Part shown: positions 1-64,000 of the stretch, piece after piece
How positions within the stretch are numbered: the stretch's first letter is position 1
Layout of the letters: every line of letters starts with the position of its first letter
DNA from: Bacillota bacterium
GTDB taxonomy: Bacteria > Bacillota > Sulfobacillia > Sulfobacillales > JAIMBI01
Direction of reading: 5' to 3'
Length of the DNA: 64,000 nucleotides
NCBI GenBank assembly: GCA_021846505.1
Contig: JAJZWV010000001.1
Coordinates: 37,291 to 101,290, forward strand
The notes under the pieces: model-generated
What the model was told of the DNA's origin: nothing
The model's input: only the letters and a program-made list of their open reading frames with translations
Database searches by the model: none
Translations under genes and position numbers: made by a program

Positions 1-531
1 GCAAACGAAAACATGAAGCTCATCGCCGGTGCCACGTTGGCTAAGGATGAGGCAACAACTTCTGAGGAACTCAGTGCCCCCTGAGTTAAACGGGGAGTTG
101 GGCGAGCTGAACCCACTCTATTTGCCGACATCGCTCTAAGGCTCCTTTATCAACGACAACTGACCTCAAGTGTTTGAGATCGCACTTTCGCCACCAACAG
201 ATACGCACCTGTTTCCTGACCGAGCACACGATCCCATCGCAGCGTTTCACCCTAATGTTTGGCAAATCTTTTGGGAAGTCCCCACGCCTGCATTCTCAAA
301 CCGCGGTAAGCGGATGTCAACCATTTTTACGAAACGTTCACATGCCAGCCTCGAAGCCTGCAGCGCGGCGACGCCCGACGCAGCCGGACCCGCTCACCCG
401 TGTCTGCCGGCGAGGCACTCGCGCGCCCATCGGGACGGCTCGCTGCGCATCGGGTAAGGCCCGCCTGCCGCCGCCCGACACCTGGAGGCCGTGGGCCGCG
501 TTACACTAAGGGAGCTCAAGGAGGTCGTCTT

Positions 532-1263
532 ATGCAGGTGCGAAGGACTGCAGCGGGAGCCGTGGCCGCAGCCATGGCCCTGCTGCTGGCTGGCTGTGGC
601 AGCCAGGGGGGTGCCGTTGCCGGGCCGGCCCAGTGGGGCCCACAGCTGGAAGGCACCATCACGGCCATAAAGCCCGGCGCGGCCACGCGAGTGACGCTGT
701 CGGATGTGCAGGAAGCGCTGACCACGGACGGCGCATTTCACCACTATGCCTCGATGACCATCACCATCGGGCCGGGCCAGTGGGTGGGCCCGAAGCACTG
801 GCAGGCCACCCACGACGCGATGGATTTGTTTATAGGCGAATCCATTGCGGCTTCCCCCCAGCATCTGGCGCGCACCATCGCGGGCCAGCCCGATGGGTTC
901 TCCGGCATTATCCGCCGCATTCAGGGCAACCGGGTGACACTCCAGCGCGCTGAATTCGTGGGAGACAACCACAGCGGCCGCCCCATCGAGCGTCTCCTGC
1001 CCGTGCTGACCACATTTCGCATCGCGCCGTATACGCTGCTGTCCTGGGAAGGAGCCAGCCAGCCCCCCTTTCCCGCTAGCCAGCTGCAGGTGGGGCAATA
1101 TATCGACGGGCTGTGGGAGGGAGCGGTTTCCCACCCGATTGCCGACCAGTGGACCATCTTCCCCTCGGCGTCGGCGTGGGGATCGCTGGAGTCGCCCCAC
1201 TACACGCACCTGTCCCTTCAGCCCCCGCCCGCCTCGCCATCGGGCGGAGCCGCGCCCTGGTAG
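532..1263 (+). CDS. putative lipoprotein (hypothetical)
   Basis: Internal ATG at 532 of track ORF 400..1263, preceded by GGAGCTCAAGGAGG. The N-terminus MQVRRTAAGAVAAAMALLLAGCGS is a signal peptide plus lipobox. No family recognised. Confidence 0.5.
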   Translation: MQVRRTAAGAVAAAMALLLAGCGSQGGAVAGPAQWGPQLEGTITAIKPGAATRVTLSDVQEALTTDGAFHHYASMTITIGPGQWVGPKHWQATHDAMDLFIGESIAASPQHLARTIAGQPDGFSGIIRRIQGNRVTLQRAEFVGDNHSGRPIERLLPVLTTFRIAPYTLLSWEGASQPPFPASQLQVGQYIDGLWEGAVSHPIADQWTIFPSASAWGSLESPHYTHLSLQPPPASPSGGAAPW

Positions 1264-1377
1264 CGCCCCGCCGCCCTTCACCGACCGGCTGACATGACAG
1301 CATGCTGCCTCAATTCGCGATAGACTGGGCTGGCTCGAGCACGCAGCCGGTCCGACATTGAAGAGGGAGGAAATCCC

Positions 1378-1800
1378 ATGCAGCCCTCGCTGATTCCAGG
1401 CCTGGAAGGGTCGGTCTCGCTTCAGGTCCCAGAGTCCAAGCTGGTGCCAGCCCTGTACCCGGAGTCCGAAGCGTTTCAGGAGATGCCGCCGGTGTTTGCG
1501 ACCGGGTTCCTGGTGGGGCTCATGGAGTGGGCCTGCCTGGCTGCGGTGAACGCCCATCTCGACTGGCCGCGGGAGCAAACTGTCGGCACGCACATCCACG
1601 TGAGCCATGAAGCGCCGACGCCGCCAGGGCTGGTGGTGACGGCCACGGCGCGCCTCACGGCCGTCGCCGGCCGGCGGCTCACTTTCGAGGTGGAGGCCCA
1701 CGATGGCATCGATGTCATCGGCCGCGGCACCCATGAGCGCTTTGTGATTGACCGGGACCGCTTCCAAGCCCGAGCCGCTCGCAAGGCGCCCAGCCCGTAG
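1378..1800 (+). CDS. hotdog-fold thioesterase family protein
   Basis: 140 aa ORF with RBS GAGGGAGG upstream. The pattern FATGFLVGLMEWAC...GTHIHVSHEAPTPPG...GTHERFVID is typical of small hotdog thioesterases. Confidence 0.65.
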   Translation: MQPSLIPGLEGSVSLQVPESKLVPALYPESEAFQEMPPVFATGFLVGLMEWACLAAVNAHLDWPREQTVGTHIHVSHEAPTPPGLVVTATARLTAVAGRRLTFEVEAHDGIDVIGRGTHERFVIDRDRFQARAARKAPSP

Positions 1801-1929
1801 AGAAGCGAAGGTCCCAAAAACTTGCCGGCGGTCGGCCTACGCTGGCGCTATTCAAACGGCCTGGCGGCTGACTCACGCCAACAGCTAGGAGGCAAGCGAC
1901 GAGCAGCGCGCGCCCGCATTGGGCCCAGA

Positions 1930-2306
1930 CATCTCCTGCGGCCCTGGCCGCGATGCGGCAGCTGCAGCAGCACGTGAATGAGAGCGGGCTGGAGCCGAGT
2001 CTAATCCCCCTGGCGGACGTGCGGGTGTCGCACATCAATGGGTGCGCGTACTAACTGGACCTGCACACGCGGGCGGCCCGTGAGCCCGGCGAGTCAGAGG
2101 CGCGGCTCTAGGGGCTGTCCGCCTGGCAGGAAGCCCCGCTTTACTCGGAGCGCGAGCGAGCGGCACGTGCCCGACTCCGTGTTTCGGCTGGCGTCTCAGC
2201 ACTTCAGCGGGCAGGAGCTGGTGTGCTGACCATGGCCATCATCGCGATAAACGCCTCGCGTCCGCTGGGAATCGCCTTTCGCACCCCCGTGAGCGGCCCG
2301 CGCTAA
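1930..2306 (+). pseudogene. AhpD-like carboxymuconolactone decarboxylase family pseudogene
   Basis: Translation ...VRVSHINGCAY*LDLHTRAAR..EARL*GLSAWQEAPLYSERERAA... then ...LTMAIIAINA.. matches the AhpD-core family. In-frame TAA at 2052-2054 and TAG at 2109-2111. HVPDSVFRLASQHFSGQELV lies in a second frame (frameshift). Confidence 0.7.
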
Positions 2307-2600
2307 CTCCCCACAGCGCCTGCCGCTTGGCAATCATCCCCGCTTCCACCCGGTTGTTGGCGTGCAGGCGGCGCACAATGTCATTAACCCGGGCCCTCAC
2401 AGTGGTTTCCGACGGCTGCTAGCACTTCGAAAGCACGTGACGCCACTGGCACGTCGTCCACGCCGGGCAAACGACCGCCCAATTCAAATCGCTGCCGAAG
2501 CAGACTGCCGGTCCGCCTCCAATTGCCGAGCACGCATCGCCTTCGCCCACGCTGCCGCGTCCATCGGAGTCCCCCTCGTTGGCGTCCAATAGTCCAAGGT
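2300..2600 (-). pseudogene. LuxR-family HTH regulator remnant
   Basis: The minus strand reads ..ASRAFEVLAAV.. in one frame and SETTVRARVNDIVRRLHANNRVEAGMIAKRQAL in another. These are the two halves of a LuxR-type HTH separated by a deletion/frameshift. No intact ORF. Confidence 0.4.
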
Positions 2601-2742
2601 CTAGTGTTCACGCCATCCGTTCGTCAGGGGTGGCTCGGCCAAAAGCCAGGATGGGATTCTTAGCGGAATCTCGCGGTAGCAACGGATGACTTGCCCCGTC
2701 GACGAGAAGCCATTCCGCACGTGTCAACCAACGACGCTTTAA

Positions 2743-3246
2743 GTGGACGAGGGCCTACTCGACACGAATGTGTTTTTGCACGCCCAGGCGCACGATGCCC
2801 ACACAGAAGTGTGTAGGCGGCTTTTGCACGCGATAGCAGCGGGAGACAGGGCCGCCTGGATCGACCCGATGGTGCTGCACGAACTTACGTACGTTTTGCC
2901 TCGGTATGTTAAAGGCATGCCGCGCTGCGCTGTTTCCCTTTACGTCCGCACCGTTCTGAGCTGGCCCGGCATCCGAATGGAGGACAAGCCATTTTGGACA
3001 TCCGTTTTGGACACTTGGGACGGAGATCCTCAGTTGAATTGGACGGACGCCGTACTGGTTGAGCGGTCCCGGCAGACCGGTGGAGGTATATGGACCCAGA
3101 ACGTCCGCGATTTCGAGCGGCATGGGTTCCCGCGCTTCGGTGGCCGTGACGCGGTCGCACCGACACCACTCACCTTGCCATCACACCCCATCGCCTACAT
3201 CGCTGAGCGACAGCCCGTCCTCCCCGTCGGCACCCGGACGCCTTAG
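2743..3246 (+). CDS. PIN-domain protein (VapC-like toxin)
   Basis: GTG start. N-terminus MDEGLLDTNVFLHAQAHD carries the LDTNV acidic motif, with later conserved ..WTDAVLVERSRQ.. . No intact antitoxin ORF is visible directly upstream. Confidence 0.7.
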   Translation: MDEGLLDTNVFLHAQAHDAHTEVCRRLLHAIAAGDRAAWIDPMVLHELTYVLPRYVKGMPRCAVSLYVRTVLSWPGIRMEDKPFWTSVLDTWDGDPQLNWTDAVLVERSRQTGGGIWTQNVRDFERHGFPRFGGRDAVAPTPLTLPSHPIAYIAERQPVLPVGTRTP

Positions 3247-3257
3247 GAGGAACCCTT

Positions 3258-4341
3258 ATGTCGAGTCCCATTAAATCAAAGCCCTTGGTCGCCATCCTGG
3301 AGGAGTCGGACCGCGAAGATCCCGGCCTGTCCCGCAAAGGCCGCAGGTGCCGTGGGTCGCTGGTGCAGGCCGCGCGGCGCCGCGGCGCGGACGCCGACGC
3401 CGTGATGTATGACGACAGTCTGGCCGAGGCCGCAGAGAAGCAGCTCGCGGCCAGTGACGCCGTGCTGGTGTTTGTCAACCCGGTGCACAGCGGGAGCGGC
3501 CGCTCGGTGCTGAATCCCATGCGGGCGCGGGTGGCCGCGGCGGGCACGCTGGCCAGTGCGCACCCCGCCGTCATCGCCAAAATGGGCACCAAACCAATGC
3601 TGGTGGACACTAGGAGCAAGGCTGGTCCGCGCGCGACACATTCGTATACGACAACATGGAGCGCCTTCACCGGGAGTTTCCCGCGCGCCTGCCCGCCTCC
3701 TCCCGCATGCTAGAGCAGGTGCACGGCAACGGCGGCGGCAGCGCGCGATTCACGGCGCGAGCGCCCCACCCGGCCGCGGACCCCGGGGTGCACGTGCTGC
3801 GCGCCTCCCACCGCGACATCGAACGCTTGCCGCTCTCGGCTTGGCTGGAGCGCTGCGCCACGCTGCTCGCCGCTGGCGGCGGCCTGGTGGGCCAGCCGTA
3901 TCTCAGGCCCAGTCCCGAAGGCATGGTGCGCGGCTATCTGGCTGGCCACCGTGTGGCCGGCTTTGGCCACCAGCAGGTGGGACCCTCACCAGCGGGCCGG
4001 GCGAAGTGCCGATGACCTCCACCCCCCGGCTCTACTCGGACCCAGAGGATGGCCGCTTCCAGTCACTGCGCCGCCTGATGGAAGACGAGTGGGTGCCCGC
4101 GCTGCTGCGCACGCTCGCGCTGTCACCTGACCGGCTGCCCGCCATTTGGGATGCCGACTTTTTCTGGTGGCCCGCGCCCGAGGACGCCGGCCAGGCCGAG
4201 GTCGACAAGCCCGCACACGCGTCCCGCTCACCGTTCACCTTGTGCGAAATCAATGCAAGCGCCGTGCACCCCTATCCCGACACGGCTCCCGAGACCATGA
4301 TCGACCCCGTGCGGGCGCGGCTCGCCCGCCGCCCCACCTAA
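3258..4341 (+). pseudogene. frameshifted conserved protein (ATP-grasp-like, resembles the Cj0069-type family)
   Basis: One protein is spread over three frames. Frame 0 runs 3258 to about 3615 (..MGTKPMLVDTRSK). Frame 2 runs about 3620-3975 (..DTFVYDNMERLHREF..LEQVHGNGGG..EGMVRGYLAGHRVAGFGHQ). Frame 1 runs about 3980-4341 (..PRLYSDPEDGRFQSLRRLMEDEWVPALL..IWDADFF..LCEINASAVHPYP). At least 2 frameshifts. The family name is from memory only. Confidence 0.45.
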
Positions 4342-4799
4342 TGGCAGGCGGCCGACGCGATCAGGGGCGCTGGTTCGCCGCCGAGGCACCGCCCGCGCCG
4401 CCGACCCGGGCACTGGTGGTGCGGGCGCCCTGGGCCGGCATGCTGGTGCGCGGCGACAAGACGTGGGAAATCCGGGGCGCGGCCACCCATGTCCGCGGGC
4501 CGATTGCCATCGCCTAGGGCGGCACCGGCCTCATTGTCGGCACGGCGGTGCTGTCTGACTGCCTGGGCCCGCTCACGATGGACCAGTACCGGGAAGCTTG
4601 GCGGCCGCGCGGCGGTGGCGACCACCCCGGGGCCCCCTCACCGTATCCCCTCACGTTCGCCTGGGTGATGACTCACCCCAGCGCGCTCCGGATGCCCATC
4701 CCCTACTCGCATCCCAGCGGCGCGGTGATTTGGGTCAAGCTGTCCGAGGCCACCCGGTCGCGCCTAACCCCGAGCGACACCACTGAGCCACCGCACTAG
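4341..4799 (+). pseudogene. ASCH-domain protein interrupted by one in-frame TAG
   Basis: Track ORFs 4146..4517 and 4548..4799 are in the same frame. They read ..ALVVRAPWAGMLVRGDKTWEIRGAATHVRGPIAIA*GGTGLIVGTAVLSDCLGPL.. with TAG at 4515-4517. The ATG at 4341 overlaps the upstream stop (TAATG). Confidence 0.6.
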
Positions 4800-5336
4800 C
4801 GCACCAGCAGCAGCGGCACTGCGACCGCCATCGCCTCCAGGGCGTTGTGGAGAATGACGGCGCCCCACAAGTTGACGGAGGTGTCATACCGGCAGCCCAG
4901 CACCAGCCCGACGGCGGTGGCAAACACCACCTGCTCCAGCGCGGCGCTCACCGGCTGATGCGTGAGGTTCACCAAGTGGCTCACCCCAAAGCCGATCGAC
5001 GCCAGCACGGTGCCCAGGCGGAGCCCCTTTCGGCGCGGCGGGCTCAGGACGGCGTTGAGCGCGGGTTGAATCAGCCCGCGCCACAGGAGGTCCTCCGCCA
5101 ACCCCACCACGATGGCCTGGAAGGGCACCAGTAAGACGAGGCCGCCAGCGGATCGTGCCGGGAAGAAGCTGGGGCCTCAAGAGGTTGGCCACCAGCGCCA
5201 ATCCGCCCGCGGCCAGCCAGGTCGGCCACCAGCGGGCGAGCCCGCAACGATCCAGCCGCCCAATGGGAAACCGCTTTTCTGCGCCTCCCGCCACGGGAGC
5301 ACCACCGAGAACAATCAGGCATGCGACAGCACCCAC
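4796..5336 (-). pseudogene. CPBP-family intramembrane metalloprotease, apparently frameshifted
   Basis: The C-terminal 110 aa (4796..5128) carry GLAEDLLWRG (EExxxR-like) and FGVSH motifs. The N-terminal TM segments (MGAVACLIVLGG..WWPTWLAAGGLALVANLL) lie in another frame (track ORF 4884..5336). A TGA blocks the catalytic frame just upstream of 5128. Confidence 0.55.
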
Positions 5337-5517
5337 GGCCCCACCGCATCAGTCCACCGCCAGGGCGGGACGACCACACCGGTGGCCGGAGTCACCCTTC
5401 CCTCGTGACAGAGCCGGCAACCTTTTGCCGACGCAGATCCTCATACGGCTCCTGGGCTGGGTATGGCTGGCGGCGGATAGAGATTTAGCGATGGCTGGGC
5501 GGCGCGCCGCCACCGGA

Positions 5518-5757
5518 TCACTGCACGTCAGAGGGATTGGCCACTTCTCCCGTCGAAGAGTTCAGCACCAGAGCCGTCCTCGCCATGCCGGCAATCAGGA
5601 AAATGTCCGCGAACAGGCACACCCACAGCGGAATCAGCAAAAGCCCTCGCAGGCCCATGACCGCAAACTGCGCCATCACGAGCTGCACCACCCCGCTGCC
5701 GATGCGGCCCAGATAGAAGCGGCGAACGCCCAGCTGCCCCAGGAAAAGCCACAGCAC
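5518..5757 (-). CDS. TM2 domain-containing membrane protein
   Basis: 79 aa. LFLGQLGVRRFYLGRIGSGVVQL matches the TM2 GxxGxHRFYLG-type motif. Two hydrophobic helices. Confidence 0.6.
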   Translation of the reverse strand: MLWLFLGQLGVRRFYLGRIGSGVVQLVMAQFAVMGLRGLLLIPLWVCLFADIFLIAGMARTALVLNSSTGEVANPSDVQ

Positions 5758-5812
5758 GCGCTCTAATAGGGCGCTATTCTCCTCGTCTTGGCCGATGTGT
5801 CACAGTCACTCG

Positions 5813-6517
5813 TCAATACGGGCGCCGGGCCATGGCCTGGGCCGCAAACTGCGCCAGCCCCTGCACGTCGAAAATCGGCACGGGCAGCACCTCCTGCACC
5901 GCATGCGCAAAGGGCGCCATGTTGGTGCACTCCAACACCAGCGCCGACAGGTGGGGCGCGCGCCCCGCGAGCTTTTCGGCCGCACGCACCACGTCGGCCT
6001 GCATCTCCTCGGGGTCAAACCGGTCGCGATTCTCGAAGTACACGCGGGCAAACATCGACGAGGGGTCGATGCCTTGAACCACCACGGGGTCCTCGCGCGA
6101 CCATCCCGCATCCCGCACGTAGCCGTCATCCAGCGCCGCCTCGTCGATTGTCAAAACCCCCACGGGGTCGCCGTAAAGCATGCGCAGCCACGGCACCTGC
6201 AGCAGCGACGACGACAGAAACGGCAGTGGGCCCTCGTCGCGCATCTCGCGATGCACCCGGGCGAAAAAGCCGCAGCCGCCGACTGCGACCCGTGCGCCGC
6301 GGCGCGCCAAGCGCTCTAAGCTTTCGCGAACCAGCGGGGCGATGCCGTCATCAAAATGATGGATCAAGCGGTCGGCGGTCAGGCCCGGCACCACCTCAAA
6401 CTGCACCGGCGTCTCATAGGTGCGAGCATGCCCCACGTCTCCGGGCAGGCGCGGGTAGCGCGCGTCCAGCAGCAGCACGCCCAGCGGCTGCCCGTAAAAT
6501 GCCTGGCCCCCAATCAC
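5813..6517 (-). CDS. Asp/Glu/hydantoin racemase-family protein
   Basis: 234 aa. Contains ..GGCGFFA.. and ..LVLECTNMAPFA.., the paired Cys-containing half-sites typical of this racemase/decarboxylase fold. Last gene of a minus-strand operon. Confidence 0.65.
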   Translation of the reverse strand: MIGGQAFYGQPLGVLLLDARYPRLPGDVGHARTYETPVQFEVVPGLTADRLIHHFDDGIAPLVRESLERLARRGARVAVGGCGFFARVHREMRDEGPLPFLSSSLLQVPWLRMLYGDPVGVLTIDEAALDDGYVRDAGWSREDPVVVQGIDPSSMFARVYFENRDRFDPEEMQADVVRAAEKLAGRAPHLSALVLECTNMAPFAHAVQEVLPVPIFDVQGLAQFAAQAMARRPY

Positions 6518-6566
6518 TGGTTGCCACTTCCTTTCGCAGTCGGGTGCGCTGAGTCAGCGCCCCCGT

Positions 6567-8282
6567 TCAATAGACCGGGCGGCCCGCCGCGCCCACGAGC
6601 GCGGCCGCCCAAGGCGCCACCGGCGGCAGGTAGTCAAACTCCTCCGGCACCGGCACGTCCAGAAACAGCGGAACCCGGCCTTCCTCGGCTTCGGCCACCG
6701 CACGCCGCACCGCGTCCAGCGTCGCCGCCCGCTCCGCCGCGAGCCCAAACCCCTCGGCGATTTTCACAGCGTCCAGCGGCTTTAAGTCCACCCCGAAATA
6801 GCGCCGGTCGAGATAAAAGTGCTGCAGCGCCTTGATCCACCCCAGCGACCCATTGGAAAGATGCAGGATCAGGATGGGCAGGTGGAGCCGTGCGATGGTG
6901 TCCAGCTCCCCACACGCCATCCCGAAGCTCCCGTCAGTGGTCAGCGCAATGACGGGGCGATCGGGCTCGGCCAGCGCCAGGCCCACCGCGGCCGGCAGCG
7001 CAAAGCCCATGGCTCCGTGGCCTCGGGGCAGAATCACTTCGCGCCTCCCGCCGCCCGTGGCCCAATACGCCGCCAGGTACGGCGTGGGGGTGCCCGCGTC
7101 GCCCACCACCACGGCGTGCGACGCATACTGCTGGTGCAAAAGGTCCACCAGGTCGCGCGGGGACAGGCCCACCCGGGGCGGCATCTCCCGCTGGCCCTCA
7201 AACCGCGCGCGCTCTGCCAGAATCCAGCGCTCGGTGGCGGCGCGGCGCTCCGCACTCACCGGGGCCGCACGCCGGCAAAGCTCGTCCAGCACGCGGGTGG
7301 CATCAGCGGCCAGGGCGTGGGAGCCAGGATAATTGCGGCCCGCGCGATCGGGATCAATGTCCACATGAAACACCTGGCACCCCTGCCGAGGGGGGCTGGA
7401 AAACCCATTCGTGTCGGTGGAGTTGGCGCGCGTGCCGACCATGAGCACCACCTCGGCCTCGGCCAGGAATTGGTTGGCATAGTCCCGAGCGCCGTTCGCG
7501 CCCACCACTCCCAGGCTCAGCGGGTGGGCTTCCGGAAAGGCGCCTTTGCCATGAATGGTGGTGGCCACGGCCGCCCCGGTGCGCTCGGCCAATCGGCGGA
7601 CCGCTCCATACGCCCCGCTGAGGTGGATGCCTGATCCCAGCAGCAGGGCGGGCCGGCGTGCGGCCCCGAGTGCTGAGGCCGCGGCCGCCAGAAAGCGCTC
7701 CTCCTCCACACCGATGGGAGATGGCTGCGCCGCCGATCCAAGCCGGGTGGGCGCCCAATCCGCACGCCCCACCTCATCCAGCACATCCTCGGGAATGATG
7801 AGGCTCACCGGGCCGGGGCGCCCCGCGTGCGCCAGCTGCACCGCGTCCTCGACGCGCTGCGCCATATCGCCGGCCTCCTCCACGACCCACTGGGCCTTGG
7901 TTACCGCGGAGAAAAGCTTCTGCTGGTCCACTTCGGTGATGGCCGAGGTCCCGCGGCTGGACCGGTGAATGTCCGACGTAATCACCAGCATCGGCACCGA
8001 GGCGGCCCAAGGCTCACCCAGGCCCCCCACCAAAAACGTGGCCCCGCCTCCGCTGGAGGCTTCCACCACGCCCACCTGGTTGGTCGCGCGGGCGTAGGCA
8101 TCCGCCATGCTGGCGGCCGCGCGCTCGTCGCGGGCCAGCACGTGGGTGATTTGCCCGGCGCGGCGCTCGAGGGCATCGTACAGGGCCACCCCGGTGTCCC
8201 CGGGAAAGCCAAACACCACCCGCACGCCCGCGTGAATCAGGGCCTCCACCAAAATGTCTGCGCCCGAACCTTCAAAAGACAT
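6567..8282 (-). CDS. thiamine-pyrophosphate-dependent enzyme (acetolactate synthase large-subunit-like)
   Basis: Start taken at MSFEGSGADILVEALIHAGVRVVFGFPGD, the classic TPP-enzyme N-terminus. C-terminal TPP-binding motif GDAG..PTPY...TTDGSFGM. Confidence 0.85.
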   Translation of the reverse strand: MSFEGSGADILVEALIHAGVRVVFGFPGDTGVALYDALERRAGQITHVLARDERAAASMADAYARATNQVGVVEASSGGGATFLVGGLGEPWAASVPMLVITSDIHRSSRGTSAITEVDQQKLFSAVTKAQWVVEEAGDMAQRVEDAVQLAHAGRPGPVSLIIPEDVLDEVGRADWAPTRLGSAAQPSPIGVEEERFLAAAASALGAARRPALLLGSGIHLSGAYGAVRRLAERTGAAVATTIHGKGAFPEAHPLSLGVVGANGARDYANQFLAEAEVVLMVGTRANSTDTNGFSSPPRQGCQVFHVDIDPDRAGRNYPGSHALAADATRVLDELCRRAAPVSAERRAATERWILAERARFEGQREMPPRVGLSPRDLVDLLHQQYASHAVVVGDAGTPTPYLAAYWATGGGRREVILPRGHGAMGFALPAAVGLALAEPDRPVIALTTDGSFGMACGELDTIARLHLPILILHLSNGSLGWIKALQHFYLDRRYFGVDLKPLDAVKIAEGFGLAAERAATLDAVRRAVAEAEEGRVPLFLDVPVPEEFDYLPPVAPWAAALVGAAGRPVY

Positions 8283-9423
8283 ACTGCTCCTCCTTCGCAC
8301 GCGCCTGTCCCTGAAAGCGGCCTGGGTCGAGAGCCGCCATGTCGACGGGCGGCGCGGCACCGGCAATAAGGGCGGCCATCACCAAGCCCACGGCCGGCGC
8401 CTGCATAAATCCATGTCCGCTGAATCCGGCTGCGATAAATAGGCCCGGATGGCCCGGGACGGGCCCCACCAGCCCGTGATCGTCGGGGGTCATTTCGCGC
8501 AGCCCAGCCCAGGTCTGCACAATCGGGGCGGCTTGCAACAGCGGCCAGCGGTGCATCAGGGGATCCGCCAGCCGCACCACATCAGCCGGCTGGGGCACCT
8601 CATCGAAGCCGGGAGCGACGTGGCGATCCCCCCCGCCAAACACCACGGCCGCCCCATCGCTGTGGCAGTACAGCCCCGTGTCCAAGTCGACCGCCAGTGG
8701 AATCACGGGTGGCCACTCTGCGACCGGCCCCGTGCGATACACCTGCCGGCGGTGGGGCGCGATGGGCGCCAGGAATCCCAGCGGCTCCATCAGGGGGGCG
8801 GTCCAAGCGCCGGTGGCCACCACCACCACCTCGCCGAAGAGGCGGCGGCCACTCGCCGTACCCACGCCCACGGCTTCGCCTGCGCCATTCAGCTCGATGG
8901 CGCGCACATCCTCGCCTTCGTGGATGGCCACCCCGGCCCGGCGGCACGCCGACTCCAGGGCGGCGGCGGCCGCGCCTGGGTCCCCCAAGCCGTCGGACTC
9001 GGTGAAGGTGCCCACGGCCAAATCTTCCGTGGTCATGTGCGGCACCAGCCCTGCCATCTCGGCAGGTTCCACCACCGATACGTCGACGCCCCAGCGCCGC
9101 TGCCGCTCGGCGCCGCGCCGCAGCACCTCCGCCTGATCCGCGCGAGCCGAAAAAAAGAGATACCCGATGCGCTGAAAGCGCGGATCGCCGCCATAGATGT
9201 CCTGCCAGTGGGCGAAGCGCTCGCGCCCCAAAAGCGCCAGCTGCACATTGGCCTCGGTGGAAAACTGCGTGCGAATGCCGCCGGTGGCCTTGGCCGTGGT
9301 GCCCGCCCCCACCCGGTGGCGCTCCACGACCGCTACCTGCCACCCGCCCATCTGCGCAAGTTCGAAGGCGATGGCGAGCCCGATAATCCCGCCCCCGATA
9401 ATGACTGCGTGCCGATCCTGCAT
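8272..9423 (-). CDS. FAD-dependent oxidoreductase (DAO family, glycine/sarcosine-oxidase-like)
   Basis: N-terminal dinucleotide fold VIIGGGIIGLAIAFELA. 383 aa. Overlaps the downstream TPP-enzyme start. Confidence 0.85.
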   Translation of the reverse strand: MQDRHAVIIGGGIIGLAIAFELAQMGGWQVAVVERHRVGAGTTAKATGGIRTQFSTEANVQLALLGRERFAHWQDIYGGDPRFQRIGYLFFSARADQAEVLRRGAERQRRWGVDVSVVEPAEMAGLVPHMTTEDLAVGTFTESDGLGDPGAAAAALESACRRAGVAIHEGEDVRAIELNGAGEAVGVGTASGRRLFGEVVVVATGAWTAPLMEPLGFLAPIAPHRRQVYRTGPVAEWPPVIPLAVDLDTGLYCHSDGAAVVFGGGDRHVAPGFDEVPQPADVVRLADPLMHRWPLLQAAPIVQTWAGLREMTPDDHGLVGPVPGHPGLFIAAGFSGHGFMQAPAVGLVMAALIAGAAPPVDMAALDPGRFQGQARAKEEQYVF

Positions 9424-9669
9424 CCCCGCCCCCCTGCCTTCAGTTCGCGTTCCTCACGATGAACTAGAACCGTGAGCTGCTACCCACCTTGCTCCTTCCG
9501 CGATCAAGCGCTCCCGTGCGAAAGCGGACCTTGATTCGGGGCACTTCCGGGTTTTCCTGCTGTGCCGAGCAGGAAATATGTACGAGCGGCCGCCGTTGAA
9601 CCTTGCGCCTCGCGCGGGGGCACGCAGGTGCCCCCGCCTCGCGGGTCGCTCGCGAGCGGCCGCCGCACC

Positions 9670-11229
9670 TCAGCTTGACACCGCCTCGCCGATCGCGGCC
9701 ACCGGCTCCTGCCGGAGGGCGGGCAGCCGGGAGGCAACCCCCCATGGGAGGAAGACCGCCACCGACACCACCACGACGATGGCGCTGCCCACTGGCATAG
9801 ACACTAGGGTAAGGCTGCCCACACCGCCGATGTAGGTCATGCCCACCAGAAACACGATGTACGCGATGTACCAGATGGCGTTCCGTAAGGCGTCAATTTT
9901 GTACCACAGGCCAAATGCCAGCGAGGCCACGGCCAGCAGCACGGTGGCGTACGGCACCGACGGCCATCCGCTCCAATACACGATGAGGGACGCAAACGCG
10001 AAGGCCGAGCCGGCAATGAGGCCGCCGGCCTTATAGAGCCCCGAGTGGCCAGCCCGGCGCAGTGACAGCATCACCACCGGATTGATGGCGTATCCCAGGT
10101 AGCCCGCCACCACCGCATCCCCGATGAGGCCATAGATCGACGGCAGCGGGGCCGCGATGTACGCGACGATGGCACCCACAATCGTGAACACGAGCAGCGC
10201 CCAAAACGGAATCGCGTAGCGCTCGTTGAGCTCCTTCAACTTTTGGCTCACCACGCCAGTGCGGCCCATGGCAAACAGCGTGCGGCTGCCGCCGCCCTGG
10301 TAGATGTAGCCCGTCACGAAGGGCCCCACGATGGCCACCACCAGGGTGACCGCGATGAGCCAGTGCAGGTTGGCACTGGACGCGATAACCAGGAACGGGT
10401 TGCCGGCGATGTGGGTCACATCGGACCAGTTCCCCACCGGAAGCTTCAGCTGGTGCCAGTTGAGCGCCAGCATGAAGCCAAACGCAAACAGCAGATTCAG
10501 CACGGTCTGGCCAATCAGGGCCCACACCAGCGCCCGCCCGATGCGCTTGGGCTCTTTCATCTCTTCGGCAAAGTCCGGGATGACGCGGATGCCTCCGTAG
10601 GAAAACATGGCCAGCGGAATCGCGATAAACACCCCGCTCATGCCAAAGGGCATGAAGCCGCCGAAGTGAAAGAAGTTCACCGTCCGAAACACCGTGATGA
10701 ACCCGATGGCGGCTGCGACGTACAGCACCAGCTTCACCAGTCCCAGCCAGCGCGTGCTCTGGCCAAAGCCCTTGATCCCGTAGTAGTTGAAGGGCAGGAA
10801 AAACAGCATGAACACCACGCCCAAAATCGCCCCCAGCGTGGTGGGATTCCCGGTGGTGGCGTTGACCAGGTGCGGATAGAAATAGTTCAAGCCTTCAGCC
10901 GTGGCCAGCGCCTCGATGGGCGGGATGAACAGATACCAAATCAGGTTGGCAAACGCGTTGATGATGTTGGTTGTGCGGCCGTGGGTGTGCGCACTGTAGC
11001 GCGACGGCCCTCCAGCCTCCGGATACGCCACCGCGGTTTCCACATAGGTCAGGGTCAGCGGCAGATACATCACAAACCCAATCACCCAGGCCAAAATCAC
11101 GCCGGGCCCTGCGTCGGCGGCCATGGCCGCATTGCTGAACAATACGCCGGTCCCTACGGCGCCGACGATGCCGATAATGACGAGATTGGCCACGCTCAAC
11201 TCTTTGCGAAGCCCGCCCACTGCCCCCAC
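9670..11229 (-). CDS. APC-superfamily amino acid permease
   Basis: 519 aa polytopic membrane protein. The N-terminus ..LSVANLVIIGIVGAVGTGVLF.. and overall helix pattern are typical of APC transporters. Confidence 0.8.
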   Translation of the reverse strand: MGAVGGLRKELSVANLVIIGIVGAVGTGVLFSNAAMAADAGPGVILAWVIGFVMYLPLTLTYVETAVAYPEAGGPSRYSAHTHGRTTNIINAFANLIWYLFIPPIEALATAEGLNYFYPHLVNATTGNPTTLGAILGVVFMLFFLPFNYYGIKGFGQSTRWLGLVKLVLYVAAAIGFITVFRTVNFFHFGGFMPFGMSGVFIAIPLAMFSYGGIRVIPDFAEEMKEPKRIGRALVWALIGQTVLNLLFAFGFMLALNWHQLKLPVGNWSDVTHIAGNPFLVIASSANLHWLIAVTLVVAIVGPFVTGYIYQGGGSRTLFAMGRTGVVSQKLKELNERYAIPFWALLVFTIVGAIVAYIAAPLPSIYGLIGDAVVAGYLGYAINPVVMLSLRRAGHSGLYKAGGLIAGSAFAFASLIVYWSGWPSVPYATVLLAVASLAFGLWYKIDALRNAIWYIAYIVFLVGMTYIGGVGSLTLVSMPVGSAIVVVVSVAVFLPWGVASRLPALRQEPVAAIGEAVSS

Positions 11230-11288
11230 ACTCCTTGCTCAACAGATAATCTGAATGGCTTGATCGTCCCGAGATCAAGCAAGCCCCT

Positions 11289-12140
11289 TCAGAAGCGCTC
11301 GCAGATTCGGTGGCGGCACCCGATCTCCTGCACGTCAGGGCGGCCCCCCAAAATTATTGCCGGAATCGTTTCAACGCTCCCTGCCCCCGGACGCTGGCGG
11401 CGGCACAAGGCAGAGTGAGCCGCTGCGAGTGGCCGCCGGCAGGACAGCGAAGCAGTCCCCAGGGCAAATCCCCAAGCGCCTTCCCTCAGCCGCCGCCCCG
11501 TCGGCCCGAGTGGCACTGGCCGCCGCACCGGGCTTCCGCCACATCCCACGGCTCCTTGATCCAGCAGGCAATCCGCTCCGCAGCGGCCCGCCGCCAGCCC
11601 GACCCAAGGGATAGCGCAGGGTAGGATGGTCGCCCCGCAAAATGTCCCACACAGCTGCCCAATCTCTGCGGGGCCGGCGCTGTACGGCCCGCCGCCGTGG
11701 GCGAAGCAATCGGCCAAGACTTGGGTGAGCGGCGCCTAGGGGAACGCCGGGTCCAGGTTCACCTCGCGCGGCGGGCCCCGCCGGCACGCCGACACGGCGC
11801 CTAAGGGAAATGTTGAGGCCAAAATAAGGGCCATGGCCCGACTCGGCTCCCCGCCCGCTGACGCTGGTGATATTGATGATGGCCCCTGCGGCCCGCATGC
11901 AGCCAGCGCTCCCTAGAAGTTGGTTTCCATGTTGCGCCGCCACAGGCGGCGCGGCCTCGTTGCGGCTCTCCACTCCCAGGGCTGGCCCTTTCGCCGGCAA
12001 GGTGCTGGCCTTCTCTCATCTCCAGACCATGGCAGTCCTCTTGACCCAGAGCCAAGGCCACTGCCTGTCCGATTCCACCCGAGCTTCCGGTTGCTCGCTC
12101 CGTCTTGCGGCCCGCGCACTTCTCCCGCTCCGGAACCAGC
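11289..12140 (-). pseudogene. SDR-family oxidoreductase pseudogene (multiple frameshifts)
   Basis: SDR motifs are scattered over different minus-strand frames: TGSSGGIGQAVALAL (cofactor motif), GAIINITSVSG, and AEIGQLCGTF.. near the C-terminus. No single open frame. Confidence 0.45.
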
Positions 12141-12392
12141 CCTGATGCCCTCCGCCGCGCCACTGGGCGAAGCCTCCTGGCGCCCTTTGCCGTGTAAGCA
12201 TCCTCCCCAGGCACGAGAGTGGGTGCGGGTGACTCTGAGCCGTGCTGGCGGGGGACGCCCGGGAGCGCCCACCCGCGCTATCCTTGCGCTATCGTCGCGC
12301 TATCCTAGTGAAGTAGCGGAGCCCGCTGCCGTGCAGTACGCTCACGCCAAGCCGACCAAGGACCGAGGTGCCCCTCAGCGCACTGCCAGGAG

Positions 12393-13979
12393 GTGTGGAT
12401 GCCAGCCGAGCGGAAGGTGGCCATTGTCGGGGAGCCCGGCCTCAGCCGGGACCGGTGGGGCTTTGCGGCGGATGACGTGCTGCCCGGCCTCTCCCTGATT
12501 TATCACGGCCCGGTGGCGGGCCTGTGGGCAATCCCGGAGGAGGACGGCCCCGATGCCGTCATCATGGCGGCCGAGGCCAGCAGCGGCAGCATCGCCCGGC
12601 GGATGGCCCAGCGGTGGCCAACGGCTCGCCTGCTCTGGGCGGTCGGCCACAAGGTGGAGCCCACGGTGCTCACTGGCCTGCAGCACGGGGTGCGCGGGCT
12701 GGTGCGGCTGCCCACGACCCCCGCTGAGCTCCAGAGCGCCGTCGACACCGTGGTGCAGGGGGGCGTCTGGGGGGACGGCGCCTTGATGGCCCGCATTCGC
12801 CACGACTTGCAAGCCACGCCGCGGCTGCAGGCCGCACTGGACCGCGATCAAGCGCTGCGCGGTCGGCTCCAAGCGCTGCTGGACGGCCTTACCACGGTGG
12901 CCGCGCACAAGTCCATCGACACCATGCTGCCAGCCGTGGTGGCGCTGGCGCAGTCGCTGCTGCACGCCCAATATGCCGCCATGGCGATTTTGGGGCCGGA
13001 GGACCGCATTGACACGTTTATCACCGAAGGGCTGTCACCCACCGCCCGGCGGGCGATTGGCGCCCTGCCGCATGGGCGCGGGCTGTTGGGCGAAGTAATC
13101 CACACCCGCCGGCCGCTCCGCGTGCCGTCGATTGCGGACCACCCGTCCTCTAGCGGGCTTCCGCCCAACCATCCGGCCATGACCAGCTTTATCGGGATGC
13201 CGATGCTGTTTCAGGACGAAGTGGTCGGCCATCTGTACTGCACCAATCACGAAGGAGGGCCCTTTACCGACGACGACGAAGAGGTGCTGGGCCTGCTGGC
13301 CCGGCACGCGGCCGTGCTCATCCACACCGCGCGGCTGACCCAGGAGCTGGAGGACGCGGTGGTGGCGGGCGAGCGCCAGCGCATTAGCATGGAGCTGCAC
13401 GATGGCACCCTGCAGGCCCTGTACGGCATCGTGCTGCGCATGGACAGCCTGCTGGCCCACGATCCCCCCCGCCCGGCAGAAGATCGCCAGGCGCTGGCGG
13501 AGTTTGCAGATCGGCTGACCGGGATCATCGAGGCGGTGCGCCACACCGTGCAAAACCTCCGGGATGCCCCGCCCGACCTGCCGACCGCGCTGCGCCGCAT
13601 GGTGGCGGACCTATCTGCGGAGCCCCGGGTTCGCATCCAGATGGCCGACAGTCAGTACCGGCGGCTGGCGCCGGCGCAGGTTGACCAGGTGGCCGCGTGG
13701 GCGCGGGAGGCGGTCAGCAATGCGCTCCGCCACTCCAGCGCGGCCCATATCGACGTCACGTGGCAAGCGGGCGGCGACGGTTTTGTGCTGGCGGTGACCG
13801 ACGACGGTATAGGCTTTGACGTGGACGCGGTCCGCCAGCGCAGCCACTTTGGCCTGCATCATCTCGACACCCGGGCGGCCCGGCTGGGCGGCCAGGTGTT
13901 GTGGGACAGCGCAGTGGGCGCCGGGACCCGTGTGACGCTGGACGCGCCGTGGGAGCCCGCTTCCCCCGCGATGCCCTGA
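12393..13979 (+). CDS. sensor histidine kinase (pseudo-receiver + GAF + HisKA_3/HATPase)
   Basis: 528 aa. H-box ERQRISMELHDGTLQALYG (NarX/DesK-type HisKA_3). C-terminal N and G boxes (REAVSNALRHS.., DDGIGF). A central GAF-like region. Confidence 0.85.
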   Translation: MWMPAERKVAIVGEPGLSRDRWGFAADDVLPGLSLIYHGPVAGLWAIPEEDGPDAVIMAAEASSGSIARRMAQRWPTARLLWAVGHKVEPTVLTGLQHGVRGLVRLPTTPAELQSAVDTVVQGGVWGDGALMARIRHDLQATPRLQAALDRDQALRGRLQALLDGLTTVAAHKSIDTMLPAVVALAQSLLHAQYAAMAILGPEDRIDTFITEGLSPTARRAIGALPHGRGLLGEVIHTRRPLRVPSIADHPSSSGLPPNHPAMTSFIGMPMLFQDEVVGHLYCTNHEGGPFTDDDEEVLGLLARHAAVLIHTARLTQELEDAVVAGERQRISMELHDGTLQALYGIVLRMDSLLAHDPPRPAEDRQALAEFADRLTGIIEAVRHTVQNLRDAPPDLPTALRRMVADLSAEPRVRIQMADSQYRRLAPAQVDQVAAWAREAVSNALRHSSAAHIDVTWQAGGDGFVLAVTDDGIGFDVDAVRQRSHFGLHHLDTRAARLGGQVLWDSAVGAGTRVTLDAPWEPASPAMP

Positions 13980-14040
13980 TTCAATGCACTCCCGTGATAG
14001 GATTTGGCGCATAGGCGCAAAAGGCGCAGAGGAGGCAGCC

Positions 14041-14715
14041 ATGACCAGCAGTGATGCGATTCCTCCGATTCGAGTAGCGTTAGTCGACGACCACGAGCTG
14101 GTCCGCCTGGGGCTGGCGGATTTGCTGGCCGGCCATGCGGACATGGCCGTGGTGGGCCAGGCCGCGTCGGTGGCGGAAGCCCAAGCCCTGATGGACACCG
14201 TGGCGGCGGACGTGCTGGTCCTGGACGTGCGGCTGCCCGATGGCACCGGGATCGACGTGTGGGTTGCCTGGCATGAGCGCCAGCCCGCCACCCGGGTGAT
14301 TATGCTCACTTCGTACTCCGATGAGGCGCAGCTGTTTCAGGCACTGGGCGCCGGGGCCGCCGGGTATCTCCTGAAAAGCACACGCGGGCCTGACCTCTTA
14401 GAAGCTATCCGGGTCGTGCAGGCGGGCGGCTCGGTGCTGGACCCTTCCCTGACGGACGTTGTGATGCACCGGGCCGGGCGGGGCCAGCCTCCCGACCCGC
14501 TGAGCCCGCTCACGCCCCGCGAGCGCCACATTTTGACCCTCATTGCCGATGGCCGCACTAATCGTGAGATTGCCAGCGAGCTCACGCTGAGCGAAACCAC
14601 GGTCAAGCACTATGTGAGCAACCTGCTGGCCAAGATGGGCTGGTCGCGCCGCGCAGAGGCCGCCGCGTACTTGGCCCGGCTGGGCGCGGAGCAGCCACCC
14701 CGCGGCGGTGCGTGA
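14041..14715 (+). CDS. NarL/LuxR-family response regulator
   Basis: ATG at 14041 behind GCAGAGGAGG. Receiver domain IRVALVDDHELVRLGL..VLVLDVRLPDG. C-terminal LuxR HTH LTPRERHILTLIADGRTNREIASELTLSETTVKHYVSNLLAKMG. Confidence 0.9.
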   Translation: MTSSDAIPPIRVALVDDHELVRLGLADLLAGHADMAVVGQAASVAEAQALMDTVAADVLVLDVRLPDGTGIDVWVAWHERQPATRVIMLTSYSDEAQLFQALGAGAAGYLLKSTRGPDLLEAIRVVQAGGSVLDPSLTDVVMHRAGRGQPPDPLSPLTPRERHILTLIADGRTNREIASELTLSETTVKHYVSNLLAKMGWSRRAEAAAYLARLGAEQPPRGGA

Positions 14716-15741
14716 ATTGCGTTCGGTGGCGCCGGCTCACGTCGGGAGGGCGTTTGCCCTGCCCGCTCTGCTGATCGTGGGACGGTCGGCCCGGCCAGGC
14801 CCGGCGGCTAACGTGCTTGTGCCTAACACGCCCGACGCCGCTCTGACCCGCGAGCCGTGTCCCCAGCGTGCGATCGCGGGCAGGCTCTTCGGCAAGCCTG
14901 TCGAGAGGAACAGACCACACTGGCGCTGGCCGCCCAGCATCCCAATGGCAGCTGCGGCCAGGCAGCCAACGCCGCAGGGAGCGCAGCTGTCGGCCAGCGC
15001 CTGCCCAGTTGGGAACCGACAGGGCAGAACGCTCACCTTGCCCGACACGCTAGTGGCGTTGGAGGGGCAGACAGCCAAAGGCAAGCCGCGGCGGGATCAC
15101 GTGGAGGCCATTGGCCACACGGGCGCCTTCGATTTCGTCTGGCACTGACTCAGGAAACCTCCCACGGGCTGCCCGAGGCGGACGTGTGGTCCCTGCATGG
15201 CCTGGTCGTGCGCATCACCGGGTCCGCCCACGTGCCCCTTGATGGCCGAGTGGGTTCACGAGCCAAGCCGCGGCCGCGAGCGGCGCGCCCTCGTGCGGGG
15301 CGTGGCGCGGTGCGGCTCTTGTCCTATCTGGATCGGCTGCGCCCGGGACACCGCGCCGCACTGCTTCTCCCCGAGCACCGGCTCCACGGCTGCGCCGCAT
15401 GGGCATCCTCCCGGCCCGGCCAGCGGGACCCGCGGATATTCCACTTTGCCGAGCGGCTCACAGACGCTTTGCGGCGTTTTGGCAGCCTTCTCTCACTGCC
15501 CCCTCCGATGACCCGCAGCCCGAGTCCGCCCGCTGCAAGCCAACGCGCTAACACGAGGCTGACCCATCGGCGCGGCACGTGCGCTGGCAGCGGGCAGTAC
15601 CGCCGGGGGGCGGTCCTGCGAGGCTCTTTCGTGCCCCCAGCCGCGGCAAAGGATCCACCCAACTGGGATCCGGCGATCCTACGCAGCGCCGACGTGCCCG
15701 CGGCACGATGTAGCCACGGATAAGAAAGGGAGGCGAAAACC

Positions 15742-15828
15742 ATGCTGGGAACGGCAAACATCGTGGTGATCGGGCTGTTGCTGGCCGTCTTTGTTGCGGG
15801 GCTCGTTCTGCCGGTGCATCATAGGTAG
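15742..15828 (+). CDS. 28-aa single-helix membrane peptide (hypothetical)
   Basis: Strong RBS AAAGGGAGG 8 nt before ATG. MLGTANIVVIGLLLAVFVAGLVLPVHHR. Sits 58 nt upstream of the cytochrome b gene. Not in the ORF track (too short). Confidence 0.35.
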   Translation: MLGTANIVVIGLLLAVFVAGLVLPVHHR

Positions 15829-15886
15829 AACGCGCCGTCCCGCGCTCCACTCCAATCATCGCGGGCTCGGCGGAAAGGGGAGCGCG

Positions 15887-16531
15887 ATGAACTGGACGGA
15901 GTACGTGCGCGACAAAATCGGCATCTTGATGTCGGTAGACACCTGGCTGCCGCGTGAATTGCCTGAGTACGCGTTTGGCCTGCTGTACACGCTGGGCTCC
16001 CTGACCGCCTCCAGCTTTGTGGTGCTGGTGGTGTCCGGCATCCTGATGGCCGCCAACGGCCCGCAGTGGTGGACGGTGTCCGCCATCGGGTTTTTCGTGC
16101 GGGGCGTCCACTTCTGGGCGGTTCAGGCGTTTTTCTTCTTCATGGTACTGCACCTGCTGCGCGTGTACTTTTCGGGGGCATGGCGCGGCGGCCGTGAGAA
16201 AACTTGGCTCTTGGGCACGCTCTCGCTGCTGGTGGCCATTCCGACGGCCTTCACCGGCTACCTGATGCGGGGCGACTTCTACTCTCAGTGGAACGCGGTG
16301 CAGGCCAAAGACGGCCTGAACGCCATGGGCCTGGCCTGGTTCAATGTGCTGAATGCGGGCCAGATGTACGGCCTTCACGTGGTGGTGCTGCCGCTGACGC
16401 TGTCCGCCTTGATTGCGCTGCACATCACGCTGATTCGCGTGAAAGGTGTGGTGCCGCCGTACCCGGCCCGCGACGAGCAAGACCAAGATGCCCCGGTGCC
16501 AAAGGACGGTGTGCCCCATGCACAATCCTAA
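15887..16531 (+). CDS. cytochrome b (N-terminal b/b6-type domain) protein
   Basis: Start at MNWTEY behind GGAAAGGGGAG. ..FVRGVHFWAVQAFFFFMVLHLLRVYFSGAW..LLVAIPTAFTGYLM..GLHVVVLPL..ALHITLIRVKG carries the paired His ligand helices of cytochrome b. Confidence 0.75.
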   Translation: MNWTEYVRDKIGILMSVDTWLPRELPEYAFGLLYTLGSLTASSFVVLVVSGILMAANGPQWWTVSAIGFFVRGVHFWAVQAFFFFMVLHLLRVYFSGAWRGGREKTWLLGTLSLLVAIPTAFTGYLMRGDFYSQWNAVQAKDGLNAMGLAWFNVLNAGQMYGLHVVVLPLTLSALIALHITLIRVKGVVPPYPARDEQDQDAPVPKDGVPHAQS

Positions 16532-17495
16532 AAGCGACGTGACCCATCGGTACAAATACGTCCGGGCCGACTTTCTCAAGCACTTGGCGGGCACCACGCT
16601 GGTGGTGGCCGTCCTGACCATGGGGCTGTCGTTCCTGTTCCGTGAGCCGGTGCGGCCGGCCCTGCACATTCGCACCGTCGCCACCTCCACGCCGCTGCTG
16701 TTTGAAAAGGTGGCCATCGGAGACTTGACCGGCACGGGCATCATTGCCACCTATGGCCCGCCGTACAACGACGCCAAAGGCCACGTGCAAAGCCCGCTGC
16801 AAAAGCTGGTGGGCGTGATCCACCCGGTCAACCCCGCCCAAGATTTCATCCTGAAGCCGCTCGAGATGGCGGCGGTGCTGAATCCTGACGTCGCCGCGGC
16901 TCTGTCCGCCTGGCATGCGGCCCCCGTGGGCCAGCGGCAAGCGTGGGCCGACAACTACGCGCACGCCCTGGCTCACGCCCGGGTGGTGGGCCAAACCGTG
17001 GCCGTGCCGCCAGGCAATTATGGCCCGGTCCAGCCGATGATGGCCGGCCTGCTGCGCCTGGGGCAAAGCGGCCTCATGACGGGTGCCCTCGACCGGAGCC
17101 CGGCCGACTACCAATTTGACAACCAAAACTCCCTGCTGTTTCTGCAGGGGGCGCCGCTGCACCAGGCAGCCAAGAAACTGGAGCTCTTAGGCAACCAGTG
17201 GGGCATTATCCACGAGGAAAACGCCCCATACCCGGGTCCGTGGTGGATGACCATCGTCACCGCCATCTACCAGGTGCCGTACATTGCGCATGCCTCCAGC
17301 GGCGACGCTTTTGCCCTCATGCTGGGCATGGTGCTGTTCGTCGCCCTGATGGTGGGGGCCTGGGTGCCGTTCATCAACGAGGTGCCGCGCCGGCTCGGCG
17401 TGTATCGCCTCATTTGGCGGGACTACTACCGCCGCTACGAGCATCCCGCGGAGAGCCCGCCTCCCAAATCCGATGGCGCGGAAGGCCCGTCATGA
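16518..17495 (+). CDS. membrane protein with large extracytoplasmic domain (hypothetical, cytochrome b-linked)
   Basis: Start MHNPKSD overlaps the cytochrome b stop. One N-terminal and two C-terminal TM helices. No CxxCH heme-c motif. Family not recognised. Confidence 0.55.
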   Translation: MHNPKSDVTHRYKYVRADFLKHLAGTTLVVAVLTMGLSFLFREPVRPALHIRTVATSTPLLFEKVAIGDLTGTGIIATYGPPYNDAKGHVQSPLQKLVGVIHPVNPAQDFILKPLEMAAVLNPDVAAALSAWHAAPVGQRQAWADNYAHALAHARVVGQTVAVPPGNYGPVQPMMAGLLRLGQSGLMTGALDRSPADYQFDNQNSLLFLQGAPLHQAAKKLELLGNQWGIIHEENAPYPGPWWMTIVTAIYQVPYIAHASSGDAFALMLGMVLFVALMVGAWVPFINEVPRRLGVYRLIWRDYYRRYEHPAESPPPKSDGAEGPS

Positions 17496-17725
17496 AGCGC
17501 CGGGCACTGCCGCCCGTGCCGCTCGGCGTGCGCCTGCGCTTTTCCGTGGGCTTAGCGCTGGGCATCTTAGGGTTTGGCGCGATAGGCACCAGCCTCTTTC
17601 CCCTCGTGTGGGGCTCGCTGCTGGGTGGGATCCTGCTCCTGCTGCTTGGGCTGTTCGTCAGCATCGGGACCATCGCGCGCCGCGCGCCGCCCTCTTCTGA
17701 ACGACAGCGCCGAGCCGCCCCCTAG
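17492..17725 (+). CDS. small two-helix membrane protein (hypothetical)
   Basis: ATGA overlap with the upstream stop. 77 aa: MKRRALPPVPLGVRLRFSVGLALGILGFGAIG..LLLLLLGLFVSIG. Confidence 0.4.
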   Translation: MKRRALPPVPLGVRLRFSVGLALGILGFGAIGTSLFPLVWGSLLGGILLLLLGLFVSIGTIARRAPPSSERQRRAAP

Positions 17726-17922
17726 CGGGCCGCCCGCAAGTCCCTGCGCCGCCGGCCCTTTCGTGCCTCGCTTCCGGTCAGAAGGCGCATGCAAACGGCG
17801 GCCAACCGGCCTACCGAGCAAGTCCCAGACCGCCTACACTTGGTGGGACCGGCGCAGGCGGCCGCCTCGCCGCAGCGCGGAGAGAGTGCGATGCCAACGC
17901 TGAAAGCTGAAAGGTGAGGTCG

Positions 17923-18732
17923 ATGATTCAAGTGCACCCGGAGCTCCACGATGACAAAATCCTGCGCCTGTTTGAGAAGGGCATCCACGGCCAGTGGGGC
18001 GAGGATGCGATTGCGTGGGGCCAGGCGACGGACGTGACTCCGCGCGTTCGGCACGGACTTGCGCTCACCCTCACGCCGGTGTACCTGGGGGAGCAAACCG
18101 CGATGATTGGCATCGCGACGGTGATCCCCCTGCTTCTGCGCGCCGGCGAAACCGAGGCCGTGCTGTATCTCTCCAGCATGCAGCTGGACGAGGCGCGCCA
18201 CTTTCGCAACCTGCACCGCTTGTACGACCTATTTGAGGAAGATCCCATGCCAGCGCGGCGGCTGCCGGAGATGTGGCGCTACCACGCACGCCTGCTGCAC
18301 TCCCGCGAGCCGCTGGAGTGGGTGTGGGGCATTCTCATCTCCGACCTGTTTGCCCGCCGCTTCTACGGCGCCATTCGCGATGTCGACCCCCAGGGCCTGT
18401 TGGGCGCCATCGCGCGGCGGACCCTGCAGGACGAGGCGCGGCACCAGGCGTTTTCGGACCGCTTCTTGGAAAATCGCATTCCCCAGCTGCCGGAGGAGCG
18501 CCGTGCCTCCCTGCTGGATCTGCGCGACGACCTGTTTCGGTCCATGGACGGCTTGGCGGGCCGCCTGGAGGTGCCGGCCCGCGACGCCGGCATCGACACC
18601 ACCACGTTGCTGGACGGGCTCTGGCTGGACACAGAGCGCTGGGTGGAGCGGCTCGGGATTTCGGCCACCCGCCGCCCGGCGCGCCCGCTGGCTCTCCCGC
18701 GCACGCCCCGACCTGGCGCCGCCTCCTCCTAA
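17923..18732 (+). CDS. ferritin-like di-iron carboxylate family protein
   Basis: Two DEARH motifs (MQLDEARHF, LQDEARHQAF) plus an upstream GEQTA helix, as in ferritin-like/R2-like di-iron proteins. The start (ATG 17923 or GTG 17914) is uncertain. Confidence 0.55.
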   Translation: MIQVHPELHDDKILRLFEKGIHGQWGEDAIAWGQATDVTPRVRHGLALTLTPVYLGEQTAMIGIATVIPLLLRAGETEAVLYLSSMQLDEARHFRNLHRLYDLFEEDPMPARRLPEMWRYHARLLHSREPLEWVWGILISDLFARRFYGAIRDVDPQGLLGAIARRTLQDEARHQAFSDRFLENRIPQLPEERRASLLDLRDDLFRSMDGLAGRLEVPARDAGIDTTTLLDGLWLDTERWVERLGISATRRPARPLALPRTPRPGAASS

Positions 18733-19014
18733 AGTCGGCGAGCGGCGGAGTGCCGGGCAGCGCTCCGCCCGCTGCCGCACCGTGCGGATCCGAGGCCTCT
18801 CGCGCCAGCCACGCCACGCATCGCCAGCCGCACGCCGCAGGCCCGCTTGGCGTCTGTAAATCCTCTCTTATGACGGCCAGGCCTCCAGCGGTTATAGTGC
18901 TCGTATTAAGTCGTGTCCGGCCGGCCAGGGCGGGCGACGCCTACTTTTGTGCCTGGCGCTCCCGATCCGGGGGAGTGCACCGGGCCAGTCGCGAGCTAAG
19001 TGGGGAGGAACAGC

Positions 19015-19863
19015 ATGCCGCACCATTACCTGGTCCCAGCCGTTGTTGCCGGCTTCTTGCAGGGCATCGTCGAGTGGCTTCCAGTCAGCAGCAAAACCAT
19101 GATCACCATTTACTTCACCTTCATCGGCCTGAAGGTGCAAAACGCCTACTCACTCGGGCTCATCGCCAACTTCGGGTCGTTCTTCGCGGCGCTGTATTAC
19201 TTTCGGCGCGAGGTGGGCGGGGTGCTCCGCGCACTTCGCCGCCCGTTATCCGACGAGCCGTATGCGAAGTTGCTGCGGTTTCTGTTTGTGGGCACGTTGG
19301 CCACCGGGATCATTGGAATCCCCCTATATGTGGCGGTGCGCCATACGTTTACGCTGGTGGGCGGCTCCATCGCGATGGGCATCATCGGCCTGCTGCTGAT
19401 TGGCACCGGCGTCGTGGCGCGGCGCAAAGAGCAGCTGATCGCTCAGCAGCAAGATAAGCCGGTGGCACCTAAAGAGCCCACGCCGCGCGCAGCCATTTTG
19501 ACCGGCGCCATGCAGGGGCTGGCCGCCCTGCCGGGCATCAGCCGAAGCGGCATGACCATCACCCCGCTGCTGTGGATGGGCTTTGAGGGCGACGAGGCCA
19601 TTCGGCTGTCGTTCATGCTGGATGTGCTGGCCCTGGTGGGGGCCGGCATTGTGCCGCTCCTCATCGGGCACGGCGGCCGCGCCGCCGTGTCGTCGCTCGG
19701 CCTCGGCACCACCGTCGTGATGCTGGTGGTGGCGTGCGTTGTGTCGTTTGGGGCCATCAATGCGGTGCTGGGGCTAGCGCGCCGCCTGCGCACGTCATCG
19801 GTCACGTTCGGCATCGCCTTTTTCACCCTGGCGGCGGCGGTGCTGTCCTTAGCGCACCTGTAA
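19015..19863 (+). CDS. uppP: undecaprenyl-diphosphate phosphatase
   Basis: EWLPVSS near the N-terminus and ALPGISRSGMTI (PGxSRSGxTI) are the UppP/BacA signatures. Polytopic membrane protein. Confidence 0.85.
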   Translation: MPHHYLVPAVVAGFLQGIVEWLPVSSKTMITIYFTFIGLKVQNAYSLGLIANFGSFFAALYYFRREVGGVLRALRRPLSDEPYAKLLRFLFVGTLATGIIGIPLYVAVRHTFTLVGGSIAMGIIGLLLIGTGVVARRKEQLIAQQQDKPVAPKEPTPRAAILTGAMQGLAALPGISRSGMTITPLLWMGFEGDEAIRLSFMLDVLALVGAGIVPLLIGHGGRAAVSSLGLGTTVVMLVVACVVSFGAINAVLGLARRLRTSSVTFGIAFFTLAAAVLSLAHL

Positions 19864-20453
19864 GATCTCGCCGCATGGTGGGGCGCGCCGGATAGCGTGA
19901 GGCCACGGCACAAAAGCCTGCACGGGCAAACATGGTGCGGGTGCCGGTAAACACATTGCGAGTGCTGCCGGGAACGTCTGTGTCGACCGGATAGCCCTCC
20001 AGCATCCTGGCGCCAGCGGCCGCCGCCCAGTCGACCGCGGCCGTCAGCAGCGCCGACGCCACCTGCTGGCGGCGAGCCGTGCGCCGCACAAAAAAAGCAC
20101 GAGACGGCCCAGACCGCCGGGTCCTCGCTCGGGCCCACCGGGCCCAGGATCCGGGTTTGGCGAATCCAGGGCAGGTCGTCGCGCGGCGTGACCTGGCACC
20201 AGCCCACCGCCACCCCATCCGAGACGGCCAGCAGGCCCGGGGGCGGGCCGGCGCACACCAAATCTTTGAAGGCGTCGCGATTTTGCTCGTGCGGCCGCCG
20301 GTAATACGACGAACCTATCCGCCAGTACATGCACCAACAGCCGCTGGAGGCGCCCGCGCGGCCAAATAAGTCCTCCAATGCCTCCCACCGCTCCGCGGTG
20401 GCCGGCACAGTGGTCAGAGCCCCGCCCGCCTGATCCAACGCTTTCGCTTTCAT
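19823..20453 (-). pseudogene. GNAT-family acetyltransferase with a frameshift in a homopolymer
   Basis: The N-terminal part MKAKALDQ..AVWAVSCFF (frame of ORF 19443..20453) continues as VRRTARRQQVASALLTAAVDWAAAAGARMLEGYPVD.. in the frame of ORF 19823..20218. The switch is at the A7/T7 run 20090-20096. Confidence 0.6.
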
Positions 20454-21184
20454 CCCGCTCCCTCACCTCTCCTGCACTCAGGGTACCGAATCCCAGGGAC
20501 ACTAGGAACGCTGTGCGGGACAGAGCGCTCCCACTGTGCCCCAGGTGCCAGTTGCAAAGTCCCAACATCCCGCCGACATACCTCTCGAACGTAGGATCTT
20601 GCGGGTGATGGCAGAACGGGAGTTCGCCGAGATTGCCGGACGGGGACTGCGGCAAGGCGCAGCGTTTCCGGCTGAGGTCACTTGTGCGGGCTTCTCGGTG
20701 GGCGTGGCCCCGCCGAGCAGCTGGCGCAGACCTGACCAGCCTGCCAGGTGTGCTGCTGTTCCACGCCTGCCTGTCCCCGATCCGAGTTTGCAGTGCCCCG
20801 GCCCGCAGATCTGCCACCCAAATTCGCGGCATCGAGGACGCTCCTGTCTTTGCCGGTGCGGAGAATGTGGACGACGGCGCACGCTGGCGGCCGCAGCGCG
20901 CCATGATGCAGCCGCCCTCGGCGCGCCGCAAGCGGAGCGCGGCCGACAAGAATCACCGCCAGGATTGGCTCCGGGTGGCACCTCGCACATCTGCGGCACG
21001 CTGGCAGGAACCGCGCCCCCGCGCGGCGAAGGATCCGCGGTTCGCACAGCTGCAGGCGTTGCAGTCTATCTCCACGGTAGCGCGGGCGCGGGCGGCCTAT
21101 GAGCCGCTTTGCCAAACGCGCGCGTCCTTGCGCGAAAGCGTTCACGGGGTTCACAGGGGTCAGCGGGGTCAGAGGAGGCACGCG

Positions 21185-24100
21185 ATGAGTCAGCAGCGAG
21201 AGTCTGCCTACATACGGTTTCCCACGATCCATGAAGATCGGGTGGTGTTTTCGGCCGAGGATGACCTGTGGCTGGTGAGCGCCGAGGGCGGAGTGGCCCG
21301 GCGCCTCACGGCCGGGCTCGGCCGCTCCATCGAGCCGCGGTTCACCCCCGACGGGCAGTCGCTAGTGTTTGTGGGCCACGAGGAAGGGGAAAGGGACCTG
21401 TACCGGATGCCGGCCGACGGCGGCCCGGCGGCCCGGATGACGTTTACGGGCGGCGCCGTGGCGTTAGCCGGGTTCGACCGCGACGGCACGCCCATCGCCG
21501 CACTGAATGCCAAGGGGCCGTTTGCCCGCCTGGCGTGGCTCTGCCGAGTGCCGCTGGATGGCGGGCCGGTGGAGGACCTGAACTGGGGACCGGGATTGGC
21601 GGTGGCGTTCGGACCCGAGGGCGGCATGGTCCTGGGCCGCAAAACCCAGGACATGGGCGCCCGCGGCGCCTTGTCGCCCACGCCCAAGCGCTACCGAGGC
21701 GGCACCGCCGGTGAGCTGTGGATCGACGCCACCGGGCGGGGCGTGTTTCGCCCCTACCGGGCGCCCGAGCAAGGCAACCTCACGGCCCCGATGTGGATCG
21801 GCGGCCGGATTTACTTTCTGTCCGACTACGAGGGCGTGGGCAACTTGTACTCCATCCGGCCCGACGGCTCGGACCTGACCCGGCACACAGACCACGAGGG
21901 GTACTACGCCCGCAATGCGCGAACCGATGGCCGCCGGGTGGTGTATCACGCGGGTGGGTCCCTTTATCTCTATGACCCGGCCGAGGACGCCACTCACCAA
22001 ATCCCGGTGGAGCTCAAGAGCCAGCGGACACAGCGTGCGCGGCGATTCGTGGGGCCCGCCGAATTTCTCACGGAGTACGCCGTGCATCCCACCGCCGAGC
22101 GGCTCTTGGTTACGACCCGCGGCCAGCTGATGGCGCTCGGCCCGTTCGAGGGGCCGGTCGTGGCGGTGCAGGCCGAGAGCGGCGTGCGGACCCGGCTTGC
22201 TCGCTGGCTCACCGCCGACCGGGTGGTGTACTGCGACGACGCGGGCGGCGAAGACCGCATCGTGGTGGCGTCGGCGGTGGGTCCGGCCGCGCCCGAGGTG
22301 CTGTGGGCGGACAACATCGGCGAGCCGACGGGACTCGAGGCCAACCGAGGCGGGACCCAGATCGCGTACACCAACCATCGGCTGGAGCTGTGGCTCCTGG
22401 ACGTAGCCACCCGCCGCGCGACGCTGGTGGAGCAAAATGGCTACGGTGGGCCATCGGGGCTCGCGTGGTCCCCGGATGGGCGGTACCTGGCGTACGCCTC
22501 CCCCGAAGGGGCGACCCGCGTGGCGATTCGGGTGCTGGATAGCCAAGACGGCCGCATTCACACGGTGACCAACCCGGTGCACGCGGATGTGGCGCCGGCC
22601 TGGGATCCGGCCGGGCGCTACCTGTACTTCTTGGGGGAGCGCTTCTTGGATCCGGTGTACGACCAAGTCACGTTTGACCTGGGCTTCCCGCGCGCCATGC
22701 ATCCGTACCTGGTCACCCTCACCGCCGACGAGCCGTCGCCGTTTGTGGGCGCGCCGCCCACAAAGGCAGCCGCCGAAAAAGACGCTGACGCCGAGCCGCG
22801 GCCGATTCGGATTGACTTCGACGGCATCGAGGACCGGGTGGTCCCGTTTCCCGTGGAGGAGGGCCAGTACCGCCAAGTCCTGGCGCTGGCCGACAAGGTG
22901 CTGTGGACCCTGTTTCCGGCCGAGGGCGCACTGTCGCGGTCGCGCGGCCCCCAGGACGCGGGAGGCCAAGGCACGCTCCTCGCTTACGACCTCACAGCGC
23001 GGGACACCACCACGGTGGCCCAAAAAGTCACCAGCGCCAGCTTGTCAGCCAGCGGCCGCCATTTGGTGTACCAGTCGGGCAAGCGGCTCCGGTGGGTCAA
23101 TCCGGCGGAGAAGCTCCCGGAGGGGGACAGCACCGGCCGCAAGGACGGCTACCTGGACTGGGCGCGCGTGCCCGTGATGGTGGAGCCCGCCGATGAGTGG
23201 GCGCAGATGCTGCGCGAATCCTATCGCATGATGCGGTATCGCTTCTGGGCCAGCGACATGTCCCAGGTGGACTGGGACCAGATGTATCAGCGGTACGCGG
23301 ACCTCTTGCCGCGCATCACCACGCGCGACGAGTTTTCGGATCTGGTGTGGGAGATGCAAGGCGAGCTGGGCACGCTGCACACCTATGAGAGCGGCGGCGA
23401 CCACCGCCCGGCACCCAAGTTCCAGCCGGGCTACTTGGGGGCGGACTTTTCGTGGGACGCAGAGGCCGGCGGCTGGCGCATCACGCACATCGTGCACGGG
23501 GATCCCGCGGTGGCCGGACATGACTCGCCGCTCCGTGCGCCCGGCGTGAAAGTCGCCGAGGGCGATGTGCTGGTGGCCATCGACGGCCGGCGCACATCGG
23601 CCGAGAAGAGCCCGGAATATCTCTTGATGCGCCGCCAGAGCCAGGAGGTGGCCCTCACGGTGGCTCGGCCTGGCGCCGGCGAGCGCACCGTCGTGGTGAA
23701 GACCCTGGCGTCGGAAGAGCTGGCGCGCTACCGCGAGTGGGTGGAGCGCAACCGCGCGGCCGTGCACCGCGAAAGCGGCGGGCGCGTCGGATACCTGCAC
23801 ATTCCCGACATGGGGCCGTGGGGCTTCTCGGAGTTTTTCCGCCTGCATGCGGCGGAAGTGCATCGCGAAGCCCTCATCGTCGACGTGCGGTTCAATCGGG
23901 GGGGCCACGTATCCCCGCTGCTGCTGGAAAAAGTGGCGCGGCGGCCCATCGCCTACGCGGTGCCGCGCTGGGGCGTGCCCCGCACGTATCCGGGCGATGC
24001 CGCCACCGGGCCGGTGGTGGCGCTGACCAATGACTTCGCGGGCTCGGACGGCGACATCTTCAGCCACAACTTCAAGCTGATGGGCCTCGGCAAACTGGTG

Positions 24101-24406
24101 GGGATGCGCACGTGGGGCGGGGTCATTGGCATCAACCCGCGGTATAGGCTGGTGGACAACACCAGCGTCACCCAGCCGACCGTGGCCTTTTGGTTCAAGG
24201 ACGTCGGCTGGGGCGTGGAAAACCACGGCACCGACCCCGACATTGAGGTGGAATACCCACCCGAAGCTTATCGGGCCGGCACCGACCCGCAGCTGGACCG
24301 GGCCATCCAGGAAGCGCTGGCCGAGCTGGCCGAGCATCCGGCGGAGAGGCCGCCCGAGGACCCGCGGCCCAGCAAGGCCGCGCCATCCCTGCCGCCGCGC
24401 CACTGA
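21185..24406 (+). CDS. tricorn-protease-like S41 peptidase
   Basis: Start MSQQRESAYIRFPTIHEDRVVFSAEDDLWLVS is the typical tricorn N-terminus. Beta-propeller repeats, a PDZ-like region and a C-terminal S41 core (..TNDFAGSDGDIFSHNFK..). About 1073 aa. Confidence 0.85.
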   Translation: MSQQRESAYIRFPTIHEDRVVFSAEDDLWLVSAEGGVARRLTAGLGRSIEPRFTPDGQSLVFVGHEEGERDLYRMPADGGPAARMTFTGGAVALAGFDRDGTPIAALNAKGPFARLAWLCRVPLDGGPVEDLNWGPGLAVAFGPEGGMVLGRKTQDMGARGALSPTPKRYRGGTAGELWIDATGRGVFRPYRAPEQGNLTAPMWIGGRIYFLSDYEGVGNLYSIRPDGSDLTRHTDHEGYYARNARTDGRRVVYHAGGSLYLYDPAEDATHQIPVELKSQRTQRARRFVGPAEFLTEYAVHPTAERLLVTTRGQLMALGPFEGPVVAVQAESGVRTRLARWLTADRVVYCDDAGGEDRIVVASAVGPAAPEVLWADNIGEPTGLEANRGGTQIAYTNHRLELWLLDVATRRATLVEQNGYGGPSGLAWSPDGRYLAYASPEGATRVAIRVLDSQDGRIHTVTNPVHADVAPAWDPAGRYLYFLGERFLDPVYDQVTFDLGFPRAMHPYLVTLTADEPSPFVGAPPTKAAAEKDADAEPRPIRIDFDGIEDRVVPFPVEEGQYRQVLALADKVLWTLFPAEGALSRSRGPQDAGGQGTLLAYDLTARDTTTVAQKVTSASLSASGRHLVYQSGKRLRWVNPAEKLPEGDSTGRKDGYLDWARVPVMVEPADEWAQMLRESYRMMRYRFWASDMSQVDWDQMYQRYADLLPRITTRDEFSDLVWEMQGELGTLHTYESGGDHRPAPKFQPGYLGADFSWDAEAGGWRITHIVHGDPAVAGHDSPLRAPGVKVAEGDVLVAIDGRRTSAEKSPEYLLMRRQSQEVALTVARPGAGERTVVVKTLASEELARYREWVERNRAAVHRESGGRVGYLHIPDMGPWGFSEFFRLHAAEVHREALIVDVRFNRGGHVSPLLLEKVARRPIAYAVPRWGVPRTYPGDAATGPVVALTNDFAGSDGDIFSHNFKLMGLGKLVGMRTWGGVIGINPRYRLVDNTSVTQPTVAFWFKDVGWGVENHGTDPDIEVEYPPEAYRAGTDPQLDRAIQEALAELAEHPAERPPEDPRPSKAAPSLPPRH

Positions 24407-24453
24407 CGGGTCCATGACCGACAGATAGCAAGATAGCAGGGACAGTTCACCGG

Positions 24454-24480
24454 GCCGCACGGGCGGAGCCCGTGCGGCTT
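24454..24480 (+). terminator. hairpin downstream of the tricorn gene
   Basis: 10-bp stem GCCGCACGGG / CCCGTGCGGC with loop CGGAG, followed by TTGGCTTA (weak T tract). Confidence 0.45.
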
Positions 24481-24535
24481 GGCTTATGCGACACTACACC
24501 GGACGAAGTAAAATAGCCTGCGAGGTGCAGTAAAC

Positions 24536-24940
24536 ATGGCGGGTCAACCGCGTGCGCGGTTTCCGGTGGGCACGCTGGCGGGTGAGGATGACGTGGTGGA
24601 TCGCGGGCCGTTTCTCGCCGAGGTGACTGCCCAGCTCGCGAGCGGCCAAAGCGACGTCACTTTCGGACCGCGGCGCATCGGCAAACCCAGTGTGAGTCGC
24701 GAAATCCTGCGGCGCCTCTCGCAGCGGAACTTCTACACGGCGGACATCGACCTGTTTCTGGCCACTGGTGAAGAGTCGTTTGCGGCACTTCTCACTCAGG
24801 CCGTGCTTGAAAGCCGGGTTGGGCTGAAGAGCCGGGCGCGGCACACGTGGGGCGAGGTCGTGGAGTGGGTGCAGGGACGGTCCCTAGCGGGCCGGCTCGC
24901 CGGCGTGGACATCGAGCTGAGCCAGGCGCCGCCTATCCTG
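24536..24940 (+). pseudogene. truncated AAA/archaeal-ATPase-like protein fragment
   Basis: The N-terminus ..GEDDVVDRGPFLAEV..VTFGPRRIGKPSVSREILRRL..YTADIDLF resembles the GRExEL..GPRRxGKTSL family with a degenerate Walker A (GKPS). The rest of the ORF loses protein-like character and ends early. Confidence 0.35.
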
Positions 24941-25226
24941 ACCCGAGGGAATATCCTGGGGGCGAGGGCATTCTCATCTCGGTGCGGTGCGAGCGCCGCA
25001 GCGATGGGGACCGCGAGGCGATGGGCCAGCAGCAAAGCTTTCATAAGACATGTTGACGAACTACGGTTGAAAGAGGCGGATATGTCATGAAAGCCGGTGG
25101 AATGGGCAAGCGAGGTGGCGGCCGGCGTGCACGGGTTCGGAGCCGCGCGGGTTACCGCGGCGAGCCGCTATGCCTGCCAGCATCCCGCGACGTCCCCCTG
25201 GCTTTCAATCTGGGAGCCAAGCTCTA

Positions 25227-25709
25227 ATGGGCCGATATCGTCGTGCCAGCCACCAAGCCCCGCTGCTAGCATCCATGGCGCTTGGTGGCCTCGCCCTCCT
25301 CGCAGGTTGCGCCCCGGCCGGCCACCCATCAGCCCTTGCACCTGGTCGTTCAGGCGGGCGCCGTCTGACGGCCCCAAGCTCGCATGCCCTCGCCACCCTT
25401 CAGCCATTGGCCGACGGGCCCGGAAGCAACCTGCTGCTCAATACCGGTGTCCGGCAAGGGACACGTCGTGCGGGGCGCGTCGGCCGGATTCCGGCACAAT
25501 CAGGCCCATACCTGATTTATGCCGTGTGCAAGGGCCCGGGCGTCATCACGGTGGCCACCACCTCCGCCGGCACGTTTTCCCAGCCGTGCAGCAACACCGC
25601 TCAGGGCCTGGACCTGAACCTTGGGGCCGAGTACCTGAAGCCTGAAGCCATTACTGTAACGGTCTCGCAGAAGGTCACCTGGCACGTCACTGCCCTGATC
25701 AGTCAATAG
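25227..25709 (+). CDS. putative lipoprotein (hypothetical)
   Basis: Internal start MGRYRRASHQAPLLASMALGGLALLAGCAP gives a signal peptide plus lipobox. No family recognised. Confidence 0.45.
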   Translation: MGRYRRASHQAPLLASMALGGLALLAGCAPAGHPSALAPGRSGGRRLTAPSSHALATLQPLADGPGSNLLLNTGVRQGTRRAGRVGRIPAQSGPYLIYAVCKGPGVITVATTSAGTFSQPCSNTAQGLDLNLGAEYLKPEAITVTVSQKVTWHVTALISQ

Positions 25710-25909
25710 GTGGCCCCGCCGGCTTTCTTGGGGAGGCCTCAGCGTGGCGCGCGCGGTTGTCCGACCGGCCGCCGCTCACGAAAAGCCCCGTAAGCTTTAC
25801 AGGGCCCCAGCTATTTATGGGTTTGGGGTTCGGGGTTGCGTGTGTCGCGCCGACCTCCGGCTGTCCGCTGCCTGTTGCCTCCTGATGGCGGCGTGATGAC
25901 GCGGCGGTC

Positions 25910-26490
25910 CTACTCCGGCCCCGGCCGCACTGCGGCGTCAGCCTCGGGCCCGGGGTTCACGCGGCCGTATCGCTGTACGACAAAACCGACGCTGCTGTGG
26001 CGAACACCGTGAGACGATCCGCGTGGGTTCCCCCGGCGGCCAACCAGGTCGCCGCCCTGCAGTGGCGCAAGTCGTGAATGCGAACGTGTCGGGGAAGCCC
26101 GGCCGCAGCCACCACAGGTTTTGTCCCGCGATGCATCGCCGGCGGCCCCGCCCTCCGCTTGGCAGCGCTGCCGCTCCTGTAAGACGCGGCCCAGCCACGG
26201 GACCATGGACAGCGTACGTGCGGCGGCACGGGACTTCACCGGCCCCACCTGCCCGTCGTGGCCTGCGCAACGGTCAGCCGTCGCCGATCCAGATCCTCGT
26301 TGGTCCATCGGACCCCAATATCTCTCCCAGCCGGGCTCCCGTGACGGCGAGGATCGCCCACAGCGGGAAGAGCCAGCGCGCCGTGGCCGCCGCCACCAAC
26401 TGCCGCGGTTCGTCGGCCCTTGGCACGGAGAGGGACGGCGGCACCGGGCGAGGGGCGGCTCGCCCTGTTGCCGTTACGCACTCATTCGAG
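25910..26490 (-). pseudogene. tyrosine recombinase (phage-type integrase) pseudogene
   Basis: Catalytic-domain motifs lie in three different minus-strand frames: ..GVRWTNEDLDRRRLTV.., ..GPVKSRAAARTLSM.., ..RIHDLRHCRAATWLAAGG.. and ..HSSVGFVVQRYGRV.. . The N-terminal half is missing. Confidence 0.65.
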
Positions 26491-27141
26491 AAGGAGCACC
26501 ACGATGGCCGCGAGCGTGACGTGGGCTAGGAAAGTGCCTTGGCGGGCTTGAGTTCTCGACGTTTCCCGCCGCTAGCCGCGGCCACTTCTGCCGCTTCGCC
26601 CTCTGTTTCGCCCTCATGCCTGACAGCCGCGCCGCTATAAAGCGCTGCGAATCTTCGCGCCCCGGGCAACACACCCACCAAGCCTGGAACGTCCGGCCTC
26701 TCCGACCGATCCTCAGGGACTGGCACGCCCGCACCGAGTGACGGATATGTGCTCCTGGGGCCCCCGCGATGCTGCGGGGCCCCTCCAGTGCCAGTGGCCA
26801 CCCGCGGCCGGCCGTCCCGGCTGTCTGCGACAGAGCTGTTTTTGGCCGTCGAGGTCATGCCCTCATCGCCCTCGGGGTATAGGAGAACCGGCGCTGCAGC
26901 GATCTCCACTCACGGGGCTGGCTCCGGTGCACCAGCGCAATCGGTCAGCCATCTTCGAGTGCTCACCTCCCAGAAGGAACGGGGGTGCTCCTGCCCGCCG
27001 AATTGGCAGCAGCACGCGGCCGCCATGGGTCGGTCGAGCACGTGAAGGCCGCTGGCGGCTCTCTCGATGGCGCCGGGGGGATGGAATATCCGATGGGGGA
27101 ATAAAAATGCCCCGCAAGCCGCGCGGAGCTTCAAATTTTTG

Positions 27142-27216
27142 TGGGGCTGGCGGGCCGATTTGAACGGCCGACCGGTCGATTACGAATCGACTGCTCTACC
27201 ACTGAGCTACGCCAGC
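27142..27216 (-). tRNA. tRNA-Thr (anticodon CGU)
   Basis: The reverse complement folds as a cloverleaf: GCTGGCG TA GCTC AGTGGTA GAGC A GTCGA TTCGTAA TCGAC CGGTC GGCCG TTCAAAT CGGCC CGCCAGC C CCA. CCA is encoded. Confidence 0.9.
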
Positions 27217-27264
27217 GCCGCAGATGTCGGTAAAGTGTAACACGCGCCCAGGATTGCGCGCAAT

Positions 27265-28550
27265 GGCCACGCGGCTCTACGTCAATAAGTGTGGGATCGC
27301 GGTCGGCGGGAAGAAGCCCAGCAGCATCTTCCGTCGATAGCGATCGCGGTTCCGGAATCCGTAGCTCAGGCGTTTGAGCGCCTTGATTTTCGTGTGGCCC
27401 CCCTCCATGAACCCGTTGGTGAACTCCCGACCGAGATCCCATCGCGCCAGAATGGCGGGGCGCCACCGCTTGATGGGTTGGGCCCACGCATACCCTTCGG
27501 CATGGTCACACGCCTCGGCGTTGATGAGCCAGCGCGAGAGCTGGGCAGCGCCCGTGGCGCGATCCGGGGCTTGGAGCCACGCGCGCAGCTCCTCCTTCAG
27601 GCGGTGCAGGGCCCCCAGCGTGGGATAGGCGTGTCGGATCGCGGCCAGCGCCTCGGCCTGGCGGGGCCGCAGATGCTCCACGCCTTTGAGGAGCGGCCAC
27701 CGCCGAATCGGGGTGCCGGTCGCCTCCTGCTCGAGCCGCCGGACCTCGTCGAGCCGGCGGGTGCCGTCCTGCACCAGGTGGAAGGGGTCCAGCACCACCT
27801 GGGCGTGGGGGCAGCCCCGCTGGATGGCTTTCCGGTAGGCGGCCGTCATGTCGATGCAGACGCCCCGGATGCGGGCCCGCACGTCCGCCGGGGTCCGGGC
27901 GAACCCCGCATCCCACGTGGCGATGCGGTCATCGGCCAAGATCGTCAGCAGGCGGCGCTCCGGGGCCAACAGGGCAATCGTGATGCACAAGTCCGTCCCG
28001 CGAAACGACGCGTCATCAATCGACAGCACCAGGTCCCCCGGATGGGCCCACCACGTGTCGTCGTCCAGCGGCACCCGGGTGTCGACCAGGCGCCGCAGGC
28101 GGCCCACGCCGACGCCCAACACCGCGGCGGCCCCGCGAAAACTATCGCGCCGCAGCCGCTGGAGCGCCGCCTGTTGGGCGGCCGGACTCCACCGCTGCCA
28201 GGGCCGCCACCCGACGGGGCGCACCTGGGTGACCTGGTGGCACGCTACACACCGATAGCGAACCGGCGTCCAGGCCACCCGAACCGGCGCATCGCCGACC
28301 CACGTGTGCGCCACCACCCGGGGGGGGAAGGTGCCATGCCGATGCCAACGGTGCCCACCACACGTGGGACACGTCGCCGGCGCCGGGCTGTGCACGGCTA
28401 CCGTCCATCCCGCCACCGACTTCACGACCCCGCTCACCTGTTCCGCCCCTAATCCCAGCACCGTGGCCAACTCTGCGTTATACTCCTCCCTAGCGGGAGC
28501 ACCCTCTTTCGTCGATGTCAGCTATCAACGACTTGGCCGTGCTGCCGCTT
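27265..28550 (-). mobile_element. ISL3-family insertion sequence (boundaries approximate)
   Basis: A single transposase gene sits 50-60 bp from the 5' end of tRNA-Thr. Candidate imperfect terminal inverted repeats lie near 27273 (GGCTCTACGTCAATAAG) and near 28525-28548. I could not align them convincingly by eye. Confidence 0.5.
27277..28470 (-). CDS. ISL3-family transposase
   Basis: 397 aa. N-terminal zinc-finger-like CPTCGGHRWHRHG, then the ISL3 pattern ..LSIDDASFRG..IALLAPERRLLTILADDR..VCIDMTAAYRKAI..VLDPFHLVQ..NGFMEGGHTKIKALKR. Confidence 0.85.
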   Translation of the reverse strand: MATVLGLGAEQVSGVVKSVAGWTVAVHSPAPATCPTCGGHRWHRHGTFPPRVVAHTWVGDAPVRVAWTPVRYRCVACHQVTQVRPVGWRPWQRWSPAAQQAALQRLRRDSFRGAAAVLGVGVGRLRRLVDTRVPLDDDTWWAHPGDLVLSIDDASFRGTDLCITIALLAPERRLLTILADDRIATWDAGFARTPADVRARIRGVCIDMTAAYRKAIQRGCPHAQVVLDPFHLVQDGTRRLDEVRRLEQEATGTPIRRWPLLKGVEHLRPRQAEALAAIRHAYPTLGALHRLKEELRAWLQAPDRATGAAQLSRWLINAEACDHAEGYAWAQPIKRWRPAILARWDLGREFTNGFMEGGHTKIKALKRLSYGFRNRDRYRRKMLLGFFPPTAIPHLLT

Positions 28551-28624
28551 CTCTCCTGCCTGCCCATCCCACAGGTTTCATCATAGAGTCGGGCCACGCT
28601 CCGAGTCGGCTGGCCGGCGCGGCA

Positions 28625-29365
28625 TTAAGTCAGCGGCACGATTTGCTTCAGGTCCAGATAGCGCGGCTTGAGGCCGGCCTGGCCGGTCGCCTCCTGCAGC
28701 GCGTGAATCACCGCCAAACTGGCCACGCCATCCGCCGCCAAGTGGTGGTCGCTCTGAAACGTCTTGACCGCCGCCGTCACTTCGGGTGTATACACGCCAT
28801 TCAGCGCGCCGCCATAAAGGTGACCCATCCGCAGCAGGCGCTGCAGCTCCACCACGTCTTGGCCCATCACGCCCGGCGTGAGGGGGCGGATCATGCGGGC
28901 ATAGGGTGTGGGGCCGACTAAATCCACCGGGGTGCCCAGCGGCACTATCGAATACAGCTGCTCCACGCTGCGGTTGAGCATGCGAATGCAGCCATGCGAG
29001 GCCACCGTGCCCACGGTCCACGGCTTATCAGTCCCGTGAATGCCGTAGATGCCCCACGGCGCTGAGAACCGCATCCACCGCGTGCCGAAGCCGTCTCCCC
29101 AGGCGGCCTTTTGGACAATCTCAAACTCGCCGCGCGGCGTGCGGTTGGTGCGCGTGCCCACGGCGACCGGATACCGGATCCATGGCTTGTTGTCGCGGTA
29201 GAGCGTGAGGCTTCGCGTCGGCACGTCAATGACAATGCGATACGGATTTTTGGCGTAGGCGACGTTGGGTGCCCACGATCCCAGCCAGTAGATGGGCAGC
29301 CCAACAATGGCCACAATCGCCACCACGTTGACCCAGCGCGATAGCACTCGCCACGACAGCGTCAT
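28625..29365 (-). CDS. L,D-transpeptidase (YkuD domain) with C-terminal peptidoglycan-binding domain
   Basis: Start MTLSWRVL.. with a signal anchor. Catalytic motif ..IYGIHGT..ASHGCIRM (HG..SHGC). C-terminal PG_binding_1-like ..ELQRLLRMGHLYGGALNGVYTPEVTAAVKTFQ. Confidence 0.85.
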   Translation of the reverse strand: MTLSWRVLSRWVNVVAIVAIVGLPIYWLGSWAPNVAYAKNPYRIVIDVPTRSLTLYRDNKPWIRYPVAVGTRTNRTPRGEFEIVQKAAWGDGFGTRWMRFSAPWGIYGIHGTDKPWTVGTVASHGCIRMLNRSVEQLYSIVPLGTPVDLVGPTPYARMIRPLTPGVMGQDVVELQRLLRMGHLYGGALNGVYTPEVTAAVKTFQSDHHLAADGVASLAVIHALQEATGQAGLKPRYLDLKQIVPLT

Positions 29366-29784
29366 GGCAGAACCTCCACGCTGCCCACGAGGCTCGCCGC
29401 AAACCACAGCGCCGCCATGACCTTAGCCGTGGGAAAGTCCAGCAGCGCAAAGCTGGACGCCGGTCCCACCAGCGCCGTGAAAAAGCCCACCGGCGCGAGC
29501 GTGATGAGCAGCGCGGGTAGCGCGTGCAAAACGAGGCGCAGCCAGTCTGCCGCCCAGCGCCCTCCGTGAGACATGCGCTTTAGCCAGCGCGGCCCGTCCA
29601 TCACCCCAAAGGCCAGAGTAGGCCACAGCACAAGCTCCCAGGGCATCCAGCTCGGCAAGGTGGTCGCGCGCAAGTCGCGAAAGGCCGAGGTCAGCACCAC
29701 TAGCCCGGTCAGCATGAAGAAGCTGCTGGCCACCACCAGCAGGTGGTGCGTCCCGCCTAGCTCCTCTCGTCCACTCATGTCCAT
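29362..29784 (-). CDS. hypothetical four-helix membrane protein
   Basis: Internal ATG at 29784 (MDMSGREEL..) of track ORF 29362..31206. That ORF cannot be one gene because it crosses tRNA-Gly. 140 aa, hydrophobic. ATGA overlap with the L,D-transpeptidase start. Confidence 0.45.
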   Translation of the reverse strand: MDMSGREELGGTHHLLVVASSFFMLTGLVVLTSAFRDLRATTLPSWMPWELVLWPTLAFGVMDGPRWLKRMSHGGRWAADWLRLVLHALPALLITLAPVGFFTALVGPASSFALLDFPTAKVMAALWFAASLVGSVEVLP

Positions 29785-29827
29785 AGCACCACGTATGCCG
29801 GCCAGGGCGCTTTCATCCCGCCCATAC

Positions 29828-29858
29828 AAAACGGCCGCCCCACAAACGGGGGCGGCCG
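29828..29858 (-). terminator. rho-independent terminator after tRNA-Gly
   Basis: The minus strand reads CGGCCGCCCC CGTTTGT GGGGCGGCCG followed by TTTTG, immediately 3' of the tRNA. Confidence 0.55.
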
Positions 29859-29864
29859 AAAACT

Positions 29865-29940
29865 TGGAGCGGAAGACGGGTCTCGAACCCGCGACCTTCG
29901 GCTTGGGAAGCCGACGTTCTACCAACTGAACTACTTCCGC
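29865..29940 (-). tRNA. tRNA-Gly (anticodon CCC)
   Basis: The reverse complement is GCGGAAG TA GTTC AGTTGGTA GAAC G TCGGC TTCCCAA GCCGA AGGTC GCGGG TTCGAGA CCCGT CTTCCGC T CCA. Full cloverleaf with CCA encoded. Confidence 0.9.
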
Positions 29941-30085
29941 ACTGACGCTACTGTACCGCACGCGCCAGTGATAGTCAATCGGCTGGAAAAACCTGCGGCC
30001 AGGGTCCTCCGCTGCGAGCGTTCGCCAGATTCCACTGACCTGTCTTGTCATTTGTGTGATCTTGCGGCGGCGAGGAGTGGGCAGC

Positions 30086-31206
30086 TCATGGGGTGGCCAG
30101 GCCTTGAACAAAGGCCGCGAACAGCGGATGGTACGGCGCAGATAGCCCGGGGGCCAGCCGCTCCACGAGCCCTTTCTTGACAAGACGCGCCAGCAGCGTC
30201 CCGCGCGATTGCTCCCCATACCCCACAGGCCTCTGGCCTGACGTCGCCAGTGACATGAGGAGTTCCCGCTCGGCTGGGTGCACCTTGCCCACTCCGCGGC
30301 GAAGCGCGCTTCCGCTAAGTGGCTGGCAATTTGAGGCCACGCGGCCTTGACGTCAGCCGCCGTGAGCACGCGCAGGCGCTCCGCATCTGCCTCGCGCCGC
30401 ACCAAATCTCGCATGGCGAACGCGGTGAAAAGCGGATGCCCCGCCGCAACGTTCCACAGGGCGTGGATGGCTTCGTCCTCCAACTCTAGAGGCACGCGCC
30501 CCACTTCCAAGGACCCCCGAACCACTTGGGTCGTGTCTTCGAGGCTAAACGAGCCGAGGGACATGCGCTCAAAAAAGCGCGTGACCGGCTCCGACAAGTC
30601 TCGCATGGCATCGAACAACGTCTCTGGGCCAGCAACCACCAGCGGATAGCGGGCACCAGCGCCCTGCAGGGCGAGCAGCTGCTGGGCCTCATCAAGCAAA
30701 ATGACTAGCCCGCTCATCTTGCCAGCCAAATGCTGGCGCCACAGGCGGTCCAGCTCGCCAAACAGCAGTGACCCGCCGGCGGCCGCTGGGGCGGCCAACT
30801 TCCGCGCACCTTCCACCGGGCCTAGGCGGATAGCAGGCTGCCACCGGCCAAACTCTCGGCGCAGCACGTCGGGCCACTCTAAGTGGCTGGCGAGCGCCGT
30901 GCTAATCCGCGCCAAGAGATCTCCTGCCAGCCCATCTAGGCCCCGCATGCCCGAGGTGACCGTCACCACCACAGACAGCGCCGGGGGATCGATCTCATCC
31001 GTCAGCAGCGCAAACTGGAGCAGCAAGCTCGTTTTCCCAATCCCCCAGGAGCCAAGCAGCGCCACATTCCACGGGCCGAGTCCCCGCGCATCCGGGCCCT
31101 GCGCGAGCCCGTCCCGGTAGAAACTCAACTCGCGGCGCCGGTTGGCAAACAGCGGATGCGCCGCGGGAAAGTATGGGTTGAACGGATTGACCCATGAACT
31201 TGGCAT
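30086..31206 (-). pseudogene. AAA-type ATPase (archaeal-ATPase/ORC-like with C-terminal wHTH), frameshifted
   Basis: The N-terminal frame from 31206 carries Walker A LLGSWGIGKTSLLLQF and Walker B VILLDEAQ. The C-terminal winged-helix part (..KVHPAERELLMSLATSGQRPVGYGEQSRGTLLARLVKKGLVERL..) is in another frame (ORF 30086..30340). The switch is near 30290-30330. Confidence 0.55.
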
Positions 31207-31418
31207 CGCAGAAGCTCCTATGAGTTATTTCTGTTAGGTTTGCAGACCACCGGCACGCCATCAAGCGAGCAACGCGCGCCGCTAAGCCCAGATTGCCGTT
31301 GGCGCGCCGCAAGCGGATCGGACCGCCGCCCATCGCCCGAGGGCCACCGACAACATGAGACGGCCACCCCTGGTACAATCAGTTCTCTGGTCATACAAGA
31401 CCCAAGGCACTCGAACTG

Positions 31419-31754
31419 ATGGATCGGCTTTGGGCGGACGGCGACGGATGCATCTCGGTTCAGGTCCTCCACGAGTGTTTTGTCACCGCGACGCGGAAAC
31501 TTGCGCGCCCGCTCAGCGCTGACGAGGCATATGAGCTGCTGCAGGACTTGTCGGCATGGCGAGTACACACTCCCAATGCCGCCGACGTTTTGGCGGCGGT
31601 TCGCATTCATCGCGATAACGAGGTTTCGCTGTGGGATGCCCTGATCATCCGGAGTGCCAGTGCTCTCGGCTGTGAAACCCTGCGGACTCAGGACCTGAAC
31701 GACGGCCAAATCATCGAAGGAGTGGCAGTTCAGAATCCCTTCCGGAAAAGCTGA
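31419..31754 (+). pseudogene. 5'-truncated PIN-domain (VapC-like) gene
   Basis: ..DGDGCISVQVLHECFVTATRKL..SLWDALIIRSASALGCETLRTQDLNDGQIIEGVAVQNPF matches the C-terminal three quarters of a PIN family. The N-terminal LDTN-type segment is absent, and an in-frame TGA lies 21 codons upstream of the ATG. Confidence 0.55.
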
Positions 31755-32183
31755 CCCGTGCTGTCGCTCTCCGCGGGGCGCGCTGCACCCCATAAAATCC
31801 CCGGCCTATGAACAAGAGAGTTGTACCAGTTTGTAGCAGGAACACCCGCCGACACTGAGAAACACCTCCCCCGGGATTGCCCATACCGAATGAGGTGGTA
31901 GCCGTGCGCCAGATGGCTCAGGTTGTGACTAAGATATTCCAGATCCCCGCTGGGTCAAGCGTCTTGTCGGCCCGACCGCACGGCGGGGGTTCGGGACCAC
32001 CGCGCGGTGGCGCTCTGGTGGATCGAGTGGGCGGAAAACAGCCACACCTGGGAAAATCATTTGCTTGAAAACACAGTTTGTGGTACCGCTTGCCGTAGAA
32101 TGGGATCCACCAGGTTCGCGCGGTATCCCGCGTACCAAAGATGTCCCGCCACTAACACGCGCCGGTGCAAGGGTGACAGCACG

Positions 32184-33596
32184 ATGCTCATATTGGCCGT
32201 CCGATTCCTATCGGGACAGTTTCAGTCAACGCCCTGGGATGAACACGTAAACGGCGGTGGCTTGGAATGGCCCCCATCCCCATGGCGAGTGCTGCGAGCC
32301 ATCGTGACCGCGGGCCTATCAACCCGTGACCCAGACTGGACGCGTTTGAACGCGTTGGTGCACCGCTTCGCCCAATCACCTCCTATCTATCACAGCCCCC
32401 CGGTCACGATCGGCCGGTGGCCAAGGGATTCCGGCCCACCTGCAAGACGCGGCGCAGCCCCCGTGGTGGCAGTAGGCGGCGACCACATTATTTATCTAGA
32501 GTGGCCGGACATCTCGCTGAGCAGTATAGAGCGTGGATGGCTGGAAAGCGTTCTGCGGCGCGTGGGCCACCTGGGCGCTCCCCAAAGTCGGTGCGCGATG
32601 CGGACGCTGGATGCGGTGCCGCAGTGGGGCCCCGATGTCACGAGCTTGCTCCCACACTCTAAGGAGACCGGGGCGATTCGCCTGCTGGCTCCTCGGGCGG
32701 ATGCTACCCTGGGCGACTTAACGATGACGGTCGACGAGATTCGCGGGAGCCATCACCGGTCGCGCCCGGCCGCCACCCAGTTTGTCCCCTACCCGCGCCT
32801 CGCCGCTGTGTGGGGAACCTCTGTCGCGCTGCCCATGCCGGCCGCATCCCGCGGGTCCGCGACGAACATCGCGGGCGTGCGCTTTGGGCTGCACGGAGCC
32901 CGGCTTCCCGAAGTAGCCGAAACCGCACCGGTGGCCGAGGGATTTCGGGCAGCGGCCGAGTCCCTATACGGCAAGCTCTACAACCTGGCTACTTCTCCCG
33001 TTTTATCGGGGCACGAGGGCCCGGGCATCCGTCGTGGCCACGGCCACGCTCACTATCTGCCGCTCGCGGAGTCGGGCGACCACCGCCGAATTGACCGAGT
33101 GCTGGTGTGGGCTCCCGATGGATTTACCACCGCCGACCTTACTGCACTGGCAGGAATCACGCGGGTCTATTTTCCGAAGCACACGCGCCTCGCGCCGCTG
33201 GAGGTATCCGTGCTGGACACGTGGTCCGCAGCCGATGTCGCCGCCATGCACCCCCCCGCTGATGGGTGGGTTACCACCACACCCTTTTTGCCGGCGCGCC
33301 ACCCCCACCGGCGGCGGAATCCGGACGGCAGCGTTCGGTGGTCCGACACGGCGGAGGACGAAATCCTGCGCGAGCTGCGCCATCGAGGCTGGCCGCTGCC
33401 TATCCAGGTGGAGGCGGAGCGCACGCCCAGCGCCGCCAGTTTTCGGTCGCCCCAGCGCCACACCGGCTCATCCCGACCGCCGTCGGCAGCTTTCCATGTC
33501 ACTTTGCGCTTCGAAAAGCCGATGAGCGGCCCCCTGGTGCTGGGACAATGGGCCCACATCGGCTTGGGGCGATTTCGCCCGATGGAGGTGCAGTGA
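32184..33596 (+). CDS. csb2: type I-G (I-U) Csb2-family protein (Cas5/Cas6-like), paralog 1
   Basis: Start MLILAVRFLSGQFQSTPWDEHVNGGGLEWPPSPWRVLRAIV is the Csb2/GSU0054-type N-terminus (EWPPSPWR). 470 aa. Immediately precedes cas4-cas1, as in canonical I-G operons. Confidence 0.8.
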   Translation: MLILAVRFLSGQFQSTPWDEHVNGGGLEWPPSPWRVLRAIVTAGLSTRDPDWTRLNALVHRFAQSPPIYHSPPVTIGRWPRDSGPPARRGAAPVVAVGGDHIIYLEWPDISLSSIERGWLESVLRRVGHLGAPQSRCAMRTLDAVPQWGPDVTSLLPHSKETGAIRLLAPRADATLGDLTMTVDEIRGSHHRSRPAATQFVPYPRLAAVWGTSVALPMPAASRGSATNIAGVRFGLHGARLPEVAETAPVAEGFRAAAESLYGKLYNLATSPVLSGHEGPGIRRGHGHAHYLPLAESGDHRRIDRVLVWAPDGFTTADLTALAGITRVYFPKHTRLAPLEVSVLDTWSAADVAAMHPPADGWVTTTPFLPARHPHRRRNPDGSVRWSDTAEDEILRELRHRGWPLPIQVEAERTPSAASFRSPQRHTGSSRPPSAAFHVTLRFEKPMSGPLVLGQWAHIGLGRFRPMEVQ

Positions 33597-35267
33597 GTGA
33601 TGCTTGAAGAGCCACGTCCTCTGATTCCGGTGCGAATGCTGGCTGAGTACGCCTACTGCCCGCGCGTTATGTACTTGATGTGGGTAGAGGCCACGTGGGC
33701 CGAAAGCGCCGACACCGTCGATGGCCGAGCTGCCCACCGGGTGGTTGATCGGCCCGACCGGGAGCCGGGGGATCCGCCCGCGGAATCCGACGCGCCCCGG
33801 TCGATTCGCTCACTGGCCCTGTCCGACGAAGAATTGGGGCTCAGCGGGCGGTTGGACCTTCTAGACTTGCGCGACGGCGTGGCCACCCCGATCGAGTACA
33901 AAGTAGGCCACGGTCCGCCGGCGGGCGGAGTATGGGAAGCAGACACCGTGCAGGTGGTGGCGCAGGCGCTATTGCTGCGCGCCCATGGGTACCGGTGCGA
34001 CGAAGGCGTGGTGTACTATGCCGCCTCGCGCCTCAAGGCCGCCGTCGCCATTACTCCTGAGCGGGTCACCGAAGTCCTTGGCCTGCGCGACGCGCTGTGG
34101 GCCGATGCGGAGCGCCCGATCCCTCCGCCACCGCTGGTGGACAGCCCCAAGTGCCCGCGCTGCAGCATGGTGGGCATCTGCCTTCCCGATGAGGTCGCGG
34201 AGCTGCAGGCCGCCGCAGCGTCCGAGCGGGTGCACCCCCTGCGCAGAAGCCAAATTCGGCGGCTCGTGGTGGCCCGCCCGGAACAGGTGCCGCTGTATGT
34301 GACGGTCCAGGGCAGCGTCATCCGGAAGACCGGCGACCGGCTGCGCGTCACGAAAGGCACCGAAACCTTATCCGAGGCACGGGTCGCCGATGTGAGTGCG
34401 GTGTCGGTCTTTGGCAGTGTGGAAGTCAGCACCCCCGCAGCCGCCGCCATGCTGGCCGCGGGGATTCCCATCTTGTACTTTTCCTTCGGCGGGTGGTTTC
34501 GCGGAATGACCTCCGGCGCTCTGGCGCAAAACGCACCGATGCGGCAAGCCCAGTACCAGGCCAGCCTGGACTCAACCCGCCGCATACGGGCTGGCGGCTG
34601 GATTATCTCCGCCAAGATCCACAATCAGCGGCTGCTGATTCGGCGCAACCAGGCGGGCCACCCCGCCTTGCCGGCGCTGGCCCGGGCGTCCAAGGCCGCG
34701 CGGAATGCCTCCAGCGCGGATTCGCTCCTGGGCATTGAAGGTCAGGCGGCGCGCTTGTACTTCGAAGCGTTTGGCACCCTGCTGCCCGACGACGAAGAGT
34801 TCGCATGGCAATCCCGCAACCGCCGACCGCCGCGGGATCCCGTCAATGCTCTGCTGTCGTACGTCTATGCCCTGCTACTGAAGGATTGCATCGCCGCGGC
34901 CTACGCGGTGGGGCTCGACCCCTACGTTGGCCTCCTGCATCAGACGGGGTACGGCAAGCCGGCCTTCGCCCTCGACCTGATGGAGGCGTACCGCCCCATC
35001 GTCGGCGACTCCACTGTGCTGGGCATGTTGAATCGGCGGATGCTAACCGCGGCCGACTTCGTGCACAGCAGTCGAGGGGTGGCTATCAAAGACGGCCCGC
35101 GGCGATCTGTGGTGGAAAGCTACGAGCGCCGGATGGACTCACTGTTCGAGCACCCGCTGTTCGGTTACCAGGTGTCCTATCGGCGCGCCATGGAGATTGA
35201 CGCGCGGCTGTTGGGCCGGTATGTGCAGGGCGAGCTGGACCGCGTGCCCGTGCTGAGGATGCGCTGA
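33597..35267 (+). CDS. cas4/cas1: Cas4-Cas1 fusion protein
   Basis: N-terminal Cas4 with ..[11 protein letters not shown].. and the C-terminal cluster [13 protein letters not shown] (Fe-S cysteines). It is followed by a Cas1 domain (..[20 protein letters not shown]....[20 protein letters not shown]..). This fusion is characteristic of type I-G. Confidence 0.9.
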
Positions 35268-35563
35268 TGCGCGCCGCGTACTTGGTAGCGTACGACATCG
35301 CCGAGCCCAAGCGGTGGCGGCAGGTGTACCGGCTGCTGATGGGCCACGGCGACCCGCTCCAACTGTCGATCTTTGTGTGCTGGCTGTCACTGACGGAGCG
35401 CAAGCTGATGGAAGAGCGTCTGGTAGGCATGCTGAATCTAAAGGAGGACCGCTTGATGTTTGCCGAGCTGGGGGCCAACGCCGCCGCCGTCAGCCAGAAG
35501 CTGACCCTCATGGGAAAGGCGCGCACGGCGCTCGACGCACCGCCAAGGTGGTACGTCGTATGA
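35267..35563 (+). CDS. cas2: Cas2
   Basis: 98 aa. [41 protein letters not shown] has the Cas2 YDI...Q.S.F pattern. ATGA-type overlap with the cas4-cas1 stop. Confidence 0.85.
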
Positions 35564-35621
35564 GCCCACAAACTGCACACACCACCACATCTCGCAAAAC
35601 CCCGGGGGTCGTGTGCAGCCG

Positions 35622-35646
35622 GAAACCCTTGTCCAGCAAGGGTTTC
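35622..35646 (+). terminator. hairpin after cas2 (within the CRISPR leader)
   Basis: Perfect 10-bp stem GAAACCCTTG / CAAGGGTTTC with loop TCCAG. No T tract, so function (terminator or protein site) is unclear. Confidence 0.3.
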
Positions 35647-35658
35647 AGAATAGGGCGC

Positions 35659-35687
35659 TTGTCCGATCCCCAATCTCGGGTTATCAT
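35659..35687 (+). promoter_or_regulatory. candidate sigma-70-type promoter for the CRISPR array
   Basis: TTGTCC, 17 nt, TATCAT, ending 61 nt upstream of the first repeat. The leader is 35564-35748. Confidence 0.35.
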
Positions 35688-35748
35688 GCGGGTGGTGTGT
35701 GCAGGTAGCCTCTGCAACCCGCGCCACGCAATCGTTTCCAGGGGCGGA

Positions 35749-38700
35749 ATTTCCGCGGCCGTGAGGCCGCGGCTGCATTGAAGCGGCCTGGCCGCCCAGA
35801 TACGCCAAGGCGGCGCCGCCGACATTTCCGCGGCCGTGAGGCCGCGGCTGCATTGAAGCGTGCACTACGTGGCGCCGGGCGGACCCGAGAGCGAGCAATT
35901 TCCGCGGCCGTGAGGCCGCGGCTGCATTGAAGCTGCCCCCAAACTTCAACACGAAGTCCTCCAGGAACGTATTTCCGCGGCCGTGAGGCCGCGGCTGCAT
36001 TGAAGCATCGCGGCGGCGGCGGCCGGCGTCCCTGGGGAGATATTTCCGCGGCCGTGAGGCCGCGGCTGCATTGAAGCATGCAGTACTGCACCGGCGTGGG
36101 CGCGCGCACGTACCATTTCCGCGGCCGTGAGGCCGCGGCTGCATTGAAGCGGTAACTACGCGCGAATGCTTGTACGTGCCTACTGGATTTCCGCGGCCGT
36201 GAGGCCGCGGCTGCATTGAAGCGGTAACTACGCGCGAATGCTTGTACGTGCCTACTGGATTTCCGCGGCCGTGAGGCCGCGGCTGCATTGAAGCTCGCTC
36301 AGCGGCCGGCGCAGGGCGCGTTGCGCACTCCCATTTCCGCGGCCGTGAGGCCGCGGCTGCATTGAAGCCGCGTCCAGGCGCCGATGCCCGTGGGCGGCAA
36401 GCCATTTCCGCGGCCGTGAGGCCGCGGCTGCATTGAAGCGCCGATCCGCCGTCGGGTCTACCGCGGTTTCCGCACGATTTCCGCGGCCGTGAGGCCGCGG
36501 CTGCATTGAAGCAGCATGCTGACCCAGTTCTGCCACGTGGTGTTGACGTTATTTCCGCGGCCGTGAGGCCGCGGCTGCATTGAAGCCAACTATGCGCCGC
36601 AGGTGATCGAGAGCGTCAGCGGCATTTCCGCGGCCGTGAGGCCGCGGCTGCATTGAAGCGGAGAAGACACCGCTTTGGGCGGTGGCGTCGGACCAATTTC
36701 CGCGGCCGTGAGGCCGCGGCTGCATTGAAGCAACTTGCCGAGCCGCACCATCGCTTCGGCCCCCGTGCCATTTCCGCGGCCGTGAGGCCGCGGCTGCATT
36801 GAAGCATCTGACCCATGGTGAAAAAGGGCAGCCACATGCCCGCGATTTCCGCGGCCGTGAGGCCGCGGCTGCATTGAAGCATCCTAAGATCGCGGGGCGG
36901 GACACACTAAAACCCGCTCCATTTCCGCGGCCGTGAGGCCGCGGCTGCATTGAAGCATGTCACAAGACTTGGCAGAATGGGCCGCCACAAAATTTCCGCG
37001 GCCGTGAGGCCGCGGCTGCATTGAAGCTGTCCGCACGCGCTACGGCCGCGAAGCCGCGGATTTATTTCCGCGGCCGTGAGGCCGCGGCTGCATTGAAGCT
37101 TGGAGCCCGGCGCAGCTCGTAGTATGCTTTCACCATTTCCGCGGCCGTGAGGCCGCGGCTGCATTGAAGCATTGTTTGTGCGGACTCCATGTACTCGAAG
37201 ACGTGACATTTCCGCGGCCGTGAGGCCGCGGCTGCATTGAAGCCGACTTGCGCGGGAAGGCGGCCAAGTATGGCGGTTCCTATTTCCGCGGCCGTGAGGC
37301 CGCGGCTGCATTGAAGCCTTGGGATCTTCTCCGACGCTGCTATCGCTGATGCCAATTTCCGCGGCCGTGAGGCCGCGGCTGCATTGAAGCCACTGCCCGC
37401 ACACCTTGCCGTCGCCGATCGGGGGCAATTTCCGCGGCCGTGAGGCCGCGGCTGCATTGAAGCAACGGCGTGGGCGCGCTGGCGCTCGGGCCTCGATACC
37501 TGATTTCCGCGGCCGTGAGGCCGCGGCTGCATTGAAGCCTTTCGAGTGTGCCCCGCCTTGCACGCGGGCAAGGCGATTTCCGCGGCCGTGAGGCCGCGGC
37601 TGCATTGAAGCCACGTAGTCATGCGTCCAGGGGCGCCCCCCACGGTGGCGGATTTCCGCGGCCGTGAGGCCGCGGCTGCATTGAAGCGTAAGCGGCCACG
37701 GATCCGAGTCCGAGCTTCTGGCTATTTCCGCGGCCGTGAGGCCGCGGCTGCATTGAAGCAATAACCTATGGAGGCCCCACCGTAATAGGTAAACGACTGA
37801 GATTTCCGCGGCCGTGAGGCCGCGGCTGCATTGAAGCGCTGGGGAGCCACCGGGGGAGCCGGTGCAGGTCGCTATTTCCGCGGCCGTGAGGCCGCGGCTG
37901 CATTGAAGCTGTCGCGGAGGTGTCGAAGTATGTCACCAAGCCGGGTCATTTCCGCGGCCGTGAGGCCGCGGCTGCATTGAAGCTACGTGGCCGTGGAGTA
38001 GCCGCTGCCGAGCGTGAGCTATTTCCGCGGCCGTGAGGCCGCGGCTGCATTGAAGCCCTGCGCGGCCAAGCCACGCTGTCAGGCTCCGACTTGCATTTCC
38101 GCGGCCGTGAGGCCGCGGCTGCATTGAAGCTTGTACACCCCGCCCGAAAAGGCGCGGATAAAGACGGGATTTCCGCGGCCGTGAGGCCGCGGCTGCATTG
38201 AAGCTCGTTTTGGGCCGCGGCCCCCACATTCGCGATATCGTATTTCCGCGGCCGTGAGGCCGCGGCTGCATTGAAGCGTCCGAGCGGCGCAGCGTCACCC
38301 GGGGCCCTTGGGATTTCCGCGGCCGTGAGGCCGCGGCTGCATTGAAGCTGAAAGCCCCGCCACGCGCCGGCCAGGGCATCCCGCCATTTCCGCGGCCGTG
38401 AGGCCGCGGCTGCATTGAAGCACCACCCAATCGGCCACGGGCGGCCCGTATTGGTCCGCATTTCCGCGGCCGTGAGGCCGCGGCTGCATTGAAGCTAGAT
38501 CCGCTTGGCGGCCTGGCGCTTCGGAGCGGGAGATTTCCGCGGCCGTGAGGCCGCGGCTGCATTGAAGCGATCCCGAACTTGTCGGCCTGCGCGGCGTCGA
38601 AGAACATTTCCGCGGCCGTGAGGCCGCGGCTGCATTGAAGCCCAGTCGCTCATCCACAGGCCGCCGCGCTCCGACAATATTTCCGCGGCCGTGAGGCCGC

Positions 38701-41700
38701 GGCTGCATTGAAGCTTGGTCTGACTTCCGCGAAGAGTACCCAGAAGAGGCATTTCCGCGGCCGTGAGGCCGCGGCTGCATTGAAGCGTGGGCGCCGACGG
38801 CACACTGAACGTCACCGCCCCATTTCCGCGGCCGTGAGGCCGCGGCTGCATTGAAGCTTCCCCGGCCGATCCAATCCACCCCAGCCCGCGCCACTCATTT
38901 CCGCGGCCGTGAGGCCGCGGCTGCATTGAAGCGCGCCACTGCCGTAAGGTTGGTACCTGTGGGTTCTGATTTCCGCGGCCGTGAGGCCGCGGCTGCATTG
39001 AAGCCGGAATGCCCGTGCTCACAGCATCGCCGCCCCGGCGAGATTTCCGCGGCCGTGAGGCCGCGGCTGCATTGAAGCTTGGCGATTATCCATCAGGACG
39101 TGACGGCGCGGCTGGAATTTCCGCGGCCGTGAGGCCGCGGCTGCATTGAAGCCCAGCAAGTCAAGATAGTCGCGCTCGCTGTCGGTAATTTCCGCGGCCG
39201 TGAGGCCGCGGCTGCATTGAAGCCCGGCCAGCGGCTCCGTGACGATGATGAGCCGGAGCAGCGATTTCCGCGGCCGTGAGGCCGCGGCTGCATTGAAGCA
39301 GTCGGACATATAATCATAGTACCCGGCCGCTGTGTCATTTCCGCGGCCGTGAGGCCGCGGCTGCATTGAAGCTGGCTGGTGCTGGCCGGCCGAAAGAAGG
39401 CGCGCCGATTTCCGCGGCCGTGAGGCCGCGGCTGCATTGAAGCACCTCTGCCGCGGCCGCCCCATAATGGAGGTGGCCCCATTTCCGCGGCCGTGAGGCC
39501 GCGGCTGCATTGAAGCGGGTCGATGACGCCCGCGGCGTCGCGAAGGGCGCGAAATTTCCGCGGCCGTGAGGCCGCGGTTGCATTGAAGCCGTAAGCCTGC
39601 CGCTCCGCGCCCACATTTTATGTCATTTCCGCGGCCGTGAGGCCGCGGCTGCATTGAAGCGCGTGAACAAGCAACTCTCGATTCCGATGATGATTTTCAT
39701 TTCCGCGGCCGTGAGGCCGCGGCTGCATTGAAGCGACATAGCACCGGATCACACACGACTCGGTTGTCGTGCCATTTCCGCGGCCGTGAGGCCGCGGCTG
39801 CATTGAAGCATGCTGGCCAGATACTGCGTGCCGCGCTGGATGTTGTCGGATTTCCGCGGCCGTGAGGCCGCGGCTGCATTGAAGCGAGATCGCGATCCCG
39901 AAGCGCCGCGCGGCGCGGCGAAATTTCCGCGGCCGTGAGGCCGCGGCTGCATTGAAGCTCACGTCCTTTCGTAAATCGCGCTCATGGCGGCGCCATTTCC
40001 GCGGCCGTGAGGCCGCGGCTGCATTGAAGCGTAGTGGACCGCCGCGGCCCGCAGGGCGTCCGGGTCGTATTTCCGCGGCCGTGAGGCCGCGGCTGCATTG
40101 AAGCCACGAATGAGGACGCGGACCACGAAGAGCCCGAGGTCATTTCCGCGGCCGTGAGGCCGCGGCTGCATTGAAGCTGCCAGCACAGGACTTCCCAGCC
40201 TGCGCCGGGAATGAATTTCCGCGGCCGTGAGGCCGCGGCTGCATTGAAGCCATCGACTAGCAGCCCGCCAGGCCCCGCGCCACGCGATTTCCGCGGCCGT
40301 GAGGCCGCGGCTGCATTGAAGCGTGGCGCCGAGACCGCCCAACAGGATCTCGTCTCTGGTCACATTTCCGCGGCCGTGAGGCCGCGGCTGCATTGAAGCG
40401 CGGAGGCGATCGATGTCGCGCAGCTGGGATCGTCATTTCCGCGGCCGTGAGGCCGCGGCTGCGTTGAAGCTTCCATCGCTTTGAGCGGTTTCTTGGCATT
40501 CCCGTGGATATTTCCGCGGCCGTGAGGCCGCGGCTGCATTGAAGCCAGGCTACTCCGGGTCGCAGTATGCTGGGCTCAGGTTATTTCCGCGGCCGTGAGG
40601 CCGCGGCTGCATTGAAGCGAGGCCGTATCGGCGGCCTCCCTGACCGCAGATGCGGCTCATTTCCGCGGCCGTGAGGCCGCGGCTACATTGAAGCATATGC
40701 CGTGGTGCGCGTGGGCGCCGCGAGCAGCACCATTTCCGCGGCCGTGAGGCCGCGGCTGCATTGAAGCCCTGACCGCAGGTGCGGCTCGAGGCCGTATCGG
40801 CGATTTCCGCGGCCGTGAGGCCGCGGCTGCATTGAAGCGGATGCCTTCTCCGATGAAGAGTGCCAAGACTGCCCTACCATTTCCGCGGCCGTGAGGCCGC
40901 GGCTGCATTGAAGCAAACTCTCGCCCAGCGTGCCGACGCTCTTTTGGAGATTTCCGCGGCCGTGAGGCCGCGGCTGCATTGAAGCGATTTGCGCCACAGC
41001 GGGTTTCACTTCGCCAGCGAATTTCCGCGGCCGTGAGGCCGCGGCTGCATTGAAGCTCGAAGGCCCACGTGCGCCGCTGCAACAGCATTACCATTTCCGC
41101 GGCCGTGAGGCCGCGGCTGCATTGAAGCTTGTCAGGCGCTCGTACCCGACGGCCGCCAGCACATATTTCCGCGGCCGTGAGGCCGCGGCTGCATTGAAGC
41201 ATGGCGCTCCTTGGCACGCTGCGCGTCAAGCTCGGATTTCCGCGGCCGTGAGGCCGCGGCTGCATTGAAGCGTGGCGAGCAGCAGTGCGCAGGGGTTCAT
41301 GCTCACCAAATTTCCGCGGCCGTGAGGCCGCGGCTGCATTGAAGCAGAGCGCCATCCAGGCAGCGGAGAAGGTGGGCTACCCCATTTCCGCGGCCGTGAG
41401 GCCGCGGCTGCATTGAAGCATGGCGCTCCTTGGCACGCTGCGCGTCAAGCTCGGATTTCCGCGGCCGTGAGGCCGCGGCTGCATTGAAGCATTGGTCACC
41501 GTGGCCGCGATGTACGGATTCTGTTCATTTCCGCGGCCGTGAGGCCGCGGCTGCATTGAAGCAGGTCCACGCGTGAATGGCGCGCCCACCTAAGTTGAAT
41601 TTCCGCGGCCGTGAGGCCGCGGCTGCATTGAAGCCCAGGTGGCCGCCGTCCAGCCCGTAAAGTCCACCGTACTGATTTCCGCGGCCGTGAGGCCGCGGCT

Positions 41701-44700
41701 GCATTGAAGCCCAACCCCACGTATATCTATCGCCTGACCGTCAGCGCATTTCCGCGGCCGTGAGGCCGCGGCTGCATTGAAGCAGTATCGCGCCGATTAC
41801 CCAGAGGAAGTCGAAGGATAATTTCCGCGGCCGTGAGGCCGCGGCTGCAATGAAGCCCCAGGTTGATGTCGCCGGTTTTGCCGCCGAATTTGAGCACATT
41901 TCCGCGGCCGTGAGGCCGCGGCTGCATTGAAGCTGCATCGCGCGGACTACGAGCCGCTAGCGCCGGAATTTCCGCGGCCGTGAGGCCGCGGCTGCATTGA
42001 AGCGTATGATCTGCTTCGTGGTCTGCACAACCCACGCTAGATTTCCGCGGCCGTGAGGCCGCGGCTGCATTGAAGCCGGGTGGCGCGGGTGCGGGCCTGG
42101 CGACCGATGAGGTATTTCCGCGGCCGTGAGGCCGCGGCTGCATTGAAGCCAACATACGACTTACCACTACCCCAACCACCCACCATATTTCCGCGGCCGT
42201 GAGGCCGCGGCTGCATTGAAGCCTCATGCGCCACCCGCTCCACCTGCACACCCATCATATTTCCGCGGCCGTGAGGCCGCGGCTGCATTGAAGCACCACC
42301 GGGGGCTATCACATCGACGTGATGTCCCACATTTCCGCGGCCGTGAGGCCGCGGCTGCATTGAAGCTTGGCGGTCGTCCCGCTCGCGGCCGCCGCCCCGC
42401 TCGCCATTTCCGCGGCCGTGAGGCCGCGGCTGCATTGAAGCGGCGGATGGGGAAGACGCGGCGCGGCTGTACGAGGATTTCCGCGGCCGTGAGGCCGCGG
42501 CTGCATTGAAGCGCTGGCCGCGCAGCGCGTGCCCATCGGCGTCTACGCGATTTCCGCGGCCGTGAGGCCGCGGCTGCATTGAAGCTGCTGATCGTCGGTG
42601 CGCTGCACGCTCTTGCGGAGCGATTTCCGCGGCCGTGAGGCCGCGGCTGCACTGAAGCGGGCCGTTCCAGTCCGTGGCTGCGGCTCGCATATCCGCATTT
42701 CCGCGGCCGTGAGGCCGCGGCTGCATTGAAGCTGAATGCCGGCAGCTACACGTGGAACGAGTTCTAATTTCCGCGGCCGTGAGGCCGCGGCTGCATTGAA
42801 GCACTTGCAGTTGGCCGACGCCGAGGCCGAAGTTGTCGGTGTATTTCCGCGGCCGTGAGGCCGCGGCTGCATTGAAGCGGCGGGTGGTCGGTGCGTGTGG
42901 GCGTCCGGGGGGCGTATTTCCGCGGCCGTGAGGCCGCGGCTGCATTGAAGCAGCGAGCGCGGGAGACTCCGCGAAAGCCTCTGCCGGATTTCCGCGGCCG
43001 TGAGGCCGCGGCTGCATTGAAGCAAGGAGCCCCCGGTGACGCGCCCCACCTACGCCGCCGATTTCCGCGGCCGTGAGGCCGCGGCTGCATTGAAGCCGCA
43101 TGGGCGGGCACCCGGAGCACGGTGGGGACGCATTTCCGCGGCCGTGAGGCCGCGGCTGCATTGAAGCCCGGGCGGCCCGGCTCGCTGTTCCAAGACGCGC
43201 AACTCGATTTCCGCGGCCGTGAGGCCGCGGCTGCATTGAAGCATGAAGGAGGGTCGGCAACGGGCTTCGCCCCGTGGCTTATTTCCGCGGCCGTGAGGCC
43301 GCGGCTGCATTGAAGCGCAGGTGCTGTACCTGTGGGGCATCGACCCCATGGCGAATTTCCGCGGCCGTGAGGCCGCGGCTGCATTGAAGCCAACACGGCG
43401 TCATGGTCATTGGGCGGAAAGGGGTTGGCGATTTCCGCGGCCGTGAGGCCGCGGCTGCATTGAAGCATCATCGCCACCACCGGCGCCGGCAGCGCGTCAA
43501 TCTATTTCCGCGGCCGTGAGGCCGCGGCTGCATTGAAGCTTTTTCCGCACGTATGAAGTTTGCGGAAAAGAAGAAATTTCCGCGGCCGTGAGGCCGCGGC
43601 TGCATTGAAGCTTCTTGTCGCGGCGCGGCATGGATGGTCATATTGCCATATTTCCGCGGCCGTGGGGCCGCGGCTGCATTGAAGCCGCGTGTTTCCCCGC
43701 GATCGGGCGCGCACCTGGGAATTTCCGCGGCCGTGAGGCCGCGGCTGCATTGAAGCTCGCATCACCCCGCCCCGGGCACCGAGCCTGCGTGGCTATTTCC
43801 GCGGCCGTGAGGCCGCGGCTGCATTGAAGCTGGCGGGAAGTACGAGCTAGCGACAGCCGCCCCTCCATTTCCGCGGCCGTGAGGCCGCGGCTGCATTGAA
43901 GCGGATTCGCGAGGCATGCTTTGGATCCGCGTCGACCCATTTCCGCGGCCGTGAGGCCGCGGCTGCATTGAAGCACCGTCAGGCCGTTCACCACGTTCGA
44001 ATGCGCCAAGTAATTTCCGCGGCCGTGAGGCCGCGGCTGCATTGAAGCATGATGATGCGCCGGTGCTTGGCTACACGTACGACACGTATTTCCGCGGCCG
44101 TGAGGCCGCGGCTGCATTGAAGCGGGCGAGCGGGCCATGAGCAGGACGATGACCAGCAATACCAATTTCCGCGGCCGTGAGGCCGCGGCTGCATTGAAGC
44201 GCTGGCTATCTTCCGCGACTCTGCCATTGCTGACGCTAATTTCCGCGGCCGTGAGGCCGCGGCTGCATTGAAGTCGTCCGGGTAGCATGGCGAAGACGAA
44301 CGAGTCTCAGATTTCCGCGGCCGTGAGGCCGCGGCTGCATTGAAGCTTGTATACACATGGCGGACAAGCGATAGGTAGTGCTATTTCCGCGGCCGTGAGG
44401 CCGCGGCTGCATTGAAGCTGAGAGGGCAGTCTCCCGAAATGCGGTGATGTTGTATTCCCGCGGCCGTGAGGCCGCGGCTGCATTGAAGCGATCACGGCGC
44501 CATCCTGCCGCATGTGCCGGTTTTGATTTCCGCGGCCGTGAGGCCGCGGCTGCATTGAAGCAGCTCCTTGGCGGTGGCTCCCTCTGGCGCCACCAGGGAT
44601 TTCCGCGGCCGTGAGGCCGCGGCTGCATTGAAGCGGGTAAACGCCTGCGACGTGCCCCAGCCGCTTTCGAGGATTTCCGCGGCCGTGAGGCCGCGGCTGC

Positions 44701-45432
44701 ATTGAAGCGCGATGGGTGACGTGTCCGAATGGGCACCAGTATTACGCCATTTCCGCGGCCGTGAGGCCGCGGCTGCATTGAAGCTAGAAGCGGCGAACGG
44801 GGATCGGCCATGTGTTCATGATTTCCGCGGCCGTGAGGCCGCGGCTGCATTGAAGCCAAGCTGTTGGCTACACCGCTGACGCGGACGTCTTCTGATTTCC
44901 GCGGCCGTGAGGCCGCGGCTGCATTGAAGCGAGTCAGCATACAGGCACCCGGACCCGGGTGCAATATTTCCGCGGCCGTGAGGCCGCGGCTGCATTGAAG
45001 CATAGCCATCCGCGGTGACATCGGTCTCCGGCACGAGATATTTCCGCGGCCGTGAGGCCGCGGCTGCATTGAAGCACCGCCCGGCGCGCCTGCAACTCAT
45101 GCGCCACCCGCATTTCCGCGGCCGTGAGGCCGCGGCTGCATTGAAGCGGCAAGGCGCAGAAGACGGGAGAGCTGGACGCCATATTTCCGCGGCCGTGAGG
45201 CCGCGGCTGCATTGAAGCGGACCAACAAGCATCACGCGAGGGCGGCCTGCGGCATCATTTCCGCGGCCGTGAGGCCGCGGCTGCATTGAAGCGGGGCTGG
45301 TACGCCGGCGACCTGGGAGTGACCCCGGCCGGCCATTTCCGCGGCCGTGAGGCCGCGGCTGCATTGAAGCTTGTGGCCCTTGGGCCGGCGGTTGCGCACG
45401 CGATCAATTTCCGCGGCCGTGAGGCCGCGGCT
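35749..45432 (+). CRISPR. CRISPR array: 132 full 36-nt repeats plus a 26-nt truncated terminal repeat, 132 spacers of 35-40 nt
   Basis: Repeat ATTTCCGCGGCCGTGAGGCCGCGGCTGCATTGAAGC, with an 8-bp stem CCGCGGCC/GGCCGCGG and loop GTGA. Counted by hand line by line (uncertainty about +/-2). Plus-strand polarity is inferred from three things: hairpin followed by the ATTGAAGC 8-nt tag, cas2 and leader on the left, and all variant repeats in the right-hand 60%. Confidence 0.97.
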
Positions 45433-45716
45433 TTACTATGCCGTGATCCTGATGGACGGCGACCGTGTCGGCGACTTGCTCTCCAAAGTGGGCGCCGCCA
45501 CGGTGGCTCGTGCCCTTGAGGCATTTTCTGCCGAGGTGCCTAACGTGGCGGCAGCCACCGATGCTGTGCTGGTTTACGCCGGGGGCGATGACATCTTGTG
45601 TCTCGCACCGCTCGACACGGCACTGGAAGCGGCGCAGAAGTTCCAGGAGGCGTATGCGCACGCGTGGGAGGCGGCAGCCCCCGGGGTGGCGGCCACCATG
45701 TCGGCGGCCCCCGCGC
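45433..45716 (+). pseudogene. cas10: cas10/cmr2 Palm (cyclase) domain fragment abutting the truncated repeat
   Basis: Directly after repeat position 26 the frame reads YYAVILMDGDRVGDLLSK..ALEAFSAEV..AVLVYAGGDDILCLAPLDTALEAAQKFQ... This is the Cas10/Cmr2 pattern (DGDxxG ... YAGGDD). No N-terminal Cas10 domains are present. Confidence 0.6.
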
Positions 45717-45721
45717 ACCCT

Positions 45722-45862
45722 GTCGGTAGATGCCCAATGCCAAGCTGTCGCGCCCGGCTGCGTCTTTGGCCACGCCATCCAACAGGGCATGGGCGTCCAC
45801 CAACACCGCGGTGAGCGGCGTGCTGTACTGTGCATACAAGACGAGCGCCAGGGTTTTTTCGC
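45722..45862 (-). pseudogene. cas10: second cas10/cmr2-like fragment on the opposite strand
   Basis: The minus strand reads ..KTLALVLYAQYSTPLTAVLVDAHALLDGVAKDAAGRDSLALGIYRQGA. This resembles the Cas10 segment that normally follows GGDD (TxSxG..H.k.PL...L..A..LL..AK..GRd.la). Weaker call. Confidence 0.4.
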
Positions 45863-45959
45863 TCGACGGGGTCCCCAGCAATCCTACAACATAGGCAATA
45901 CGTGGGCAACACATGCACTCCAAATGCCTCCGTCCTGGACCTTGCGAGCGCGGGAACCT

Positions 45960-46215
45960 GGCGCAAAGCCGTAGCCACCGCCGCGGGGGCGTGGACGGCG
46001 CGCCCCCGCGCCGCCGAATACTGGGCCCGTGAACACACGGGGACCCTGCGGGGGCACTCGTACCGGCTTGTCGTCTACCGCACCTCGAGCCTCGACCAGC
46101 GGAACGCGCACCATTTCGACCGGGAGCTGACGCGGGTCCGCGCCACGGCCGATCTGGCCGGCCAGGCGTTCACGTGTGCCGCGGATGCGGAGGCCGCCAG
46201 CCGGGCCACCCTGCG
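45960..46215 (+). mobile_element. IS4/IS1634-family-like transposase fragment
   Basis: ..GHSYRLVVYRTSSLDQRNAHHFDRELTRVRATADLAGQAFTCAADAEAAS.. resembles the conserved central block of IS1634-type transposases. No start, no DDE region, no ends. Confidence 0.4.
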
Positions 46216-46299
46216 GGGGTCACCGGCTCCAGCGTCACGCGATAGCCCAGCGCCTTCAGGCGGTGCGGGACCCGCCGGACGACCGCGGCCCACGCAGAC

Positions 46300-46465
46300 C
46301 ACCACCAGGCTGACGGTGTGGGCGGAATGGGAGCAAGGCAAGTACCCCACGGGGATCAAAATCACGGCGAAGGACATCACGGCCCTCCATCTCGTGGCGG
46401 ATCCCTTTCAAGGCCAATGGAATTACACGATTTCTCCCCAAGATGACTCAGTTAAAAAAGGGTGA
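46300..46465 (+). mobile_element. ISAzo13-family-like transposase C-terminal fragment
   Basis: ..LTVWAEWEQGKYPTGIKITAKDITALHLVADPFQGQWNYTISP.. matches the extreme C-terminus of ISAzo13-type transposases (..YP.GikvS..em..l.l....FHGeWNYTI.P). Only about 50 aa are present. Confidence 0.45.
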
Positions 46466-46511
46466 GCCCTGACGAGGATCCGGGAGATCGGAGGCACCGC
46501 GCAACGACAGG

Positions 46512-47495
46512 CTACCCGCCTCTAAGTTGAGAAGCCACCTCGTCATGCTCCTCTACACCGGAGGACACAGTGGCCGGTACGGGCGGGGTGAACACCACGA
46601 ACTTCCCCGCGGTGCGCCGGGTGGAGCGAAACAGCTCCCGCACGCCCCGCGCTTGCAGCTGCGCCACATTGCGCTCGCCAACTTCACCTGCCAGCTCTGC
46701 CGCCGCCATGCCCATCAAGGACCGCACCGCATCGGCAGACAGCGGGGCCTCCCAGATGGGCCATGTAAAGTGCGTCTCGCGCTTCACCCGGCGAAATCCC
46801 GTGGTGGCGATGCCTCGCCCCACCGGGGCCGTGGGCAGGAGGCGCAGAGCCTCCACAGCCAGTCGGTTAGCGCCCCGCACCGTGCGACCGGGATCATTCG
46901 AGGGATTTTTCCACCGGAGGGCATAGCGGCGGTCGTCGCGCGCATCCCAACGCATGCTGGGCAACTCATCAGTGTACGCCCACGGCTCAAACAGGGCATG
47001 CTCCAAATCCCGCGCCGTGGTCAGCTCGGCCAGCTTGCGCATTGACTCCAAAAAGTGCTGATTTCCCGCACCGCTCATGGTGCGAAAGCTGGTGTCGCGA
47101 AGCAGGCCCTTCTTGTCCACGACGACGTCACACCCAAAGGCCGCCAGAAAATCGGCGTGGGAGCGCTCTGAAAGGGTGGCGGCCCTGGCCGCCTGCAGAG
47201 CCTGGTAGCGAAATTGCTCCCCCGACACCGCAAGATCCTTCGCGAATCGCACCGCCGGGTTCTCGGCCAGCGACTTCAAGCGCTCGGCCAGCCATTCGGG
47301 CAGACTATTGCGCTCCACCCCATCCGGCAACCCAGCTATGAACGCTGTCCACTGCCCACCCACACGGAGCCACCCCAGCCGCGGTGCATCATCGCGGGAA
47401 GGGTCGGACAGCGCCACCAGCGTCCCCAGGGCGGCGAGGAAGCCCGGCATCGACTCTCCGTGCAAACCTTCTAGTACTAATGGGTGCTGCCTCAT
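46512..47495 (-). CDS. type I-G large-subunit candidate (Cas8u/Cas8g-like; Csb3/Csx17-related)
   Basis: The start MRQHPLVLEGLHGESMPGFLAALGTLVAL overlaps the cas3 stop (ATGA). The position (last gene of the effector operon) and the N-terminal xLxGxxxxxxxxFLAALG pattern resemble Cas8u-type proteins. At 327 aa it is shorter than Csx17. Confidence 0.5.
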   Translation of the reverse strand: MRQHPLVLEGLHGESMPGFLAALGTLVALSDPSRDDAPRLGWLRVGGQWTAFIAGLPDGVERNSLPEWLAERLKSLAENPAVRFAKDLAVSGEQFRYQALQAARAATLSERSHADFLAAFGCDVVVDKKGLLRDTSFRTMSGAGNQHFLESMRKLAELTTARDLEHALFEPWAYTDELPSMRWDARDDRRYALRWKNPSNDPGRTVRGANRLAVEALRLLPTAPVGRGIATTGFRRVKRETHFTWPIWEAPLSADAVRSLMGMAAAELAGEVGERNVAQLQARGVRELFRSTRRTAGKFVVFTPPVPATVSSGVEEHDEVASQLRGG

Positions 47496-50400
47496 GCCCC
47501 CCGCCCCCTTTTTCCACGGGTGGATCCTGCCTGCTCTTCTTCGCTCTGCCGATGGTCCGCCAGCCGCAAGATGGCCTCCAGCCACGGCAACCCCCACCAC
47601 CCATAGCGGCGCGCCAGCCGCCAGAACCGCTCTTCCACCCCAGATCCCAGCTGCTCCAGCCCCGTTGCCGACGACACCGTGACCGCCGCACCCGCCAGTG
47701 GCACCAACACCTCTACCGGCTCCGTGTCCTCCACCACTGGGGCAAAGGGACGACCTCGCCCGTGATGGGTCGCCACCAGATATAAAACCAAGTCTTTCAG
47801 CTCACGGGTATCTGGCATCTCCTCGGGGCCTGCCGATTCCAGCATCCTCACCGAGAGCAACTCGTGTCGGCCCCCCCGCGGGTACCCCGACTGCTTAAGC
47901 GCTTCGCGATACGCTTTAGGGGAGAGAGGAGTCCCACGGGACTTAGCGACCAACTCCGGCCATGACCAGCGGCCCCCGCCGGTCAGCACATTTTGAAAAC
48001 GAGGGTCCGCCTTGCCCAAATCATGCAGGCCGCCGGCAGCCGCCACCGCCTCCACCATCGGCTCCGGCAGGCCACACTGCTCAGCGTACTTGCGCGCTCG
48101 ACGTGCCACCCCGTCCAGGTGCTGCCCCAGGGTTACGACCCGGCTGCCAGACGTGGACGTGTAGTCTTCGTCGGTAAAGGTATCAAGTGACGCAAAGGGC
48201 GTAGGAGCTTCCACTCGATGCCTGCCTCGCACGATGAGGCCGACCCCCAGCGGGTGTGGGTCGATGCACTGCTCCAAGTTCTCTCGCAAGAGGGCAACCG
48301 AGAGGTCGCGCAGCCACTTGGGGGCAATTTCGTCTTGGGAAACCGCTTGCAGCGCATCTCGCACGTCGCCTACCAGTCCGTCAGGGTCATCCTCAAACGA
48401 CCGCCCGCCGGTTTCTGCCAGCGTCAGCAGCGCGGCGCGGCTTGGGGTGGGGGGCAGTTGGCCCACCACTGCGGGATGGAGTCGCATGACCGGCAGGCCT
48501 CGCGTCTCAAAATTTGCGCGGTCTCCCCAGTCTAGGCAAGGCGGGCCCGCGCGCCGTGCCAAGTCGCCCAGCACGGTGGACCGCTTAGACTCGTTTGCCG
48601 CAGCGTTGAGAACCAGCACGTCCCCAGGGCGCAGCCTCCCACCATCTTGGATGGCCTGAGCATCATCCCGGCCTCTCCACCGAATCACTGACAAGCTAGA
48701 TTCTTCGCTCTCGCGGCGGCCGCGGGCAGCGTGGCGCTTGGCGGCGGAGTCCTCTAATTCATCCGGTGCCACACTTTCCAGATCACCGCTGTCATCCTCC
48801 ATATTGGCACCCGACAAAAAGTCCCGCATGACATGGATGGGAACTGGCAGGCACTCTGCGATAGCGGGTGGCGCCCACGCCAGCGCGTCCAGCGTGGCCG
48901 GCACAATCTTGCCCGCCTCATCCCGCTCAAAGTCCGCCCGCCAGCACACCAGCACGTCAGGCGACCCCGCTTCAGGTCCGTGGAGAAACACCGCAGGATC
49001 TGGGGAAGGCCACGGGATAGGGTCGGTCTGGGCCCATAAGTCGATGTGCGCTGGCAGCATCACGGGCGCGTGGCGCACCGGCGCGAACAGCTCCGCTGCA
49101 TTTTCGGTTTCGGACAGCTGCTCCGCCAAGCCCCCGACGCTCATGTCCACCGTTTGGTCGGGTCGCTCGTGGGCGCGAAGCCACTGCCAGGTGCGCGCGA
49201 GTGCCGTCCCATAAATCGGGTCGCCCGCGGGGTCATCCAGTTTGAGGTCTCGCTCCAGCACCACGATGGCTTGGCTGGCAATGGGTCGCCCCATCCGATT
49301 GAGTCGCCCGAAGCGCTGCTGCAGTGCGTCCAGCGACGCGCACTCGGTCACGAGGTAGTCAAAGTCCAGATCCGCCCCCACTTCCAGGGTTTGGGTCGCC
49401 ACCACAAACAGCGGCGCCTTCCGCGCGCCGTCCCGCGCGCCACTAGCCACCGAGGCAAGATCGCGATCCACGACATCGCCCTTGTCGACGGGGCGCATGC
49501 GTCCTGTCAGCAGGACCGTGTCTAGGTGAGCCTTCTGCAGCAATGCCGCCACCTCGCGCGCCGTCTGCACCCGGTTGCAAAACACCACGGTGGATATCGG
49601 GCCGTCAGCGCCCAGATGGCTCAGTTGGCGCGCGGAGGCTGCGAGCTCCTCGGCTACTCCCAGTCGCCCCGCGGAGCGGGCCACAGCTAACGTGGCCGGC
49701 TTCGCGGCCCAGCGCCGTCGTCCCAGAGGATGCTCCCGGTCGTCGCCTTGGCCAGAGGTATCCCGAAAGACGTCCTGGAATCCCGCCGGCGGCGTCGCGG
49801 ACATCACCACCGCATGAAACGGTGGGGGCAGCGGCTCCTTGGCAAACGTCCGATACCGCCCGACGGCGCGCAACGTTTCCATAAACGGCACGGCGCAATG
49901 GGCTTCATCCAGCAGCACCAGGCTGTCATTGGCGACCAGCCCCGCATAAATGGGAAAGCTGTAGGGCCGCCGCCCATAGGCCCGAAACAGGAGGCGGGAG
50001 CCCAGCTGGTCTACGGTGGTCGCTACCACGGTAGGCTGCACGGGGGACCGGGCCCAAGCCTCCGAGCGGTAAATCCCCCCGCGGAGCTCGTACGCCATGA
50101 GGGGCACTTCTCCACCCAAGGCCATCAGGCGCTCGGCCACTTGCCGCAGAGTCGGATCGCCGCCGTCCAGCGCTTCGTAAAGCTTTTGGGCGATTTTCTG
50201 AGCACGGCTGTACGCCGCGTCGACGATGAGTCGCCGGTCGACCGCGAAAAACACGCGGCGCGGCATGCGGCCCCGCTCGGGGTGCATCGCCAGCGCAAAC
50301 ACGGCCACATCCAAGCAGGCCGTCTTGCCCGCCGCGGTAGGCAGGGCCAACACTTCCGGCCACGGGTCGGCAGACGTCATCACCCGCGCGGCCAGCGAAC

Positions 50401-50497
50401 GCTGCCATTCGAATGCTGGATACCCCCACAGCGCGTGGAAGAACCGATCGAACTGCTCTCCGGCACTCCCTGCGCTGCTCTCCCAATCCCTATCCAT
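47492..50497 (-). CDS. cas3: type I-G Cas3 helicase-nuclease (C-terminal HD domain)
   Basis: 1001 aa. Helicase motifs ..LALPTAAGKTAC.. and ..LVLLDEAHCAVPF.. (DEAH). C-terminal HD nuclease ..GGLHDLGKADPRFQ...LVATHHGRGRP. HD at the C-terminus is the I-G arrangement. Confidence 0.9.
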   Translation of the reverse strand: MDRDWESSAGSAGEQFDRFFHALWGYPAFEWQRSLAARVMTSADPWPEVLALPTAAGKTACLDVAVFALAMHPERGRMPRRVFFAVDRRLIVDAAYSRAQKIAQKLYEALDGGDPTLRQVAERLMALGGEVPLMAYELRGGIYRSEAWARSPVQPTVVATTVDQLGSRLLFRAYGRRPYSFPIYAGLVANDSLVLLDEAHCAVPFMETLRAVGRYRTFAKEPLPPPFHAVVMSATPPAGFQDVFRDTSGQGDDREHPLGRRRWAAKPATLAVARSAGRLGVAEELAASARQLSHLGADGPISTVVFCNRVQTAREVAALLQKAHLDTVLLTGRMRPVDKGDVVDRDLASVASGARDGARKAPLFVVATQTLEVGADLDFDYLVTECASLDALQQRFGRLNRMGRPIASQAIVVLERDLKLDDPAGDPIYGTALARTWQWLRAHERPDQTVDMSVGGLAEQLSETENAAELFAPVRHAPVMLPAHIDLWAQTDPIPWPSPDPAVFLHGPEAGSPDVLVCWRADFERDEAGKIVPATLDALAWAPPAIAECLPVPIHVMRDFLSGANMEDDSGDLESVAPDELEDSAAKRHAARGRRESEESSLSVIRWRGRDDAQAIQDGGRLRPGDVLVLNAAANESKRSTVLGDLARRAGPPCLDWGDRANFETRGLPVMRLHPAVVGQLPPTPSRAALLTLAETGGRSFEDDPDGLVGDVRDALQAVSQDEIAPKWLRDLSVALLRENLEQCIDPHPLGVGLIVRGRHRVEAPTPFASLDTFTDEDYTSTSGSRVVTLGQHLDGVARRARKYAEQCGLPEPMVEAVAAAGGLHDLGKADPRFQNVLTGGGRWSWPELVAKSRGTPLSPKAYREALKQSGYPRGGRHELLSVRMLESAGPEEMPDTRELKDLVLYLVATHHGRGRPFAPVVEDTEPVEVLVPLAGAAVTVSSATGLEQLGSGVEERFWRLARRYGWWGLPWLEAILRLADHRQSEEEQAGSTRGKRGRGA

Positions 50498-50518
50498 GGC
50501 TTGTCCCTCGCTTCATGC

Positions 50519-52057
50519 TCATTGGGGACGGCACAGACCGTAGCCGCGATACCGGCCCGCTCCCAAAATCATCGGTCCGGCCACCGTCTCGGGAAATTCC
50601 AGGCGGGCATGCAGGTGCAGCCGTGCGGTGCCATCCGGGCGCCGAAGGGGGGGAAATTCCTCCGCGCGCGGCGCCCCCTGGGCAAATGGCGCCCGCGACA
50701 GCTCCACGGCTTTCGGCCGCGGCAACCCGATGTGCTCGCAAGCCTTCGCGGCCGCCTCGGTCAGCACGCTCCAGCGGTTTCGCCCGTGGGCGTGGCGATC
50801 CATCACGATGGGCGTCACCGAGACCCACGTGGAGCTCGGCCGAATCCACGTTTGCGGTGCCAGCGTCATGGGGAGCACTTCGCGCTCGTCCAGCTGGGCT
50901 GTGGATTCGAACCAATCCCGGTGAGCCAGCAGCAGTTGCCGCGGCGCGCCAAGCTCGTCGCGAAGCCATCCCTGCAGGAAGGTGGCGGCCGCGCGGCCGT
51001 CGACCCCCCTCGGCAGGGCCAGTCCGACGCCCATGAGGCGCCCATCACCGTGGGCGTGCCCCACGTTCACCAGCGGCACCAGCGATACGTGTGGAGCGCG
51101 AGACGGTCCGCCATCCGGGGTGAGCCCAGAGGCCCACTCCGGCGCATCGGGGTGCGCGGCCATCATGGAGTGGCGCAGCGCCTCCACCACCGCCAGCGTC
51201 ATCGTGGCCGGCAGGTTTCCCGTGAGCCGCAGCACCTGCACGCGGGGATCAAATTCTCCCCGCACTTCGACCTCGGAGGAGGTCCGCGGCCCCGGCCGCC
51301 GATACCCCTGCCAGCGGCTGTTGCGAGGCCGCAAGCGGTCCACCAGCCCATCTAGGTATCGGGCGCGGTCCAATTTCCCCAAAGTCATGGCATGCCGCAC
51401 ATGGGGAGCGGGATCGGAAGCGGCCAGATACGAAAGGCGTCCGTCATACGGCACCCGCATCCGCAGGGTGGCATCCAGCCCATCATCCGGCACCCACAGG
51501 TGCCGCCGGGGCCCCAGCACCGGTGCGTCCGCATCGACCCACATCTGGACGAGCGACGCGGAGTGGCCAACGTGCGTAACTTTGCGGCACAGGCTGGCCA
51601 ACCCAGCGTGCAGGCTGGGAGGCAGCGCCCCAGTCTCTTCCCACACTAGGTGCACCACCGGATCCTCCGGCACCGCGACCGGGAAGCTGCGTGCCTGCCG
51701 CTTGCGGTGGGCGGGCAGGACCGTCAGTCCTTGGTCCAGCAACTTTTGAGGACTGGTGGTGTCCTTAAGCTGACCCACCTTTACGTCGTTCACGGGGACA
51801 AACGACACCGGGGGCCCGTCGCCTCCCACAGCGACCCTCGGGTGGCTGGCAGACGCATAGACCAATGGCGCCGGCTGGCGCTCCAGCCAGCGCAGGGCCT
51901 CGGCCTCCTCGTCCGGACCCGCCGTCTCGAAGTACGCGGCCGCCAGGGCCATGAACACGCGATCAGGATGGGGCGGCCACTCGGCCCGCGACTTGGCGGC
52001 ACCGTCCGCCGCCGCCAGCGACCAGCCGTTTAGGTATTCAACGGCCAAGCTGATCAT
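50519..52057 (-). CDS. csb2: type I-G Csb2 (Cas5/Cas6-fusion family), paralog 2
   Basis: MISLAVEYLNGWSLAAADGAAKSRAEWPPHPDRVFMALAAAY has the same N-terminal architecture as the gene at 32184 but is clearly diverged. 512 aa, following csb1. Confidence 0.85.
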   Translation of the reverse strand: MISLAVEYLNGWSLAAADGAAKSRAEWPPHPDRVFMALAAAYFETAGPDEEAEALRWLERQPAPLVYASASHPRVAVGGDGPPVSFVPVNDVKVGQLKDTTSPQKLLDQGLTVLPAHRKRQARSFPVAVPEDPVVHLVWEETGALPPSLHAGLASLCRKVTHVGHSASLVQMWVDADAPVLGPRRHLWVPDDGLDATLRMRVPYDGRLSYLAASDPAPHVRHAMTLGKLDRARYLDGLVDRLRPRNSRWQGYRRPGPRTSSEVEVRGEFDPRVQVLRLTGNLPATMTLAVVEALRHSMMAAHPDAPEWASGLTPDGGPSRAPHVSLVPLVNVGHAHGDGRLMGVGLALPRGVDGRAAATFLQGWLRDELGAPRQLLLAHRDWFESTAQLDEREVLPMTLAPQTWIRPSSTWVSVTPIVMDRHAHGRNRWSVLTEAAAKACEHIGLPRPKAVELSRAPFAQGAPRAEEFPPLRRPDGTARLHLHARLEFPETVAGPMILGAGRYRGYGLCRPQ

Positions 52058-53313
52058 CAGTCAACGCCCTCAGCCATCACCAAAGCCTGGCTGCGCTCCA
52101 ATAGCGTCATTAGGTCCGCACTAGGGGTGAGGTCCACCTCCCCTTTCCAGGTGAGGCCCACACGCTCTGCGGCCTGGACGGCGGCGTGGACCATCGCAAT
52201 GGCGTCGTCGCCGCAAAGCTCATAGTGCATGCTAGGCTTGCCGGGCGTGAGCACTTCCCACACAAAATCGCCTTCAGGCACCAGGTGGCACCGCGAGCGC
52301 AAGTCCGCCCCTTCCTCCCGGGCCAGCACCGCCCCGCATAACGCCAGCGCCGCCAGCACTGTCCTGGCGGCCCGGTCCACTTCCACCTGAGATTCACGCT
52401 GGCCCGGCAGCGGGAAGCGCAGCCGACGGAGTGCCGGAAGCGACAGGACGGTGGTTTGTCTCGCCTCGCGCATCGTGATGCCTCCGGCACTCTCCGTAAT
52501 GGTCGGGGTGACGTTGCCGTGATTCACGACGCTGGGGCGGCCCTCATCTTGCTCCTTCTTTTCATCCCACACCACGGGTTCGCCCTTGCCAGTTAGTTTA
52601 GCCAGGATGGGGCGGCCGTCTTTCTTCTGTGCCTGCTCCCGGTCAATGCTCCAAGATCCATCCGGCCGGCGAAAAAGTGGACCTGCCTTGCGCTGAATCT
52701 GCAGGGGGTCCATCCGGCTGGCCGTTTTGGCGCCAGCGACGGCTTGCACCGCCACGATTTCAGACACTAAGGCGCGCTGGAACTTGGCCCCCAGCCCGCC
52801 GCGGGGACCGGTGGAATCCCAAATGCCAAACACGAGCGCGCCGGGGCACATCTGATACAGACCCGTGGCGTGGTGGAGATCCGCGTCATTCAGCAGAGAA
52901 CCCATCGAGGACTGTCGAAACGGTTTTCCTTCCAACAGGCTGTCGCGGAAAATCGCATCGGCCGCGCGGTGAGGAGCCTCCCAGCTGGTGATAACCAAAG
53001 GCTTTCGCAGCTCGCGGCTTTCAAAGGCGACCGACAGCGTGGGCAACCTAAGCCGGCCTGCTCGGTGGGCCTCCAGCAGTGCCAGCTCAATCCGATTCGC
53101 CTGCGACGCCACCGAATCCAGCAGAATGCAATCCACGGGATCCTCTTGTCCATTGATGATTCGCTTTTCCACCGCATACTTCGCGCCCTCGTAGGTGGGC
53201 GGAAACACCTTGTCGCCCGCGCCGCCCGCTGGCTGGTAGTGCGTCACGCACCGCAGTGCCGACGCATGGCTGTCCACGGTCCCCTGCAATTCTTGGAACG
53301 TCAATTTCGCCAT
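52057..53313 (-). CDS. csb1: type I-G Csb1 (Cas7 backbone subunit)
   Basis: MAKLTFQELQGTVDSHASALRCVTHYQPAGGAGDKVFPPTYEG.. is the Csb1/GSU0053-type N-terminus. 418 aa. First gene of the effector operon. RBS AGAGGGTG. Confidence 0.85.
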   Translation of the reverse strand: MAKLTFQELQGTVDSHASALRCVTHYQPAGGAGDKVFPPTYEGAKYAVEKRIINGQEDPVDCILLDSVASQANRIELALLEAHRAGRLRLPTLSVAFESRELRKPLVITSWEAPHRAADAIFRDSLLEGKPFRQSSMGSLLNDADLHHATGLYQMCPGALVFGIWDSTGPRGGLGAKFQRALVSEIVAVQAVAGAKTASRMDPLQIQRKAGPLFRRPDGSWSIDREQAQKKDGRPILAKLTGKGEPVVWDEKKEQDEGRPSVVNHGNVTPTITESAGGITMREARQTTVLSLPALRRLRFPLPGQRESQVEVDRAARTVLAALALCGAVLAREEGADLRSRCHLVPEGDFVWEVLTPGKPSMHYELCGDDAIAMVHAAVQAAERVGLTWKGEVDLTPSADLMTLLERSQALVMAEGVD

Positions 53314-53383
53314 GATTCACCCTCTTCTCTGCGCGGTCTGCCGCTGATTGGTGCTGATGCCATGATTCAGAGCGTTCGCTGCC

Positions 53384-53412
53384 ATCCTAGCATTTCACTG
53401 GTGGGTTTGCCA
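53384..53412 (-). promoter_or_regulatory. candidate promoter P2 for csb1-csb2-cas3-cas8
   Basis: The minus strand reads TGGCAA, 17 nt, TGC-TAGGAT (extended -10), about 70 nt upstream of the csb1 ATG. Confidence 0.4.
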
Positions 53413-53434
53413 GGATGTGCATTAGACCTAAAGA

Positions 53435-53455
53435 GGGGCCCCGGGGGCGGGCCCC
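53435..53455 (-). terminator. GC hairpin closing the crRNA-like unit (degenerate 3' repeat surrogate or terminator)
   Basis: The minus strand reads AATT GGGGCCC GCCCCCG GGGCCCC TCTTT: a 7-bp G/C stem, 7-nt loop and short T-rich tail. It starts about 40 nt after the half-repeat, where the next repeat hairpin would be expected. Only about 35% identical to the true repeat. Confidence 0.4.
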
Positions 53456-53461
53456 CAATTC

Positions 53462-53513
53462 GACAAGGGAGACTTTCGTCCTCCTGACGCGCATCTAGCT
53501 TCAATGCAGCCGC
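53462..53513 (-). ncRNA. crRNA-like element: orphan 3' half-repeat (16 nt) plus spacer-like sequence
   Basis: Minus strand 53513-53498 is GCGGCTGCATTGAAGC, a perfect copy of repeat positions 21-36 including the 8-nt tag. It is followed by TAGATGCGCGTCAGGAGGACGAAAGTCTCCCTTGTC. No expression data. Confidence 0.5.
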
Positions 53514-53566
53514 CTGCTACAGCTAGCCCAGCGGGCGACCGGCAAATAGTCGCCCGCCGGAACCAG

Positions 53567-53749
53567 CTACAGGGGCGGTAAGAAGGGTCGCTTGATGGGC
53601 CAGGAGGATGACGCATGGACAGAAAACTCTAACTGAGTCAACGTTTGCGACTGCCGGGACGCGAACACAACGCGGCCGCCCGCCGCAACCATACGTACCT
53701 CGCTGCTGGCCTTCTGTTCGAAAATCACCACCCGAACCTCGTCGACCAT
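53567..53749 (-). CDS. hypothetical 60-aa ORF behind promoter P1 (possibly a cas10 5' remnant)
   Basis: ATG preceded by AGGAG at 10 nt. MVDEVRVVIFEQKASSEVRMVAAGGRVVFASRQ... GC3 about 73%. No family recognised. See findings for the in-frame relation to the cas10 fragment. Confidence 0.3.
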   Translation of the reverse strand: MVDEVRVVIFEQKASSEVRMVAAGGRVVFASRQSQTLTQLEFSVHASSSWPIKRPFLPPL

Positions 53750-53757
53750 ACCACGAT

Positions 53758-53776
53758 TTCTCCTGACTCGTATCTA
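53758..53776 (-). promoter_or_regulatory. partial protospacer for the crRNA-like element (candidate Cascade operator)
   Basis: Minus strand TAGATACGAGTCAGGAGAA versus spacer-like TAGATGCGCGTCAGGAGGA gives 16/19 identity. Mismatches are at positions 6, 9 and 18. 5' flank is CTA. It covers about +8 to +26 of the P1 transcript, including the SD. Confidence 0.45.
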
Positions 53777-53790
53777 TAGGAACCAGGATT

Positions 53791-53819
53791 GTTCTACCAC
53801 CGGCTGCGTTCGATGTCAA
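53791..53819 (-). promoter_or_regulatory. strong candidate promoter P1
   Basis: The minus strand reads TTGACA (53819-53814), a 17-nt spacer, then TAGAAC (53796-53791). Consensus -35 and 4/6 at -10. Divergent from the SNF2 gene. Confidence 0.5.
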
Positions 53820-53928
53820 ACATATTGTGAGCATCTATCTTCTCCGGGCTGTCCCACGCGGATCGTGTGTGCGGCCTTACTACTACGCGCATGGAGGAGT
53901 CCCCTTCCCCGACCTCGAAGTGGCTGTC

Positions 53929-56900
53929 ATGAACACATTGCACGCGGCGGTGGATGAGGTAGGACTGGCTCTGTGGGCGGAAGCGCCTGGCGCTGGACGG
54001 CGCCCGTCGCGCGCGGCGATTCCTTCTCTGCCCTTTGCCTCTGGCCCCGATAAGCTCCGTGAGCTGGTCCAGGAGCTTTGGCCGTTTTGGGATGCGGTGG
54101 ACGTGCGGCGGCAAGTTTTGTGGGTGCCCTCAGGCGATGCTGGGCCGACCCCTCCCGATGATGCGCCAGGGGCCGACCTCGCTTCGCGGGCCATTCGGCC
54201 CTTTCGCGTGGCCGCGGCGTCCGTGCCCTCCACTTGGTGGCCTATGCTGTTTGGCGGCCAGACTAGGGACGGCGGGGCTCGGCACTTAGGCGGAGGGGTG
54301 TGGGCCGACCCCGTCTGGGACGTGTGGAGCGCGCTCTTGGCGCTGGCGGAAAGCCTCGTGGTGCGGCATCAGTACTGGCCGTCCACCCGCCGAGTTGGCC
54401 CAGAGCTTTACGCCCACTGGACGCCGGACTGGGCGCCGCGCGACCGCGAGCGCGCGGCGAGCCTGGCCCGCCGCCTGCCGGGCGCAGCCCGCGCCTTGAC
54501 CCGCGATGCCACCGGGGCGCCCGCCCGGGATCCCGCGCTGGTCGCCGAGTGGTTCGTGGCAGCGGCCGTGGATCGCCTGGTGCGCGACAGCAGCCCGCCG
54601 CTGACGCTTGGGGCCAGCATACACGACCGCTGGTGTCAGGCGCTGGTGGCGGACGACGGCCGCCTGGGTGGATCGCCGGCCGAGTTGGCAGGGCTGGAGA
54701 CCTCAGTCGCGCAGTGGGCGCGCCCGCTCGTTGCCTTGGCCGCCCTGCCGTTTCGGCTGGTGTTTCGGGTGGTAGAGCCCGACCCCGAAGACGACCAAGA
54801 GCGGTGGCGCATCGACTTTCGGGCGGTGTCACTGCGCGACCCCAGCCTGTCCGCCGGGCTTTCTGCCCTGTGGGACGACTTCACGGCCCAGCATCGCGGT
54901 CTCGGTGATCCCTGGGACACGGTCGGGCCAGATCAGGTGCTGCTGGCGCTGGGCCAGGCCGCGGCGGTGTCGCCGTCCGTGCGCGAAGCGCTGGCTGGCC
55001 CCGCTCCGAGCCACCTCGCCACCGACCTCGCCGGCGCCTATCGGTTTCTCACGGAAGACGCGCCACTCTTAGAGCAGGCAGGCTTTGGCCTCGAGCTCCC
55101 AGGCTGGTGGCACGGGGCCGCATCGGGGGTGAAAACCCGGGCGCACGTCGAGGCGCCCATGGCAGTTCCCGGCCGCTTCAACCTGGACGCCATTATCAGC
55201 GTCAACTGGCAGGCAGTGCTGGGCGACGAGGTGCTCACGCCGGAAGAGCTTGAGCGCCTCGCCACCTCCAAGACGCCTCTGGTCCAAATTCGGGGCGCCT
55301 GGGTGCATGTCCGCGCCGAGGACGCGCTGCGCATTCTGCGGCGGGTCCAGCACCAAAGCGAGATGCGGGCGCGCGACGCCATGCGCCTGGCCATGGGTGC
55401 CACCCTGGGGCCCGACGCCGACGACACCCTTGCCGGCGCCACCCTCACCGGCTGGCTGAAGGAGCTTATGACGGCGCTACAGGGCGAGGGCGCCGCCGCG
55501 CGCGCCGCCGCCGCGCCGCCACAGGCATTTGTAGGCTCACTCCGCCCCTACCAGGCGCGCGGCTTGGCGTGGCTCACGAACCTGGCGTCGTGGGGGCTCG
55601 GCGGCCTTTTGGCCGACGACATGGGCCTTGGCAAGACGGTCCAGACCCTGGCCCTCATCGAGGCGCTCGCGGAGCACGACGCGGAACCGCGCCCCGTCCT
55701 GCTGGTGGCGCCGCCCTCCATCTTGGGCAACTGGGAGGCCGAAGCGCGCCGCTTCACCCCATCGCTCCCGGTGGCGGTGCACCACGGGTCCGACCGGGCG
55801 GCGGGCGAGGAGCTTTTGGCGCTGGCGCGTCGCACCGGGTTGGTGCTGACGTCCTACGGCACCATGCGTCGCGATGCGGCACCACTGGCCACGGTGCCCT
55901 GGCGCGCCGTCATCGCCGACGAGGCCCAAGCAGTCAAAAACTTTGCCACCCGCACCTTCCGTGCGCTGGCCAGCATCCCCGCCGACTTTCGCGTGGCCTT
56001 GACGGGCACGCCCGTGGAAAATCACGTGGGGGACCTCTACTCCCTCATCGACCTGGTGAATCCCGGGTGGCTGGGAGCCCCGGCGCAGTTTCGCCGGCAG
56101 TTCCTGCAGCCCATTCACCGCGAGCACCGGGAGGAGCCCGCCCAGCGGCTGCGCGACTTGACGGCGCCCTTCATCCTGCGGCGCACCAAAACGGACCCCG
56201 CCATTGCGCCCGATCTGCCGGACAAGATTGAGATGGTGCAGTTTTGCCAGCTGACCACCGAGCAGGCGGCCCTGTACCGCGCGGTGGTGGCGGAGCTGGA
56301 AGAGCGGCTATACCAGTCCGAGGGCATGGAGCGCCGCGGCGTGATTCTCACCACGCTGCTGCGCTTAAAGCAGCTGGCCAACCACCCGGCTCACTTTCTC
56401 GCGGATGGATCCCCGCTGCCGGGGCGCTCCGGCAAGCTTGAGCGCCTCGAGAGCCTGGTGGACGAAATCTTGGACAACGGCGAGCGCGCCCTGATATTCA
56501 GCCAGTTCCGCGAGATGGGGGCGCTGCTGCAGCACGACCTGCAGGAGCGATTCGGGCGCAGCGTGCTGTTTCTGCACGGCGGCGTGCCGCGCACCGAGCG
56601 GGACCGCCAGGTGGCGCAGTTTCAGCGCGCCGAAGGCGGGCCCCCGCTCTTTATCCTGTCGCTGAACGCCGGCGGCACGGGACTCAACCTCACCCGCGCC
56701 AACCACGTGCTGCACTACGACCGCTGGTGGAACCCCGCAGTCGAGAACCAGGCCACAGACAGGGCGTTTCGCATCGGGCAGGCGAAAGCCGTGCGCGTGC
56801 ACAAGTTTGTTACCCGCGGCACGGTGGAGGAGCGCATCCATGAGCTCCTGGTGGAAAAGCAGGGGCTGGCGGACCGCTTCGTGGGCGGGGGCGGGGGCGG

Positions 56901-56982
56901 GGGCGAGCAGTGGCTGACCGAGTGGAGCAACAACGATGTCTTAGACTTGTTTCGCCTGCAGGAATCTCTGGTGGAGGTGTAG
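53929..56982 (+). CDS. SNF2-family DEAD/DEAH helicase with long N-terminal SNF2-associated region
   Basis: Helicase core ..LRPYQARGLAWL..LLADDMGLGKTVQ..VIADEAQAVKN..LTGTPVENHVGDLYSL.. and C-terminal ..LNAGGTGLNLTRANHVLHYDRWWNPAVENQATDRAFRIGQ. The start is uncertain (ATG 53929 or GTG 53827). Confidence 0.9.
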   Translation: MNTLHAAVDEVGLALWAEAPGAGRRPSRAAIPSLPFASGPDKLRELVQELWPFWDAVDVRRQVLWVPSGDAGPTPPDDAPGADLASRAIRPFRVAAASVPSTWWPMLFGGQTRDGGARHLGGGVWADPVWDVWSALLALAESLVVRHQYWPSTRRVGPELYAHWTPDWAPRDRERAASLARRLPGAARALTRDATGAPARDPALVAEWFVAAAVDRLVRDSSPPLTLGASIHDRWCQALVADDGRLGGSPAELAGLETSVAQWARPLVALAALPFRLVFRVVEPDPEDDQERWRIDFRAVSLRDPSLSAGLSALWDDFTAQHRGLGDPWDTVGPDQVLLALGQAAAVSPSVREALAGPAPSHLATDLAGAYRFLTEDAPLLEQAGFGLELPGWWHGAASGVKTRAHVEAPMAVPGRFNLDAIISVNWQAVLGDEVLTPEELERLATSKTPLVQIRGAWVHVRAEDALRILRRVQHQSEMRARDAMRLAMGATLGPDADDTLAGATLTGWLKELMTALQGEGAAARAAAAPPQAFVGSLRPYQARGLAWLTNLASWGLGGLLADDMGLGKTVQTLALIEALAEHDAEPRPVLLVAPPSILGNWEAEARRFTPSLPVAVHHGSDRAAGEELLALARRTGLVLTSYGTMRRDAAPLATVPWRAVIADEAQAVKNFATRTFRALASIPADFRVALTGTPVENHVGDLYSLIDLVNPGWLGAPAQFRRQFLQPIHREHREEPAQRLRDLTAPFILRRTKTDPAIAPDLPDKIEMVQFCQLTTEQAALYRAVVAELEERLYQSEGMERRGVILTTLLRLKQLANHPAHFLADGSPLPGRSGKLERLESLVDEILDNGERALIFSQFREMGALLQHDLQERFGRSVLFLHGGVPRTERDRQVAQFQRAEGGPPLFILSLNAGGTGLNLTRANHVLHYDRWWNPAVENQATDRAFRIGQAKAVRVHKFVTRGTVEERIHELLVEKQGLADRFVGGGGGGGEQWLTEWSNNDVLDLFRLQESLVEV

Positions 56983-56983
56983 C

Positions 56984-57844
56984 ATGTCCGACTGGGATGG
57001 CGGCTGGCCCGCGCCAAGCCGCCCACGGCCCGCGAAGGGCGGCATTAAAGCCCGCACCAAGCGCGGGGGATTCGGCGCCACACCGGCGGGTGCGCGGTGG
57101 GTGGCCCTCTTGGAAGGCGGCGGGCCGGATTCCCGCATGCAGCGCGGGCGCCGCTATGCGCGGTCAGGGCAGGTGCTGGACATTGCGCTGACGCCGGGAG
57201 CGGTGCGTGCCCGGGTGCAAGGATCTCGCCCCAGCCCCTATCGGGTGGAGATTCGCGTGCCGGCGTTCACACCCGCCAAGCAAGCGGCGGTGCGCGAGGT
57301 GGTCGACCGCGAGCCTGCCCTCCTGGTGGAGTTGGCTGCCGGCCGCGTGTCCGAGGAGTGCCTGGCCGCCCTCGAGGCGGCTGGCCATGGGCTCCTGCCT
57401 GCCTCGCGCCGGGAACTCTCCCTCTCCTGCTCCTGCCCGGATTGGGGCGACCCCTGCAAGCACGAAGCCGCTGTGCTGTACCTGGTGGCGGAGGAGTTGG
57501 ACCGAGACCCCATGGGCTTACTGGTGCTGCGCGGCTTAGACCCCCAAGCGCTGCTGGCCGTGGCTGCTGCGCCCGAGCCCACCCGCGCCGTGCCGCTGGA
57601 GCTGGATCCTGCCGGCTACTGGGGGCGGTGGGACCCGCTGCCGGGCGGCGATTTTCTGGGCGAGCCGCGGCTGGCGGCCCCGGTCCTGGAGCGGCTGGGC
57701 CCGTTTCCCTTCTGGCGCGGCGCGGAGCCCCTTCGGGATCTGCTGCTGCCGGTGTATCGGGCGGCAGCGCTTGCCCTGCAGGCGCGTGCCGCGGACCCCG
57801 AAGAGGAGAGGGCCGCCGATGCGGAAGCCCGAGGAATCAAGTAG
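56984..57844 (+). CDS. SWIM zinc-finger protein
   Basis: CSCPDWGDPCKHEAAVLY is a SWIM CxCx(n)CxH motif. The gene starts 1 nt after the SNF2 stop. This is the conserved bacterial SNF2+SWIM pair (ywqA/ywqB-like). Confidence 0.85.
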   Translation: MSDWDGGWPAPSRPRPAKGGIKARTKRGGFGATPAGARWVALLEGGGPDSRMQRGRRYARSGQVLDIALTPGAVRARVQGSRPSPYRVEIRVPAFTPAKQAAVREVVDREPALLVELAAGRVSEECLAALEAAGHGLLPASRRELSLSCSCPDWGDPCKHEAAVLYLVAEELDRDPMGLLVLRGLDPQALLAVAAAPEPTRAVPLELDPAGYWGRWDPLPGGDFLGEPRLAAPVLERLGPFPFWRGAEPLRDLLLPVYRAAALALQARAADPEEERAADAEARGIK

Positions 57845-57881
57845 GCAGGCGCAGCCGCGACGAGTGAAGGAGGTCCCGGCC

Positions 57882-58934
57882 ATGACGATTCTGTGGACCC
57901 GGCTGGAAGGCGGCCCGGGACTGGACGCCTGCACGGTGTCTTGGGAGCCCACACTCTCCCTCACGGGCACCGTGGTGACACACTTTCCAGGCGGACCCGG
58001 CTCCGTGGAATACGCGGTCGAGGCAGACGGCGCCACCGCGGTGACCCGCATGGCCGAGGTGCATGTGCGCGGGGAGGGGCTGAACCGCCACCTGCTGCTC
58101 CAGCGCGGCGAGGATGGCCGCTGGCGGGTGGATGGCGTGCATTGGCCCGCCTTAGATGGGCTCGCCGACGTGGACCTGGGCGTGACACCCGCCACCAACA
58201 CCCTGCCTATAAGGCGGCTCGGGCTGGCCGTGGGCGAGCAGGCGGAAATCACCGCCGCGTGGGTGCGCTTTCCGGAGCTCACGGTGGCGCCCCTGGCCCA
58301 GCGATACACGCGCCTCGACCGCGGCCGCTATCTCTATGAGTCCATCGCCAGTGGGTTTCAGGCGGTGCTGGAGGTGGACGGGGACGGCGTCGCCATCACC
58401 TACCAAAACTTGTGGCGGCGGGTCGCCCCGGCAGCGCCGGCAGCCCGGGATCCCATCCTGGAGCCCCTCACCACGAAAGACTTCGAGGAGCTGTCGACAG
58501 CGGTTGACAACTGGTGGGGGAAGTCCGTCTCGTGGCTCCTGCAGCGGTTCATGACGGTGCACTGGTCCGACACCAGCTTCGTCGTTCGCGAGGGCGGCCG
58601 GCCCATTGCGTTTCTCTTAGGCTTTGTCTCCCCCGCCCATCCCGAAGACGCGTATGTTCACATGCTGGGCATTGACCCCGGCCACCAGGGCCAGCACTGG
58701 GGCCGTCGGCTCTACGAGGCCTTCTTCGAGGTGGCGCGCGCCCGCGGCGCCTCCCGCGTGCGGGCCATTACCAGCCCCAGCAACCGCCGATCCATCGCCT
58801 TTCACCAGGCGCTGGGCTTTTCCCTGGAGCCGGGCGATCATGTCGCCGACGGGCTGCCCGTTCACACCAACTATGACGGGCACGGGCACGACCGGGTGCT
58901 GTTCGTGCGCCCCGTGCATGAGGCGCCGCAGTAG
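57882..58934 (+). CDS. fusion of a putative glycolipid-binding (DUF1089-like) domain and a GNAT acetyltransferase domain
   Basis: ATG behind GAAGGAGG. The N-terminal half MTILWTRLEGGPGLDACTVSW..ATNTLPIRRL..YLYES.. resembles the glycolipid-binding family. The C-terminal half ..HMLGIDPGHQGQHWGRRLYEAFF..AFHQALGF is GNAT motif A/B. Confidence 0.65.
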   Translation: MTILWTRLEGGPGLDACTVSWEPTLSLTGTVVTHFPGGPGSVEYAVEADGATAVTRMAEVHVRGEGLNRHLLLQRGEDGRWRVDGVHWPALDGLADVDLGVTPATNTLPIRRLGLAVGEQAEITAAWVRFPELTVAPLAQRYTRLDRGRYLYESIASGFQAVLEVDGDGVAITYQNLWRRVAPAAPAARDPILEPLTTKDFEELSTAVDNWWGKSVSWLLQRFMTVHWSDTSFVVREGGRPIAFLLGFVSPAHPEDAYVHMLGIDPGHQGQHWGRRLYEAFFEVARARGASRVRAITSPSNRRSIAFHQALGFSLEPGDHVADGLPVHTNYDGHGHDRVLFVRPVHEAPQ

Positions 58935-59021
58935 CAGCGCGGCGCCTCATCCTGGCGCTCAGGATGAAGGTACCGGTTGGGTGCTCACGGGACGTGAGCA
59001 CCTATCGAGTGCGGCTGACCG

Positions 59022-60302
59022 TTAGTACAGAGGCCCGGGGGTGATGGTGCGGCTTCGCTCCGCGCCCACCGACACCATCATGACGGGAACCCCGACAATC
59101 TCGCCGATGCGGTCCAGATAGTAGCGCGCCGCGCTGGGCAAATCCTGCAGCTGCCGCGCCTCGGTGGTGGGCGCCGCCCATCCCGGGCAGGTCACCAGCT
59201 GGGGCTCTACCGCCGCCAAATCCTCCACCCGGTCGGGGAAGTCCGTGGTGACCGTGCCATCGGGCAACTTGTAGCCGGTGGCGATGCGCAGCGAGGGCAT
59301 GCCGTCCAGCACGTCCAGCGCCGTCACCACCACGCCGGTCATCCCGTTGACCCGTGCCGCATGCCGGAGCGCCACCCCATCGAGCCAGCCCACCCGGCGC
59401 GGCCGCCCGGTCGTGGTGCCGTACTCATGGCCGCGCTCGCGGATGGTGTTCCCAAGCTCGCCCCGGAGTTCGGTGGGAAACGGGCCGTCCCCGACGCGGG
59501 AGGTGTACGCCTTCAAAATGCCATACACCTGATTGATGCGCGTGGGGCCGACCCCCGCCCCAATACAGGCGCCGCCCGCAATCGGGTGGGAAGACGTGAC
59601 AAATGGGTAGGTGCCGTGGTCGTTGTCCAGCATAGTGCCCTGCGCGCTTTCAAACAGCACGTTTTGGTCGCGGTCCAGCGCGTCGTTGATGAGCCGCGGC
59701 GTATTGGCCAAGTAAGGCCGCACGCGCTCGGCCAGCGCCGTGAGCTGGCTCGCGATGGCTCCGGCGTCCAGCGCGTCGGCACGCTCGCCCAAAAGCCGCC
59801 GCTTGTCGGCAATCTGCTCGGCCACCCGCGGCGCCAGGCGGCGGGGCTCCAAAAGCTCCCCCATGCGGATGCCGGTGCGCGCCGCCTTATCCATGTACGC
59901 CGGCCCGATCCCACGCAGCGTGGTCCCGAGCCGCTCGCTGCCGAGCCGCTCCTCTTGGAGCGCATCGAGGAGCTTGTGGTACGGCATCACCAGGTGAGCC
60001 TGGGTGGATACGCGGAGGCCATCCAGCGACAGGCCCGCGGCTTCGAGGTAGTCCATTTCTTCTGCCAAGCCCCACGGGTCCACCACCACGCCGCCGGCAA
60101 TGACCGACACACACCCGGGATACAGGATGCCGGACGGAATTAAGTGCAGCTTATAGGTCTGGCTGCCCACCACCACGGTGTGGCCCGCGTTGGCGCCACC
60201 CTGATGGCGCACGACCATGTCCGCCTTCTGGGCCAGGAAATCCGTCACGCGCCCTTTGCCTTCATCGCCCCACTGGGCTCCTACCAACACTACCGCAGAC
60301 AC
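59022..60302 (-). CDS. purA: adenylosuccinate synthetase
   Basis: GTG start behind GGAGGGG gives MSAVVLVGAQWGDEGKGRVTDFL.., the PurA P-loop. Later ..GTTLRGIGPAY.., ..TTGRPRRVGWLD.. are all canonical. Confidence 0.95.
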   Translation of the reverse strand: MSAVVLVGAQWGDEGKGRVTDFLAQKADMVVRHQGGANAGHTVVVGSQTYKLHLIPSGILYPGCVSVIAGGVVVDPWGLAEEMDYLEAAGLSLDGLRVSTQAHLVMPYHKLLDALQEERLGSERLGTTLRGIGPAYMDKAARTGIRMGELLEPRRLAPRVAEQIADKRRLLGERADALDAGAIASQLTALAERVRPYLANTPRLINDALDRDQNVLFESAQGTMLDNDHGTYPFVTSSHPIAGGACIGAGVGPTRINQVYGILKAYTSRVGDGPFPTELRGELGNTIRERGHEYGTTTGRPRRVGWLDGVALRHAARVNGMTGVVVTALDVLDGMPSLRIATGYKLPDGTVTTDFPDRVEDLAAVEPQLVTCPGWAAPTTEARQLQDLPSAARYYLDRIGEIVGVPVMMVSVGAERSRTITPGPLY

Positions 60303-60381
60303 ATGACCCCTCCACTCGCGATTCCGCATTCGACTGACGCCGGGAAACGGGAAAGAAGATCGTCCGCCCACGCGGGGCGGG

Positions 60382-61719
60382 CTATGTTCGGGTGCCCTCC
60401 GGCACCACCGAGAGAAACTTGCCGGTGTCCTTGCGGAAAGCCAGCGTCACCGTGCCCGTGGGCCCGTTGCGCTGCTTGGCGATAATCACCTCGGCCTGGC
60501 CGGGCGCGGCACTGTCTTTCACGTAGTAGTCGTCGCGATAGATAAACGCCACCAAATCGGCATCCTGCTCGATGGCGCCAGACTCCCTGAGGTCCGACAG
60601 CATCGGGTGCTTGTCGTTGCGCGACTCCACGGCGCGCGACAGCTGCGACAGGGTCAGCACCGGCACCTCCAGCTCGCGCGCCAGCGCCTTTAACCCGCGG
60701 GAAATCTCCGAGATTTCCTGCTGGCGGTTTTCGCTGCGCCCACGGGCCGACATGAGCTGAATGTAGTCGATGATGACCAATCCCAAATTGGCCTTGCGGT
60801 GCAGCGACCGAGCCTTCGCCGAAAGCTCCAGCGGCGACAGCGCCGGCGTGTCGTCGATGTAAATCGGCGCGTCGCCCAGGCGGCCCAGCGCATGGGTGAG
60901 GTGCGACCACATCTCATCGGTCAAGTCGCCCGTCCGAAGCCGCTGCCCATCGAGGTCCGCCTCGGCCGAGATGAGCCGGAGCGCCAGCTGCTCCTGGGAC
61001 ATCTCCAAGCTGAAAATCACCACCGGCACATGGTCATGCACGGCTACGTGGCGGGCAATGTTCAAGCAAAAGTTGGTTTTCCCCATAGACGGGCGCGCCG
61101 CCACCACCCACAAGTCCGACGGCTGCATCCCGCTGGTCAGCCGGTCAACGTCGTGAAAGCCCGTCGCAATGCCGGCCAGCCCGGTTTTGCCCGCCATCTG
61201 CTCCACGCGCTCCAAGGTTTTCACCAGGATGGACTGCAGCCGCTGCGGCTCGCGGCGGCCCTGCTGCGCCAGCTCAAACAGCTGGTGCTGCGCCTGGTCC
61301 AAAATCTCGTCGGCGTTTTCCTCACCCTGAAACGCCAGGCCCACCATGTGGCCGCCGGTTTCGATGATGCGCCGCAGCACCGACTTCTCCCGCACGATGC
61401 GCGCATAGTGCGCCGCATGGGCCGACGTCGGCACAATCTCCGCGAGCTCCATGAGAAACGGCAAGCCGCCCACCGCTTCCAGTGTGCCGCGCTTGCGCAA
61501 CTGGTCGCTCACCGTGATGACGTCCACCTGGCGGCCGGAGCTCCCCAAAAGCTCCAGGATGGCCAGGAACACCTCCCGGTGGGCATCCCGGTAAAAGTCC
61601 TGGGCGTCCAAGAGCGGTGCCACGTCATCCAAGGTGGCGGGATCGATGAGGAGGGCGCCCAGCACGGCCAACTCCGCCTCCAGATGCTGCGGCGGCAGGC
61701 GGTTCAGCTCGGTGCTCAC
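60382..61719 (-). CDS. dnaB: replicative DNA helicase
   Basis: 445 aa. ..PPQHLEAELAVLGALL.., Walker A AARPSMGKTNF, ..IIDYIQLM.., ..LSQLSRAVE.., ..IIAKQRNGPTG.. . Confidence 0.95.
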   Translation of the reverse strand: MSTELNRLPPQHLEAELAVLGALLIDPATLDDVAPLLDAQDFYRDAHREVFLAILELLGSSGRQVDVITVSDQLRKRGTLEAVGGLPFLMELAEIVPTSAHAAHYARIVREKSVLRRIIETGGHMVGLAFQGEENADEILDQAQHQLFELAQQGRREPQRLQSILVKTLERVEQMAGKTGLAGIATGFHDVDRLTSGMQPSDLWVVAARPSMGKTNFCLNIARHVAVHDHVPVVIFSLEMSQEQLALRLISAEADLDGQRLRTGDLTDEMWSHLTHALGRLGDAPIYIDDTPALSPLELSAKARSLHRKANLGLVIIDYIQLMSARGRSENRQQEISEISRGLKALARELEVPVLTLSQLSRAVESRNDKHPMLSDLRESGAIEQDADLVAFIYRDDYYVKDSAAPGQAEVIIAKQRNGPTGTVTLAFRKDTGKFLSVVPEGTRT

Positions 61720-63587
61720 TCGGCCAGCGCTGCCAGCAGCGCCGCAGCATCTTCCACTGGGCGCACCTCCACCCCGGGATCTGCGGGCACGTCGGCGCGG
61801 TTGCCCTCAGGCACCAGCACCAGCGCCACACCCGCCTGGCGGGCGCCAAACACCTTCTCGGCAATGCCGCCCACCGGCTTCAGCGCGCCCGAAAGCGACA
61901 GCTCGCCGGTAAGCGCCACGTCCTGGCGCACCGGGGTGTCGGTCAGCACGCTCCACAGCGCGAGAAAAATGGCCGCGCCCGCCGACGGGCCATCCACCTG
62001 GCCTCCGCCCACGACATTGACATGAAAATCACATCGGGAGACGGATTCTTGGCTGGTGAGGCGGCGCAGCACCGTCAGCGCATTGAACACCGAGTCTTTG
62101 GCCATAGAGCCCGCGGTGTCGTTGAAGCGCACCTGGCCCCGCCCCGGCTTGGCCAGGAACTTAGTGGCTTCCACCTCCAGCACGGTGCCTTGAAAGCCGG
62201 CTACCGCCAGACCCAGCACGCGTCCCACCTGGCGCGTGGGCTCGGCGTGCACGCCCGCCACCCGCGGCAGCCGCGCGCTGGCAATGGCCTCGGTCACGTG
62301 CTGGGCTTCCACCCGCTTAGCACCCGCATCCTTCAGCATGGCGAGGCTCAGCGCGTCGGCCAGCAGCGTCACCGCGCGGCGCCCCTCCAAGGTGTACTGG
62401 GACAGCAGCAGGGCCGCCTCAGGGTCCAGTGCCACGCCAATCCGCGAGGCCGCCTCCGCCGCGATGTGGCGGATGTGCTCCGGCGCCAAGGGGTCAAAGT
62501 ACACCTCGGCGCAGCGCGAGCGGAGCGCCGGGGAAATCTCCTCCGGCGACCGCGTGGTGGCGCCAATCAAAACAAAGTGGGCCGGCGCCCCTTCGGCAAA
62601 CAGCTTCTTGACGTACTCGGGCACCGACGGGTCCTGCGGGTCAAAGTAGGCGGAGTCGAACGGCACCCGCTTGTCCTCCAGCACCTTCAGGAGCTTGTTT
62701 TGGAGGATCGGGTCCATCTCTCCAATCTCGTCGATAAACAGCACGCCGCCGTGGGCATCCGTCACCAGGCCGGGCTTGGGCTCTGGAATGCCGCCTTCCG
62801 CCAAGTCGCGCCGCGCCCCTTGATAGATGGGGTCGTGGACCGAGCCCAACAGCGGGTTGGCCACCTCCCGCGGGTCCCAGCGGAGCGTGGCGCCATCCAC
62901 CTCCACAAACGGCGCCTCGGGCTGAAACTGGCCCAAGGGGCTGGCCTTGGCCGCCTCTAGGGCCAAGCGGGCCACCGTGGTTTTGCCCACGCCCGGAGGG
63001 CCATACAGCAAAATGTGCTGCGGGTAGGGCGACGCCAGCTTGGCCAAGAGCGCCTTCACGGCGGCTTCCTGGCCAATCACCTCGTCCAGCGACTGCGGCC
63101 GCATGATGTCCAGCGCCGGGCGCGACAGCGTCACCGCGTCCAGCTGCTTCAAGCGCTCCAGCTTGCGCGCCGTCTCGGGTGTTTCTGGGCCCCCGTCTTC
63201 TTTTAAGATTTGCATGCGGATGTCGCGCACGTACTCTTCGTGGCGCACCTGCATGCGCTCGGCGATGCGCTTTTCCAGGTCGTCTTCCAGGGTGCGGCGC
63301 GCCAGTACTTCCGACAGCTCGTCCTCCAGGCGCGACAGCTCGCCAATGATGTCCGCCTCCGGCGACAGCTCGGAGAGCGACGGGTCCTCATAAACGATTT
63401 TCTTGAGGCCTAAGAGCCGCCGCGATGGGCTGTCATCGCGCAGGTCCTTCAAGGCCATCAGCTTGCCGGCCTTCAGCACCAGCCGCTCCGGCCCGTAGAT
63501 TTGGACCATGAGGTCATAAAACGCCCTCAGGCGGCGGTCCAAGTCCTGCGTCGCGTCGGCGCCGGAGTGCGGCGACTCAGTGCTCAT
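61716..63587 (-). CDS. lonC: Lon-family ATP-dependent protease (LonC-like)
   Basis: AAA+ motif LLYGPPGVGKTT. C-terminal Lon protease domain with ..VDGPSAGAAIFLAL.. (catalytic Ser context). Located between rplI and dnaB, as in many Bacillota/Clostridia. The gene symbol is tentative. Confidence 0.8.
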   Translation of the reverse strand: MSTESPHSGADATQDLDRRLRAFYDLMVQIYGPERLVLKAGKLMALKDLRDDSPSRRLLGLKKIVYEDPSLSELSPEADIIGELSRLEDELSEVLARRTLEDDLEKRIAERMQVRHEEYVRDIRMQILKEDGGPETPETARKLERLKQLDAVTLSRPALDIMRPQSLDEVIGQEAAVKALLAKLASPYPQHILLYGPPGVGKTTVARLALEAAKASPLGQFQPEAPFVEVDGATLRWDPREVANPLLGSVHDPIYQGARRDLAEGGIPEPKPGLVTDAHGGVLFIDEIGEMDPILQNKLLKVLEDKRVPFDSAYFDPQDPSVPEYVKKLFAEGAPAHFVLIGATTRSPEEISPALRSRCAEVYFDPLAPEHIRHIAAEAASRIGVALDPEAALLLSQYTLEGRRAVTLLADALSLAMLKDAGAKRVEAQHVTEAIASARLPRVAGVHAEPTRQVGRVLGLAVAGFQGTVLEVEATKFLAKPGRGQVRFNDTAGSMAKDSVFNALTVLRRLTSQESVSRCDFHVNVVGGGQVDGPSAGAAIFLALWSVLTDTPVRQDVALTGELSLSGALKPVGGIAEKVFGARQAGVALVLVPEGNRADVPADPGVEVRPVEDAAALLAALAE

Positions 63588-64000
63588 GCCGGAACGAGAC
63601 GCACCAAAATGGGGACATTCACCCCTTCATACAGGTGCACGGTGGCTTCGTGGTCGCCCAAGGCTTTCATGGCCTCCATGCGCACGTCCTTCTTGTCCAC
63701 CGCCACGCCGTGCTTGGCCAGCGCCTCCGCGACGGCCTGGCTGGTGACGGACCCAAACAGCCGCCCGCTTTCGCCGGCATGCACTTCGATGTCCACCCTG
63801 AGGCCGCGGAGCTGCTGTGCCCGCGCCTCGGCTTCCGCGACCAGCTTGTCGTGCCGCGCGCGCTGGGCCGCTTGGCGCTCACGGACCATTTTGAGCTTGC
63901 CCGGCGTGGCCCGCTCGGCGAATCCGCGGGGAATGAGGTAGTTGCGCCCATAGCCGTCCTTGACGGTCTTGATGTCGCCCTGCTTCCCCAGTTTCTCGAC
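63584..64000 (-). CDS. rplI: 50S ribosomal protein L9 (5' end beyond the window)
   Basis: The reverse translation from the window edge reads ..VEKLGKQGDIKTVKDGYGRNYLIPRGFAERATPGKLKMVRE...GRLFGSVTSQAVAEAL..LGDHEATVHLYEGV... This is canonical L9. The N-terminal few residues are missing. Confidence 0.9.
   Translation of the reverse strand, partial: VEKLGKQGDIKTVKDGYGRNYLIPRGFAERATPGKLKMVRERQAAQRARHDKLVAEAEARAQQLRGLRVDIEVHAGESGRLFGSVTSQAVAEALAKHGVAVDKKDVRMEAMKALGDHEATVHLYEGVNVPILVRLVPA

Follow-up and report, generated by a model that had tools for sequence, protein, structure and literature searches.

The window analysed here, a 64-kb stretch of DNA, carries a type I-G CRISPR-Cas system in which a Csb2-like gene (X), cas4/cas1, cas2, the leader and the array are followed by a convergent csb1-csb2-cas3g-cas3-extension operon and, beyond it, by an SNF2-like gene. 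The array comprises 132 full 36-nt repeats (35749-45370) and 132 spacers, and ends in a further copy of the repeat that is cut after position 26; the 10 nt directly 3' of the cut are Cas10 coding sequence and not a degenerate repeat tail. Between this point and the 3' end of the I-G operon lies an interval of 1.08 kb, which holds two pieces of a cas10/cmr2 gene, A and B, and fragments of two IS transposases (Table 1). Piece A is on the strand of the array, whereas piece B is on the opposite strand, that of the I-G operon. Comparison of the spacers with the rest of the window gave only chance matches of at most 16 nt and no true self-targeting spacer.

Table 1. Features at the array end and upstream of csb1, in window positions.
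Feature	Position	Strand	Remarks
Leader-distal terminal CRISPR repeat	45407..45432	+	cut after position 26 of 36; hairpin at positions 5-24 intact
Cas10/Cmr2 relic, piece A	45434..45706	+	Palm2, from the first beta-strand (YYAVILMDGD) through GGDD to ..ATMSA
Cas10/Cmr2 relic, piece B	45707..45845	-	LVLYAQYSTPL...GRDSLALGIYRQGARG; Cmr2 profile states 446-490
IS debris between the Cas10 relic and the cas3-extension stop	45850..46511	+	two transposase fragments
IS1634-like transposase, internal fragment	about 45971-46198	+	NF033559 positions 250-318 of 483, E 5e-4
ISAzo13 transposase, C-terminal end	about 46292-46438	+	positions 339-387 of 387, E 7e-9
Pseudo-repeat upstream of csb1	53498..53513	-	repeat positions 21-36 (GCGGCTGCATTGAAGC); not part of the relic
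Near-perfect hairpin, 68 nt	53508..53575	-	read as "20 sense codons" in the preliminary description; not part of the relic
60-aa ORF behind P1	53567..53749	-	no family match, no Cmr2 similarity; not part of the relic

Piece A, read on the plus strand from 45434 (YYAVILMDGDRVG...VYAGGDDILCLAP...ATMSA), runs in a frame without stop, has its GGDD motif at 45581-45592 and corresponds to the first 96 residues of the Cas10/Cmr2 Palm2 (cyclase) domain. It matched Pfam PF22335 (Cas10-Cmr2_palm2) over positions 1-98 of 133 (E 1.6e-19, 70.8 bits) and TIGR02577 (Cmr2) over positions 359-483 of 510 (E 9.7e-18). Piece B, read on the minus strand (..LVLYAQYSTPL..LLDGVAKDAAGRDSLALGIYRQGAR), supplies the 46 residues that follow those of piece A and matched PF22335 over positions 99-133 (E 0.009). 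In a Cmr2 profile of our own, built from 40 full-length relatives and comprising 633 states, piece A occupied states about 350-445 (E 4e-37) and piece B states about 445-490 (E 4e-15), the two being contiguous at states 445/446. Joining A and B artificially raised the TIGR02577 score from the 64.3 bits of piece A alone to 74.1 bits and extended the match to position 505 of 510, the full-protein cut-off of 79.4 bits being reached by neither. The join was crossed without a break in single alignments to real Cmr2 proteins and to the Pyrococcus furiosus Cmr2 structures, which match the fragment at E about 1e-16, and the GGDEF family (PF00990) matched neither piece at E<=1. These results bear out the preliminary description in two respects: what follows repeat position 26 is a Cas10/Cmr2 Palm2 domain with GGDD, as judged by PF22335 and TIGR02577, and not a GGDEF or polymerase domain, and a second Cas10 segment does lie on the opposite strand, contiguous with the first in the family profile. 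A "PPTWW" stretch behind piece B was also considered as a continuation of Cas10 and was rejected, since it reads antisense to the ATMSA end of piece A, which is itself well matched.

An exhaustive protein search returned 2,696 relatives; among the 150 listed, the full-length ones are mostly Cmr2 proteins of about 580-730 aa, aligned in one stretch (query about 20-155). The best full-length match, P0002, is 53% identical to the fragment and other Cmr2 proteins are 47-50% identical, and all columns that are invariant in the family alignment within this stretch (DGD..G, Y.GGDD, Y, S, L, K and GR) are retained. A word-indexed search with the joined fragment returned only the same sequence and no close homologue, and neither type of search found an intact, near-identical Cas10 in the databases. 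In total, 141 of about 630 codons survive (about 22% of the gene), representing the Palm2/cyclase core in two abutting pieces on opposite strands.

The rest of the gene is missing from the window. The approximately 350 residues that precede Palm2 (Cmr2_N/Palm1) were detected neither by tblastn with eight full-length Cmr2 proteins (E<=10) nor by running the 633-state profile over all six-frame segments with filters off, and the C-terminal helical domain (states 491-633) is likewise missing from the window, the similarity reaching no further than state 490, which coincides with the right-hand edge of piece B. Two weak tblastn results, matches to the Cmr2 C-terminus on the minus strand at 46191-46411 (E about 7) and a single match on the plus strand at 46286-46345 (E 1.1), were dismissed as chance; both overlap the ISAzo13 fragment, where the profile search is blank. 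The Cmr proteins of two related loci (L009 and L017) and the CARF/RAMP proteins of a third (L006) gave nothing significant in the window by tblastn, and no Cas10, cmr or CARF remnant was found within the IS debris. Across all 64 kb, nothing of Cas10, cmr1, cmr3-6 or CARF was detected beyond the two Cas10 pieces, and the earlier statement that the window has no other type III gene holds by both tblastn and profile searches. The fragment derives from the Cas10/Cmr2 family and is not a working member of it.

No active protein would be expected from the fragment, which has lost Palm1 and the C-terminal domain together with every partner subunit, and whose plus-strand frame leaves piece A for the antisense sequence of piece B. 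If it is expressed at all, this would probably be just as a passive 3' tail on transcripts that read through from the array. It might nevertheless be argued that the plus-strand ORF (147 aa from a TTG at 45371, or 120 aa from an ATG at 45452), expressed by such read-through, is a working Palm-only mini-cyclase similar to mCpol. Its frame is open and retains every invariant residue of Palm2, along with the DGD and GGDD motifs that bind metal; it follows immediately on the last repeat, on the same strand as the array; several assemblies have it as a predicted gene; and there is a weak match to mCpol itself (PF18182, E 8.9e-5). That match, however, reaches only 23.3 bits, below the cut-off of 26.4 bits and far below the score of PF22335 on the same residues. 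Furthermore, (i) the ORF lacks the final third of the domain, which is encoded on the opposite strand, and closes instead with 36 antisense-derived residues, (ii) the nearest relatives, among the matches listed, are all full-length Cmr2 proteins that are collinear through the inverted piece, (iii) no Shine-Dalgarno sequence is visible before either start, (iv) the window holds no CARF or other signal-receiving effector, and (v) the relatives have no homologous short gene, the short homologues being the same sequence from the same species, and all available copies are identical. We consider a working mini-cyclase very improbable, and we give still less credence to the more specific idea that the Palm2-only ORF (45371/45452-45814), as a pre-crRNA tail, would be translated into a small, self-associating, mCpol-like cyclase that still makes a nucleotide signal; if that were true, an mCpol-like enzyme would have been born from the wreck of a Cas10 gene.

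The arrangement at the array end is not an artefact, because its junctions are identical across independent assemblies. They agree base for base in the five loci that were compared directly (L001-L005; 100% over 45300-46520), the same repeat-Cas10 fusion protein is encoded in L011 (SRR13222494), and L012 (ERZ27237466) is collinear throughout the region at 99.98% identity. A variant arrangement in L004 and L012, to which their differing gene tables pointed, was rejected, as the DNA of both is collinear with the window and the gene calls alone differ. No strain in a state intermediate between an intact module and the relic was found.

Relatives of the locus were found via the Cas3-extension protein and then via the CARF protein of L006, and a contig scan with Cas3g confirmed none. 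Two of them, L015 and L017, match the window in the order and orientation of genes over the whole backbone from the Csb2-like gene to the SNF2-like gene, with the array convergent with the I-G operon, and belong to the same repeat family. In both, the interval between the array end and the I-G operon measures about 8 kb and holds a CARF gene and a complete cmr1-cas10-cmr3-cmr4-cmr5-cmr6 set. The last repeat of either array is degenerate but of full length and directly abuts the stop codon of cmr6; in L017 about 4 repeats occupy the space from cmr6 to cas2, and the contig of L015 is broken within the array. L015 and L017 carry the intact type III-B module with this repeat family that the preliminary description had proposed to seek in relatives. 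Between L017 and the window, identities amount to 67% for the SNF2-like protein, 78% for Csb1, 67% for Csb2, 69% each for Cas3g and the Cas3-extension, 92% for Cas2, 86% for Cas4/Cas1 and 61% for the Csb2-like protein X. In contrast, the L017 CARF, Cmr1 and Cmr3-6 proteins match nothing in the window, and its Cas10 matches at the two pieces only. A type III-B module also adjoins I-G genes in the more distant locus L009. Taken together, the identity of the pieces, the lack of any other type III sequence and the synteny with the relatives point to A and B being, in all probability, a non-functional relic of the cas10/cmr2 gene of a type III-B module that once lay between the array end and the 3' end of the I-G operon.

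The lost module was not an orthologue of that found in the relatives, since the identity of the fragment to the Cas10 of L015 and L017 is no more than 39-40%, as against 61-92% for the neighbouring I-G and adaptation proteins; judging from these sequences, its orientation, or even its position, may have differed from theirs. We propose that IS activity removed the module in situ, in several illegitimate joins. One of these would have joined position 26 of the terminal repeat to the cas10 codon with which Palm2 begins; a further one would have set A and B head to head at an inverted 4-nt microhomology, which flanks piece B (GGCG at 45703-45706, CGCC at 45846-45849); and at least two more would lie inside the IS debris. 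The Cas10 similarity extends precisely from the repeat junction to the right-hand edge of piece B. With edges that coincide with the junctions in this way, simple reciprocal inversions and deletions fit only with an additional coincidence: every path of this kind from the ancestral layout to the succession of repeat positions 1-26, piece A, inverted piece B and debris needs one extra coincident breakpoint.

Similarity edges that fall exactly on junctions, together with a patchwork of short unrelated fragments (IS1634-like, ISAzo13) and microhomology joins, would also suit a different origin, in which the Cas10 pieces were imported with the IS fragments from another locus or from foreign DNA, perhaps as filler or cargo when the array end was rearranged by IS elements or by end joining. 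The different Cmr2 lineage of the fragment, closer to P0002 than to the syntenic Cas10 of L015 and L017, would also speak for such an import, but exchange of a whole type III module at a fixed position explains the sequence distance equally well. Moreover, the pieces lie in precisely the interval where both relatives carry their III-B operon, III-B modules adjoin I-G genes as far away as L009, and none of the catalogued genomes of the window species contains a donor copy. Import therefore appears unlikely to us, and we favour the decay in place of a resident type III-B module.

The preliminary description had given the array end another history. In it, an inversion of 8.1 kb (45433-53508) broke the terminal repeat and separated a Cas10 or short cyclase gene, driven by the promoter-like sequence P1, from its beginning, the 60-aa ORF now found upstream of csb1, and a pseudo-spacer next to the pseudo-repeat there might once have regulated this gene. 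The two parts of the repeat are indeed complementary (positions 1-26 at the array end, positions 21-36 inverted at the pseudo-repeat, with a 6-nt overlap), the pseudo-spacer matches a site after P1 at 15 of 17 positions, and the frame count is arithmetically correct, the TAG at 53569-53567, the 60 nt (20 codons) and the first Tyr codon all being in one frame. Nevertheless, L015 and L017 are oriented like the window, carry a homologous pseudo-repeat in the corresponding position upstream of csb1 and have complete terminal repeats. This makes 53498-53513 an old, conserved element that did not arise as the counterpart of the break at 45432, and its conservation rules out the 8.1-kb inversion. The 6-nt overlap (GCGGCT), considered as proof of a reciprocal inversion, was rejected on the same comparative data.

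Nor does the continuity of the ORF with Cas10 withstand examination. The 60-nt bridge is part of a strong hairpin that is unique in the window (-45.9 kcal/mol, z -4.9, 0 of 200 shuffles), a stop codon stands between the ORF and the fragment, and the ORF is not conserved: it is absent from L015 and L017 and holds 2 of the 9 differences that separate 8.5 kb of the window from a 99.9% identical strain. With filters off and E values up to 100 admitted, the Cmr2 profile still matched nothing in bridge or ORF, and both profile and pairwise alignments start at the junction, whereas the relatives carry about 350 residues upstream of Palm2, for whose codons only about 310 nt would be available before the SNF2-like gene. 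On this point the preliminary description is refuted by the very test that it had set. The P1-driven type III or short cyclase gene did not come about, and there is hardly any likelihood left for the reconstruction as a whole. The same applies to the suggestion that a type I-G guide once regulated a type III gene, as the pseudo-spacer and its target are conserved and co-vary upstream of the I-G operon, a CreR pattern, in genomes whose intact III-B module is situated at the other end of that operon.

The element upstream of csb1 deserves attention in its own right. Its pseudo-repeat keeps the 5'-handle part of the crRNA and is followed by a 37-nt pseudo-spacer, AATT and a GC hairpin, an organization (53429-53513) that is conserved in three genomes. 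Over nucleotides 1-18, the pseudo-spacer mismatches its target at positions 6, 9 and 18 in the window, at 3, 6, 9, 12 and 18 in L017 and at 6, 12, 15 and 18 in L015, the mismatches being concentrated at every sixth position, and the pair co-varies in the three genomes, in each case upstream of the I-G effector operon. In the window, the target lies 14 nt after TTGACA-17-TAGAAC (P1), which is promoter-like on a consensus reading only; a strict sigma-70 scan of 53300-53950 did not list it, TAGAAC failing the position-6 rule of the scan. This organization suggests that 53429-53513 is a mini-CRISPR of the CreR type, through which the I-G system would regulate itself. The predicted 5' start of the putative processed CreR-like RNA is AUUGAAGC at 53505.

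Altogether, the relic is an ordinary pseudogene of a lost type III-B module beside a type I-G system. It matters little on its own: the lineage lost its III-B arm together with the CARF effector, and kept and greatly expanded its I-G array. For annotation it is a warning, since the "Cas10 Palm2" protein of 120-131 aa that gene callers produce should be marked as a pseudogene fragment. The comparison with relatives also corrects a tempting but wrong inversion reconstruction, and the half-repeat upstream of csb1 proves to be a conserved, co-varying, CreR-like element, which is the more interesting object in this neighbourhood.

Cas10/Cmr2, the large subunit of type III-B systems, is defined by TIGR02577 and by PF12469 (Cmr2_N) plus PF22335, with P. 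furiosus structures such as 3W2V, 3UNG and 4W8Y. The fragment shares with it the Palm2 core, including the upstream metal-binding Asp strand and the DGD and GGDD motifs, but represents only states about 350-490 of 633 and is without Cmr2_N/Palm1, the C-terminal domain and partner cmr genes, whereas P0002, the nearest full-length Cmr2, sits in a canonical cmr1-6 operon. Similar to mCpol (PF18182), the plus-strand ORF is short and consists essentially of one Palm domain with a GGDD-type motif; unlike mCpol, it arose by truncation, the remainder of its domain being encoded on the opposite strand, and it has neither an associated effector nor a conserved short homologue.

Use of type I crRNAs by a type III-B system has been shown for Marinomonas mediterranea (Silas et al. 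2017, PMC5576922). The composite I-G/III-B loci considered here (L015 and L017, and distantly L009) combine one adaptation module and one array, and the window retains their backbone in the same order and orientation but has lost CARF and cmr1-6, its surviving Cas10 piece belonging to another Cmr2 lineage.

As regards the CreR-like element, we take type I-U to be the older name of type I-G. Autorepression by CreR has been demonstrated for types I-B, I-E and V-A, and creA-like elements have been found by manual search for I-D, I-C, I-E, I-F and I-U (bioRxiv 10.1101/2023.03.10.532045). The candidate described here resembles these in that its pseudo-repeat keeps the 5' handle and its pseudo-spacer partly matches a site just downstream of the promoter-like sequence of an effector operon. 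It departs from them in that the downstream pseudo-repeat is merely a GC hairpin preceded by AATT and in that, in the window organism, the 60-aa ORF and the long hairpin separate the target from the pseudo-repeat.

The terminal repeat copy of the CRISPR array (45407-45432) is cut after position 26, and the bases that follow are coding sequence (YYAVILMDGDRVG...VLVYAGGDDILCLAP...ATMSA) and not a degenerate repeat tail. This sequence (piece A) and a second fragment on the opposite strand (piece B) match the Palm2 domain of Cas10/Cmr2 (Table). For piece A, the type III-A Csm1 model and mCpol scored far below Cas10-Cmr2_palm2 and TIGR02577, and a profile search found no GGDEF match at E<=1 for either piece. 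In our own Cmr2 profile, built from 40 full-length Cmr2 relatives (633 states), piece A occupies states ~350-445 and piece B states 445-490, without a gap, and the TIGR02577 score rose from 64.3 to 74.1 bits when the two were joined. An exhaustive search of 1.84 billion representatives returned 2,696 relatives of the joined fragment. Among the 150 listed, the full-length ones are mostly Cmr2 proteins of ~580-730 aa that align in one stretch across the A/B join, which is likewise crossed by the alignment with the P. furiosus Cmr2 structures. The nearest full-length protein among the matches listed (P0002, 53% identity) sits in a canonical cmr1-6 operon, and the fragment keeps all invariant residues. 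Thus, Pfam, TIGR02577, our own profile and the P. furiosus structures bear out the assignment to Cas10/Cmr2, and not to GGDEF, made in the preliminary description, as well as its proposal of a second, opposite-strand fragment. The feature is a pseudogene relic of this known family.

Table. Features of the type I-G CRISPR-Cas locus and of the Cas10/Cmr2 relic
Feature	Coordinates	Strand	Remarks
Csb2-like gene	32007-33596	+	
Cas4g/Cas1g	33597-35267	+	
Cas2	35267-35563	+	
Leader			185 nt, between cas2 and array
CRISPR array	35749-45370	+	132 full 36-nt repeats, read on plus strand
Piece A	45434-45706	+	Pfam Cas10-Cmr2_palm2 positions 1-98/133, E 1.6e-19; TIGR02577 Cmr2, E 9.7e-18
Piece B	45845-45707	-	Palm2 positions 99-133; Pfam weak, E 0.009; own Cmr2 profile strong, E 4e-15
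Cas3-extension gene	46512-47450/47600	-	
Cas3g	47492-50497	-	
Csb2	50519-52057	-	
Csb1	52057-53313	-	
CreR-like region	53429-53819	-	L015 ~2190-2520; L017 ~2030-2590
AATT + GC hairpin	53456-53435	-	
Pseudo-repeat	53498-53513	-	
Small ORF	53749-53567	-	
18-nt site	53776-53759	-	matched by pseudo-spacer; 14 nt after promoter-like sequence
Promoter-like sequence (P1)	53819-53791	-	TTGACA-17-TAGAAC, our own reading

No other type III gene was found in the window, as previously described: eight full-length Cmr2 proteins (tblastn, E<=10) and the 633-state profile, applied without HMMER filters to every one of the 1,808 stop-free segments of the six frames, recovered only pieces A and B, and the Cmr1, Cmr3-6 and CARF proteins of three related loci (tblastn) detected no type III sequence beyond them. 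Piece B is separated from the Cas3-extension gene by 660 nt with two transposase fragments, one internal and IS1634-like, the other a C-terminal end from ISAzo13. One open frame of 211 codons (45830-46465, +) spans both unrelated fragments (IS1634-like residues 48-123, ISAzo13 residues 155-203) and is called as a 187-aa 'ISAzo13 transposase' gene in some assemblies. IS activity around the CRISPR-Cas locus is further indicated by a full-length ISL3-family transposase gene (27277-28470, -; NF033550, E 9e-67) that lies ~3.5 kb upstream of it.

The window carries a type I-G locus. Its array is read on the plus strand, as shown by the ATTGAAGC end of the repeat and by the position of the leader next to cas2, so that 45432 is its old leader-distal end. 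With 132 spacers of 34-42 nt, this array (35749-45432) is very large; nearly all of its repeats are identical, and two of the spacer sequences are each present in two copies. Immediately upstream of cas4/cas1 lies a second Csb2-like gene, which is divergent (19820-21141 in the related contig L017); the copy in the window matches TIGR02165 (E 2.4e-32), with 24% identity to the operon's Csb2 and 61% to the L017 copy.

Relatives were reached from the Cas3-extension protein through a 70%-identical relative with CARF and RAMP genes next to it, and from there by a CARF search leading to two longer contigs, L015 and L017. In both, a divergent SNF2-like gene, a pseudo-repeat, csb1, csb2, cas3g and cas3-extension are followed by CARF, cmr1, cas10 (589 aa), cmr3, cmr4, cmr5 and cmr6, and then by a small, oppositely oriented array whose repeats belong to the same family, cas2, cas4/cas1 and a Csb2-like gene, all convergent. 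The intact type III-B module with this repeat family that was sought in relatives is therefore present in these two. Their terminal repeat is degenerate yet full-length and abuts the cmr6 stop codon; L017 has ~4 repeats between cas2 and cmr6, and the L015 contig breaks inside the array. Proteins of L017 have counterparts in the window, in unchanged order and orientation (SNF2-like 67%, Csb1 78%, Csb2 67%, Cas3g 69%, extension 69%, Cas2 92%, Cas4/Cas1 86%, Csb2-like 61%), so that array and I-G operon were ancestrally convergent. L017 CARF, Cmr1 and Cmr3-6 had no match in the window, and its Cas10 matched pieces A and B only; judging from this comparison, ~8 kb of CARF and type III-B genes have apparently given way to 1.08 kb of debris.

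The preliminary description had instead invoked an 8.1-kb inversion, with the pseudo-repeat upstream of csb1 as the other half of the broken terminal repeat. This is refuted by the relatives, which share the window's orientation and carry a homologous pseudo-repeat at the same site. In both, this pseudo-repeat precedes a pseudo-spacer that is also homologous, then a GC hairpin that is conserved, and the region of csb1 ribosome binding. The pseudo-repeat is therefore older than the lineage split and cannot be the reciprocal product of the 45432 break, and the 6-nt overlap between the two repeat parts is a coincidence.

Three joins delimit the relic: repeat position 26 to the first Palm2 codon, piece A to the far end of piece B, with inverted microhomology GGCG (45703-45706)/CGCC (45846-45849), and the near end of piece B to the debris; further joins must lie between the two IS fragments. 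Because the Cas10 similarity begins and ends exactly at joins, a chain of simple reciprocal inversions and deletions needs one extra coincidence, and a better fit would be multi-break rejoining, or else adjacent rearrangements mediated by IS elements with a subsequent deletion. The type III-B operon lies on the I-G strand in L015 and L017. If the lost module ran likewise, it is piece A that would have been flipped, with piece B still on its original strand, the reverse of what had been assumed; with the module on the array strand, a plain deletion would account for the join between the repeat and piece A. Since the fragment is only 39-40% identical to the Cas10 of L015/L017, versus 47-53% to other Cmr2 proteins, the lost module was of another lineage and its orientation is uncertain. 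That the invariant residues are intact suggests that the loss was fairly recent; the directly compared copies do not differ across the relic region. In a more distant locus (L009:769-14749; ENA ERZ25071132 ctg810673_18x_l), cmr1-cas10-cmr3-cmr4-cmr5-cmr6 lie directly upstream of a split Cas3g (658-aa helicase + 288-aa HD), followed by the Cas3-extension gene, Cas4/Cas1 and Cas2. There, type III-B effector genes take the place of the I-G Cascade genes, with no csb1 or csb2 in the part of the locus seen.

No function would be expected for the relic. Palm1 and the C-terminal domain are missing, as are all Cmr partners and any cyclic-oligoadenylate receptor. Neither possible start has a Shine-Dalgarno sequence before it, and the plus-strand frame exits Cas10 after ..ATMSA, its next 36 codons being antisense to piece B. 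A working Palm-only mini-cyclase is thus extremely improbable. Piece A follows the last repeat immediately and shares the strand of the array, so it is probably transcribed as a read-through tail, and the last spacer may still be processed because the truncated repeat retains its hairpin.

It had also been proposed that, with the inversion undone, a small ORF behind P1 continues in frame into the Cas10 fragment. The frame arithmetic is right, the ORF ending in TAG with 60 nt in frame to the first Tyr codon, but the ORF is not the 5' part of a Cas10 gene. Profile and pairwise alignments start at the junction residue and never reach the 20 codons or the ORF, and with the Cmr2 profile at E<=100 the ORF plus the 60-nt bridge yielded nothing above noise. 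The bridge forms a hairpin that is nearly perfect (-45.9 kcal/mol, z = -4.9; 0/200 shuffles fold as well), typical of an intergenic element and not of coding sequence. A real Cmr2 has ~350 residues before Palm2, while the room between the junction and the divergent SNF2 gene is only ~310 nt. Finally, the 60-aa ORF matched no family in profile searches and is absent from L015 and L017. A strain 99.9% identical to the window (L004) shows nine differences from it over 8.5 kb. Four of these fall in the ~150 nt covering the ORF and the P1/target region (53652-53797), and two of the four, at 53793 and 53797, lie shortly before the pseudo-spacer target.

On the minus strand, the promoter-like sequence, the 18-nt site and the small ORF are followed by the long hairpin, the GCGGCTGCATTGAAGC pseudo-repeat, a 37-nt pseudo-spacer, AATT with the GC hairpin, and csb1. 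The first 18 nt of the pseudo-spacer mismatch the upstream site at positions 6, 9 and 18 in the window, 3, 6, 9, 12 and 18 in L017, and 6, 12, 15 and 18 in L015, that is, mostly at every sixth position (mainly 6, 12, 18), which Cascade complexes leave unpaired. Pseudo-spacer and target differ among the three genomes yet co-vary. From these sequence features, pseudo-spacer and P1 are most likely parts of a loop by which the I-G (presumably the former I-U) effector operon regulates itself, without any link to type III, contrary to the suggestion that a I-G guide once regulated a type III component. Elements of this kind were noted for I-U among other subtypes, only by manual sequence inspection, in the CreR preprint (10.1101/2023.03.10.532045), and the pseudo-repeat, pseudo-spacer and promoter-site region shares the architecture of these CreR-type Cas-regulating mini-CRISPRs.

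Follow-up and report, generated by a model that had tools for sequence, protein, structure and literature searches.

The window analysed here, by which is meant the whole 64-kb stretch of DNA, carries a type I-G CRISPR-Cas system. Type I-G, formerly named type I-U, is to our knowledge the least studied of the type I subtypes. Csb1/Cas7g, Csb2 (a Cas5-Cas6 fusion), Cas3g and Cas4g/Cas1g were all detected, the locus gave NCBIfam hits TIGR02570, TIGR02165, TIGR02621 and NF049935, and the CRISPR repeat ends in ATTGAAGC. The gene after cas3 encodes a 362-aa protein of the 'Cas3-extension family' (NF049934). The large subunit Cas8g/Csx17, which is thought to read the PAM, gave no hit among the subset of window ORFs that was scanned. 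The same Csb1 is present in the MAG GCA_021841015.1. The two principal elements of the system are as follows.

46512-53313, minus strand: type I-G effector operon, comprising csb1 (53313-52057), csb2 (52057-50519), cas3g (50497-47492) and the Cas3-extension gene (47600-46512), assigned from Pfam and NCBIfam hits
35749-45370, plus strand: CRISPR array of 132 repeats (ATTTCCGCGGCCGTGAGGCCGCGGCTGCATTGAAGC) and 131 spacers, the origin of the repeat fragment described below and a competitor for Cascade

The DNA upstream of csb1 contains a further set of elements on the minus strand, listed here in the direction of transcription.

53814-53819, minus strand: -35 hexamer of promoter P1, TTGACA (direct reading; the same in four strain-level copies)
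53791-53799, minus strand: extended -10 element of P1, TGgTAGAAC, 17 nt after the -35 (direct reading; TG at 53799-53798, TAGAAC at 53796-53791)
53777-53779, minus strand: PAM position of the target, CTA
53758-53776, minus strand: protospacer-like target, TAGATACGAGTCAGGAGAA, with an effective match over positions 1-17 (53776-53760)
53567-53749, minus strand: orphan ORF of 60 codons, past the target and before the guide, annotated as a gene in public assemblies
53521-53569, minus strand: long stem-loop from the ORF stop codon, with no U-tract on its 3' side (fold prediction)
53498-53513, minus strand: pseudo-repeat 1, GCGGCTGCATTGAAGC, identical to the 3'-terminal 16 nt of the CRISPR repeat
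53505-53498, minus strand: 8-nt handle ATTGAAGC, within pseudo-repeat 1
53461-53497, minus strand: pseudo-spacer of 37 nt, with guide positions 1-19 at 53497-53479 (TAGATGCGCGTCAGGAGGA)
53434-53460, minus strand: pseudo-repeat 2, AATT plus an 8-bp GC hairpin, then CUUUAGG (fold prediction)
53384-53413, minus strand: putative proximal csb1 promoter, CTGGCA-18 nt-TAGGAT (inferred, not called by a tool)

The minus-strand features picked out by an earlier sequence-only reading of this DNA were all found by direct reading where that reading had placed them. The hairpin that it had put at 53455-53435 is present, and its ends were corrected to 53456-53434 (8 pairs and a 7-nt loop by fold prediction). 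P1, a strong promoter by its sequence, points toward csb1 and lies 463 nt upstream of it. It is absent from the promoter scan because the scan demands a T at the last base of the -10 element, where P1 has a C. In two strain variants the -10 element reads TGcTAGTAC, with the TG retained. At the putative proximal csb1 promoter, both hexamers and the 18-nt spacing are kept in four lineages and the intervening sequence varies.

As judged from its layout, the segment 53513-53434 is a degenerate mini-CRISPR with one spacer, consisting of pseudo-repeat 1, the pseudo-spacer and pseudo-repeat 2, and it lies 121-200 nt upstream of csb1. On both strands of the 64-kb window, GCGGCTGCATTGAAGC has this sole copy outside the 132 array repeats; the chance expectation for such a repeat fragment is 0.18 per window, even with two mismatches allowed. 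The pseudo-spacer is 37 nt long, matching the array spacers (35-40 nt), if pseudo-repeat 2 begins 4 nt before its hairpin, a count based on the true repeat, which likewise begins 4 nt ahead of its hairpin. The distance from the handle to the hairpin is exactly one spacer length (37 nt), and on this spacing and the predicted fold pseudo-repeat 2 is a decayed second repeat without a handle, and also a weak terminator. The hairpin scores as an intrinsic terminator in three sister lineages and not in the window. At the equivalent positions in other type I-G loci there are recognisable repeats with degenerate 3' ends.

Pseudo-repeat 1 lacks the rest of the repeat, and an alternative upstream arm (GUCGCC...GGCGGC) is predicted to rebuild a hairpin ending 3-4 nt before the handle. 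In the fold prediction this substitute hairpin competes with the much stronger upstream stem-loop. Processing of a guide RNA from this element is uncertain, because pseudo-repeat 1 is only 16 nt long and its substitute hairpin could be outcompeted. An ordinary or orphan CRISPR array, with at least two full repeats and strain-variable spacers, was considered and rejected, since the element has one truncated repeat and one decayed hairpin, the pseudo-spacer is the same in four strain copies and its first 19 nt are conserved among lineages. An Rfam scan of 53200-54000 returned no relevant match, and no copies of the guide or the repeat were found on phage among the viral contigs searched.

The guide and the target agree at 16 of 19 positions, and this is the single other match at three or fewer mismatches in 64 kb (chance 0.01). 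With every third position left free, all 12 of the 12 positions compared are identical, and no second site in the window fits even at one mismatch (chance 0.03). The target starts ∼14 nt past the P1 -10 element and overlaps the Shine-Dalgarno sequence AGGAGA of the 60-codon ORF; the guide lies ∼270 nt downstream of the target. Agreement had been said to be lost after position 19, and indeed only 5 of the 18 positions beyond it are identical. A longer duplication was rejected on the same grounds, as the similarity stops at position 19 and the flanks are unrelated. The guide and the P1 transcript have the same sense, and an antisense RNA mechanism is therefore excluded. The mismatches at positions 6 and 18, which had been regarded as neutral, both fall in the class that is free across all loci.

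The PAM reported for type I-G is TTN (PMC9638904), and the target in the window is flanked by CTA. The corresponding trinucleotides in three sister loci are TTG, TTG and CTG (the last in lineage L009), and CTA is also found at the target of locus L079. Because of the CTG and the second CTA, a C at PAM position -3 may be tolerated by type I-G Cascade. Protospacers for the 131 array spacers, from which the system's own PAM could be derived, gave no match in the phage collection.

The module is unchanged in four strain-level copies from different samples. In the sister lineages L009, L002 and L007, whose Csb1 proteins are ∼78% identical, the handle, the pseudo-spacer and the hairpin occur at the same place upstream of csb1. 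The region from promoter to guide is unalignable among the lineages and varies in length from 97 to 368 nt. Conservation of the sister-locus pseudo-spacers is confined to the first 19 nt: the L009 and L002 guides differ at 0 of 19 positions over positions 1-19, and then at 10 of 18. The sequence-only reading had proposed asking whether a half-repeat and a promoter-matching pseudo-spacer co-vary in homologous loci, and the three sister lineages bear this out. Across the window and these lineages, guide and target co-vary at positions 2, 4, 7, 11, 16 and 17 (six compensatory changes), six further positions are invariant, and there are zero violations at positions 1-17 excluding multiples of 3.

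These data bear on the proposal that the element is a non-functional relic, a repeat-spacer unit decayed by recombination or array decay that shows a chance 16/19 similarity to the promoter region. Standalone repeats are common, being present in 46% of I-G loci (Shmakov et al., PMC10120712), and pseudo-repeat 1 is truncated, as such an origin would have it. Against this, the chance expectation is 0.01-0.03 per window, the module keeps its place in lineages whose intergenic DNA around it cannot be aligned, conservation of the guide is selective for its first 19 nt and the six changes between guide and target are compensatory. A relic is therefore considered very unlikely. The rough chance estimates made previously (∼1e-4 for the 16/19 match and ∼3e-5 for the repeat fragment) were of the right order of magnitude.

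The search was then widened to distant type I-G loci, using an unweighted threshold of at least 13 of 18 matches. The genome set comprised the best 80 of more than 561 Csb1 relatives per scan, and the metagenome set was independent of it. At least ∼25 distant type I-G loci have analogous mini-arrays, in which the guides differ and each fits its own promoter. Among the matches listed, TTN-flanked targets numbered 20, as against 0-5 for each other PAM class tested, in the genome set, and 15, as against 0-9 for each other class, in the metagenome set; 27 of the 30 targets among the matches listed are on the csb1-sense strand. Both sets show mismatches at positions 6, 12 and 18 in ∼70% of cases, and the match gives out at about position 18. 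Many loci resemble the window in having a consensus TTGACA-17-TAnnnT promoter that stops 1-25 nt ahead of the target; L018 and L042 instead have a target that overlaps the -35 element. The same-strand order of target, leader, mini-array and csb1 recurs in L018, L042, L076, L108, L117, L124 and L140.

It could be argued that the two 19-mers are a duplicated protein operator, with the repeat fragment alongside by coincidence, and a pair of similar sites in direct orientation, separated by ∼270 nt of regulatory DNA, would suit such a role. In every locus, however, one copy begins right after the ATTGAAG handle and the other is preceded by TTN or YTN, and the sequences are wholly different between loci. 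In addition, the differences between the copies concentrate at positions 6, 12 and 18, the guide bases that Cas7 flips out (PMC9638904). An operator is accordingly regarded as extremely unlikely. A further alternative is that the guide is functional and its output lies elsewhere, so that it regulates only itself or a target beyond the 64 kb, P1 being no more than the promoter of the guide. The search covered 64 kb of the genome, and short seeds can have further genomic targets, a caveat raised by Shmakov et al. (PMC10120712). However, the neighbouring target co-varies with the guide in every lineage, and in at least ∼25 other loci the target is at a promoter upstream of csb1, which makes an output elsewhere improbable.

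The genome set suggested a further rule, in which every third position is free. Positions 3, 9 and 15 are mismatched in 37% of cases in this set, compared with 1.5% at the other paired positions (p ∼2e-12, in the set from which the rule was drawn). The independent metagenome set gave 23-26% compared with 10-12.5% (p = 0.05-0.15), with positions 10 and 14 also hit, and the rule is provisional. A 3-nt periodicity of Cascade was reportedly described by Jung et al. in Cell in 2017. If the rule holds, Cas3-preloaded type I-G Cascade may read DNA as two paired bases and one free base, and natural regulators may thereby bind without cutting.

Taken together, the conserved module, the co-variation and the at least ∼25 distant loci with a TTN PAM support the earlier assignment of this element to the CreA/CreR/CreTA class of guides. 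The explanation that we favour, and hold to be rather probable, is that the element encodes a crRNA-like guide, of the CreR/CreA class, through which type I-G Cascade represses P1. P1 would transcribe the guide together with the 60-codon ORF. Csb2, which cuts 4 nt 3' of the repeat hairpin base and binds the 3' hairpin (PMC9638904), would cleave before the ATTGAAGC handle and hold the 3' hairpin, which would stand in for the hairpin of the next repeat. The predicted product is a guide RNA of ∼60-70 nt from 53505-53434 with the 5' end AUUGAAGC. Once loaded with this guide, Cascade would recognise 53776-53760 beside CTA, directly downstream of the P1 -10 element at roughly +8 to +24, with pairing limited to guide positions 1-17 and positions 6, 12 and 18 free.

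Type I-G Cascade contains Cas3 as an integral subunit (PMC9638904). It is proposed that the R-loop would be unable to enter the remaining 20 nt, that Cas3 would therefore not be activated, and that the complex would act as a roadblock and promoter occluder. Free Cascade would in this way exert negative feedback on P1. The promoter would open when Cascade is scarce, titrated by crRNAs of the 131-spacer array, or inhibited, and expression of both guide and small ORF would rise once P1 is open. Transcription past the weak hairpin would also lift csb1-csb2-cas3 above the basal level provided by the weaker proximal promoter.

P1 would probably drive csb1-csb2-cas3 by such read-through. The gap that follows pseudo-repeat 2 is ∼45-50 nt, measured to the Shine-Dalgarno sequence of csb1 in L018 and to its start codon in L108 and L124, and in these loci transcripts of the cas operon would have to start at the targeted promoter and cross the mini-array. 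For the operons of L018, L108, L124, L074 and L079 there is no candidate promoter besides the targeted one. The hairpin scores as a good terminator in the sister loci, and in the window as in these loci a promoter-like element lies between the hairpin and csb1; for this reason P1 may not feed the cas operon, in which case the regulated output would be the small ORF and the guide only.

The nature of the small ORF is pertinent to this last point. Each of the four lineages has, past the target, a small ORF with a Shine-Dalgarno sequence and with its start codon 4-10 nt later, and the ORFs, of 60, 15, 27 and 64 codons, are unrelated. The 60-codon ORF of the window has a coding-like GC content by codon position (0.59/0.44/0.74). 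It matched no Pfam or NCBIfam family, and among 5.8 billion proteins its homologues amount to one strain variant. The signature of CreT, rare codons right after the start, is absent from it. Membership in a family of small proteins encoded upstream of csb1 (L064, L074, L079 and L017) was entertained and dropped, as the profile missed the ORFs of the window and of L007. Judging by its sequence, the ORF could possibly be a leader peptide, cargo or a toxin.

Were it a toxin, the locus would be a CreTA-like addiction module, in which one Cascade-repressed promoter makes both a fast-evolving small toxin (the 60-codon ORF or its RNA) and the guide that silences it. The P1 unit would end at the hairpin and the cas operon would use its own promoter; an anti-CRISPR or loss of Cascade would then release the toxin and arrest growth. 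Several observations fit such a module: in all four lineages the target covers the Shine-Dalgarno region of the small ORF, the window ORF is coding-like in its GC profile, the sister-locus hairpins score well as terminators, and the promoter-like element before csb1 is conserved. CreT toxins are also reported to be highly diverse (PMC9458426), in keeping with the unrelated ORFs of the four lineages. However, neither the length nor the sequence of the ORF is conserved even in these four close lineages, it is without a family match or a homologue outside its own strain cluster, and it has no run of rare codons after the start as in the tRNA-sequestering CreT toxins. Moreover, L018, L076 and L112 leave no room for a toxin, with 81-85 nt from the start of the target to the handle, and other loci show translational coupling between the small ORF and csb1. 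An addiction module is thus considered unlikely, though still to be reckoned with. It and Cascade-guided repression of the CreR kind are not exclusive, because the CreA of Haloarcula represses both creT and cas8.

The proposed self-repression of P1 by guided Cascade has close relatives in other subtypes. CreR is known for types I-B, I-E and V-A, and the same study reports creA-like elements for I-U that were found by eye (its Fig. S7; Liu et al., bioRxiv 10.1101/2023.03.10.532045). The statement in the sequence-only reading that nothing had been described for type I-G was an overstatement, as that figure covers I-U and type I-G is tabulated by Shmakov et al.; no type I-G case is described in the text of the CreR study or tested there. 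The present element shares with CreR a degenerate mini-CRISPR beside the effector genes and a PAM-proximal partial match to a promoter. Two further CreR properties are proposed here, namely repression by the Cas effector without cleavage, and a feedback that senses free effector and competes with crRNAs. The layout differs, in that the guide here is on the same strand and inside the leader of the unit it would repress, 271 nt past the target and behind a small ORF, and the target lies shortly after the -10 element of P1 rather than at the promoter nearest csb1. Pseudo-repeat 2 is here a bare hairpin, which may terminate transcription, and the type I-G effector carries a resident Cas3.

CreTA/CreA of the Haloarcula hispanica type I-B system and its relatives (Li et al. 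2021; PMC9458426), with a crRNA-like antitoxin, likewise has pseudo-repeats, both degenerate, around a pseudo-spacer and lies next to the Cascade genes; its match, partial and flanked by a PAM, is to the promoter of a small neighbouring gene. It differs in having a rare-codon tRNA trap, which is lacking here, and separate promoters for toxin and guide, whereas here the candidate toxin and the guide share one; the small ORF is, in addition, not conserved even in sister lineages. In type II systems, scaRNA or long tracrRNA, a repeat-derived RNA with short complementarity, brings Cas9 to a promoter and represses it with no cutting. The effector class, the RNA architecture and the PAM logic are all different from those considered here.

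The autoregulatory mini-arrays of types I-F1, I-E, I-D and I-B described by Shmakov et al. [quoted passage not shown] For I-G their table covers 235 loci, of which 46% have a standalone repeat and 4% a mini-array, and lists no targets. If second repeats have decayed as in the window, the figure for mini-arrays is probably too low.

Overall, the question addressed by this locus is how a type I-G Cascade that carries Cas3 could repress on the host chromosome without nicking it. The window, the three sister lineages and the at least ∼25 further loci form a natural set of guide-target pairs, from which tolerance rules can be read: a TTN/YTN PAM, pairing over positions 1-17, free sixth positions and a fixed strand orientation relative to the promoter. 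These rules are testable in the reconstituted Thioalkalivibrio system and would aid the design of guides for type I-G CRISPRi. Surveys that need two recognisable repeats probably undercount such elements, since decay can reduce the second repeat to a plain hairpin. Were the small ORF to be a toxin, guards of the CreTA type would extend to another subtype, with a new circuit layout.

The genes downstream of the module encode Csb1/Cas7g, Csb2, Cas3g and a 'Cas3-extension' protein, and the system is therefore of type I-G. The effector genes run in the order csb1-csb2-cas3g-extension, and the csb1-csb2-cas3g order is also found in L074, one of the other type I-G loci compared. A Csx17/Cas8g large subunit was not detected among the window ORFs scanned.

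CRISPR system and neighbouring elements in the window
27277-28470: ISL3 transposase
32007-33596, plus strand: second, divergent Csb2 paralogue (TIGR02165, 113 bits)
35749-45370, plus strand: CRISPR array, 132 copies of ATTTCCGCGGCCGTGAGGCCGCGGCTGCATTGAAGC, 3' of the Csb2 paralogue and Cas4g/Cas1g
45830-46465: transposase fragment (ISAzo13/DDE), between the array and the last effector gene
46512-47600, minus strand: 362-aa 'Cas3-extension family' protein NF049934, 3' of cas3g

The Csb2 paralogue, which is distinct from the csb2 product of the effector operon, is encoded immediately 5' of cas4g/cas1g (33597-35267) and the array. With 132 repeats the array is very large, and it is transcribed convergently with the effector operon, in the direction of that operon's end. 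Sister loci carry a DxTHG/TM1812-family gene 3' of the 'Cas3-extension' gene. The Csb2 protein of L074 (7230-9617) is 795 aa long, and an internal segment (residues ~337-408) weakly resembles phosphoribosyltransferases.

In published type I-G biochemistry Csb2 cleaves 4 nt 3' of the hairpin base, which leaves an 8-nt handle, and remains on the 3' hairpin after cleavage; Cas3 belongs to the complex as a stable subunit and the PAM is TTN (PMC9638904). The predicted fold of the true CRISPR repeat of the window has an 8-bp hairpin, then CUGC and then the 8-nt handle AUUGAAGC, in agreement with this processing. The minus-strand features listed in the sequence-only reading (promoter, site, ORF, repeat fragment, spacer-like sequence and hairpin) are all present in the window.

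Module upstream of csb1
53819-53814, minus strand: -35 element TTGACA of the promoter P1, read directly
53796-53791, minus strand: -10 element TAGAAC of P1, 17 nt after the -35 element, read directly
53779-53777, minus strand: CTA at the PAM position of the target, read directly
53776-53758, minus strand: target site TAGATACGAGTCAGGAGAA, read directly
53749-53567, minus strand: 60-codon ORF with ATG at 53749, read directly
53569-53521, minus strand: long stem-loop, from the fold
53513-53498, minus strand: 16-nt repeat fragment GCGGCTGCATTGAAGC (pseudo-repeat 1), read directly
From 53497, minus strand: pseudo-spacer, opening TAGATGCGCGTCAGGAGGA, read directly
53456-53434, minus strand: GC hairpin, then CUUUAGG, from the fold
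53313, minus strand: csb1 start, ~120 nt after the GC hairpin

P1 has an extended -10, its TG lying a single base 5' of TAGAAC. The hairpin 3' of the pseudo-spacer starts 41 nt after the handle; if a second pseudo-repeat begins 4 nt before this hairpin, as in the real repeat, the pseudo-spacer is 37 nt long and falls inside the 35-40 nt range of the array spacers. Because this spacing gives a pseudo-spacer of array-spacer length, the most plausible reading of the 'terminator hairpin' is a decayed second repeat (pseudo-repeat 2) in which the Csb2-binding hairpin is kept and the handle is lost. Intermediate decay is seen in other type I-G loci, where the repeat is recognisable and its last four bases are degenerate (e.g. 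ccccATTGAAcc and cctcTTTGtcc). In pseudo-repeat 1 of the window just 8 repeat bases are left 5' of the handle, and a substitute 5' arm can form a hairpin ending 3-4 nt before the handle; this hairpin is cleaner in the sister lineages L009, L002 and L007, with its base exactly 4 nt before the handle. The stem-loop at 53521-53569 (minus strand) is very stable (~21 bp), reaches from the ORF stop codon to 15 nt before the handle, is followed by no U-tract and competes with the substitute hairpin; RNA stability, processing and termination without a U-tract are candidate roles.

On neither strand of the 64-kb window does the 16-nt repeat fragment upstream of csb1 recur outside the array. Within the same 64 kb the guide, that is, the first 19 nt of the pseudo-spacer, has one other match at three or fewer mismatches, and this is the site behind P1 (0.01 expected by chance). 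When every third position is left free, guide and target agree at 12/12 positions (0.03 expected by chance), and the 64-kb search found no further window site within one mismatch. Past position 19 the guide-side and target-side sequences are unrelated (5/18 identical), as are the upstream flanks, which rules out a piece of a longer duplication.

The nearest Csb1 relatives beyond the strain cluster are ~78% identical and form the three lineages L009, L002 and L007. Common to these and the window are a divergent SNF2 helicase gene, the block 'ccggcggccacATTGAAG' with the pseudo-spacer, the GC hairpin and TTTAATTTC, a promoter-like element of the form (C/T)TGG(A/C)(A/G), 18 nt, TA(C/G)(C/G)AT, and the csb1 5' region. 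From the helicase start to pseudo-repeat 1 the DNA is unalignable between lineages, and each lineage has a site matching its own pseudo-spacer 97-368 nt upstream of the handle. Across the four lineages guide and site co-vary at positions 2, 4, 7, 11, 16 and 17, are invariant at six further positions, and never disagree within positions 1-17 at a position that is not a multiple of 3. The L009 and L002 guides are identical at positions 1-19 and unrelated beyond. This check for co-variation across related loci, which the sequence-only reading had proposed, favours a functional guide-target pair. In four strain-level copies of the window locus from different samples the whole module is unchanged, and the few differences are confined to the P1 -10 region and the ORF.

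The SNF2-family helicase of the window, which contains DUF3670 (53929-56982, plus strand), lies divergently upstream of the module, as in all four lineages; a start at GTG 53827 was rejected, the true start being MNTLHA at ~53929. In L009 the helicase gene (2339-5443) is followed by a SWIM-domain gene (1489-2337). In L009 and L002 the short ORFs that follow the target have only the peptide NARAPP in common, and the 18 nt encoding it (L009 5691-5708, L002 719-736) differ exactly at every sixth base. On just two sequences, synonymous change is no more than one possible cause.

Next, type I-G loci were surveyed in a genome set (80 loci of >561 Csb1 relatives) and a metagenome set (80 loci), both obtained via Csb1 alignment. 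ATTGAAR handles outside arrays were scanned for cases in which the next 18 nt match a site ≤800 nt away at ≥13 positions, unweighted.

Guide-target matches in the survey
TTN-PAM matches: 20 in the genome set, 15 in the metagenome set
Matches per other PAM class tested: 0-5 in the genome set, 0-9 in the metagenome set
Mismatch rate at positions 6/12/18: ~70% in the genome set, ~70% in the metagenome set

A control with permuted handles gave 0-2 matches. The survey matches lie almost all upstream of csb1, the guide differs at every locus and each matches the promoter region of its own locus. In 27/30 cases the csb1-sense strand carries the protospacer, and matching falls to random from about position 19.

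Two layouts are found. In one, mini-array and csb1 diverge and the target lies between them (e.g. L012, L059, L074 and L080); in the other, which is that of the window and also of L018, L042, L076, L108, L112, L117, L124 and L140, target, leader, mini-array and csb1 follow one another on one strand, the distance from target start to handle being 81-271 nt and that from handle to csb1 117-257 nt. At many loci, as in the window, the protospacer lies 1-25 nt downstream of the end of a consensus TTGACA-17-TAnnnT promoter; in L018 and L042 its distal end overlaps the -35 element. Pseudo-repeat 2 is ~45-50 nt from the csb1 ribosome-binding site in L018 and from the csb1 start codon in L108 and L124, so that in these three loci transcription of the operon has to start at the targeted promoter and cross the mini-array. 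In L074, L079, L017 and L073 a small ORF after the target overlaps the csb1 start, and the targeted promoter is thus the operon promoter.

Directly after the targeted promoter, L064 (5719-5922), L074 (5796-6005), L079 (5787-6002) and L017 (5792-5998) encode a family of 67-71 aa proteins that spans four different phyla, matches no Pfam or NCBIfam family and in 3/4 loci has a stop codon overlapping the csb1 start; it would seem to be the product of a hitherto undescribed first gene in the type I-G effector operon. In L073 and L080 this position is taken by a different small protein. Elsewhere the promoter that the guide targets drives an ECF-type sigma factor gene located between target and csb1 (L078, 5335-5919, with a clear NCBIfam sigma-70/ECF match; L025, 5418-5885, with a weak one; L034, ~5344-5820, by eye alone), which suggests that, at some type I-G loci, Cascade represses a sigma factor that in turn regulates the cas operon.

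Genome-set mismatches within positions 1-18 fall nearly all on multiples of 3, with rates of ~71% at 6/12/18 and, at 3/9/15, 37% against 1.5% for the remaining twelve (p~2e-12); the window pair, with its mismatch at position 9, conforms to this. The usual 5+1 periodicity is the only one visible in the published type I-G structure (PMC9638904). The independent metagenome set shows the 3/9/15 excess only as a non-significant trend (23-26% vs 10-12.5%, p=0.05-0.15), and positions 10 and 14 are mismatched as well. The every-third-position excess at 3/9/15 across type I-G guides stands as a provisional pattern. A 3-nt periodicity of DNA recognition by E. coli Cascade was reportedly described by Jung et al. 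in Cell in 2017.

The claim that the window element is a crRNA-like guide of the Cre class is supported at class level, and from anatomy, conservation and analogy it is most likely a CreR/CreA-class guide. We infer its mechanism from the type I-G family and published biochemistry. Guide-loaded Cascade would bind the DNA at 53776-53760, beside the P1 -10 element, with the guide pairing with the template strand over 17 nt; because the R-loop could not complete, Cas3 would not be licensed, and the bound Cascade would block RNA polymerase at P1. An antisense-RNA mechanism is excluded, since the guide and the P1 transcript have the same sense.

P1 would transcribe the small ORF and the guide, and its feeding of csb1-csb2-cas3 depends on read-through of the hairpin. 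Because the window hairpin (4 U in 8 in its tail) is not called as a terminator, the hairpins after the guide in the sister lineages are so called, and a weaker promoter-like element before csb1 is conserved in all four lineages, a two-promoter design for cas expression is favoured. A weak constitutive promoter would provide basal Cascade, and the strong P1 would be Cascade-repressed, such that falling free Cascade, perhaps through inhibitors or competition from the 131-spacer array, would raise guide and cas expression. For CreR in other subtypes, experiments have shown the same feedback logic (10.1101/2023.03.10.532045).

In a CreTA arrangement, by comparison, the small ORF under P1 would be a toxin and the guide its antitoxin. 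The target covers the ribosome-binding site of the small ORF in all four lineages, the GC content of the window ORF by codon position (0.59/0.44/0.74) is coding-like, and CreT toxins are known to be diverse (PMC9458426). However, no homologue of the 60-codon ORF was found beyond a strain variant, it is absent from the sisters (whose ORFs have 15, 27 and 64 codons), it is without the rare-codon signature of known CreT toxins, and several loci of the same layout leave no space for a toxin. Autoregulation of cas is favoured over this toxin-guard role for the window guide; the two are compatible, since Haloarcula CreA represses both creT and cas8.

CreTA, CreR and the autoregulatory mini-arrays of types I-F1, I-E, I-D and I-B are known systems of the same kind. 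For type I-G just two traces were found in the literature, with no experiment and no target description: one sentence in 10.1101/2023.03.10.532045 on creA-like elements for I-U seen by eye (supplementary figure), and the type I-G table row of Shmakov et al. (235 loci, 46% standalone repeat, 4% mini-array; PMC10120712). Contributed here for type I-G are the PAM, how far pairing extends, the constant strand orientation, the two layouts, the decay of the second repeat to a plain hairpin and the variable genes under the targeted promoter.
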